Virus genome (UHGV): UHGV-0851987 | Direction: 5' to 3' (one strand) | DNA length: 31,064 nucleotides | Source of the DNA: a virus | Part shown: positions 1 through 31,064 of the stretch, one piece after another | Layout of the letters: each line of letters begins with the position of its first letter | How positions within the stretch are numbered: position 1 is the first letter of the stretch | The notes under the pieces: model-generated | Seen by the model: only the letters and a program-made list of their open reading frames with translations | Told to the model about the DNA's origin: nothing | The model's database searches: none | Translations under genes and position numbers: made by a program

Positions 1-17
1 TCCTTATGTTGGTTTTA

Positions 18-986
18 TTAGTAGGTTATTTTTGTTGCGAATACTTCGCCTTTTACGATGGCTGTTATGATATTTTTAGCAACATCTTCTGATGCACCAA
101 CCTTGATAAGGTCAGCAAGTATTTTGTTATTTACTTCTTTCCGGTGAGCTTTATCCTTTGCTCTACGCTCTTCTTCGTCCTTGATTCTTTTTTCTTCTGC
201 TATTCTGGCTTGCTCTTTTGCTTCAGCCTCGCGCCGGATTCGTTCAGCCTCCTCCTGTGCTTTTCGGCGTTCTGCTTCAATTGCCGCCTGCTTTTCTCTT
301 TCAGCTCGTTCTGCTGCCTTTTTTGCTTCGCGCTGTGCTCGTTGCTCGGCTTCAATGCGTTCACGCTCTGCACGTTCCGCTGCTGCCTTAGCTTCTGCTT
401 CTCGCCTTGCTGCTGCTTCAATTTCGGCTTTTGCCTTTGCTTCGGCTTCTGCTCTGGCTTTCTCTTCAGCTTCTCTTTTTAAGCGTTCTTCATGCTCTCG
501 CTTTTCCTGCTCCGCTTTGAGTCTTGCCTCTTCTCTTTTGCGGTCAAATTCGCGATCCATCAAAATAGCTATTTCATGGTCAGACTCAATTTGCTTTGCG
601 AGAGCTTCAGCTGCTGCCTTAGCTTCTTCTTCGGCTTTAATCCGCGCCTGTTCTTCCTCATAATCAGTAAGAGGCTGGCGTGCCTTGGCTTTCAGCTCAT
701 CAAGGCGATCACGCACTGTCTTGCGGTTAGCATCAATTAGCTTTGGAATTTCCTTCAGTTCAGCAACAAGGTCTTTGCCAAGACCATCGAGATATGTTTT
801 CGTCTGCGCAACTTTATACGCCAGAGAAGCGATCTCCTTTCTGCCCTTTGCCGTTGTGATATCAGGCACAAAGGACATAACTTCACGTTCAACCTTTTGG
901 AGAATTTCTTCAATCTGGTCTGCAGACTGAAATACAGTCATTGCATTTGCTTTTTCAATAACAACTAAGTCTGTTACTTCACTCAT
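18..986 (-). CDS. Conserved phage early-left protein with long Glu/Ala/Lys/Arg-rich coiled-coil core; function unknown
   Basis: Long ORF in the supplied track (18..1082); start trimmed to the ATG at 984-986, which has a GGAGG RBS (complement of 991-995) 4 nt upstream. The globular N-terminus is followed by about 170 aa of EAKAKAEIEAAARREAE-type repeats. Opposite-strand ORFs across the repeat are artefacts. Confidence 0.7.
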   Translation of the reverse strand: MSEVTDLVVIEKANAMTVFQSADQIEEILQKVEREVMSFVPDITTAKGRKEIASLAYKVAQTKTYLDGLGKDLVAELKEIPKLIDANRKTVRDRLDELKAKARQPLTDYEEEQARIKAEEEAKAAAEALAKQIESDHEIAILMDREFDRKREEARLKAEQEKREHEERLKREAEEKARAEAEAKAKAEIEAAARREAEAKAAAERAERERIEAEQRAQREAKKAAERAEREKQAAIEAERRKAQEEAERIRREAEAKEQARIAEEKRIKDEEERRAKDKAHRKEVNNKILADLIKVGASEDVAKNIITAIVKGEVFATKITY

Positions 987-998
987 ATATCCTCCATC

Positions 999-1026
999 AA
1001 AAAAAATTGCCCTCACATCGGAGGGC
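999..1026 (-). terminator. Intrinsic terminator directly upstream of the RBS of gene 18..986
   Basis: On the minus strand: GCCCTC-N6-GAGGGC hairpin (1009-1026) followed by AA and an 8-nt U run (complement of 999-1006). The geometry matches a tL-type terminator inside an N-antiterminated operon. Confidence 0.55.
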
Positions 1027-1162
1027 GAAGAAGATTTCCAATAATCAGAACAAGTCGGCTCCTGTTTAGTTACGAGCGACATTGCTCCGTGTATTCACTC
1101 GTGGGAATGAATACACAGTGCAGTGTTTATTCTGTTGTTAGTGCCAAAAATAAAGGCCACCA

Positions 1163-1414
1163 TCAGGCAGCCTTGTTGTAAATGTTGCAGGTATCAAGTA
1201 AGTAATTAGATGGAGCGCCATAAATTATGAATTCATCGTTTGTCGGGTCCATCTCCATCTCTTGGCCTATTGCCATTCTTGCGTCAGTGTCATCAGCGGC
1301 GAAGCATAAAACAGCCCACGCTCCCATTGTTTTAAAAAGAACTGCAATTGGCTGTGGTTTTACTGAATTTGCGTTAGCGCGGAAATCATAAATCGCACTT
1401 TCATGAAATTCCAT
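1163..1414 (-). CDS. Hypothetical small early protein (83 aa), translationally coupled to N; occupies the position taken by ral in lambda
   Basis: ORF in track. The ATG lies 4 nt after the N stop codon, with GAGGGG overlapping the end of N. No family recognised with confidence. Confidence 0.6.
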   Translation of the reverse strand: MEFHESAIYDFRANANSVKPQPIAVLFKTMGAWAVLCFAADDTDARMAIGQEMEMDPTNDEFIIYGAPSNYLLDTCNIYNKAA

Positions 1415-1417
1415 AGA

Positions 1418-1750
1418 TCACCCCTCATACAGTGGTTTGCTGCCTAATTTCATTTTCTGGCGACCAACACAAGTCACACCCATTTCACTGCGTGGCTTGC
1501 TGTACCATGTGCGCTGATTCTTGCGCTCAATACGCTGCAGGTTGCTTTCAATCTGTTCGTGGTATTCAGCCAGCACTGTAAGGTCTATCGGATTCAGTGC
1601 GCTTTCTACTCGTGATTTCGGTTTGCGATTCAGCGAGAGAATAGGGCGGTTAACTGGTTTTGCGCTTACCCCAACCAACAGGGGATTTGCTGCTTTCCAT
1701 TGAGCCTGTTTCTCTGCGCGACGTTCGCGGCGGCGTGTTTGTGCATCCAT
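1418..1750 (-). CDS. N: Transcription antitermination protein N (lambda type)
   Basis: Translation from the internal Met begins MDAQTRRRERRAEKQAQWKAANPLL, the arginine-rich boxB-binding motif of lambda N. AGGAGA RBS upstream of the ATG at 1748-1750. The track ORF (to 1801) is an N-terminal over-extension. Confidence 0.9.
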   Translation of the reverse strand: MDAQTRRRERRAEKQAQWKAANPLLVGVSAKPVNRPILSLNRKPKSRVESALNPIDLTVLAEYHEQIESNLQRIERKNQRTWYSKPRSEMGVTCVGRQKMKLGSKPLYEG

Positions 1751-1922
1751 CTGGATTCTCCTGTCAGTTAGCTTTGGTGGTGTGGTAGGTGGGAGACCCA
1801 TTTCGACCTGCTTCGGCCGACTTCAATTCGGCAATAGTTCCGCAGGCCTCGCCGCTTTACGTGCGACATATTCCCATCCATGAACCCTTCACCACACCCC
1901 AAAGCCTTCTGCTTTGAATGCT

Positions 1923-1953
1923 GCCCTTCTTCAGGGCTTAATTTTTAAGAGCA
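1923..1953 (-). promoter_or_regulatory. nutL site (boxA plus boxB)
   Basis: Minus strand reads TGCTCTTAA (boxA, complement of 1945-1953), a spacer, then GCCCTGAAGAAGGGC (boxB hairpin, complement of 1923-1937). This matches the lambda nutL arrangement as I recall it. Confidence 0.8.
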
Positions 1954-1992
1954 TCACCTTCATGGTGGTCAGTGCGTCCTGCTGATGGCTAA

Positions 1993-2021
1993 ATAGTACG
2001 ATTTGTACTTTATCGAGTCAA
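1993..2021 (-). promoter_or_regulatory. pL promoter with operator palindrome
   Basis: Minus strand: -35 TTGACT (complement of 2016-2021), 17-nt spacer, -10 TACTAT (complement of 1993-1998). The spacer contains the perfect palindrome AGTAC-N5-GTACT. Downstream transcribed sequence continues into nutL. Confidence 0.6.
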
Positions 2022-2084
2022 TACAAAATGCTCTAAATATAATTGGTTTTTTATAACGCTTTGTATTTAATGGGTTTATATTTT

Positions 2085-2125
2085 GGAAAAAGAAAACCCG
2101 ACACTAAGGTCGGGTTATTGTTGTG
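2085..2125. terminator. Bidirectional intrinsic terminator between cI 3' end and pL
   Basis: Hairpin CCCGAC-ACTAAG-GTCGGG (2097-2114), flanked by TTATTGTTGTG on the plus strand and UUUUCUUUUU on the minus strand. It would stop the cI transcript before pL; no rex-like genes are present. Confidence 0.6.
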
Positions 2126-2146
2126 TGCTTTAGAGTGGTGAGGCTG

Positions 2147-2806
2147 TTAACTAAATGTCTCTTCAGGCCACTGGCTGGCGATAACTTTCCCTACAACGGA
2201 ACAGCTATCATTGCATGGGATCATTGGATATTGCGGGTTTAGTGGTTGTAGGAACACCTGACCGCTATCCCTGATCAGTTTCTTGAAAGTAAACTCGTCA
2301 CCACCAAGTCTGGCTATGCAGAAATCACCTGGCTCAACAGCCTGCTCAGGGTCAACGAGAATTAACATCCCGTCAGGAAAGCTTGGCTTGGATCCTGTTG
2401 GTGCGGTCATGGAATTACCTTCAACTTCAAGCCAGAACGCACAATCACTGGCTTTTTTGGTTGTGCTGACCCATCTCTCCGCATCACCTTTGGTAAAGGT
2501 TCTAAGCTCAGGCGAGAACATCCCGGCCTGAACATGAGAAAAAACAGGGTACTCATATTGTTTTTTAACGGGGATAGATGAGTATTCGCCAACAGGTGAA
2601 AATGTACCGTCGTGGTTGAATGAGACGCTATCAATACCAAGGTATTTAAACACCACACCAATCTCGTCAAGAGATGGATGACGAGATCCGCGCAACCAGT
2701 GACCAATTCCACCCTGCGTCATACCAAGCTCTTCAGCCAACTTCTCTTGAGTTATGCCGAGCTCTTTCATTCTGGATCTAGCCAGTTCATACCATTTCAT
2801 TTTCAT
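2147..2806 (-). CDS. cI: CI-type prophage repressor: HTH DNA-binding domain plus LexA-like S24 autopeptidase domain (hybrid)
   Basis: The C-terminal roughly 130 aa ([18 protein letters not shown] ... [69 protein letters not shown] ... [11 protein letters not shown]) matches my recollection of lambda CI almost exactly. The N-terminal HTH domain ([38 protein letters not shown]) is unrelated to lambda CI. Start chosen at MKMKW (ATG 2804-2806); the alternative is the second Met at 2798-2800. Confidence 0.9.
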
Positions 2807-2917
2807 ACCCTTATTATTACGCTCTGTACTAAAACCATCCATGCACAAGATGTATTTTTTGTTTGCATTTCAAAAGTACATATCGTATTATTATCTCATG
2901 GTTACTATGGAGGGCAT
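2807..2917. promoter_or_regulatory. OR region: divergent pRM/pR promoters and operators
   Basis: pR: -35 TTGCAT (2863-2868), 17-nt spacer, -10 TATTAT (2886-2891), GGAGG RBS (2909-2913). The spacer contains AGTAC-N5-GTATT, a near copy of the pL palindrome. A roughly 35-bp module is shared between pR and pL. The pRM elements themselves are not confidently placed. Confidence 0.6.
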
Positions 2918-3133
2918 ATGAGCAACCTACGAAAATATCGAGAGTCACTGAATATCTCTCAAACAACACTTGCTAAGGCGGTTGGATGCACACAGGGAGC
3001 TATTGGGCATTGGGAATCTGGTCGTCGCTTCCCAGACCTTAAAACATGCCGCGCTCTTGTTGCATGCCTAAACAAGTTAGGCGCAAAAGTCAGTCTTGAT
3101 GACGTGTTCCCTCCGGAACACAAAGCCGCTTAA
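2918..3133 (+). CDS. cro: Cro-like HTH repressor (71 aa)
   Basis: ATG at 2918 preceded by GGAGGG. The protein MSNLRKYRESLNISQTTLAKAVGCTQGAIGHWESGRRFPD has an XRE-type HTH, and its recognition-helix motif TQG-IGHW--G-R-P is shared with the CI N-domain. The track ORF 2678..3133 is an upstream over-extension. Confidence 0.8.
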   Translation: MSNLRKYRESLNISQTTLAKAVGCTQGAIGHWESGRRFPDLKTCRALVACLNKLGAKVSLDDVFPPEHKAA

Positions 3134-3141
3134 GACATTCC

Positions 3142-3173
3142 AGCTCTTACACATTCCAGCCCTGAAAAAGGGC
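3142..3173 (+). promoter_or_regulatory. nutR site (boxA plus boxB)
   Basis: AGCTCTTACA (boxA-like, 3142-3151), spacer CATTCCAG, then GCCCTGAAAAAGGGC (boxB, 3159-3173). Matches lambda nutR as I recall it. Confidence 0.85.
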
Positions 3174-3239
3174 ATCCAATTAAACCACACCTATGGTGTA
3201 TGCATTTATTTGCATACATTCAATCAATTGTTATCTAAG

Positions 3240-3276
3240 GAAATACTTACATATGGTTCGTGCAAACAAACGCAAC
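3240..3276 (-). promoter_or_regulatory. PRE-like promoter with CII-binding TTGC-N6-TTGC repeats
   Basis: Minus strand reads TTGCGTTTGTTTGC (complement of 3262-3275), overlapping the first codons of cII as in lambda PRE. Confidence 0.55.
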
Positions 3277-3549
3277 GAGGCTCTACGAATCGAGAGTGCG
3301 TTGCTTAACAAAATCGCAATGCTTGGAACTGAGAAGACAGCGGAAGCTGTGGGCGTTGATAAGTCGCAGATCAGCAGGTGGAAGAGGGACTGGATTCCAA
3401 AGTTCTCAATGCTGCTTGCTGTTCTTGAATGGGGTGTTGTCGACGACGACATGGCTCGATTGGCACGACAAGTTGCTTCGATTCTCACCAATAAAAAACG
3501 CCCGGTGTGCAAGACCGAGCGTTCTGAACAAATCCAGATGGAGTTCTGA
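3253..3549 (+). CDS. cII: Transcriptional activator CII (lambda type)
   Basis: Translation from ATG 3253 is [84 protein letters not shown]...[10 protein letters not shown], close to my recollection of lambda CII. The track ORF 3193..3549 is over-extended. Confidence 0.95.
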
Positions 3550-3606
3550 GGTCATTACTGGATCTATCAACAGGAATAATTATGACAAAACAACTCAGTC
3601 CTTACC
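3528..3606 (-). ncRNA. OOP-like antisense RNA with its terminator at the 3' end of cII (approximate bounds)
   Basis: Minus-strand hairpin (arms at 3531-3536 and 3559-3564) followed by UUGUUC. The 3' terminal sequence of cII and the following bases are lambda-like, where the OOP terminator lies. The 5' end and pO promoter are not precisely located. Confidence 0.4.
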
Positions 3607-3728
3607 AGGACAAAATTCACAAACACATACTACGTGATCGCTTCCTGTCCAGCTTCAAGCAGCCTGGTCGATTCCGGGCTGAGTTGGAAAAGGTGAAGCT
3701 GATGCAGAAGGAGAAAGGTCATGAGTAA
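3582..3728 (+). CDS. Small ORF (48 aa) between cII and the replication initiator
   Basis: ATG at 3582 with AGGA upstream; translation [48 protein letters not shown]. Below the track size cutoff. It overlaps the start of the initiator by 8 nt. P22 carries an 'orf48' at the same position as I recall. Confidence 0.4.
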
Positions 3729-4620
3729 CATATCTAATCTAGCCGAAGCCAGAGAGGCCAGAAGGCTACAACAACCGCATCAAAGCAGCGGTAAGGGGTA
3801 TGCCTTGCTGCACCGTAAAATTATGGATGTGCCGTTTTACAAGGACGCAGAAGCTGCGCATCTGTGGATTCACTTAATCCTCAAAGCAAAGCATACGCCT
3901 GAGTATGTAATGACTGACGCAGGAGAAATTCTGGTAGGCAGAGGGAAGCTACTTGGCGGTAGAAACTCTCTGGCGTTTGAAACAGGACTCAAACCAGATC
4001 GCGTTCAGTACCTGCTTAGAAAGTTCAAAAAACTCGGCATGATTGACTGGGTTTCACACGGTAAATTTTCAGTTTTCTCGGTAGAGAAATATGACGATTA
4101 TCAGTCAAATTTTGTACCAGCAGATTACCAGCAAATTACCACCTCAAAGCCAGCAATACCAATGCCTGTAAGCAATACTGTACCAGCAGATTACCAGCAA
4201 ATTACCACAGATAAAGAATATAATAATATTATCTCTAATACTGACGTATTAGAGAGTGCCACAGCAGACAAAAAGTCTGACAAGAAAAAACCTTCCGTCA
4301 GCTGTCAGGATGTTGTCGATGCTTACCACGAAATCCTTCCTGAAGCGCCAAGAATCCGCGCACTGAATGACAAGCGTAAAAACCAGATCCGAACGTTCTG
4401 GCGCAAAGCCGGAGTGATAACCCGCCAGCTTGACGGGCATGGGTTCACGATGCAGGACTGGAGAAATTATTTGAGCTACGTAGGCGAAAATTGCCGATGG
4501 ATGTTCGAAGAACGCCCAAACCATCAACGCGGAACCGTCTGGCACAAAAAGGGATTTGATTTCCTGCTTAACGACAATACCTACCTGAAAGTTCGTGAGG
4601 GTGAACACGATGACCGATAA
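3721..4620 (+). CDS. Replication initiation protein (O-like replisome organizer)
   Basis: ORF in track with RBS GGAGAAAGG before the ATG at 3721. It sits immediately upstream of, and overlaps, the helicase gene. The origin-like iterons lie inside the coding sequence. Confidence 0.85.
4114..4245 (+). repeat. Putative replication origin: two 29-bp direct repeats (iterons) plus AT-rich tract
   Basis: GTACCAGCAGATTACCAGCAAATTACCAC occurs at 4114-4142 and again at 4180-4208, each with an internal ATTACC sub-repeat. Followed by AGATAAAGAATATAATAATATTATCTCTAATA. The arrangement parallels ori-lambda inside gene O. Confidence 0.6.
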
Positions 4621-6046
4621 TTTTTATGCGCCGCCCCATAGCATCGAGGCAGAGCAGGCGGTGATTGGTGGATTGCTTCTGGATGATGACAGCAGTGAGC
4701 GCGTCCAGAAAGTTCTGGCGATGCTGAAGCCTGATTCATTTTACAGCCGACCACACAAAATCCTTTTCGAAGAAATAACCAGAATGCACCGGGAGCAAAA
4801 GCCAGTAGATGGCCTGACGCTTTTCGATGAACTGGAGCGTAAATCGTTAACGGCGTCTGTTGGCGGTTTTGCTTATATCGCTGAGATCGCAAAGAACACG
4901 CCAAGCGCAGCAAACATCGTTGCCTATGCAATGCAGGTTCGTGAAACCGCAATGGAACGCTACGCCATCAACCGCATGACTGAAGCGACGGAATTGCTCT
5001 ATTCCCGCAACGGAATGACTGCAACGCAGAAGTACGAAGCTATTCAGTCGATTTTCACGCAACTGACAGACCATGCAAAAACCGGATCGCGTCGCGGCCT
5101 TCGCTCATTTGGTGAGGTCATGGAAGACTGGGTTAGCGACCTTGAGAAGCGATTTGACCCGTCAGGCGAACAACGAGGAATGAGCACAGGGATCCCATCG
5201 CTGGACAGGATGCTGTCACCGAAAGGTCTGGTGAAAGGCTCTCTGTTTGTCATTGGCGCTCGCCCTAAGATGGGGAAAACGACGCTATACAGCCAGATGG
5301 CAATCAACTGCGCAGTGCATGAGAAAAAGCCCGCTCTGATGTTCAGCCTTGAAATGCCCGGTGACCAGATACTGGAAAAACTGGTAGGGCAGAAGTCAGG
5401 TGTTAACCCAAATATTTTTTACCTTCCAGCGACAAATGACGCTGATGACGGCTATCAGGGTGATTACGATGGTGACTTCAACAGGGCGATCGAAACAGCA
5501 AATCGCTTGAGTGAAATCGACCTGCTTTACATCGACGACACGCCGGGATTATCTCTGGCTCAAATCGTCAGTGAAAGCCGTCGAATCAAGCGAGAAAAAG
5601 GATGTGTTGGCATGATTCTGGTCGATTACCTGACACTAATGACCGCTGAGAAGGCCGATCGCAACGACCTTGCTTACGGCATGATCACCAAAGGACTGAA
5701 GAATCTTGCCAAAGAGCTTGATTGCGTTGTTGTGCTTCTGACACAGCTTAACCGCGCACTGGAAAGCCGAACCAATAAACGCCCATTACCAAGTGACTCA
5801 CGAGATACAGGGCAGATTGAACAGGATTGCGATTATTGGGTGGGGATCCATCGTGAAGGTGCTTTTGATGACAGCGTTCCTCCTGGTGAAACCGAACTAA
5901 TCCTTCGCCTCAATCGTCATGGCAATACCGGCACGGTGTATTGCATTCAGGCAAATGGCGCTATTTATGACACAGACCAACAGTCTGCTGAAATGCGCCG
6001 CCGTGAACGCGAGGAACCGCAGTCCAAGAAGAAAGGAGGATTCTGA
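4610..6046 (+). CDS. Replicative DNA helicase, DnaB family
   Basis: DnaB N-terminal domain (HSIEAEQAVIGGLLLD), Walker A GARPKMGKTT and DnaB-type C-terminal motifs. Start at ATG 4610 after GAGGG; the track start at 4595 is a short over-extension. Confidence 0.9.
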   Translation: MTDNFYAPPHSIEAEQAVIGGLLLDDDSSERVQKVLAMLKPDSFYSRPHKILFEEITRMHREQKPVDGLTLFDELERKSLTASVGGFAYIAEIAKNTPSAANIVAYAMQVRETAMERYAINRMTEATELLYSRNGMTATQKYEAIQSIFTQLTDHAKTGSRRGLRSFGEVMEDWVSDLEKRFDPSGEQRGMSTGIPSLDRMLSPKGLVKGSLFVIGARPKMGKTTLYSQMAINCAVHEKKPALMFSLEMPGDQILEKLVGQKSGVNPNIFYLPATNDADDGYQGDYDGDFNRAIETANRLSEIDLLYIDDTPGLSLAQIVSESRRIKREKGCVGMILVDYLTLMTAEKADRNDLAYGMITKGLKNLAKELDCVVVLLTQLNRALESRTNKRPLPSDSRDTGQIEQDCDYWVGIHREGAFDDSVPPGETELILRLNRHGNTGTVYCIQANGAIYDTDQQSAEMRRREREEPQSKKKGGF

Positions 6047-6315
6047 TGAATAAAAAACAATTAGCCATTCTCGAAAAGGCATGGGATGCACAAATATCAT
6101 GCGCTTTGAAAGAACAGGCACTACCAATAATCCAGACCAAATCGAAAATAGCCAGGCAGTTATGCGATGACGGATTCCTGAACGAAGTTGAGATTACGCG
6201 CCAGATGGTAACGTTCAAAGGGTATGAGATAAATCATCATGGTATAGCGGCGTATTGCTCCCATCTTCCTGATGACGTTGACATTGATGAAATGGAAAGG
6301 GAGATGAAGCAATGA
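6046..6315 (+). CDS. Hypothetical protein (89 aa)
   Basis: ORF in track. Translationally coupled (TGATG) to the helicase, with AAAGGAGGA RBS inside the helicase 3' end. Confidence 0.6.
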   Translation: MNKKQLAILEKAWDAQISCALKEQALPIIQTKSKIARQLCDDGFLNEVEITRQMVTFKGYEINHHGIAAYCSHLPDDVDIDEMEREMKQ

Positions 6316-6340
6316 CCATCTACATCACTGAGCTAATAAC

Positions 6341-6372
6341 AGGCCTGCTGGTAATCGCAGGCCTTTTTATTT
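6341..6372 (+). terminator. Intrinsic terminator (tR2-like position)
   Basis: AGGCCTGC-N8-GCAGGCCT hairpin (6341-6364) followed by TTTTTATTT. Confidence 0.6.
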
Positions 6373-6387
6373 GGGGGAGAGTAAATC

Positions 6388-6594
6388 GTGGCTGAGTTTA
6401 TGCTCGTCGCACTCAAATGCGTTGGCGTTGGATGGATTCTTCTGTCGTTTTTTATTGTTCTGCATAGCTACATTCGTCTTGTGAATGACGGTAAAGACCC
6501 ATGGTATACGTTGTTTGGCGCTGCATTTGTCTGGGTGATTATCGGTGTTATGCCTGTCGCTGTAGCAAAAATGGCGTGGCGTTTTGTTAGTTGA
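6388..6594 (+). CDS. Small membrane protein (68 aa, two predicted TM helices), GTG start
   Basis: ORF in track. GGGGGAGAG RBS 6 nt before GTG 6388. Two hydrophobic segments (VALKCVGVGWILLSFFIVL and LFGAAFVWVIIGVMPVAVA). Confidence 0.5.
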   Translation: MAEFMLVALKCVGVGWILLSFFIVLHSYIRLVNDGKDPWYTLFGAAFVWVIIGVMPVAVAKMAWRFVS

Positions 6595-6601
6595 GGTAAC
6601 G

Positions 6602-7048
6602 ATGAAGCAAATATACATGCTTCGCAACGAAGCAATCAGAAACAACGCCATAGACGCAATACTCTCACTTCCGATCGACGACAAGTCACCTCACGAAGTC
6701 CACATTAAAGAACCAAAGCGGAGCAATCCTCAAAACCGCCTTATGTGGGCGTTATTGCAGGACGTATCGCGTCAGGTGCTCTGGCATGGAGAGAGACTTG
6801 CGCCGGAGGACTGGAAAGATCTGTTCACTGCCCTGTGGCTTAAGACCAAAAAACTGGAGCAACGAAGTGCGCCTGGTATCGACGGTGGCGTTGTTATGCT
6901 TGGCGTGCGTACCAGCAAAATGCGAAAGGCCAGTATGACTGAGCTTATCGAAATCATGTTCTGGTTCGGCTCAGAGCGCAACGTGCGGTGGAGTGATGAC
7001 TCCCGGAGAGAGTATGAATGGTCACAACGAAAAGGGAGAGCTGCATGA
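6602..7048 (+). CDS. ninB: NinB-like recombination protein
   Basis: Resembles my recollection of lambda NinB (shared motifs QNRLMWALLQDVSRQV.WHG, GVRTSKM, ERNVRWSD). Start at ATG 6602 after GAGG. Confidence 0.8.
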   Translation: MKQIYMLRNEAIRNNAIDAILSLPIDDKSPHEVHIKEPKRSNPQNRLMWALLQDVSRQVLWHGERLAPEDWKDLFTALWLKTKKLEQRSAPGIDGGVVMLGVRTSKMRKASMTELIEIMFWFGSERNVRWSDDSRREYEWSQRKGRAA

Positions 7049-7572
7049 CTATCAAATCAAATACCCCGGCACACGACAAGGACTGCTGGAGAACGCCGCT
7101 TTGGCTTTTTGATGCACTGGATATTGAGTTTGGATTCTGGCTGGATTCGGCAGCGAGCGACAAAAATGCTCTGTGCGCTCACTGGCTAACTGAGGCTGAC
7201 GACGCGCTAAATTCTGAGTGGATAAGCCACGGTGCAATCTGGAATAACCCACCGTACAGCAATATCAGGCCGTGGGTGGAAAAAGCCGCTGAGCAGTGCA
7301 TACAACAGCGACAGACGGTAGTGATGCTTGTGCCAGAGGATATGTCTGTCGGATGGTTCAGCAAGGCTCTGGAGAGTGTTGACGAAGTTCGTATTATCAC
7401 TGATGGACGGATTAATTTTATCGAACCATCGACAGGGCTGGAGAAGAAGGGAAACAGCAAAGGTTCCATGCTGCTGATTTGGCGACCGTTCATCAGTCCT
7501 CGACGGATGTTTACTACCGTATCCAAAGCGGCATTGATGGCGATCGGGCAGGGCGTCAGGAGGGCGGCATGA
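7045..7572 (+). CDS. DNA N6-adenine methyltransferase (phage Dam-like, orphan)
   Basis: NPPY catalytic motif (IWNNPPYSN) and the overall phage Dam family pattern. ATGA overlap with the ninB stop; GGGAGAG RBS. Confidence 0.8.
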
Positions 7573-7745
7573 GACGACAGCGACGAAGTATCACCGACAT
7601 CATCTGCGAAAACTGCAAATACCTTCCAACGAAACTCTCCAGAAATAAACGCAAGCCAATCCCCAAAGAATCTGACGTAAAAACCTTCAACTACACGGCT
7701 CACCTGTGGGATATCCGGTGGCTAAGACATCGTGCGAGGAAATGA
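7569..7745 (+). CDS. ninE: NinE-like protein
   Basis: Translation [58 protein letters not shown] resembles lambda NinE as I recall it. ATGA overlap with the methyltransferase stop. Confidence 0.7.
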
Positions 7746-8149
7746 CAATGCTTTTAATTCAACCTGGATTTGGACTTGGCATCAAAAAAGGCCACATGTT
7801 TGGCGAGAAAGAGTCACAACGAAAAATGGTGTCTATCCGGTTGCCATTTATCAGTATTTGTTGGCTAAACAGGGAGGCAACAAATTATTGGTATACATGC
7901 GCCAGAGCAGCATTTAACGACCCTGACTGGTTTGTGAAAAACCACCACGCAGTTCGTCAGGCAAAGAGAAAGGCCAAAATGACATACATGAAGGCGTATC
8001 AAAAAGCATGGAAAGAACACCGCGATCGATACCAACAAGACATGGAAAAGCTTGAATCAGAAAACATGGAATTAAGACGAAAGCTCGGTGAAGCAAAACG
8101 AGACATTGATGCTTACAAGCGACTTTTTAATGGTGAAAGCCATGCTTAG
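7742..8149 (+). CDS. Hypothetical protein inserted between ninE and ninF (start uncertain)
   Basis: ATGA overlap with the ninE stop. The C-terminal 56 aa ([50 protein letters not shown]) are coiled-coil-like and have their own RBS (AGAGAAAGG) before the ATG at 7979, which may be the true start. Confidence 0.45.
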
Positions 8150-8318
8150 CCCATCCCAATCCCTTCAATACCAGAAAGAAAGCGTCGAGCGGGCTTTAAC
8201 GTGCGCTAACTGCGGTCAGAAGCTGCATGTGCTGGAAGTTCACGTGTGCTCCGATTGCTGCGCAGAACTGATGAGCGATCCGAATAGCTCAATGTACGAG
8301 GAAGAAGACGATGAGTGA
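8142..8318 (+). CDS. ninF: NinF-like protein
   Basis: Translation [58 protein letters not shown] resembles lambda NinF as I recall it. Start at the internal ATG 8142 after GGTGAAAG. Confidence 0.7.
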   Translation: MLSPSQSLQYQKESVERALTCANCGQKLHVLEVHVCSDCCAELMSDPNSSMYEEEDDE

Positions 8319-9063
8319 GTTAATGAATGGCAATGCCATCAAAATGACAAGCATTGAAATCGCTGAGTTGGTGGGTAAGCGTCATGACAATGTGAAACGT
8401 ACCATCGAAACGCTGGCTAAAAATGGTGTTATCCGGCTTCCTCAAATTGAGGTTTCCGAAAGAATCAATAACTTAGGGTTCAATGTTCAGTACGAGCATT
8501 ACGTCTTCGAGGGCGAACAAGGTAAGCGAGACAGTATTGTCGTTGTTGCCCAGTTGTCGCCAGAGTTCACCGCTCGTCTTGTTGACCGTTGGCGAGAGCT
8601 TGAAGAAACTGCGGTTAATATCCCCAAAACGCTACCAGAAGCATTGCGCCTTGCTGCTGATCTTGCTGAGCAGAAAATGCAACTGGAAAACCAGCTCGCA
8701 ATTGCCGCACCTAAAGTTGAGTTTGCCGATCGCGTTGGCGAGGCCAGTGGAATTTTGATTGGAAACTTTGCAAAGGTTGTTGGTATTGGTCCGAACAAAC
8801 TGTTTGCGTGGATGCGCGATCACAAAATCCTTATTGCTTCAGGTTCCCGGCGCAATGTGCCAATGCAGGAATATATGGATCGCGGCTATTTCGCAGTGAA
8901 AGAAACAGCGGTCAACACAAATCACGGAATACAGATATCGTTCACCACAAAAATCACCGGGCGTGGTCAACAGTGGCTGACCAGAAAGCTGCTCGATAAC
9001 GGAATGCTGAAAGTAACAGGCGGACGGCTTGGAATAAAAATCACCGAACTGGAGAACGCATGA
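8311..9063 (+). CDS. Phage antirepressor, Rha-type N-terminal domain plus KilAC-type C-terminal domain
   Basis: N-terminus MTSIEIAELVGKRHDNVKRTIETL is typical of Rha-family regulators; the C-terminal half is typical of KilA-C antirepressor domains. The start may be 8311, 8323 or 8344. Confidence 0.75.
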   Translation: MSELMNGNAIKMTSIEIAELVGKRHDNVKRTIETLAKNGVIRLPQIEVSERINNLGFNVQYEHYVFEGEQGKRDSIVVVAQLSPEFTARLVDRWRELEETAVNIPKTLPEALRLAADLAEQKMQLENQLAIAAPKVEFADRVGEASGILIGNFAKVVGIGPNKLFAWMRDHKILIASGSRRNVPMQEYMDRGYFAVKETAVNTNHGIQISFTTKITGRGQQWLTRKLLDNGMLKVTGGRLGIKITELENA

Positions 9064-9248
9064 ACGCCACAATTCAAACGATACCAGAGCTTCTTATCCA
9101 GACACGAGGCAATCAGACCGAAGTGGCGAGGATGCTTTCCTGCGCAAGAGGAACAGTGCTCAAGTACAACCGAGACAGCAAAGGCGATCGTCACGTAATA
9201 GTTAACGGCGTCCTGATGGTCAAACAGGGAAAGAGGGGAAGACGATGA
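9060..9248 (+). CDS. ninH: NinH-like protein
   Basis: Core GNQTEVARMLSCARGTVLKY and VNGVLMV resemble lambda NinH. ATGA overlap with the antirepressor stop. Confidence 0.7.
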   Translation: MNATIQTIPELLIQTRGNQTEVARMLSCARGTVLKYNRDSKGDRHVIVNGVLMVKQGKRGRR

Positions 9249-9733
9249 GCATAAGAGAACTAAACCTCACCAAAGAGCAGCACGAGTGGCTGAATGGCTG
9301 GCTTGAACTGTGGGGAGCATGGGTTTATTCAGGCCGCCTGGAAAAGCGCATGAGCAGCGTAATAGCGAAGTTCATGGAGAGCGTAGAGCCGGGAAGAGTT
9401 ATGACAAGGCCAATGTGTAATGATGATGATGGAATGTTGATTTCTCAGGTCGTCGATTCCGTCATGTACATTGACAAGAAAGCCTTTGGCATCCTCCTCA
9501 GCTACTACGCTCATGGATCTTCCAAGCATGCCATTGCATCTTACTATCATCGTGTCGCAAGACCTCGCAAGATGTTATGCCGGGGCGGCGGGCGTATTCA
9601 AAAACCATCGCTCGCAACCTGTCGCCGGGAAGTTGACGAAATCCTCAATGCTTCGTTGTTTATGATTTACCCGGTTCTGGATAGTGCGTTTAAAAATCGG
9701 AAACGTGTAGAGAAAATTAAACATGTAGCATAG
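9245..9733 (+). CDS. Q: Late-gene antitermination protein Q (phage 82 / QuuD-like family)
   Basis: WGAW ... RP.C.DDD motif pattern typical of the Q82/QuuD family. Position immediately upstream of the late promoter region and lysis genes. GAGGGGA RBS; ATGA overlap with ninH. Confidence 0.75.
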   Translation: MSIRELNLTKEQHEWLNGWLELWGAWVYSGRLEKRMSSVIAKFMESVEPGRVMTRPMCNDDDGMLISQVVDSVMYIDKKAFGILLSYYAHGSSKHAIASYYHRVARPRKMLCRGGGRIQKPSLATCRREVDEILNASLFMIYPVLDSAFKNRKRVEKIKHVA

Positions 9734-9739
9734 AACTTG

Positions 9740-9780
9740 TTGACATCATTGAGCAAATGAGCAACACTATTGGCATAAGC
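9740..9780 (+). promoter_or_regulatory. Candidate late promoter PR' and Q-utilisation region
   Basis: TTGACA at 9740-9745, located 6 nt after the Q stop. No convincing -10 hexamer at 17-nt spacing, so the assignment is positional. Confidence 0.35.
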
Positions 9781-9820
9781 TGCCGTTAGTGACTCTTAAG
9801 TTGCAACGGTGGCTTTTTTT
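9781..9820 (+). terminator. Intrinsic terminator downstream of PR' (tR'-like)
   Basis: Stem CTGCCGTT/AACGGTGG (with G-U pairs) followed by C and a 7-nt T run (9814-9820). Confidence 0.5.
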
Positions 9821-9824
9821 ATTT

Positions 9825-9896
9825 GGGTCAGTCGTATAAAGGTCATTACGGAAGGCTGTTAACCTTCTTATCGTGGTTCGAGTCCACGCTGTCCCG
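9825..9896 (+). tRNA. tRNA-Asn (anticodon GUU)-like, with one acceptor-stem mismatch
   Basis: Hand fold: acceptor GGGTCAG/CTGTCCC (U-U mismatch at 4:69), D-loop with GG, anticodon stem GAAGG/CCTTC with loop CUGUUAA, T-arm CGTGG-TTCGAGT-CCACG, discriminator G, encoded CCA at 9897-9899. Confidence 0.5.
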
Positions 9897-9904
9897 CCAA
9901 ATAT

Positions 9905-9977
9905 GCTGGTTTAGCTCCAATGGTAGAGCAGTCGCCTTGTAAGCGAATGGGTAGCGGTTCAAGTCCGTTAACCAGCA
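9905..9977 (+). tRNA. tRNA-Thr (anticodon UGU)
   Basis: Hand fold: acceptor GCTGGTT/AACCAGC, U8 A9, D-arm GCTC-CAATGGTA-GAGC, anticodon loop CUUGUAA, T-arm AGCGG-TTCAAGT-CCGTT, discriminator A, encoded CCA at 9978-9980. Confidence 0.65.
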
Positions 9978-10222
9978 CCATAACTGAGCCGTAGCCACTT
10001 GCTATCCTGGATTCATCAGTGATAGTTACGCTGCGGCCTTCTACGCATGACCTTCGTGAAAGCGGGTGGCATGAGGTTGCCCTAACAACCTCCTGCCGTT
10101 TTGCCCGTGCATATCGGTCACGAACAAATCTGATTACTAAACACAGTAGCCTGGATTTGTTCTATCAGTAACCGACCATATTCCTAATTAAATAGAGCAA
10201 ATCCCCTTATTGGGGGTAAGAC

Positions 10223-10546
10223 ATGAAGATGCCAGAAAAAAATGACCTGTTAGCCGCCATTCTCGCGGCAAAGGAACAAGGCATCGGGGCAATCCTTGCG
10301 TTTGCAATGGCGTACCTTCGCGGCAGATATAATGGCGGTGCGTTTACAAAAACAGTAATCGACGCAACGATGTGCGCCATTATCGCCTGGTTCATTCGTG
10401 ACCTTCTCGACTTCGCCGGACTAAGTAGCAATCTCGCTTATATAACGAGCGTGTTCATCGGCTACATCGGTACTGACTCGATTGGTTCGCTTATCAAACG
10501 CTTCGCTGCTAAAAAAGCCGGAGTAGAAGATGGTGGAAATCAATAA
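10223..10546 (+). CDS. S: Holin, lambda S type (dual-start MKM motif)
   Basis: Translation [62 protein letters not shown]... is nearly identical to lambda S as I recall it. Confidence 0.95.
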
Positions 10547-11006
10547 TCAACGTAAGGCGTTCCTCGATATGCTGGCGTGGTCAGAGGGAACTGATAACGG
10601 ACGGCAGAAAACCAGAAATCATGGTTATGACGTCATTGTTGGCGGAGAGCTATTCACTGATTACTCCGATCACCCTCGCAAACTTGTCACGCTAAACCCA
10701 AAACTCAAATCAACAGCCGCCGGACGCTACCAGCTTCTTTCCCGTTGGTGGGATGCCTACCGCAAGCAGCTTGGCCTGAAAGACTTCTCTCCCAAAAGCC
10801 AGGACGCTGTTGCGCTGCAGCAGATTAAGGAGCGTGGCGCTTTGCCGATGATTGATCGCGGTGATATCCGTCAGGCAATCGACCGTTGCAGCAATATCTG
10901 GGCTTCATTGCCGGGAGCTGGTTATGGTCAGTTCGAGCATAAGGCTGACAGTCTGATTTCAAAATTCAAAGAAGCAGGCGGAACGGTCAGAGAGATTGAG
11001 GTATGA
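10530..11006 (+). CDS. R: Endolysin, lambda R type (lytic transglycosylase)
   Basis: Translation [51 protein letters not shown]... matches lambda R as I recall it. Confidence 0.95.
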
Positions 11007-11461
11007 GCAGAGTAACCGCGATTATCTCCGCTCTGGTTATCTGCATCATCGTTTGCCTGTCATGGGCTGTTAATCATTACCGTGATAATGCCATCGCCTA
11101 CAAAGAACAGCGTGATAAAAAAGTCAGTGAGCTGAAGCAGGCGACCGCCACCATCGCTGACATGCAGCAGCGTCAGCGTGATGTTGCAGAACTTGACGCC
11201 AGATACACAAAGGAGCTTGCTGATGCTAACGCGACTATCGAAAGTCTCCGTGCTGATGTTTCTGCTGGGCGTAAGCGGCTGCAAGTCGCCGCCACCTGTG
11301 CAAAGTCAACGACCGGAGCCAGCGGCATGGGCGATGGAGAAAGCCCAAGACTTACAGCAGATGCTGAACTCAATTATTACCGTCTCAGAAGTGGAATCGA
11401 CAGGATAACCGCGCAGGTTAACTACCTGCAGGAATACATAAGGACGCAATGCCTTCGATGA
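11003..11461 (+). CDS. Rz: Spanin inner-membrane subunit Rz
   Basis: N-terminal TM segment ([18 protein letters not shown]), coiled-coil periplasmic domain, lambda Rz-like sequence. Confidence 0.9.
11223..11408 (+). CDS. Rz1: Spanin outer-membrane lipoprotein subunit Rz1 (embedded in Rz, +1 frame)
   Basis: Embedded ORF with AGGAG RBS (11211-11215). Lipoprotein signal peptide [20 protein letters not shown] with lipobox, then a proline-rich stretch. Confidence 0.75.
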
Positions 11462-11839
11462 TAGCGATAATTTTACTCATCATCCTTCACATCTGGCTCT
11501 GTAGGCAGGGTGGTGATCACTTCTGGAGTGAATCCAGATTAAACATCTCATTGCTGATGCTTGAAGTTGAGCATCTGGCGCGCGGTAAGGGGCTGCGTTG
11601 AGATAAGGGCCAGTTCATTACAAAGCCTATCTACGGGTGGGCTTGATAATGAAACCGGAATTTATTCTGGGCAACCAGTTACGGCAGTACAGCGAAACAA
11701 CCCAAGCCAGTAAGTGGGGAAATAACACTGGCAGCCACTGAAAGATGAACCTCCTGCCTTATGGCAAAAAAGATTCTTTGTGGTGGCGGACTGATGGAAA
11801 GACATCCTAATCAAGCAACCACTCCACAGGGTCATAATT

Positions 11840-12220
11840 ATGAACGACCAGCAAATCGAAAAAGAAATCGTTGAGAAAGGCAAAACGGCACCGCGAATCA
11901 CCCCGCAGCATATCGAAGACGTGATTAAAAGCGAGCATTACTTTACTGCTTATGATGGACGAAATGGTGCCATTTCCAGCAACGAATATTGTGGCAGGGA
12001 AAAACCAGAAGAAGGCGATCGTGATTTATCACCATTGAAGTTGCTCACTTTCTGCGTACTGGTGCTGAAGAATGGCTTCACCGTCACCGGAGAGAGTGCC
12101 TGTGCAAGCCCTGAAAACTTTGATGCAGAAATTGGTCGGAAGATTGCCAGGCAGAATGCTGTAAACAAAATCTGGATGCTCGAAGGTTACTTGCTGAAGC
12201 AGAAGCTAAGCGAACAGTAG
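11840..12220 (+). CDS. Hypothetical phage protein (126 aa)
   Basis: ORF in track between lysis and packaging modules. No family confidently recognised. Confidence 0.6.
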   Translation: MNDQQIEKEIVEKGKTAPRITPQHIEDVIKSEHYFTAYDGRNGAISSNEYCGREKPEEGDRDLSPLKLLTFCVLVLKNGFTVTGESACASPENFDAEIGRKIARQNAVNKIWMLEGYLLKQKLSEQ

Positions 12221-12323
12221 TTATTACAAAAGCCATTCCCTACAGAGTGGCTTTGACAATGGCTTATACCCTACACGGGATAACTTAACTGATATCCCTT
12301 TTAACGGATAAACGGAGCCAACA

Positions 12324-12566
12324 ATGGCAGAGATTATTCCCATGACTGAAGAACAGAAATTCCAGTTAGAGATTTACAAACTGGTCATGAACCAGAACGC
12401 AGCCGCAGAAGAAGCATTTCAGTTCATCGGCACTGACGAGCTGAAGCTTGAGCTATTCAAAATTCACTTCCAGTCAGGCGGCGCTAATTCAGATATCACG
12501 ACTCGTACTATCGAAGCGGTGCGTAAATCGAAGGAAGCGTTAGACCTGTTCACTACCGGAGCATAA
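12324..12566 (+). CDS. Hypothetical phage protein (80 aa)
   Basis: ORF in track with ACGGAG RBS. Same position as small ORFs upstream of the small terminase gene in P22-like phages. Confidence 0.55.
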   Translation: MAEIIPMTEEQKFQLEIYKLVMNQNAAAEEAFQFIGTDELKLELFKIHFQSGGANSDITTRTIEAVRKSKEALDLFTTGA

Positions 12567-12645
12567 ACATGGCAACTCAAGGTTTCGACAACCCATCCAA
12601 ATTCCGCGATGAATGGGATAAGCAAGCAGAAGGGAAATAATCAAT

Positions 12646-13071
12646 ATGGCGACTGAGAAAAAGAAAGGTGGTCGCCCCTCTGATTATATGCCGGAGGTGG
12701 CTAATGACATTTGCGCATTGCTTTCCTCCGGTGAGAGTCTGCGCAAAGTTTGCGAACGCCCAGGAATGCCGAGCAAAACATCAGTTTTTCGCTGGCTGGC
12801 TGAACATCAGGAGTTTCGTGACCAGTACGCGAAGGCAACAGAGACTCGGGCCGACTCTATTTTCGAAGAGATATTCGAAATTGCTGACGACGTAATCCCT
12901 GATGCCGCCGAGGTGGCAAAGGCAAGACTTCGCGTTGATACCCGCAAATGGGCGCTGGCCCGAATGAATCCCCGTAAGTATGGCGACAAGGTAACTAACG
13001 AGCTTGTCGGTAAGGACGGCGGCGCAATTCAGATTGAAACATCACCGATGAGCACTCTATTCGGAAAATGA
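12646..13071 (+). CDS. Terminase small subunit (Sf6 gp1-like)
   Basis: Translation GRPSDYMPEVANDICALLSSGESLRKVCERPGMPSKTSVFRWLAEH... matches my recollection of the Sf6 small terminase. Directly precedes and overlaps the large terminase. Confidence 0.85.
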   Translation: MATEKKKGGRPSDYMPEVANDICALLSSGESLRKVCERPGMPSKTSVFRWLAEHQEFRDQYAKATETRADSIFEEIFEIADDVIPDAAEVAKARLRVDTRKWALARMNPRKYGDKVTNELVGKDGGAIQIETSPMSTLFGK

Positions 13072-14480
13072 CCTCGATTAATCCTATCTTTGAACCGTTC
13101 ATTGAGGCGCATCGCTACAAAGTCGCCAAAGGCGGTCGAGGTAGCGGTAAGTCATGGGCAATTGCGAGGCTGCTTGTTGAAGCGGCGCGTCGGCAGCCAG
13201 TGCGTATTCTCTGCGCTCGTGAACTGCAAAACAGTATCAGCGATTCGGTAATCCGGTTGCTTGAAGATACCATCGAGCGTGAAGGGTATTCGGCTGAGTT
13301 TGAAATTCAGCGTTCCATGATTCGTCATCTCGGAACGAATGCTGAGTTCATGTTCTACGGCATCAAAAACAATCCGACGAAGATTAAATCTCTCGAAGGC
13401 ATTGATATCTGCTGGGTGGAAGAAGCGGAAGCGGTAACGAAGGAATCATGGGATATCCTGATACCAACCATCCGTAAGCCGTTCTCTGAAATATGGGTGA
13501 GCTTTAACCCGAAAAACATACTCGACGATACCTATCAGCGATTCGTAGTAAACCCTCCCGATGATATTTGTCTGCTGACGGTGAACTACACCGACAACCC
13601 GCACTTTCCTGAAGTTCTCCGTCTGGAGATGGAAGAGTGCAAACGCAGAAATCCGACACTGTATCGTCACATCTGGCTGGGTGAGCCGGTAAGCGCAAGT
13701 GATATGGCAATCATCAAACGTGAATGGCTTGAAGCTGCAACCGATGCGCACAGGAAACTAGGATGGAAGGCGAAAGGCGCTGTTGTCTCTGCGCATGACC
13801 CATCAGATACAGGGCCAGATGCTAAAGGTTATGCATCGCGTCACGGTTCGGTAGTTAAGCGCATTGCCGAAGGTCTGCTGATGGACATCAACGAGGGTGC
13901 TGACTGGGCTACTTCTCTGGCGATTGAAGACGGCGCTGACCACTACCTGTGGGATGGTGATGGTGTTGGTGCCGGGCTACGCAGACAGACAACGGAAGCG
14001 TTCTCCGGCAAGAAAATCACCGCCACGATGTTCAAGGGCAGCGAATCGCCATTTGATGAAGATGCGCCTTATCAGGCCGGAGCATGGGCTGATGAAGTCG
14101 TACAGGGCGACAACGTTCGCACTATTGGTGATGTGTTCCGCAATAAGCGAGCGCAATTCTATTACGCGCTGGCTGACAGGCTTTATCTGACATATCGGGC
14201 GGTTGTTCACGGTGAGTATGCAGACCCCGACGACATGCTGAGTTTCGACAAAGAAGCAATAGGCGAGAAGATGCTGGAGAAGCTGTTTGCAGAACTGACG
14301 CAGATTCAGCGCAAATTCAATAATAACGGGAAGCTGGAGCTTATGACTAAGGTCGAAATGAAGCAGAAGCTCGGTATTCCATCTCCTAACCTGGCTGATG
14401 CGCTGATGATGTGTATGCATTGCCCGGCATTGGTCCGCGAAGAAACAGAAATATACGTTCCCTCATCCTCCGGTTGGTAA
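13068..14480 (+). CDS. Terminase large subunit (ATPase/nuclease)
   Basis: Walker A KGGRGSGKS, Walker B-like ICWVEEAE, and a C-terminal nuclease domain pattern. ATGA overlap with the small terminase. Confidence 0.95.
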   Translation: MTSINPIFEPFIEAHRYKVAKGGRGSGKSWAIARLLVEAARRQPVRILCARELQNSISDSVIRLLEDTIEREGYSAEFEIQRSMIRHLGTNAEFMFYGIKNNPTKIKSLEGIDICWVEEAEAVTKESWDILIPTIRKPFSEIWVSFNPKNILDDTYQRFVVNPPDDICLLTVNYTDNPHFPEVLRLEMEECKRRNPTLYRHIWLGEPVSASDMAIIKREWLEAATDAHRKLGWKAKGAVVSAHDPSDTGPDAKGYASRHGSVVKRIAEGLLMDINEGADWATSLAIEDGADHYLWDGDGVGAGLRRQTTEAFSGKKITATMFKGSESPFDEDAPYQAGAWADEVVQGDNVRTIGDVFRNKRAQFYYALADRLYLTYRAVVHGEYADPDDMLSFDKEAIGEKMLEKLFAELTQIQRKFNNNGKLELMTKVEMKQKLGIPSPNLADALMMCMHCPALVREETEIYVPSSSGW

Positions 14481-14482
14481 AC

Positions 14483-16609
14483 ATGGCAGAGACATTAGAG
14501 AAAAAACATGAGCGGATCATGCTCAGGTTTGACCGCGCCTATTCTCCACAGAAGGAAGTGCGCGAAAAGTGTATTGAAGCTACGAGGTTTGCTCGTGTCC
14601 CCGGAGGTCAATGGGAAGGAGCAACGGCGGCTGGAACTAAGCTTGATGAGCAGTTCGAGAAGTATCCTAAGTTTGAAATCAATAAGGTAGCAACTGAACT
14701 TAACCGCATCATTGCAGAATACCGCAATAACAGAATCACCGTTAAGTTTCGTCCTGGTGACAGAGAGGCAAGCGAAGAGTTAGCCAATAAATTAAATGGT
14801 CTGTTCCGTGCTGACTACGAAGAAACTGATGGCGGTGAGGCTTGCGATAATGCATTTGACGACGCTGCTACTGGTGGTTTCGGTTGCTTCCGTTTGACGT
14901 CGATGCTGGTCAATGAATACGACCCCATGGACGATCGTCAGCGTATTGCTATTGAACCAATATACGACCCGTCGCGCTCTGTGTGGTTTGACCCTGACGC
15001 TAAGAAGTACGACAAATCTGACGCGTTGTGGGCGTTCTGTATGTATTCGTTGTCACCTGAAAAATATGAGGCTGAATACGGAAAGAAACCTCCTACTTCT
15101 CTGGATGTAACGTCTATGACCAGTTGGGAATATAACTGGTTTGGTGCAGATGTTATTTACATAGCGAAGTATTACGAAGTTCGTAAAGAGTCTGTTGACG
15201 TCATCAGTTATCGACATCCAATCACTGGAGAGATTGCAACATACGACAGTGATCAGGTTGAAGATATTGAAGATGAACTGGCAATAGCTGGATTTCAGGA
15301 AGTGGCAAGGCGCTCAGTGAAGCGCCGTCGTGTGTATGTATCCGTAGTGGATGGTGATGGTTTCCTTGAGAAACCTCGACGTATTCCTGGTGAGCATATC
15401 CCCCTCATCCCGGTTTATGGAAAACGCTGGTTCATTGATGACATTGAGCGTGTCGAAGGGCACATTGCAAAAGCAATGGATCCACAGCGTTTGTACAACC
15501 TTCAGGTTTCAATGCTGGCTGATACTGCAGCGCAAGACCCCGGTCAGATCCCTATAGTTGGCATGGAGCAAATTCGTGGACTTGAGAAGCACTGGGAGGC
15601 TCGCAACAAGAAACGCCCAGCGTTCTTGCCGTTGCGCGAAGTGAGAGATAAATCTGGCAATATTATCGCTGGAGCTACCCCGGCAGGATATACACAGCCT
15701 GCGGTTATGAATCAGGCATTGGCTGCATTACTACAGCAAACCAGTGCAGATATTCAGGAGGTTACAGGCGGCAGTCAGGCCATGCAGCAGATGCCAAGTA
15801 ATATTGCTCAGGAAACGGTTAACAACTTGATGAACAGAGCAGATATGGCTTCGTTTATCTATCTGGACAATATGGCGAAAAGTCTTAAACGAGCTGGTGA
15901 AGTATGGCTGTCAATGGCTCGTGAAGTGTACGGTTCAGAGCGTGAAGTGCGCATCGTTAACGAAGATGGAAGTGATGATATCGCTGTCCTGAGCGCACAG
16001 GTTGTTGACAGGCAAACAGGGGCTGTTGTTGCGTTAAATGACCTTTCTGTCGGTCGATACGATGTGACGGTTGATGTTGGACCAAGCTACACAGCACGAC
16101 GTGATGCAACGGTTTCTGTACTGACAAATGTCCTTAGCTCTATGCTTCCAACAGACCCAATGCGTCCGGCAATTCAGGGTATTATTCTGGACAATATCGA
16201 TGGCGAAGGCCTTGATGACTTCAAAGAGTACAACCGAAACCAACTGCTGATATCTGGCATTGCAAAACCACGCAATGAGAAAGAGCAGCAGATTGTTCAA
16301 CAGGCGCAAATGGCAGCACAAAGCCAGCCAAATCCTGAAATGGTTCTCGCTCAGGCGCAAATGGTAGCAGCGCAGGCAGAAGCGCAAAAAGCAACTAACG
16401 AAACTGCTCAAACTCAAATCAAAGCATTTACTGCCCAGCAGGATGCGATGGAGAGTCAGGCAAACACTGTCTATAAACTGGCTCAAGCCAGAAACATCGA
16501 TGACAAAGCAGTGATGGAGGCAATACGCCTTCTGAAAGATGTCGCCGAGTCACAACAACAGCAATTCCAGTCACCACCACAGCCTCCGGCAGACTTAATG
16601 CCGAGTTAA
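14483..16609 (+). CDS. Portal protein (P22 gp1 / Sf6 gp3 family)
   Basis: Central region (KRRRVY ... GEHIPLIPVYG) resembles the P22 portal. Start at ATG 14483, 2 nt after the terminase stop; the track ORF starting at 14411 overlaps terL and is over-extended. Confidence 0.9.
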   Translation: MAETLEKKHERIMLRFDRAYSPQKEVREKCIEATRFARVPGGQWEGATAAGTKLDEQFEKYPKFEINKVATELNRIIAEYRNNRITVKFRPGDREASEELANKLNGLFRADYEETDGGEACDNAFDDAATGGFGCFRLTSMLVNEYDPMDDRQRIAIEPIYDPSRSVWFDPDAKKYDKSDALWAFCMYSLSPEKYEAEYGKKPPTSLDVTSMTSWEYNWFGADVIYIAKYYEVRKESVDVISYRHPITGEIATYDSDQVEDIEDELAIAGFQEVARRSVKRRRVYVSVVDGDGFLEKPRRIPGEHIPLIPVYGKRWFIDDIERVEGHIAKAMDPQRLYNLQVSMLADTAAQDPGQIPIVGMEQIRGLEKHWEARNKKRPAFLPLREVRDKSGNIIAGATPAGYTQPAVMNQALAALLQQTSADIQEVTGGSQAMQQMPSNIAQETVNNLMNRADMASFIYLDNMAKSLKRAGEVWLSMAREVYGSEREVRIVNEDGSDDIAVLSAQVVDRQTGAVVALNDLSVGRYDVTVDVGPSYTARRDATVSVLTNVLSSMLPTDPMRPAIQGIILDNIDGEGLDDFKEYNRNQLLISGIAKPRNEKEQQIVQQAQMAAQSQPNPEMVLAQAQMVAAQAEAQKATNETAQTQIKAFTAQQDAMESQANTVYKLAQARNIDDKAVMEAIRLLKDVAESQQQQFQSPPQPPADLMPS

Positions 16610-16622
16610 CCAGGAGTAATCA

Positions 16623-17507
16623 ATGGAAAACGAACTGATCATCGACGGTCAGGTTATTGGCCTGTCTGAAACACAGGAAAATGCAGAAGAAACCATCATC
16701 CAAACAGAGTCACAGCCTGAGAATGAAAGCCAGGATGACAACGGTAAAGAGGTGGCAACTGAGCCTGAAAAAACCGAAGAGACACCAGAAGATTACGCCT
16801 TGCGTATTGGTGATGAAGAAATTCAGCTTAACGCTGACGATGATGATCACATTGACGGGAAACCTGCACCGCAATGGGTGAAAGATCTTCGCAAAGGCTT
16901 CAAAGAAACACAGAAAGAAAACCGTGAGTTGCGCCGCCAGCTTGAGGAAGCATTAGCCAAGCCTGCGGAACATCAGCAACCACAACCAGACGCTATTCCA
17001 CCAAAACCGACTCTTGAGTCGTGTGATTATGACGAACAGGCGTTTGAACAGGCATTGACTGATTGGCATGAGAAAAAAGGCCGTGTCGAACAGCAGCAGC
17101 AACAAAAACTACGTCAGCAACAGGAATACCAACAGCGTTTCCAGCAAAGGGTAGAAGCGCATAAACAACGGGCAGCCAAACTTCCTGTGAAAGATTATCA
17201 GGAAATGGAGGCCATTGTTCTTAGTGAGCTACCACCAATTCAGCAGGAAATCATCATTCACTGTGCAGACGAAGGCTCTGAACTACTCGCCTATGGCTTA
17301 GGTAAGAGCCAGCAATTACGCCAGCGTGTAGCCGCTGAGACAGATCCAATTCGCGCAGCATTCCTCTTGGGGCAGATTAGCAAACAGGTAAGCCTTGCTC
17401 CAAAACCAAAGAAAGCCATCAAGCCAGAGCCGGAAGTACGTGGTGGCGGTGCTGATGCGAAACAAGACGAATTCAACAAATTATGCCCCGGCGCAAAAAT
17501 CGAATAA
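16623..17507 (+). CDS. Scaffolding protein
   Basis: Acidic, Gln/Glu-rich protein between portal and coat, as in P22/Sf6. AGGAG RBS. Confidence 0.75.
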   Translation: MENELIIDGQVIGLSETQENAEETIIQTESQPENESQDDNGKEVATEPEKTEETPEDYALRIGDEEIQLNADDDDHIDGKPAPQWVKDLRKGFKETQKENRELRRQLEEALAKPAEHQQPQPDAIPPKPTLESCDYDEQAFEQALTDWHEKKGRVEQQQQQKLRQQQEYQQRFQQRVEAHKQRAAKLPVKDYQEMEAIVLSELPPIQQEIIIHCADEGSELLAYGLGKSQQLRQRVAAETDPIRAAFLLGQISKQVSLAPKPKKAIKPEPEVRGGGADAKQDEFNKLCPGAKIE

Positions 17508-17518
17508 GGAAAAGATAA

Positions 17519-18790
17519 ATGCCTAACAATCTCGACAGTAACGTCAGTCAAATCGTTCTGAAAAAATTCCTTCCGGGTTTTATGTCAGATTTAGTTCTGG
17601 CGAAAACCGTAGACCGTCAGTTGCTGGCAGGTGAAATCAACTCCAGCAATGGCGATAGCGTTAGCTTTAAACGTCCGCATCAATTCTCATCCCTCCGTAC
17701 TCCCACTGGTGATATTTCAGGGCAAAATAAAAACAACCTGATCTCAGGTAAAGCTACGGGGCGTGTAGGTAACTACATCACTGTTGCTGTTGAATATCAG
17801 CAACTGGAGGAAGCGATCAAGCTTAACCAGCTGGAAGAAATTCTCGCGCCGGTTCGCCAGCGAATCGTTACCGACCTTGAAACAGAGCTTGCTCACTTCA
17901 TGATGAATAACGGTGCGTTGTCACTTGGTAGCCCCAATACTCCAATCACCAAATGGTCTGATGTTGCGCAGACGGCATCTTTCCTGAAAGACCTCGGCGT
18001 TAATGAAGGTGAAAACTATGCTGTAATGGATCCATGGTCTGCACAGCGACTTGCTGATGCGCAGACTGGTTTGCATGCTTCAGATCAATTGGTTCGTACT
18101 GCATGGGAGAACGCACAGATCCCAACCAATTTTGGCGGCATTCGCGCACTGATGTCTAATGGGCTTGCCTCTCGTACGCAGGGGGCATTTGGCGGAACAC
18201 TGACAGTCAAAACACAGCCAACTGTTACCTATAACGCAGTTAAAGACTCATACCAGTTCACTGTAACATTGACCGGAGCGACAGCCAGCGTTACAGGTTT
18301 TCTGAAAGCTGGTGATCAGGTCAAATTCACCAATACCTACTGGCTGCAACAGCAGACCAAACAGGCGTTGTATAACGGAGCCACACCAATTAGCTTCACT
18401 GCAACGGTTACTGCTGATGCTAATTCAGACAGCAGTGGCGATGTGACGGTTACGCTTTCTGGTGTTCCGATTTATGACACTACAAACCCGCAGTACAACT
18501 CTGTAAGTCGTCAGGTAGAGGCAGGCGATGCCGTATCTGTAGTAGGCACTGCTAGCCAGACAATGAAGCCAAACCTGTTCTATAACAAGTTCTTCTGTGG
18601 ACTTGGCTCTATCCCACTGCCGAAACTGCACAGTATTGATTCTGCTGTTGCAACATATGAAGGTTTCTCCATCCGCGTACATAAATACGCAGATGGCGAT
18701 GCCAACGTGCAAAAAATGCGCTTCGACTTACTGCCTGCATATGTGTGCTTTAACCCTCACATGGGCGGTCAGTTCTTCGGTAATCCGTAA
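17519..18790 (+). CDS. Major capsid (coat) protein (Sf6 gp5-like)
   Basis: 423-aa protein following the scaffold; the N-terminus MPNNLDSNVSQIVLKKFLPGFMSDLVLAKTVDRQ matches my recollection of Sf6 coat. AAGGA RBS. Confidence 0.9.
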   Translation: MPNNLDSNVSQIVLKKFLPGFMSDLVLAKTVDRQLLAGEINSSNGDSVSFKRPHQFSSLRTPTGDISGQNKNNLISGKATGRVGNYITVAVEYQQLEEAIKLNQLEEILAPVRQRIVTDLETELAHFMMNNGALSLGSPNTPITKWSDVAQTASFLKDLGVNEGENYAVMDPWSAQRLADAQTGLHASDQLVRTAWENAQIPTNFGGIRALMSNGLASRTQGAFGGTLTVKTQPTVTYNAVKDSYQFTVTLTGATASVTGFLKAGDQVKFTNTYWLQQQTKQALYNGATPISFTATVTADANSDSSGDVTVTLSGVPIYDTTNPQYNSVSRQVEAGDAVSVVGTASQTMKPNLFYNKFFCGLGSIPLPKLHSIDSAVATYEGFSIRVHKYADGDANVQKMRFDLLPAYVCFNPHMGGQFFGNP

Positions 18791-18794
18791 TAAC

Positions 18795-18820
18795 AAGGGG
18801 CTTACGCCCCTTTTATGTTT
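18795..18820 (+). terminator. Intrinsic terminator after coat gene
   Basis: AAGGGGC-TTAC-GCCCCTT hairpin followed by TTTTATGTTTT. Confidence 0.6.
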
Positions 18821-18832
18821 TAAGGAAACAAT

Positions 18833-19018
18833 ATGGATCGGATGAGTGTATTCCTTGCCGCAGATAACGAATCCGGGCATGTACAGGCCGTTATCGCAGA
18901 AAAAGACTTCCAGTTTTTCGAAAGGTTGGGCTTTGTTGCCTCAGTTGATGAATTGAAACCGACCAGTAAGCGAGGTCGTAAGGCGGCTGACAATGGCAAC
19001 AGTACTGACAAAGGGTGA
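18833..19018 (+). CDS. Hypothetical small virion-module protein (61 aa)
   Basis: ORF in track. Corresponds positionally to the small gene between coat and head-completion genes in Sf6-like phages. Its 3' end overlaps the next gene by 26 nt. Confidence 0.45.
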   Translation: MDRMSVFLAADNESGHVQAVIAEKDFQFFERLGFVASVDELKPTSKRGRKAADNGNSTDKG

Positions 19019-19475
19019 GATCGTCCTTTTTGCGCTTCGTAAGTTTGCTATTGCTTCTAATGCATCGCTTACTGATGTTGAGCCGCAATCAATTGAAGAT
19101 GGTGTAAATGATCTGGAAGATATGATGTCCGAGTGGATGATTAACCCCGGCGACATTGGTTACGCTTTCGCAACTGGAGATGAGCAGCCATTACCAGATG
19201 ATGAGTCAGGTCTTCCAAGAAAATACAAACACGCAGTAGGCTATCAGTTATTGCTGAGAATGCTATCTGATTACAGCCTTGAACCAACTCCGCAAGTTCT
19301 CAGTAACGCCCAACGCTCATATGATGCCTTGATGACCGACACTCTGGTTGTTCCTTCAATGCGACGACGTGGAGATTTTCCTGTAGGGCAGGGTAATAAA
19401 TATGACGTGTTCACATCTGACCGATATTATCCAGGCGATCTCCATCTGATTGATGGCGATATCCCAAACGCATAG
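18993..19475 (+). CDS. Head completion / tail accessory protein (P22 gp4-like)
   Basis: Motif LTDVEPQS and size (160 aa) resemble P22 gp4. Position after coat. Confidence 0.75.
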   Translation: MATVLTKGEIVLFALRKFAIASNASLTDVEPQSIEDGVNDLEDMMSEWMINPGDIGYAFATGDEQPLPDDESGLPRKYKHAVGYQLLLRMLSDYSLEPTPQVLSNAQRSYDALMTDTLVVPSMRRRGDFPVGQGNKYDVFTSDRYYPGDLHLIDGDIPNA

Positions 19476-19483
19476 GTGAATAA

Positions 19484-20902
19484 ATGCCTATTCAGCAACT
19501 TCCGCTTATGAAAGGTGTCGGAAAAGATTTCCGAAACGCCGACTATATCGACTATCTGCCAGCGAATATGTTGGCTACACCCAAAGAAATCCTGAACAGC
19601 AGCGGATATCTTCGCTCATTCCCGGGCATTGCCAAACGTTCTGATGTGAACGGTGTATCGCGCGGAGTCGAGTACAACATGGCGCAGAATGCTGTTTATC
19701 GTGTGTGTGGTGGCAAGCTGTACAAAGGCGAAAGTGAAGTCGGTGATGTTGCCGGAAGTGGTCGCGTATCAATGGCGCATGGGCGGACATCACAGGCGGT
19801 AGGCGTTAATGGTCAACTGGTAGAATACCGCTATGATGGCACGGTTAAAACCGTCTCAAACTGGCCTGCAGACAGCGGATTCACTCAGTATGAGTTAGGT
19901 TCAGTCCGCGACATTACACGCTTACGTGGGCGTTATGCGTGGTCAAAAGACGGCACGGATTCATGGTTTATCACTGACCTTGAAGACGAATCGCACCCTG
20001 ACCGATACAGCGCACAATATCGTGCAGAGTCTCAGCCTGACGGCATCATCGGCATCGGAACATGGCGAGACTTCATCGTCTGCTTTGGTTCATCGACGAT
20101 TGAATATTTCTCCCTGACGGGCGCAACCACTGTTGGTGCCGCTTTGTATGTCGCACAGCCATCGTTGATGGTGCAAAAAGGAATCGCCGGAACCTACTGC
20201 AAAACGCCGTTTGCTGATTCGTATGCGTTCATCAGCAATCCGGCAACGGGTGCGCCGTCTGTATACATCATCGGCTCCGGTCAGGTGTCACCAATCGCCA
20301 GCGCGAGCATTGAGAAAATCCTCCGCTCCTACACTGCTGATGAACTGGCTGATGGTGTGATGGAATCGCTGCGATTTGATGCTCATGAGTTGCTGATTAT
20401 CCACCTTCCGCGCCATGTTCTCGTGTACGACGCATCTTCAAGCGCCAATGGTCCGCAATGGTGTGTACTGAAAACAGGCCTGTATGACGATGTGTACCGC
20501 GCTATCGACTTCATTTACGAAGGCAATCAGATAACGTGCGGCGATAAGCTGGAGTCCGTGACCGGGAAATTGCAATTCGATATCAGCAGCCAGTACGACA
20601 AGCAACAGGAACATCTGCTGTTTACTCCTCTGTTCAAAGCGGATAACGCCAGAGTTTTCGACCTTGAAGTTGAATCTTCAACTGGCGTTGCTCAGTACGC
20701 CGACCGCCTTTTTCTCTCTGCAACCACTGACGGCATAAATTACGGTCGTGAGCAGATGATTGAGCAGAATGAACCGTTCGTTTACGACAAGCGCGTTTTG
20801 TGGAAGCGAGTTGGGCGCATCAGGAAAAATGTCGGCTTCAAATTGCGTGTTATCACTAAGTCACCTGTCACTCTGTCAGGCTGCCAGATAAGGATCGAGT
20901 AA
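19484..20902 (+). CDS. Tail accessory protein (P22 gp10-like)
   Basis: 472 aa; the sequence [49 protein letters not shown] closely matches my recollection of P22 gp10. Confidence 0.9.
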
Positions 20903-21750
20903 TGGCTGATTCGAATCTCAATGTGCCGGTAATCATCCAAGCTACGCGGCTCGACACATCAGTCCTTCCACGCAATATCTTCTCGCAGTCATATCTGCTG
21001 TACGTTATCGCACAGGGTACTGATGTTGGTAACGTGGCGAACAAGGCCAACGAGGCCGGGCAGGGCGCTTATGACGCACAAGCCAGGAACGATGAGCAGG
21101 ATGTGATTCTGGTCGATCACGAAATTCGACTGGCATCGGCTGAAGCGAAGATACAGGACCACGAAACAAGGATCACTAACGCAGAAGCGGCGATAGTCGG
21201 CCTTGATTCGCGATTAACGACAGCAGAAAACGATATTGATTATCTGACTGATGAAGTTGTCGCCATTCAAAACACGCTTTCAGACCATGAAGCGCGCATT
21301 GATGCTCTGGAGTATGCCACTACTCGCAAAAAGTCAGAGGTTGTTTACTCTGGCGTATCAGTAACAATCCCGACAGCGCCGACCAACCTTGTTAGCCTGC
21401 TGAAAACGCTCACGCCGTCATCCGGCACGTTGGCACCATTCTTCGACACTGTTAACAACAAGATGGTTGTGTTCAACGAGAACAAAACCTTGTTCTTCAA
21501 GCTGTCGATCGTCGGGACGTGGCCCAGCGGAACCGCCAACAGGTCAATGCAGCTAACATTCTCCGGCTCTGTTCCTGATACGCTGGTCAGCAGTCGTAAT
21601 GCGGCGACAACAACCGACAACATCCTGTTAGCTACGTTCTTCAGCGTGGATAAAGACGGCTTTCTTGCCACAAATGGCAGCACGTTAACCATTCAGTCTA
21701 ATGGTGCGGCGTTTACTGCCACAACCATCAAAATCATTGCGGAGCAGTGA
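20902..21750 (+). CDS. Tail needle protein (P22 gp26 family) with extended C-terminal knob
   Basis: N-terminal coiled-coil region [43 protein letters not shown] resembles P22 gp26. At 282 aa with an extra C-terminal domain, it looks like the Sf6-type needle. TAATG overlap. Confidence 0.85.
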
Positions 21751-22229
21751 TGGAAATAAAGCTCATCGATAATCCGGTGAAGCTTGCAGAATTCCTCAAC
21801 AACCCGGCAAACACGGGAAATATCGTAGACAGTGGAGATAAATACTACATCAAGCCTGATGCGGTATACCTCGGCATCTACGAAGGATTAGTGCTGGCTG
21901 GCGTTCATGAAGTGCGTAACTTCTGGCATAGCGTTGTTGAATGCCATGCGGTGTACGACCCCGGATTCCGTGGTGAATATGCACTGCAAGGGCATCGATT
22001 ATTCTGCAAATGGCTTCTCGAAAACTCACCATTCCTTAACAGCATCACTATGGTTCCTGACACCACGAAATACGGACGGGCAATTATCCGTTTGCTTGGC
22101 GCTACCCGTGTTGGTCACCTTGATGATGCTTATACCAGCAATGGAAATCCTGTAGGCATCACGATTTATCAGTTACCGCGCTCAAAATACGAGGAGCTAA
22201 AGAATGTTAATTTTCCAGATTGCCAATAA
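21750..22229 (+). CDS. Virion assembly protein (P22 gp14-like position)
   Basis: ORF in track; ATG 21750 overlaps the needle stop (TGATG) with GGAG upstream. The track ORF begins at the GTG codon 21747. Confidence 0.6.
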   Translation: MEIKLIDNPVKLAEFLNNPANTGNIVDSGDKYYIKPDAVYLGIYEGLVLAGVHEVRNFWHSVVECHAVYDPGFRGEYALQGHRLFCKWLLENSPFLNSITMVPDTTKYGRAIIRLLGATRVGHLDDAYTSNGNPVGITIYQLPRSKYEELKNVNFPDCQ

Positions 22230-22857
22230 GCACCTCAGCAAAGTTGTTTACTGCAAAGGTGGCAGTGATGGCGGTTCAAAAGCCCAGGCACGCGCAACTG
22301 AAAAAGGTATCGAATTGCAGCGTGAAATGTGGCAAACGAACATGCAAAACCTTGCACCGTTTACGCCACTCGCTCAGCAGTATGTATCACAGTTGCAGAA
22401 TCTTTCCTCACTTCAGGGGCAAGGGCAGGCACTTAACCAGTATTACAACTCCCAGCAGTACAAAGACCTTGCAGGGCAGGCTCGTTACCAGAGTCTGGCG
22501 GCAGCAGAGGCAACGGGTGGATTAGGCTCTACAGCAACAGGAAACCAGTTAGCAGCAATCGCACCTACACTCGGTCAAAACTGGCTGTCAGGTCAGATGA
22601 ACAACTACAACAATCTGGCAAATATCGGCCTTGGTGCTCTTACAGGTCAGGCAAACGCCGGACAGAACTACGCTAACAATGTCAGCCAATTGTATCAACA
22701 GCAGGCGGCAGCATCTGCGGCTAATGCGAATAAACCATCAGGATTTCAGAGTGCCTTGGGTGGAGCGGCGGCAGGTGCAGCTGCAGGTACTGCAATCATG
22801 CCTGGTTGGGGTACAGCAATTGGTGCTGGCGTCGGTCTTCTTGGTTCACTTTTTTAA
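22204..22857 (+). CDS. Ejection (internal virion) protein, gp7-like
   Basis: Gly/Ala/Gln-rich protein with a hydrophobic C-terminus. First of three ejection-protein genes before the tailspike. GAGGAG RBS 7 nt before ATG 22204. Confidence 0.7.
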   Translation: MLIFQIANKHLSKVVYCKGGSDGGSKAQARATEKGIELQREMWQTNMQNLAPFTPLAQQYVSQLQNLSSLQGQGQALNQYYNSQQYKDLAGQARYQSLAAAEATGGLGSTATGNQLAAIAPTLGQNWLSGQMNNYNNLANIGLGALTGQANAGQNYANNVSQLYQQQAAASAANANKPSGFQSALGGAAAGAAAGTAIMPGWGTAIGAGVGLLGSLF

Positions 22858-22869
22858 TGGAGGTGTCTC

Positions 22870-24171
22870 TTGGCTACATGGCAACAGGCTGGTAATTCAG
22901 GCGCGCTTCTTGCCGGGTTAGGCGGCATGAACTCCAACGCTCCAAGAGCAAGTGATGCAGACGCCACGCTTGCATACATTCGACAGAATAACGAGATGGA
23001 GCGTTCAGGACGTAATAACGTTGGCTTGCAGGCTTTGCAAGGCATTTCATCTGTCATGGATATGTATAAGCAGATGGATCAGCAGAAGCGACAGCAAGAG
23101 TTTCAGCAGGCTTATGCTGATGCATATACATCTGGTGACCGCGATGCAATGCGAAAACTAGCATCACAGTATCCTGAGCAGTTTGACGCTGTAAGAAACG
23201 GCATGAAATTTGTCGATGAAGACCAGCGTTCCACTGTCGGTACACTGGCAGCAAGTGCCAGACTCGCAGCTTCATCTCCAGAAGCCATGATGTCATGGTT
23301 GCAGAACAACTCATCTGAGCTTACTCGTGCCGGAGTAGACCCTCTGGATGTGGCGAAAATGTATCAGCAAAATCCACAAGGTTTCACAGAGTTTGTTGAT
23401 CACCTTGGAATGGCTGCACTTGGTCCAGAACAATATTTTCAGGCGCAAGACAGAATCGTTGGGCGTGAGATTGATCGCGGAAAACTTGCAGAGACAATCC
23501 GCAGCAATCAGGCAGGAGAAGCACTAACAGCTAGAGGTCAGGACATCCAGATACGTGGACAGAACATCAGCGCACAGAATGCTGCTCTTTCCCGAGAAAT
23601 ACAAAGAGCAGAATTACAAGAAAAGGCTCTGGACAGACAGATAGCCAGAGAAAGCAATCAGTTAAAACTTGAAGAGCTAAAACAGAAACAGGCAGATGTT
23701 CGGCAAAAGGCTGACATAGCACGCGCTGACAGGCAGGCCGCCGCTCAGGGTGCAGTTGATACGTTCAGCACCGCGCTTGATTCTCTCAACGAGATAGAGC
23801 AAAGCCCCGGCCTTTCAAAAGCAGTAGGAATTCGCTCCGCGTTTCCGACAGTTCCTGGTTCTGATGCGGCTAACTTTGAAGCAAGGCTCGACACCTTTAA
23901 AGCTCAAACATTCCTTCCTATGGTGCAGTCCCTGAAGGGTATGGGCGCTCTTTCAGATGCTGAGGGTAAAAAACTATCCGATGCGGTTGGTGCCCTAAGT
24001 CCCAAAATGAGTGAAAAGGCTTTTCGTGACTCTATCGGAAAGATTAGAAATCAGCTTGAAAGCAAGTTGAGCACTGTTAAAAAACAGTTTGATTATCAGG
24101 AGCCGGTGCAGAATATGCCAGGGCAACAATCTACTACTGGCAGTAACTTTTCTTCACTATGGGGTGATTAA
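22870..24171 (+). CDS. Ejection protein, gp20-like (DNA transfer)
   Basis: ORF in track. TTG start codon 6 nt after GGAGG (22859-22863). Coiled-coil-rich. Confidence 0.7.
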   Translation: MATWQQAGNSGALLAGLGGMNSNAPRASDADATLAYIRQNNEMERSGRNNVGLQALQGISSVMDMYKQMDQQKRQQEFQQAYADAYTSGDRDAMRKLASQYPEQFDAVRNGMKFVDEDQRSTVGTLAASARLAASSPEAMMSWLQNNSSELTRAGVDPLDVAKMYQQNPQGFTEFVDHLGMAALGPEQYFQAQDRIVGREIDRGKLAETIRSNQAGEALTARGQDIQIRGQNISAQNAALSREIQRAELQEKALDRQIARESNQLKLEELKQKQADVRQKADIARADRQAAAQGAVDTFSTALDSLNEIEQSPGLSKAVGIRSAFPTVPGSDAANFEARLDTFKAQTFLPMVQSLKGMGALSDAEGKKLSDAVGALSPKMSEKAFRDSIGKIRNQLESKLSTVKKQFDYQEPVQNMPGQQSTTGSNFSSLWGD

Positions 24172-26168
24172 TGGCTAAAGCATGGAAAGATGTTATCGCC
24201 TCTCCACAGTATCAGGCGTTAGCACCAGAACAAAAAGCGCAGGCTCAGGAGCAATACTTCAATGAAGTCGTGGCCCCGCAAGCCGGAGAAAATGCAGAGC
24301 AGGCTAAGCAAGCTTTCTATGCTGCCTATCCATTGCCATCTGTGCAGCAAGTGGAGACACAGCAACCAGTAGCACAGCAACAACCACAGCAAAGTGGATT
24401 TATGTCTGATCTTGGCGAAGCAGTAAAAGAGACTGGTCGCGGACTGGTGCAGGCTGGCGTGAACGTGGCAAACATACCTGCATCAGTTGCAGATGCTGTA
24501 ACAAGCGCGGCGGCTTGGGCTGGCGGTAAACTCGGAATTGGCGATGGGACATATCACCCTGCGCCACGAGTAACAACGCAGGGATTAGAGCAGGACTTTG
24601 GCCTTCAGCAAGGCGCGCTGACTCCACAAACTACAGAGGGAAGGGTATTTGCTGAGGCATTGCCTTACCTCACTCCTGCTGGCATTGAGAGAGCGGCAAC
24701 ACAGGCACCAACACTCGCTGGTAGAATCGCTCAGGGTGCAACTCGCCTTCTCGCTGAAAACGCAGTTGGATCACTTGCTGCAAATAGTGCGAAAGATGAT
24801 GCGGAAGCACTCGCCACCGATTTAGGCGTTGGTGTGCTGGCTGGCGGCGCTATTAACGCTGCCGGACGTGGATTAGGCGCTGCTTATCGTGGCGTTCGTG
24901 GTGCTATTGCACCAGAAGCGCAGCAAGCTATCAGATTTGCAGAGCGTGAAGGAGTACCTCTGCACACCACAGACCTGTTACAGCCTACTTCCCGCGTCGG
25001 AAAAATGGCGCAAACGACAGCAGAAAATATCCCCCTGGCTGGCACAAGCGGAATGAGAGCAACGCAACAGGAAGCGAGAAGCCAGTTGGTTCAGAGATTT
25101 GCTGATAAATTCGGTGAGTATGATCCAGCGGTTGTTATTGACAGCCTTAAAGCGAAAACATCAGGAATTCGTCGCGCTGCAGGAAATCGACTGGAGCAGG
25201 TTCAGAATGCTATGGCGGGAATAAACATTCAGCCTGCAAGAGCAATTCAGCAGATTGATACAGAAATATCTAATCTGCAGAAGCTTGGTAAGGTCGCCGA
25301 TAACGAGACTATTTCAAAACTTCAGTCCTATCGTGATGAGCTTGTTCGCAATGCTGGTCCTGATGGTCCGGTAAATCTGGATTTGAAGCAATTAAGCGAT
25401 CTGCGCAGCCAGTTCAGAATGGACGTGAAGGGGGAACGACCAGTGTTACCAAACCGTTCCGATGCTGCCATTCAGCGCGTTTACAAGGCGATGACAGACG
25501 ATATCAATGGTGCCATTGATCAGAATCTTGGCAACGATACTCTCCGTAAATATCAGCAGGCCAATGCCGTCTACGCTGACGAAGCGGCGAAACTAAAGAA
25601 TACCAGGCTGAAGAATGTTCTCATGAAAGGCGACCTGACGCCGGAAGTTGTCAACAACATGCTATTCAGCAAGAACAAATCGGAAATTAAGACGCTGTAT
25701 AACTCAGTTGGTCGTGTTGGCAGGGCGCAAATGCGCAATGGCATCATTGGAAAGGCGATGGAGAAATCTGGCGGATCCCCTGACCAGTTCCTTCGGCAGC
25801 TTAACATCCTGCAAAACCAGACTGGCATCACATTTAAGGGGCAGGACGCTGCTTATCTGAAAGGATTAAAAAACTATCTGCAATCCACGCAGCAGGCTGC
25901 AAAAGCGGCAGTAACAACACCCACAGGGCAGCAAACCATCCCGTTCATTATCGGGTATGGGACGGCAATGAACCCGGCGACAACTGGCGCAGCAGTAAGC
26001 TACGGACTTCTTACTCGCGCCTATGAGAGCGAACCATTCAGAAATGCAATGCTCCGAATGGCAAACACCCCACGCGGATCAACAGCCTTTGAGAAAGCAA
26101 TGCAGCAGGCACAAAAGGCAATTAACGCTCTGACGCAGGGGGCTAAGTCTGATGCGTTGTCAGAATAG
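24171..26168 (+). CDS. Ejection protein, gp16-like (DNA transfer)
   Basis: ORF in track. TAATG overlap with the preceding gene; Ala/Gly-rich. Last gene before the tailspike. Confidence 0.7.
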   Translation: MAKAWKDVIASPQYQALAPEQKAQAQEQYFNEVVAPQAGENAEQAKQAFYAAYPLPSVQQVETQQPVAQQQPQQSGFMSDLGEAVKETGRGLVQAGVNVANIPASVADAVTSAAAWAGGKLGIGDGTYHPAPRVTTQGLEQDFGLQQGALTPQTTEGRVFAEALPYLTPAGIERAATQAPTLAGRIAQGATRLLAENAVGSLAANSAKDDAEALATDLGVGVLAGGAINAAGRGLGAAYRGVRGAIAPEAQQAIRFAEREGVPLHTTDLLQPTSRVGKMAQTTAENIPLAGTSGMRATQQEARSQLVQRFADKFGEYDPAVVIDSLKAKTSGIRRAAGNRLEQVQNAMAGINIQPARAIQQIDTEISNLQKLGKVADNETISKLQSYRDELVRNAGPDGPVNLDLKQLSDLRSQFRMDVKGERPVLPNRSDAAIQRVYKAMTDDINGAIDQNLGNDTLRKYQQANAVYADEAAKLKNTRLKNVLMKGDLTPEVVNNMLFSKNKSEIKTLYNSVGRVGRAQMRNGIIGKAMEKSGGSPDQFLRQLNILQNQTGITFKGQDAAYLKGLKNYLQSTQQAAKAAVTTPTGQQTIPFIIGYGTAMNPATTGAAVSYGLLTRAYESEPFRNAMLRMANTPRGSTAFEKAMQQAQKAINALTQGAKSDALSE

Positions 26169-26332
26169 CTTTTCAAACACCAGGAACGTGCAAAAACCAA
26201 ATATGTAGAACGCAATATTCAACAGATCTCTTTGCATAGACTCATCTCATAATTAACAAATCATAACTGACATTAGTGCAATGCTGGGCAAGTTGCATCT
26301 TGTCAGGCATTGCTACGTCCGGAGCAAATTAA

Positions 26333-28372
26333 ATGACAGACATTACAGCCAATGTTGTAGTAAGTATGCCATCGCAACTCTTCACTATGGCGCGTTCTTT
26401 TAAAGCAGTTGCCAATGGCAAAATTTATATCGGGAAGATTGACACTGACCCTGTAAATCCAGAAAACCAGATTCAGGTTTATGTGGAGAACGAAGATGGT
26501 TCTCACGTTCCTGTATCGCAACCAATCATCATTAATGCTGCTGGTTACCCGGTATATAACGGGCAGATTGCCAAATTCGTAACTGAGCAAGGCCATTCTA
26601 TGGCTGTTTATGATGCGTATGGTGCACAGCAGTTCAAATTCCCAAATGTGCTGAAGTATGATCCGGATCAGTTTGAAGCAAGATTATATGATGATGTTTG
26701 TTCTGGAAATTTTCCCAGCAAGATGGGATACATACACAACACTTTGCATGCAACATTGCGCACATTGCAACATAAGCTTGACGATATACTATCTGTTAAA
26801 GATTTTGGCGCCGTAGGAGATGGTTTAGATCATCCTCTTAGCGAAAAGTTCAGCACATTAAGTGCTGCTCAGATGGTTTATCCATTTGTTACCGCATTAA
26901 CACAAACCCAAGATTACGCTGCGATACAAGCTGCGATTAACACTGCTAAATTTATTAACGCAGGCGTGTTTCTGCCATCTGGCCAATACGTGGTAAATAC
27001 AGAAATTGTGGCGGATTATGCTCTTAGCTTATATGGCGAAGGCAGCGGTGGTTTGCGTGACATAGCCTCTACAGGTCACGAGGAATCGCCTGTTCGTGGG
27101 TCTGTAATATTGTCTAAAGTAAACCCCGGAAGAACGTTGTCAATTAATAGCACTACAGGTTTTTCATTCGGTATGACATTGCGCGACTTCGCAATATGGG
27201 GTGTGCAAGACTCTTGTGACGTGGGCCTGTATACTAACCATGTAGGTTGGACAGGGATTATGTCCGGTTTAAATATCCAACGCTTCCCAAATCAAGCGTG
27301 GGAGGTGGGCTATATTCAAGATACATACGTGAACAACTGCACTTTTTTGCTCAGCGGTTCTCAAGATAAACCTGCAGTGCACTTCCTTAACGACTCTAAC
27401 TATATCTATTTCAATGGTTGTCATTTTGAGGATACTCCTTACTTTATTAAAATGACTAATGCGTGGAACATAGCGTTCCATCATTGCCATTTCGAAGTAG
27501 CCCGTACAGTAAACGGCTCACTGGATGATAGATTTTTTTACCGAAGCGCACCCATTGACCTTGGTGCAAGCTATAGAATTCAATTTTCAGAAAATACATT
27601 CATACCGACCGATGTAGGTTACCTGTCGTCGAAACTAGATGCACCAAGAAACCAGGTTCCGTATTTTATGACGGGTTCTGGAGGTAACAGCATTAGCTTC
27701 TCTGGGGATATATTCCTGGCACCAGAAGGTAGTGTAGATGCTATGTATCTGGATTGCACAGCTGTTAGTGTATTGGGGTGTAAATTTATACGAATGTCTC
27801 CCAGCCGCGAATGTATACATATCACCGACGGACATGTAAGTAATTGCGAGATAGGGATTTCAGCCGCCGAGGACCTAACAAAATTGTACGGTATCTATGT
27901 CGGCAAAGGCGGTGTTTCAAACTGTACCTTTGGTTTCTATGAGTCTGACTCCGGTGGGAAACGAAATGAAGGCGCGCTATTATTTGGAGAGGGGAAGGCT
28001 AACGGTAATTCATACCCTGACGATGACCGTGTGTATATTTTTCTGGATTCACCAACGAAGGTTGATGGTTACGACGGTGGAGATGCAAGATTCATTACCT
28101 TAACAGAAAGCACTATTGTAGATTTAACAAAAGTTCATCCATCAACTCATTATAATATAATCGGCTCTTCGGTAGCTATTACTAACATTTATGGTGCTCC
28201 ACTAGGCAGAGACCTGATTGTACGGGTGTCTAGTGGTGATCATTCTGGTGTTAAGTACGTAGCCGGTTCTGTCGAAACTAATGGAGCTACTGATTGGGCC
28301 GCGGTGCCAAGCACAAACGCGATATTCAAATGCATTAAAGGACCGGCTGGTAAAGTGATGTATCAGTTATAA
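26333..28372 (+). CDS. Tailspike protein: P22/Sf6-type N-terminal head-binding domain plus divergent receptor-binding domain
   Basis: N-terminal roughly 115 aa ([61 protein letters not shown] ... VLKYDPDQ) match the conserved podovirus tailspike head-binding domain. The remainder is consistent with a beta-helix enzyme domain (my inference). GGAG RBS. Confidence 0.9.
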
Positions 28373-28384
28373 ACTAGTGGTGTG

Positions 28385-28411
28385 TGTTTTAAATAAACCA
28401 CCTCTAAATGA
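28385..28411. terminator. Bidirectional intrinsic terminator between the convergent tailspike and Wzy-like genes
   Basis: 10-bp stem AAACCACCTC / GAGGTGGTTT with loop TAAAT, T-rich on both sides. Confidence 0.65.
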
Positions 28412-28428
28412 GGTGGTTTTTGCAAAAG

Positions 28429-29754
28429 TTATCTTTGAGTTCTCGCAAATCTAAGGCATAGCAACACAAAAGAGAATGCCACTAAAAATACAGACATATC
28501 AACAACATAAGCAATGCCAACAGGAGGCGATAACAGTAGCTGCAAAGATCTAATATAAAAAACAGCCAAAAACGAAGATGTAAATGGAAGCATGCATCCT
28601 GAGTTTTTATACTTTGCTTTTGAAATCCTTCCTATTATAAAACCTATAATAGACGTCATAATTAAGCTTCCAATAAATCCAAAAAACACATATCCTGCAA
28701 GATCAAAGTGACTTGTTGGACCTCTTGCAATATCATCCCATGGGTACCATTGTTTCCATATCAATCTACCTACATCATTATCAAAATAGTTATATGAGAA
28801 CACGGTTTTTACAAATCCATTTCCACCTATATATCCAAATAGCTGAATAAAAGGGTTTTCAACAACTATTCTATTGATAGTGTCGTAAGGCAGAGAAAAA
28901 TAGTAAGCATCTCCATTTGCAATTATTCTCATAAGGAATAGCTCAAATATAACAGGCAAGTCTGTATACTGAGAACTGGTATAACCTATAGATTCAGATG
29001 TAAACGTCAAAATATAAAGAACATATGCAATCATGGCTGAAAAAGATACGAGACTGATTGCCAAGAACTTTAAATTTATTCTTGGAGACACACCTGAATA
29101 TATATATATTGCCGCTATTGATACTAGCGCGTGTTCAAGAAGAGAGAACTTAGCACCTGACACAAAAGACGCAATAACAGCCACTAAAATTGCAAAAAAT
29201 ATAATAATTGCTCTATTTAACTTATTTTTTGTTTTGTATATATTTATAGCCAGCATAGCTGACAATAACAATCGCACAACATCTAGTATTCTTACAATTA
29301 CTCCAAGACCTTTATTTGCCTCAAACCTTGATTCACCAAACGAAGAGAATGAAACATTTAATAAATAGTACGCTGTTAATACAACATACATAACAAAAAT
29401 AATCTTAAATGAAAATTTATAGTTGCTGTCTACCTCTCTGAAAAGAGCGTTTCTAAGACCAGCTATTGGCTTTATGTTTAGACTAAATGAAAATCTCCAT
29501 GTTATAACAAGGATAATAAAGTTAAGTAGTACCATTATGGCTAGGTAATCGTCTATGTACCCGTAAAGATATAGAATTATGACAACTGAATATGCAGTTC
29601 CAGAACCGAAGGCAAAAAAGTAGTGCGCTGGATCTATTATTCCATAGGTTGTTTTTCTTATTGCTTTGTAGCATAAGAACGCGCAAAGAAAGGTTAATAG
29701 CATGTAACCAATCCAGTGTGTGAATATAAAACTGAAAAATTCACTATCGCTCAT
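28429..29754 (-). CDS. Polytopic inner-membrane protein, candidate O-antigen polymerase (Wzy/EpsG-like) serotype-conversion moron
   Basis: 441-aa ORF with roughly 10-12 hydrophobic segments and high F/I/Y/L content. Visibly AT-rich DNA compared with the rest of the window. Located between tailspike and integrase, where P22/Sf6-type phages carry O-antigen-modifying genes. Lacks the acyltransferase-3 signature expected of an Oac-type acetylase. The function is inferred. Confidence 0.7.
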   Translation of the reverse strand: MSDSEFFSFIFTHWIGYMLLTFLCAFLCYKAIRKTTYGIIDPAHYFFAFGSGTAYSVVIILYLYGYIDDYLAIMVLLNFIILVITWRFSFSLNIKPIAGLRNALFREVDSNYKFSFKIIFVMYVVLTAYYLLNVSFSSFGESRFEANKGLGVIVRILDVVRLLLSAMLAINIYKTKNKLNRAIIIFFAILVAVIASFVSGAKFSLLEHALVSIAAIYIYSGVSPRINLKFLAISLVSFSAMIAYVLYILTFTSESIGYTSSQYTDLPVIFELFLMRIIANGDAYYFSLPYDTINRIVVENPFIQLFGYIGGNGFVKTVFSYNYFDNDVGRLIWKQWYPWDDIARGPTSHFDLAGYVFFGFIGSLIMTSIIGFIIGRISKAKYKNSGCMLPFTSSFLAVFYIRSLQLLLSPPVGIAYVVDMSVFLVAFSFVLLCLRFARTQR

Positions 29755-30168
29755 TTTTATTTCCGAATAGTTTTAAAAAAACATAAACATACGAAATTAT
29801 TAATACAGCAATCACGAATGCATGTGGCTAACTTACAATTTGCATCATACTTTGTATTTATGCCATTCATGTCAATATCATTTTATTTCCTTGACAAATC
29901 AACATTGTTACATAAGAAAGTTTCTTATGCAAAGTTAAAACCAGCTTGAAAATATTCGTTTGCTAACGAAATCAACTCAATAGAGTCATTGATAGTTAGC
30001 ACGTCTATCTCAAATGTGTTAAGAGTGATTTTGACATAAGAGGACTCTGTGCAGAGAATTTATACCATAAACAAAAACTTGTCATGGCGGGAAAAGATGG
30101 ATGCAGTATACATAATCATTAGATTACAATGTTCTGTTCCATTAGTTATCATTTAAGTGTTAGCTATT

Positions 30169-31064
30169 TCATTTGTCATCAAGCCAGTCAGCCCACCACT
30201 GCATCATCTCCCTGCGCTTATCGAGATACTGCGCATGGTTGTAAATACCGCGCACAGATCCGCCGTTGGCATGTGCCAGTTGCACTTCAATAGCATCAGC
30301 AGGCCATTCGTGCTCGTTCATAATCGTGCTGAATTCATGCCTGAATCCGTGACCGCTTTCCAGCCCTTCATAGCCAATTTGTTTGATCACAAGCAATACC
30401 GCGTTCTCGCAGATTGGCTTCTTCTTATCGTTGCGCCCGGCAAAAACAAACTCTGAGACTGGTTTGGTGATTGAGCTTAGCGTAGTGAGAAGTTCAACCA
30501 CCTGGTCTGACATCGGGACCACATGAATTTTTCGTCCCTTCATCACACTGGCGTCGATGGTGATAATCCTGTTTTCAAAATCGACGTTCTTCCATAGCAT
30601 GGAACGAAGCTCTTTCGTTCTTAGGGCTGTATAACGTAAAACTTTTGTCGCAATGAGCGATACGATACTTCCTGAAAATGTTGCCAGTGCTTTGTTGAAT
30701 GCAGGGATCTGGTCTGCTGGAAGGAACGGGAAGTTCTTCTTGCGGTATCCTTTCATGGCGTCTGCAAGGTCAGGTGCCGGGTTATATTTAGCCCTTCCGG
30801 TGACAATAGCGTAACGAAAAACCTCGCCGCATCTTCTGCGGGCTTTGTTGGCTCGCTCCATTGCACCGCGATCTTCAAATCTTCGGATTACTTCCAGCAG
30901 TTGCATCGGCTCAATATCCTGAATTTCAAGACCGCCGATGATGGGTAAAATGTCGTCATCAAACATTTTGGCAAGTTCAGTTGCATAGCCTACTGACCAG
31001 ACTTGCTTCTTGTGCTCGTACCATTCCTTGTAAATCGCACTAAATGAATTGTTGTTAGACGAAG
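30169..31064 (-). CDS. int: Tyrosine integrase (P4-like family), 5'-truncated by the window edge
   Basis: C-terminal catalytic region with HGFRHEFST and LAHANGGSVRGIYNHAQY (tyrosine recombinase R/H/Y signature region). The reading frame stays open to position 31064, so the N-terminus lies beyond the window. Confidence 0.9.
   Translation of the reverse strand, partial: SSNNNSFSAIYKEWYEHKKQVWSVGYATELAKMFDDDILPIIGGLEIQDIEPMQLLEVIRRFEDRGAMERANKARRRCGEVFRYAIVTGRAKYNPAPDLADAMKGYRKKNFPFLPADQIPAFNKALATFSGSIVSLIATKVLRYTALRTKELRSMLWKNVDFENRIITIDASVMKGRKIHVVPMSDQVVELLTTLSSITKPVSEFVFAGRNDKKKPICENAVLLVIKQIGYEGLESGHGFRHEFSTIMNEHEWPADAIEVQLAHANGGSVRGIYNHAQYLDKRREMMQWWADWLDDK

What the first reader, a model, noticed from the sequence alone, without database searches (positions are those of the whole stretch)
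26333..28372. Mosaic tailspike: conserved head-binding domain fused to a different receptor-binding domain
The first roughly 115 residues match the P22/Sf6 tailspike particle-binding domain from memory. The rest (about 560 aa) does not match the P22 endorhamnosidase body as I recall it, and I have not been able to compare it with the Sf6 body. The host range of this phage therefore cannot be read from the virion module. The C-terminal domain is likely a glycanase for an O-antigen or capsule.
Basis: partly seen in the sequence, partly recalled or inferred. Interest (0 to 1): 0.5.

Follow-up and report, generated by a model that had tools for sequence, protein, structure and literature searches.

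The report
O114-linked mosaic P22-like tailspike cassette
This is an ordinary modular phage tailspike: a conserved P22/Sf6-type attachment domain joined to an uncharacterised beta-helix sugar-cutting domain that probably targets the E. coli O114 surface antigen. It sits next to a phage-borne O-antigen polymerase gene that may have taken over from the host's own broken copy.

Summary
ORF 26333..28372 (679 aa) starts with a P22-type head-binding domain (PF09008, E 6e-65). That domain is 93-95% identical to Sf6, HK620 and CUS-3 and 74% identical to P22. DNA homology to those phages stops at codon 114 (nt 26673) and resumes at the integrase stop (nt 30173).

Host range can be inferred indirectly. 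The full gene occurs in only 4 of 5426 complete E. coli genomes, and all four are among the 9 that carry the O114 O-antigen cluster. O114 has no uronic acid, so a hydrolase is more likely than a lyase. D330, E366 and E388 are invariant candidate catalytic residues.

This makes it a new member of a known kind. The more interesting point lies beside it. The 3.5-kb swapped cassette also carries a Wzy-type O-antigen polymerase. In all four lysogens the chromosomal O114 wzy is frameshifted, by two independent alleles. It is intact in the O114 genomes that lack the cassette. A diverged copy of the same gene pair survives in Citrobacter freundii.

The parts
26333..28372 (+). Tailspike gene, 679 aa. 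It is the last gene of the virion (late) module of an Sf6-like (Lederbergvirus) prophage.
   Evidence: ORF. It follows the gp20 and gp16 homologues. The window is 95% identical to Sf6 over 78% of nt 1-25000.
26333..26674 (+). Head-binding (particle-attachment) domain, residues 1-114. This is the conserved backbone part, and the recombination junction is at its 3' end.
   Evidence: PF09008, E 6.4e-65. 93-95% identity to Sf6, HK620 and CUS-3; 74% to P22. DNA homology ends at 26673.
26675..26761 (+). Linker, residues 115-143. The model has low confidence here.
   Evidence: pLDDT below 50 for body residues 1-27.
26762..27067 (+). N-terminal cap and first rungs of the beta-helix, about residues 144-245 (boundaries approximate). 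This sub-module ([13 protein letters not shown]..) is shared with many otherwise unrelated tailspikes.
   Evidence: PF12708 at residues 192-259. phi297 gp27 and LKA1 gp49 match only this stretch. There are 40-57% partial hits to D3 orf27, Klebsiella phages and vB_EcoP-611R6. It is the most conserved block within the family.
27068..28000 (+). Central beta-helix, about residues 246-556 (boundaries approximate). It holds the putative catalytic and specificity region, with invariant Y327, Q329, D330, H364/E366 and H386/E388 (two CHFE motifs).
28037..28369 (+). C-terminal all-beta domain, about residues 569-679 (boundaries approximate). It is the most divergent part among family members.
   Evidence: Secondary structure. 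Identity falls to 15-50% in this region for the ~50%-identity homologues.
28395..28424 (.). Hairpin plus T-run between the convergent tailspike and polymerase genes. It is a likely bidirectional intrinsic terminator.
   Evidence: 10-bp stem, dG -15.8 kcal/mol, z -4.8, 0 of 200 shuffles fold as well. Sequence.
28429..29754 (-). 441-aa polytopic membrane protein, a Wzy-type O-antigen (repeat-unit) polymerase. GC content is about 31-37%.
26674..30172 (.). Variable cassette (receptor-binding body, terminator, wzy-like gene and a 414-bp spacer). It is flanked by sequence shared with Sf6, HK620 and CUS-3.
   Evidence: blastn breakpoints at 26673 and 30173. The cassette is 98.4% identical in prophages of O114 strains that have a different upstream region.
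30169..31064 (-). Integrase (IntS/Sf6 type, argW-specific). It runs off the end of the window and is not disrupted.
   Evidence: Pfam. Translation compared with Sf6 int. Identical copies of the tailspike lie at the same yfdC-adjacent site in the draft assemblies, and the O114:H49 record annotates tRNA-Arg next to intS there.

Best explanation
The gene encodes the tailspike of an Sf6-like temperate podophage. Residues 1-114 dock the spike onto the P22-type tail and belong to the conserved phage backbone. Everything downstream was acquired by recombination at the canonical YDPDQF junction. That part comprises a linker, a widely shared beta-helix cap, a family-specific beta-helix and a C-terminal beta domain. 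It belongs to a small family of receptor-binding bodies that also occurs on N4-like, Kuttervirus, lambda-like and other chassis. The body most likely binds the E. coli O114 O-polysaccharide and cuts it hydrolytically, letting the virion reach the outer membrane. The likely catalytic residues are invariant carboxylates on adjacent rungs (D330, E366, E388). The body travels as a unit with a convergent Wzy-type polymerase gene. After lysogeny this polymerase probably re-links O114 repeat units differently, removing the phage's own receptor as in epsilon15 or D3 seroconversion. Shown here: the domain architecture, the junctions, the beta-helix fold, the O114 co-occurrence and the Wzy homology. Inferred: the substrate, the hydrolase chemistry, the catalytic residues and the changed linkage.
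Against: No enzyme assay or adsorption data exist. The serogroup of the strain that gave this window is unknown. Its protein differs by 8 residues from the copy in the O114:H49 strain. The four complete genomes represent only two lineages. The model is a monomer and I could not map the invariant residues onto its surface, so the catalytic assignment rests on conservation alone. The best structural neighbours include lyases and epimerases. Other homologues of the Wzy-like protein sit next to unrelated tailspike bodies, so the pairing is not obligatory.
Confidence: 0.72

Rival explanations
1. The receptor is not the O114 O-antigen but another surface glycan shared by these strains, such as a K capsule, colanic acid or ECA. 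On this view the O114 link reflects clonal ancestry.
For: Only two host lineages are represented among the complete genomes. Pas et al. note RBP subtypes that do not track serogroup. Some PHROG families that match the head-binding domain are annotated as colanic-acid degrading.
Against: Those PHROG matches cover only the N-terminal domain. The cassette partner is an O-antigen polymerase homologue. Relatives of the body are followed by O-antigen acyltransferases. Two different prophage backbones carry the same cassette, and both are in O114 hosts.
Confidence: 0.12
2. The body is a polysaccharide lyase like LKA1 gp49 or phi297 gp27, which are its best sequence matches among solved structures.
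Against: Profile comparison aligns only the N-terminal cap: body residues 1-127 against gp49 residues 138-268. The LKA1 insertion domain and the His494-Asp497-His499 site (PMC5701251) have no aligned counterpart. The O114 repeat unit has no uronic acid for beta-elimination.
Confidence: 0.06
3. The spike is a non-catalytic adhesin or a decayed prophage remnant with no current function.
Against: The ORF is intact. The identical protein is present on at least 24 contigs together with a complete virion module. The polar and charged residues in the central helix are strictly conserved across 41 diverged homologues. All studied P22-like spikes are enzymes (established knowledge).
Confidence: 0.07
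4. For the side finding: the chromosomal wzy frameshifts are unrelated to the prophage. They could be assembly errors in homopolymers or ordinary phage-resistance mutations. The phage Wzy-like protein would then not polymerise O114 units.
For: Both lesions lie in T7 or T8 tracts. One-base wzy deletions arise readily as phage-resistance mutations (Kapi1; PMC8787464). There are only two independent events.
Against: The T7-to-T8 allele is identical in three independent assemblies. Both alleles also exist as called protein fragments on several draft-assembly contigs each: P0135 and P0136 on 11 and 8 contigs, P0137 on 4. The frameshift is present in 4 of 4 cassette carriers and in 0 of the 4 non-carrier records examined. 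One of the lysogens is labelled O114:H49 in its record.
Confidence: 0.35

Closest known systems
Tailspikes of Sf6 (gp14), HK620 (gp9), P22 (gp9) and CUS-3 (Lederbergvirus)
   Same: They share the head-binding domain (74-95% identity). The gene position is the same, after the gp16 homologue and before int. The switch point at YDPDQ(F/Y) is the same. The general design is the same, a beta-helix body followed by an O-antigen modification gene: oac in Sf6, gtr in P22, a Wzy-like gene in HK620.
   Different: The body has no significant sequence similarity to any of them. HK620's Wzy-like protein is unrelated to this one. No biochemical data exist for this spike.
Pseudomonas phage LKA1 gp49 and phi297 gp27 O-antigen tailspikes (PDB 4ru4, 4ru5)
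   Different: Similarity is confined to the cap. The LKA1 insertion domain and its His/Asp/His site are not alignable. LKA1 gp49 is a lyase acting on a uronic-acid-containing antigen, and O114 has no uronic acid.
Uncharacterised tailspikes of N4-like/Gamaleyavirus-type phages (PE007, FSL SP-076, S5, SP154, Jgk1) and Kuttervirus SS3, SS9 and SeKF_64
   Same: They are true family members, 52-55% identical over 96-99% of the body, with different N-terminal anchors.
   Different: They are lytic phages of Salmonella or E. coli. Their C-terminal third is only 20-50% identical, so specificity probably differs. I found no characterisation of any of them.
Seroconversion by phage-encoded polymerases: Salmonella epsilon15, P. 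aeruginosa D3, A. baumannii WzyPh1
   Same: A prophage carries a second Wzy that can change the linkage between repeat units. In WzyPh1 the phage enzyme makes the linkage actually found in the polymer (PMC9241936). PMC7685785 discusses the possibility for E. coli.
   Different: No Iap-like inhibitor of the host polymerase was identified here. Instead, the host wzy carries frameshifts in the lysogens. The linkage chemistry is untested.

Membership tests
P22-like (Lederbergvirus) tailspike | N-terminal head-binding domain (Pfam PF09008) | tested here: met
   E 6.4e-65 over the full profile. 74-95% identity to P22, Sf6, HK620 and CUS-3.
P22-like (Lederbergvirus) tailspike | Last gene of the virion module, after the ejection-protein genes (gp7, gp20, gp16) and before the conversion gene and int | tested here: met
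   The layout is the same as in Sf6.
P22-like (Lederbergvirus) tailspike | Right-handed parallel beta-helix receptor-binding body | tested here: met
P22-like (Lederbergvirus) tailspike | Homotrimer | not tested
   Only a monomer was modelled. No multimer prediction was available.
P22-like (Lederbergvirus) tailspike | Endoglycosidase activity on host O-antigen with catalytic carboxylates | not testable with these tools
   Invariant D330, E366 and E388 are candidates from conservation only.
P22 endorhamnosidase, Sf6 endorhamnosidase and HK620 endo-N-acetylglucosaminidase bodies | Sequence homology of the catalytic body | tested here: not met
   There are no significant BLASTP hits to P22, HK620 or CUS-3. 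Sf6 gives 22% over 241 aa, which is marginal.
LKA1 gp49 / phi297 gp27 O-antigen lyase | Homology across the catalytic beta-helix, including the His494-Asp497-His499 site and the beta-barrel insertion domain | tested here: not met
   hhalign aligns only body residues 1-127 with gp49 residues 138-268. The profile search of PDB gives the same limited stretch.
LKA1 gp49 / phi297 gp27 O-antigen lyase | Uronic-acid-containing substrate suitable for beta-elimination | tested here: not met
   The inferred substrate O114 consists of GlcNAc, Qui3N(AcSer), Ribf and Gal. This rests on the inferred substrate.
Wzy O-antigen polymerase (neighbouring gene 28429..29754) | Match to a curated repeat-unit polymerase model | tested here: inconclusive
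   TIGR04370, E 2.8e-8, 33.2 bits against a cutoff of 40. No Pfam hit.
Wzy O-antigen polymerase (neighbouring gene 28429..29754) | Homologue occupying the wzy position of a Wzx/Wzy-type O-antigen gene cluster | tested here: met
   P0179 (37% identity) lies between wzx/GT2 and gnd in an Enterobacter cloacae cluster.
Wzy O-antigen polymerase (neighbouring gene 28429..29754) | Polytopic membrane protein with a SEDS/WaaL-like fold | tested here: met
epsilon15/D3-type polymerase seroconversion module | Phage-encoded inhibitor of the host polymerase (Iap-like) | tested here: inconclusive
   The 414-bp spacer contains only short ORFs of 20-77 aa with no support. No homology search was run on them.
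epsilon15/D3-type polymerase seroconversion module | Altered inter-repeat linkage in lysogens | not testable with these tools
   This needs NMR of the lysogen O-polysaccharide.

The most novel reading that the evidence does not exclude
The tailspike body and the convergent Wzy-type polymerase form an old, co-diverging cassette that both recognises the receptor and rewrites it. In at least two independent E. coli O114 lineages, including the ETEC lineage of 90-9280, ETEC-2264 and E2980, the phage polymerase would have functionally replaced the chromosomal Wzy, which has decayed by poly-T frameshifts. If so, the 'O114' antigen of these pathogens is a phage-made polymer, possibly with a different inter-unit linkage. 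The prophage, or at least its polymerase gene, would then be needed for smooth LPS. The Citrobacter locus, where only the truncated spike and the polymerase remain beside an IS, would be a domesticated end-state of the same process.
Probability: 0.4. Interest if true: 0.65.

Novelty: new member of a known kind. Interest (0 to 1): 0.42.

Why it matters
For the tailspike itself, the result adds a candidate O114-specific receptor-binding module to the catalogue of serogroup-specific spikes. O114 is not covered by the 2023 survey of E. coli RBP subtypes. O114 strains include enterotoxigenic isolates from human diarrhoea, so such a module could serve for typing, for engineered tailocins or phages, or as a depolymerase.

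The side finding could matter more. If the prophage polymerase has replaced the host Wzy, in-silico serotyping from the rfb cluster would misjudge the real antigen in these strains. It would also make a natural E. coli counterpart of epsilon15/D3 conversion directly testable with existing strains.

Tried and rejected
1. P22, HK620 or CUS-3 body homology: tested and absent.

2. Membership of the LKA1-type lyase family: rejected, because only the cap aligns and O114 lacks uronic acid.

3. Disrupted integrase. The ORF list showed only 265 aa. Translation shows the gene simply runs off the window end.

4. Homology between the phage Wzy-like protein and either O114 Wzy or HK620's Wzy-like protein: none detectable. 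This is uninformative, since Wzy proteins diverge fast.

5. tblastn of the Wzy-like protein against 50,697 phage records: no hit.

6. Strict co-inheritance of this Wzy family with this spike family: rejected. Morganella and Enterobacter prophages pair Wzy homologues with unrelated spikes. Homologues of the body at 48-49% and 74% identity pair with acyltransferases. Only the Citrobacter copy keeps the pair.

8. Consensus promoter and terminator scan of 26000-30400: no enrichment over shuffles, and it missed the clear hairpin at 28395.

9. Supplement searches for O114, SS9 or FSL SP-076 in two tailspike surveys: nothing found.

10. Literature search for an O114 tailspike or an O114 prophage wzy: no relevant paper in the library.

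Full report
**Observation**

An ATG-initiated ORF lies exactly at 26333..28372 on the + strand and encodes 679 aa. Pfam places a full-length Head_binding domain (PF09008) at residues 1-113 with E 6.4e-65. It also gives a weak pectate-lyase-like hit (PF12708) at residues 192-259.

In the PDB sequence search, residues 1-116 match the Sf6 and P22 tailspike N-termini. Downstream, only residues 144-259 match anything, namely Pseudomonas phage phi297 gp27 and LKA1 gp49.

Residues 1-116 are 93% identical to Sf6, 95% to HK620, 95% to CUS-3 and 74% to P22. Residues 117-679 give nothing significant against P22, HK620 or CUS-3. The only hit is a marginal 22% over 241 aa against the Sf6 helix.

**Context and junctions**

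The window is an Sf6-like (Lederbergvirus) prophage, 95% identical to Sf6 over 78% of nt 1-25000. It has the usual order: N, repressor, replication genes, Q, lysis, terminase, portal, coat, ejection proteins, tailspike.

blastn shows that homology to Sf6, HK620 and CUS-3 ends at nt 26673 and resumes at nt 30173. Position 26673 lies in codon 114, the F of the conserved YDPDQF motif. Position 30173 is next to the integrase stop codon.

The swapped segment 26674..30172 contains four elements:
- the receptor-binding body;
- a strong hairpin plus T-run between the convergent genes (dG -15.8 kcal/mol, z -4.8);
- a 441-aa membrane protein on the minus strand, in DNA of about 31-37% GC;
- a 414-bp spacer.

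The integrase simply runs off the end of the window.

Megablast against 50,697 phage records never extends beyond about nt 354 of the gene. In 5426 complete E. coli genomes, 1020 have the head-binding part but only 4 have the whole gene, at 98% identity. In three of those four, the cassette is attached to a different upstream region (an immI region with arc and ant), yet it is 98.4% identical from nt 26318 onward. The cassette has therefore moved between backbones.

**What the body is**

I aligned residues 117-679 with 40 homologues. The AlphaFold2 model has mean pLDDT 89.7 and pTM 0.86. After a disordered linker it is almost entirely beta.

All of these are right-handed parallel beta-helices.

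The resemblance to LKA1 and phi297 is limited. Profile comparison aligns only body residues 1-127 with gp49 residues 138-268, at 35% identity. A profile search of the PDB finds the same short stretch. This N-terminal cap ([13 protein letters not shown]..) is a widely shared sub-module. It is also found at 40-57% identity in D3 orf27, in Klebsiella phages and in another P22-like spike, vB_EcoP-611R6. It is the most conserved block in the family. The protein therefore has at least three mosaic layers: the head-binding domain, the cap, and a family-specific helix with a C-terminal domain.

**Family and distribution**

The body is 52-55% identical over nearly its full length to unstudied tailspikes of N4-like phages (PE007, FSL SP-076, S5, SP154, Jgk1) and of Kuttervirus SS3, SS9 and SeKF_64. 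It is 70-82% identical to metagenomic and prophage proteins that carry other N-terminal anchors such as PF18668.

The family is small. Using residues 251-679, an exhaustive search of 1.84 billion cluster representatives finds 47 proteins at E<=1e-3 and 9 at E<=1e-30.

The identical 679-aa protein is on at least 24 contigs of E. coli assemblies. In every place shown it lies beside yfdC and has a complete virion module upstream. RefSeq already names it 'phage tailspike protein'. I found no characterised member and no paper on an O114 tailspike in the searchable library.

**Likely substrate and chemistry**

All four complete genomes with the gene carry the O114 wzx/wzy cluster, which is present in only 9 of 5426 genomes. 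My hypergeometric calculation gives P of about 3.5e-12. Counted conservatively as two independent lineages, it is about 3e-6. Two lineages are indicated by the different prophage backbones and by different wzy SNPs. Assigning specificity from the serogroup of the host of a single-RBP Lederbergvirus prophage is an accepted approach (PMC10408124). That study did not cover O114.

The O114 repeat unit is ->3)-a-D-GlcNAc-(1->4)-b-D-Qui3N(N-acetyl-L-seryl)-(1->3)-b-D-Ribf-(1->4)-b-D-Gal-(1-> (PMC10609480). It has no uronic acid, so beta-elimination is implausible and hydrolysis is the likely chemistry.

Across 41 homologues, Y327, Q329, D330, E366, H386 and E388 are invariant, and H364 is conserved in 40 of the 41. 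The last four residues lie in two CHFE motifs on adjacent rungs. I propose D330, E366 and E388 as the catalytic carboxylates, by analogy with P22, Sf6 and HK620. This is inference only, because I could not inspect the model's coordinates.

**The neighbouring gene**

Homologues at 48-50% identity lie next to tailspikes in Morganella and Enterobacter prophages, but those spikes are unrelated to this one. More distant relatives of this body are followed by acyltransferases. So the general rule 'receptor-binding body plus O-antigen modification gene' holds, with variable partners.

In Citrobacter freundii CP109719, however, an N-terminally truncated copy of this body (72% aa identity) is followed by a convergent 441-aa Wzy-like gene (58% aa identity). 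The two are colinear with the window over 2.6 kb at 66% DNA identity. The locus lies beside an IS and thrS and has no prophage. This particular pair is therefore old and has co-diverged.

**Side finding: host wzy frameshifts**

In all four complete genomes that carry the cassette, the chromosomal O114 wzy is annotated as frameshifted. Alignment shows two different lesions:
- T7 to T8 near nt 410 in 90-9280, ETEC-2264 and E2980;

The four O114 records without the cassette that I examined (TW10828, WS0115A, AHB3, FDAARGOS_1287) have an intact 443-aa Wzy. A fifth record without the cassette has the same match length and the same record length as the AHB3 record, and I did not examine it.

Both alleles also exist as called protein fragments on several contigs each in public draft assemblies. 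One strain, E. coli 2867750, has both a wzy fragment and the phage protein. The T7-to-T8 allele is identical in three independent complete assemblies. Long-read homopolymer error is therefore unlikely.

One reading is that the phage polymerase has taken over polymerisation, as in epsilon15, D3 or A. baumannii WzyPh1 (PMC9241936). The host gene would then have decayed. The alternative is that the frameshifts are ordinary phage-resistance mutations of the kind seen with Kapi1 (PMC8787464). I found no Iap-like inhibitor in the spacer. The library holds no paper that reports this pattern.

**Verdict**

As a tailspike, this is a new and uncharacterised member of a well-known modular kind, and by itself it is of modest interest. 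The refinements made here are the exact junctions, the three-layer mosaic, the beta-helix confirmation, the probable O114 specificity with hydrolase chemistry, and membership of a small cross-chassis family. The more noteworthy result is the linked spike-polymerase cassette and its perfect, though small-sample, association with inactivated host wzy. That association is directly testable with existing strains.

Noticed in passing
window 28429..29754 (-); loci L013-L020: A prophage Wzy-type polymerase sits beside the tailspike. In all 4 complete E. coli genomes with the cassette, the chromosomal O114 wzy is frameshifted in a poly-T tract, by two independent alleles. It is intact in the 4 O114 records without the cassette that I examined.
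   Followed up: partly
L028 6001..8964 (Citrobacter freundii CP109719): A diverged, colinear copy of the same two-gene cassette: an N-truncated spike body at 72% aa identity and a Wzy-like gene at 58%. It lies next to an IS and thrS with no prophage, so it is a possible domesticated remnant.
   Followed up: partly
window 26762..27067: There is a second mosaic boundary inside the spike. The beta-helix cap ([13 protein letters not shown]..) is shared at 35-57% identity with LKA1 gp49, phi297 gp27, D3 orf27, Klebsiella phage spikes and another P22-like spike, while the rest of the helix is not.
   Followed up: yes
window 18..1082 (-): A 354-aa ORF lies leftward of the N gene (1418..1801) in the leftward early region. 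It has no Pfam or PADLOC match and only unknown-function PHROGs (phrog_1376). The region has a strongly negative AT skew (-0.41). It may be an accessory or exclusion gene.
   Followed up: partly
window 26169..26332 compared with L001 3160..5900: As in Sf6, this prophage has no immI region (arc, ant, mnt) between the gp16 homologue and the tailspike. The O114:H49 prophage carrying the same cassette does have one. An Ant/KilAC-Rha protein is encoded elsewhere in the window (8311..9063).
   Followed up: no
window 28395..28424: A 10-bp GC-rich hairpin with A-run and T-run flanks lies between the convergent tailspike and wzy-like genes. It is a likely bidirectional terminator that the consensus scan missed.
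   Followed up: yes
window 29755..30168: A 414-bp AT-rich spacer lies between the wzy-like gene and int. It contains only short unsupported ORFs (20-77 aa). An Iap-like inhibitor of the host polymerase could hide here but was not identified.
   Followed up: partly
L002 5811..7037 (HK620): HK620 also carries a Wzy-like 'O-antigen modification protein' after its tailspike. It is unrelated in sequence to the one here. Polymerase-type conversion genes may therefore be recurrent in E. coli P22-like phages.
   Followed up: partly

What the first reader, a model, noticed from the sequence alone, without database searches (positions are those of the whole stretch)
28373..30168. Low-GC Wzy-like membrane gene between tailspike and integrase: candidate lysogenic-conversion module
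The 441-aa polytopic membrane protein (28429..29754, minus strand) is strongly AT-rich compared with the flanking phage genes, which marks it as acquired cargo. It sits at the conversion locus used by P22 (gtrABC) and Sf6 (oac), but is neither a Gtr-type glycosyltransferase set nor an acyltransferase-3 acetylase by my reading. A Wzy/EpsG-like O-antigen polymerase is the best fit. Epsilon15-type phages pair a polymerase with an inhibitor of the host enzyme, but I see no convincing partner gene here. Together with the divergent tailspike receptor domain, this would couple receptor recognition to receptor remodelling.
Basis: partly seen in the sequence, partly recalled or inferred. Interest (0 to 1): 0.7.

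Follow-up and report, generated by a model that had tools for sequence, protein, structure and literature searches.

The report
Prophage-borne O-antigen polymerase next to tailspike
A P22-like E. coli prophage carries, between its tailspike and integrase genes, a low-GC gene for a Wzy-type O-antigen polymerase with no inhibitor partner; it travels with one tailspike receptor domain, was found only in O114 strains, and in all four complete genomes that have it the host's own polymerase gene is broken.

Summary
A 441-aa, 11-helix membrane protein is encoded at 28429..29754 (minus strand). Its GC is 33% against 48% for the rest of the phage, and it lies between the tailspike and IntS.

Two findings are new.
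- **One cassette:** the gene and the tailspike receptor domain form a single 3.6-kb cassette shuffled among different P22-like backbones. Among 5,426 complete E. coli genomes it occurs in four, all with the O114 gene cluster.
- **Broken host gene:** in all four, the chromosomal O114 wzy carries one of two independent poly-T frameshifts. All five O114 genomes without the cassette have it intact. Database counts suggest most carriers keep an intact host wzy, so the link is partial.

The gene is most likely a seroconverting polymerase that can replace the host enzyme. It is a new member of a known kind (ε15, D3, Acinetobacter WzyPh1). RefSeq already names it "O-antigen polymerase", but it has not been studied.

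The parts
26333..28372 (+). P22-type tailspike, 679 aa. The head-binding domain is aa 1-113. The receptor-binding part, from about nt 26720 onward, belongs to the conserved cassette.
   Evidence: Pfam Head_binding E=6e-65 and pectate-lyase-like fold. Nt 26750-28372 occur in exactly the same 4 complete E. coli genomes as the wzy gene. A recombination breakpoint lies near 26720.
28395..28419 (.). Bidirectional terminator hairpin between the convergent tailspike and wzy genes: a 10-bp stem, followed by UUUUUG on the + strand and UUUAUUU on the - strand.
   Evidence: strand folding gives dG -15.8 and -15.7 kcal/mol, z = -2.6 and -4.6. ε15 and Sf6 have a terminator in the same place.
28429..29754 (-). 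wzy-like gene: a 441-aa polytopic inner-membrane protein, predicted O-antigen repeat-unit polymerase. It has 11 TM helices and a 93-aa predicted periplasmic loop (aa 257-349).
29755..30168 (-). AT-rich (30% GC) upstream spacer that belongs to the cargo. It presumably holds the wzy promoter and 5'UTR. A T7/T8 length polymorphism lies at about 29776-29785.
   Evidence: Composition. Promoter-like sites are no more frequent than in shuffled sequence. No Rfam match.
29744..29815 (-). Marginal 23-aa GTG-initiated hydrophobic ORF that overlaps the wzy start. It is the only co-directional small ORF with a TM-grade hydrophobic stretch and is probably not a gene.
   Evidence: Best 17-residue hydropathy window (Kyte-Doolittle scale) 2.32. 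I see no Shine-Dalgarno sequence. Its C-terminus is changed by the T-run indel in 2 of 8 related loci. It has no similarity to the ε15 or D3 Iap.
30169..31064 (-). IntS-type tyrosine integrase; only the C-terminal 298 codons are present, because the window ends 256 bp short of the start codon. In relatives the prophage sits at tRNA-Arg (argW) next to yfdC.
   Evidence: Pfam Phage_integrase E=2e-39. The 383-aa intS, tRNA-Arg and yfdC are seen. The cassette boundary lies near 30360.

Best explanation
The gene encodes a Wzy-type, SEDS-like O-antigen repeat-unit polymerase carried as lysogenic-conversion cargo.

Shown:
- It is a polytopic membrane protein of a family whose chromosomal members occupy the wzy position in O-antigen clusters.
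- It lies convergent to the tailspike gene and shares a terminator with it, as in ε15.
- It is inherited together with one particular tailspike receptor domain as a 3.6-kb cassette that moves between P22-like backbones.
- Among complete genomes the cassette is confined to hosts with the O114 gene cluster.
- No inhibitor gene accompanies it.

Inferred:
- In the lysogen the enzyme polymerises the host's Und-PP-linked O114 units in the periplasm.
- The linkage between units probably differs from the one made by the unrelated host Wzy, so the polymer is no longer the substrate of the phage's own tailspike. That would give superinfection exclusion and prevent released virions from being lost on lysogens.
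- Instead of an Iap-type inhibitor, the phage enzyme either simply competes with the host Wzy or the host wzy is lost. In at least two independent lysogen lineages the chromosomal wzy is inactivated by poly-T slippage, which would leave the prophage enzyme as the only polymerase.
For: Identity:
- TIGR04370 is the only profile hit and is full-length and colinear.
- hhalign against the O114 Wzy family gives E=2.3e-5 over 245 columns. It aligns R143, K202 and R276 with that family's conserved R165, K226 and R284.
- Homologs at 32-38% identity sit beside wzx and glycosyltransferases in chromosomal clusters, including rml-fdtA-wzx-GT-[X]-GT-gnd-ugd-wzz-his.
- The predicted topology puts the invariant charged residues in periplasmic loops.

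Phage role:
- All four close homologs whose context I looked up (47-52% identity; Cedecea, Enterobacter, Xenorhabdus, Morganella) lie immediately downstream of, and convergent to, a prophage tailspike gene.
- ε15 has the same layout.
- The slot holds oac or gtr genes in relatives.

Host link:
- wzy and the tailspike receptor domain occur in the same 4 of 5,426 genomes. All four have the O114 cluster, which only 9 genomes carry.
- The chromosomal wzy is frameshifted in 4 of 4 carriers and intact in 5 of 5 non-carriers.
- There are two different frameshifts, on two wzy haplotypes and with two different prophage backbones.
- The truncated products also occur in independent assemblies, so they are not sequencing errors.
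- The rest of the O114 cluster (wzx, glycosyltransferases, wzzB) is still annotated as intact in 90-9280.

Precedent: the Acinetobacter prophage WzyPh1 overrides an intact host Wzy without a known inhibitor and is restricted to one K locus (PMC9241936).
Against: - No enzymatic or LPS data exist for this protein.
- The window protein scores below the TIGR04370 cutoff (33.2 against 40). Five of ten broader family representatives do not hit the model at all.
- Foldseek found nothing in the PDB or BFVD.
- That the linkage differs from the host's is pure inference.
- The link with host wzy loss rests on only two independent events. The exact prophage protein is on at least 129 contigs, while the truncated host products are on roughly 20 and intact O114 Wzy on about 340. 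Most carriers therefore probably retain an intact host wzy, or some carriers are not O114; I could not check draft genomes.
- The promoter is not established.
Confidence: 0.6

Rival explanations
1. A polymerase with the same function as the host's. The phage Wzy makes the same linkage between units as the host O114 Wzy. It gives no seroconversion and acts only as a spare copy, which lets the chromosomal gene decay neutrally or rescues wzy-defective hosts.
For: The host wzy is dead in 4 of 4 complete lysogen genomes while the strains are still labelled O114 (E2980 is listed as O114 in PMC8085198).
Against: The two proteins are unrelated at BLASTP level (E=0.2). In the Acinetobacter work cited, Wzy enzymes known to make the same linkage share roughly 30-50% identity (PMC9241936). 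A same-linkage enzyme gives the phage no exclusion benefit and would not explain the strict co-inheritance with one tailspike receptor domain. The characterised phage Wzy enzymes of ε15 and D3 (my knowledge) and WzyPh1 all change the linkage. The O114 labels may come from genotyping.
Confidence: 0.2
2. A polymerase or ligase for another glycan. The protein acts on a different Und-PP-linked substrate (capsule, ECA, colanic acid or another exopolysaccharide), or it is a WaaL-like ligase, and it does not act on the O114 unit.
Against: There is no Wzy_C/O-antigen-ligase or EpsG Pfam hit. Chromosomal family members sit in O-antigen clusters between wzx and gnd, where no other wzy candidate is present. 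The cassette is restricted to O114-cluster hosts. Broken host wzy genes are tolerated only in carriers.
Confidence: 0.08
3. The conversion module is incomplete as read. A host-Wzy inhibitor exists but is unrecognisable. It could be the 23-aa hydrophobic ORF at 29744..29815, another small peptide in the 414-bp spacer, or a gene elsewhere in the phage.
For: D3 Iap is only 31 aa and starts with GTG; ε15 Iap lies directly upstream of its wzy. The 23-aa ORF has a hydrophobic core. A Morganella relative has a 47-aa single-TM ORF right after its wzy. Many carriers probably keep an intact host wzy, so something may silence it.
Against: The window has no similarity to any of the three peptides (best E about 0.3-1). 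I see no Shine-Dalgarno sequence before the 23-aa ORF. Its hydrophobic stretch of about 17 residues contains a Lys and is short for a TM helix. A T-run indel changes its C-terminus in 2 of 8 loci. No equivalent ORF is found beside the Cedecea, Enterobacter or Xenorhabdus genes.
Confidence: 0.1
4. Inert cargo: a decaying or unexpressed gene with no current function.
For: No promoter could be demonstrated. PHROGs lists the family as of unknown function.
Against: The identical full-length protein is on at least 129 contigs and on several different phage backbones, and the full-length variants examined (P0001, P0024, P0028) differ by only one or two residues. Forty columns are invariant across genera. 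An open frame of 441 codons in 33% GC DNA would not survive without selection.
Confidence: 0.02

Closest known systems
Salmonella phage ε15 conversion module (gp21 beta-polymerase plus Iap inhibitor of the host alpha-polymerase)
   Same: A temperate podovirus. The wzy-like gene lies immediately downstream of, and convergent to, the tailspike gene, with a terminator hairpin between them. The logic is to remodel the O-antigen that the tailspike recognises.
   Different: There is no detectable sequence similarity to gp21. ε15 has a 66-aa two-TM inhibitor directly upstream of its polymerase, and no counterpart exists here. The virion type differs (Uetakevirus against P22-like). Here the host polymerase is genetically dead in some lysogens rather than inhibited.
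Pseudomonas phage D3 (Wzy-beta, Iap, O-acetylase) and the derived O2/O16 serotypes
   Same: A phage-borne Wzy replaces the activity of the host Wzy-alpha and changes the inter-unit bond (PMC4815439 as listed; annotation).
   Different: D3 needs the 31-aa Iap peptide, which mimics Wzz TM2 (PMC12004945), and also carries an acetylase. The proteins are unrelated by sequence, and D3 is a siphovirus.
Acinetobacter baumannii prophage WzyPh1 (K127-WzyPh1 capsule)
   Same: A prophage wzy with no known inhibitor overrides the locus-encoded Wzy. It is found only in genomes with one particular polysaccharide locus, and closely related copies sit in unrelated phages (PMC9241936). This is the closest match in behaviour.
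   Different: Its substrate is capsule, not O-antigen, and the genus differs. The host wzy is intact there, and the abstract and discussion I read describe no linkage to a tailspike receptor domain.
P22 gtrABC and Sf6 oac lysogenic-conversion cassettes
   Same: The chromosomal slot is identical, between the tailspike gene and int on the opposite strand (Sf6; a gtr-type cassette in the closest backbone relative). The integration site is the same argW/IntS type.
   Different: Those enzymes decorate the O-antigen by glucosylation or acetylation. This one would change the polymer backbone linkage. There is no Gtr or acyltransferase domain here.
E. coli phage Kapi1 (P22-like, argW, modifies the O-antigen; gene unknown)
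   Same: An E. coli P22-like prophage at argW that uses and modifies the O-antigen. Host wzy 1-bp frameshifts arise readily under its selection (PMC8787464).
   Different: Kapi1's conversion gene was not identified. The ORF between its tailspike and int had no homologs and gave no phenotype. Kapi1 is in the phage collection, and that collection holds no match to this wzy.

Membership tests
Wzy / oligosaccharide repeat-unit polymerase (NCBIfam TIGR04370; SEDS-like fold) | The curated profile is matched above its cutoff | tested here: inconclusive
   The window protein scores 33.2 bits, E=2.8e-8, against a cutoff of 40, but the match is full-length and colinear. The 52% homolog P0003 scores 48.4 bits and the bona fide O114 Wzy 46.3. 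14 of 21 relatives hit at E<=0.01. Of 10 broader family representatives, 5 hit below threshold and 5 not at all.
Wzy / oligosaccharide repeat-unit polymerase (NCBIfam TIGR04370; SEDS-like fold) | Polytopic inner-membrane protein (about 10-14 TM helices) with large periplasmic loop(s) that carry conserved Arg, Lys or His residues | tested here: met
   The AF2 model has 11 TM helices. With N-terminus out and C-terminus in, the short loops carry 12 K/R inside and 3 outside. The invariant residues R143, K202, E271, R276, N280, R330 and H349 (D351 lies at the start of the next helix) fall in predicted periplasmic loops, including a 93-aa loop. The topology is predicted, not measured.
Wzy / oligosaccharide repeat-unit polymerase (NCBIfam TIGR04370; SEDS-like fold) | Family members are encoded with wzx and glycosyltransferases in Wzx/Wzy-dependent polysaccharide clusters | tested here: met
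   P0017 (37% identity) lies in the Enterobacter cluster rml-fdtA-wzx-GT2-[X]-GT-gnd-ugd-wzz-his and is the only wzy candidate there. P0021 lies next to wzx and GT2 genes.
Wzy / oligosaccharide repeat-unit polymerase (NCBIfam TIGR04370; SEDS-like fold) | Fold shared with the SEDS polymerases and WaaL | tested here: met
Wzy / oligosaccharide repeat-unit polymerase (NCBIfam TIGR04370; SEDS-like fold) | Detectable homology to a named, serogroup-defining Wzy | tested here: met
   hhalign of this family against the O114 Wzy family gives probability 76%, E=2.3e-5, 245 colinear columns with conserved R, K and R aligned. BLASTP alone is not significant.
Wzy / oligosaccharide repeat-unit polymerase (NCBIfam TIGR04370; SEDS-like fold) | Polymerises Und-PP-linked repeat units (activity) | not testable with these tools
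   The only indirect evidence is that broken chromosomal wzy genes are seen only in genomes that carry this gene.
ε15/D3-type two-component conversion (phage Wzy plus Iap inhibitor) | A small membrane peptide that inhibits the host Wzy is encoded beside the phage wzy | tested here: not met
   The window has no similarity to ε15 Iap, D3 Iap or the Morganella 47-aa peptide. The only hydrophobic co-directional small ORF (23 aa) is marginal.
ε15/D3-type two-component conversion (phage Wzy plus Iap inhibitor) | The phage wzy is convergent to and immediately downstream of the tailspike or tail-fibre gene | tested here: met
   Window layout compared with ε15. Four close homologs have the same layout.
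Gtr glucosylation cassette (GtrA/GtrB/GtrC) | GtrA flippase, GT2 GtrB and a serotype-specific GtrC | tested here: not met
   There is one gene only, with no Pfam GtrA or GT2 domain. A real gtr cassette in the same slot of a relative is shown.
Acyltransferase-3 O-antigen acetylase (Oac) | PF01757 Acyl_transf_3 domain | tested here: not met
   No Pfam hit at E<=1 for this protein, and none at E<=0.1 for any of the 21 family members.
O-antigen ligase (WaaL, Pfam Wzy_C) and EpsG | PF04932 or PF14897 profile match | tested here: not met

The most novel reading that the evidence does not exclude
In some enterotoxigenic E. coli O114 lineages, including the L3/CS7 clone of E2980, ETEC-2264 and 90-9280, the prophage enzyme has become the only O-antigen polymerase. 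Loss of the host wzy by poly-T slippage then does the job that the Iap inhibitor does for ε15 and D3. Under this reading the cell's smooth LPS depends on a prophage gene, and what genotyping calls 'O114' is a hidden phage-converted polymer with a different linkage between units.
Probability: 0.35. Interest if true: 0.7.

Novelty: new member of a known kind. Interest (0 to 1): 0.5.

Why it matters
Phage-encoded Wzy conversion is textbook for Salmonella ε15 and Pseudomonas D3. In the literature I could search I found no described E. coli or P22-like example. The main E. coli O-antigen review only speculates about a second wzy plus inhibitor, for O118/O151 (PMC7685785).

If the gene works as proposed, three things follow.
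- **Serotyping:** wzx/wzy-based in-silico serotyping would misdescribe the surface polysaccharide of O114 ETEC, a common ETEC genotype (17 of 362 isolates in PMC5643014). That matters for O-antigen vaccines and for choosing therapeutic phages.
- **Inhibitor-free route:** polymerase replacement could occur without an inhibitor, and this can be tested in naturally occurring strains that already lack the host enzyme.
- **Annotation:** it would assign a function to PHROG 14022/21145 and to a family of about 480 clusters on the edge of TIGR04370.

Tried and rejected
- **Phage collection:** no DNA or tblastn match to the gene, although a near-exact PHROG exists.
- **Profile libraries:** no Pfam family for any member and no PADLOC hit.
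- **RNA:** Rfam on 28000-31064 gave only a sub-threshold isrK-like hit inside int.
- **Inhibitor hunt:** tblastn with ε15 Iap, D3 Iap and the Morganella 47-aa peptide gave noise only. The 37-aa ORF at 29757..29870 abuts the wzy start, but it is not hydrophobic and is frameshifted by the T-run indel in 2 of 8 loci.
- **Promoter:** the scan found no more sites than in shuffled sequence.
- **Draft genomes:** I tried to test the prophage/host-wzy association there by looking up the truncated O114 Wzy products.
- **Literature:** nothing on E2980 or O114 ETEC mentions a prophage wzy or a broken chromosomal wzy.
- **Transporter reading:** rejected, because no profile or fold match supports it.
Full report
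**Observation.** The ORF at 28429..29754 (minus strand, ATG, 441 aa) is present as described. GC is 33.0% in the ORF (GC3 27%) and 30.0% in the 414-bp spacer upstream (29755-30168). The phage to the left has 48.2%, the tailspike 42.9% and the integrase fragment 47.5%. In DNA this AT-rich about 7.5% of random codons are stops, so an open frame of 441 codons is not a chance event (about 1e-15 by my arithmetic). The window is a lambdoid, P22-like prophage. It encodes N, a cI-type repressor, cro, cII, a DnaB helicase, Q and P22-type virion genes. It ends inside an IntS-type integrase, which in relatives sits at tRNA-Arg (argW) next to yfdC. A 10-bp hairpin at 28395-28419 (dG about -15.8 kcal/mol on either strand) separates the convergent tailspike and membrane-protein genes.

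**What the protein is.** Pfam gives no family for this protein or any of its 21 relatives, and PADLOC gives none. The only profile match is NCBIfam TIGR04370, 'oligosaccharide repeat unit polymerase'. The match is colinear over nearly the whole protein (45-400 against 14-373 of 396), E=2.8e-8, 33.2 bits, below the 40-bit cutoff. Fourteen of 21 relatives match the same model. The 52%-identical Cedecea homolog reaches 48.4 bits, as high as the serogroup-defining O114 Wzy at 46.3.

A profile-profile comparison with the O114 Wzy family gives E=2.3e-5 over 245 colinear columns. It aligns this family's invariant R143, K202 and R276 with R165, K226 and R284 of the other family. An AlphaFold model built on the family alignment is confident (pLDDT 81.6, pTM 0.86) and shows 11 transmembrane helices. 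With the N-terminus outside, the short cytoplasmic loops carry the positive charges. The invariant polar residues fall in predicted periplasmic loops, including a 93-residue loop at 257-349.

**Genomic context of the family.** The distant members (32-38% identity) lie in chromosomal polysaccharide clusters. In Enterobacter cloacae the gene sits in rml-fdtA-aminotransferase-wzx-GT2-[X]-GT-gnd-ugd-wzz-his, where it is the only candidate polymerase. Another member lies between wzx and GT2 genes. I looked up the context of four close homologs (47-52% identity), and all are prophage genes placed immediately downstream of, and convergent to, a tailspike gene. Those in Morganella and Xenorhabdus lie next to P22-type Head_binding tailspikes. 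Those in Cedecea and Enterobacter asburiae lie between a lysis cassette and an 827-aa tail protein of a different podovirus type. ε15 has this layout too: tailspike, terminator, then the polymerase on the opposite strand. The slot between tailspike and int holds oac in Sf6. It holds a gtrA/gtrB/DUF6056 cassette in the E. coli prophage whose backbone is closest to this window.

**Partner gene.** In ε15 a 66-aa two-TM inhibitor lies directly upstream of the polymerase, and D3 has a 31-aa GTG-initiated peptide. Neither of these, nor a 47-aa single-TM ORF that follows the Morganella homolog, has any counterpart in the window (best tblastn E 0.3-1). The 37-aa ORF abutting the wzy start is not hydrophobic, and a T-run indel frameshifts it in 2 of 8 related loci. 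The only co-directional ORF with a hydrophobic core is 23 aa long (29744..29815, GTG start). It has no visible ribosome-binding site and no equivalent in the other genera, so I rate it unlikely. No promoter stands out above chance, and Rfam finds nothing.

**Distribution and linkage to the tailspike.** The gene is absent from 50,697 phage records, although PHROG 14022 is a near-exact match of unknown function. Among 5,426 complete E. coli genomes it occurs in four, at 99.6-99.7% identity, and PGAP names it 'O-antigen polymerase'. The tailspike receptor-binding part (26750-28372) occurs in exactly the same four genomes.

The identical protein is on at least 129 contigs. It is always flanked by IntS and the 679-aa tailspike, but it sits on several different P22-like backbones, with or without the immI region and with ejection proteins of 639, 665, 707 or 797 aa. 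Across nine copies, positions 26721-30360 differ at 30 sites in 3,640 bp. The head-binding end of the tailspike and the 5' two-thirds of int differ at 7-10% of sites. These loci were retrieved by exact Wzy identity, so only the low diversity outside the ORF is informative. The tailspike receptor domain, the wzy gene, its upstream spacer and the 3' end of int therefore move as one cassette.

**Host link.** All four complete genomes with the cassette carry the O114 O-antigen cluster, which only nine of the 5,426 genomes have. In all four, the chromosomal 'O114 family O-antigen polymerase' is annotated as a frameshifted pseudogene. In all five O114 genomes without the cassette it is intact; two of those five are probably one strain.

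The alignment shows two different lesions:
- An extra T in a T7 run at nt 409, giving a stop at codon 143. It is in 90-9280, ETEC-2264 and E2980, which belong to one Bangladeshi ETEC clone (PMC8085198).

Both truncated products recur in independent assemblies, so they are real alleles and not read errors. In 90-9280 the rest of the cluster (wzx, glycosyltransferases, wzzB) is still annotated as intact. The phage and host polymerases are unrelated at BLASTP level.

**Limits of that link.** There are only two independent events. Database counts put intact O114 Wzy on roughly 340 contigs, the truncated forms on roughly 20, and the prophage protein on at least 129. Most carriers therefore probably keep an intact host wzy, or some are not O114. 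I could not inspect draft genomes directly. Host wzy loss is thus something the prophage gene seems to permit, or to favour. It is not a requirement.

**Mechanism proposed.**
- *Shown:* a Wzy-family membrane protein, encoded as low-GC cargo in the conversion slot, co-inherited with one tailspike receptor domain, confined to O114-cluster hosts among complete genomes, and without an inhibitor gene.
- *Inferred:* it polymerises the host's O114 units with a different bond between units, so lysogens stop displaying the tailspike's substrate. The host enzyme is either out-competed or, in some lineages, removed by slippage at poly-T tracts.

Spontaneous 1-bp wzy frameshifts are the resistance mutations selected by the related phage Kapi1 (PMC8787464). 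In a non-lysogen such a mutation leaves only a single O unit on the LPS. A lysogen with a second polymerase would escape that cost. The closest behavioural precedent is the Acinetobacter prophage WzyPh1, which overrides an intact locus-encoded Wzy with no known inhibitor and is found only with one K locus (PMC9241936).

**Rivals.** The alternatives are a same-linkage spare polymerase (0.2), an unrecognised inhibitor somewhere in the phage (0.1), a polymerase or ligase for another glycan (0.08), and inert cargo (0.02).

**Verdict.** This is a new member of a known kind (phage-encoded Wzy seroconversion). RefSeq already names it by homology, but it has not been characterised, and I found no published P22-like or E. 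coli example. The association with independently broken host wzy genes in ETEC O114 is the part worth following up. It can be tested directly with existing strains.

Noticed in passing
window 29776-29785 (minus-strand T run, 22-31 nt upstream of the wzy ATG): The T run is T7 in the window and six related loci but T8 in L023 and L024. This length polymorphism lies in the 5' leader or promoter-proximal region and might modulate expression.
   Followed up: partly
L004:11332-11475 (and L005:9143-9286), Morganella morganii P22-like prophage: A 47-aa ORF with a single C-terminal TM segment (MNKHSKNANKNDVSMEKKEDAVVLLLLCSSVVLLILAGIKMLITSGA) lies directly after the wzy homolog and before the tailspike. 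It is an Iap-like candidate in that relative. It is absent from the window and from the Xenorhabdus locus.
   Followed up: partly
window about 26720 and about 30360: Sequence diversity among nine related loci jumps from about 0.8% inside to 7-10% outside these points. This marks recombination breakpoints at the junction between the tailspike head-binding and receptor domains, and inside int.
   Followed up: yes
window 26169-26332 compared with L001:7193-9933: The window has no immI region (arc, ant and neighbours) between the gp16-like ejection gene and the tailspike, whereas the ETEC O114:H49 prophage with the same cassette does. The window instead encodes a Rha/KilAC antirepressor at 8311..9063.
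   Followed up: no
window 18..1082 (-) and 1163..1414 (-): A 354-aa ORF and an 83-aa ORF lie downstream of the N antiterminator gene in the leftward early operon. Neither has a Pfam family; they match only PHROGs of unknown function (1376/21365 and 2471). This position often holds exclusion or defence morons.
   Followed up: partly
window 26700-28372 (tailspike aa about 120-679): The receptor domain is about 52-55% identical to tail spikes of virulent phages of quite different types and genome sizes (about 156-159 kb Salmonella phages SS3, SS9 and SeKF_64; about 72-74 kb FSL SP-076, S5, PE007 and Jgk1). This suggests a shared or related glycan target across phage lineages.
   Followed up: no
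L012:11245-12577 and L014-L016 (chromosomal O114 wzy): The host wzy contains T7 and T8 homopolymer tracts, and both observed frameshifts lie in them. These tracts could make O114 polymerisation reversibly switchable, independent of the prophage.
   Followed up: partly
window 30758-30848 (+): A weak isrK-like Rfam hit (20.5 bits against a gathering score of 50, E=0.19) lies antisense within the integrase gene. It is most likely chance.
   Followed up: no
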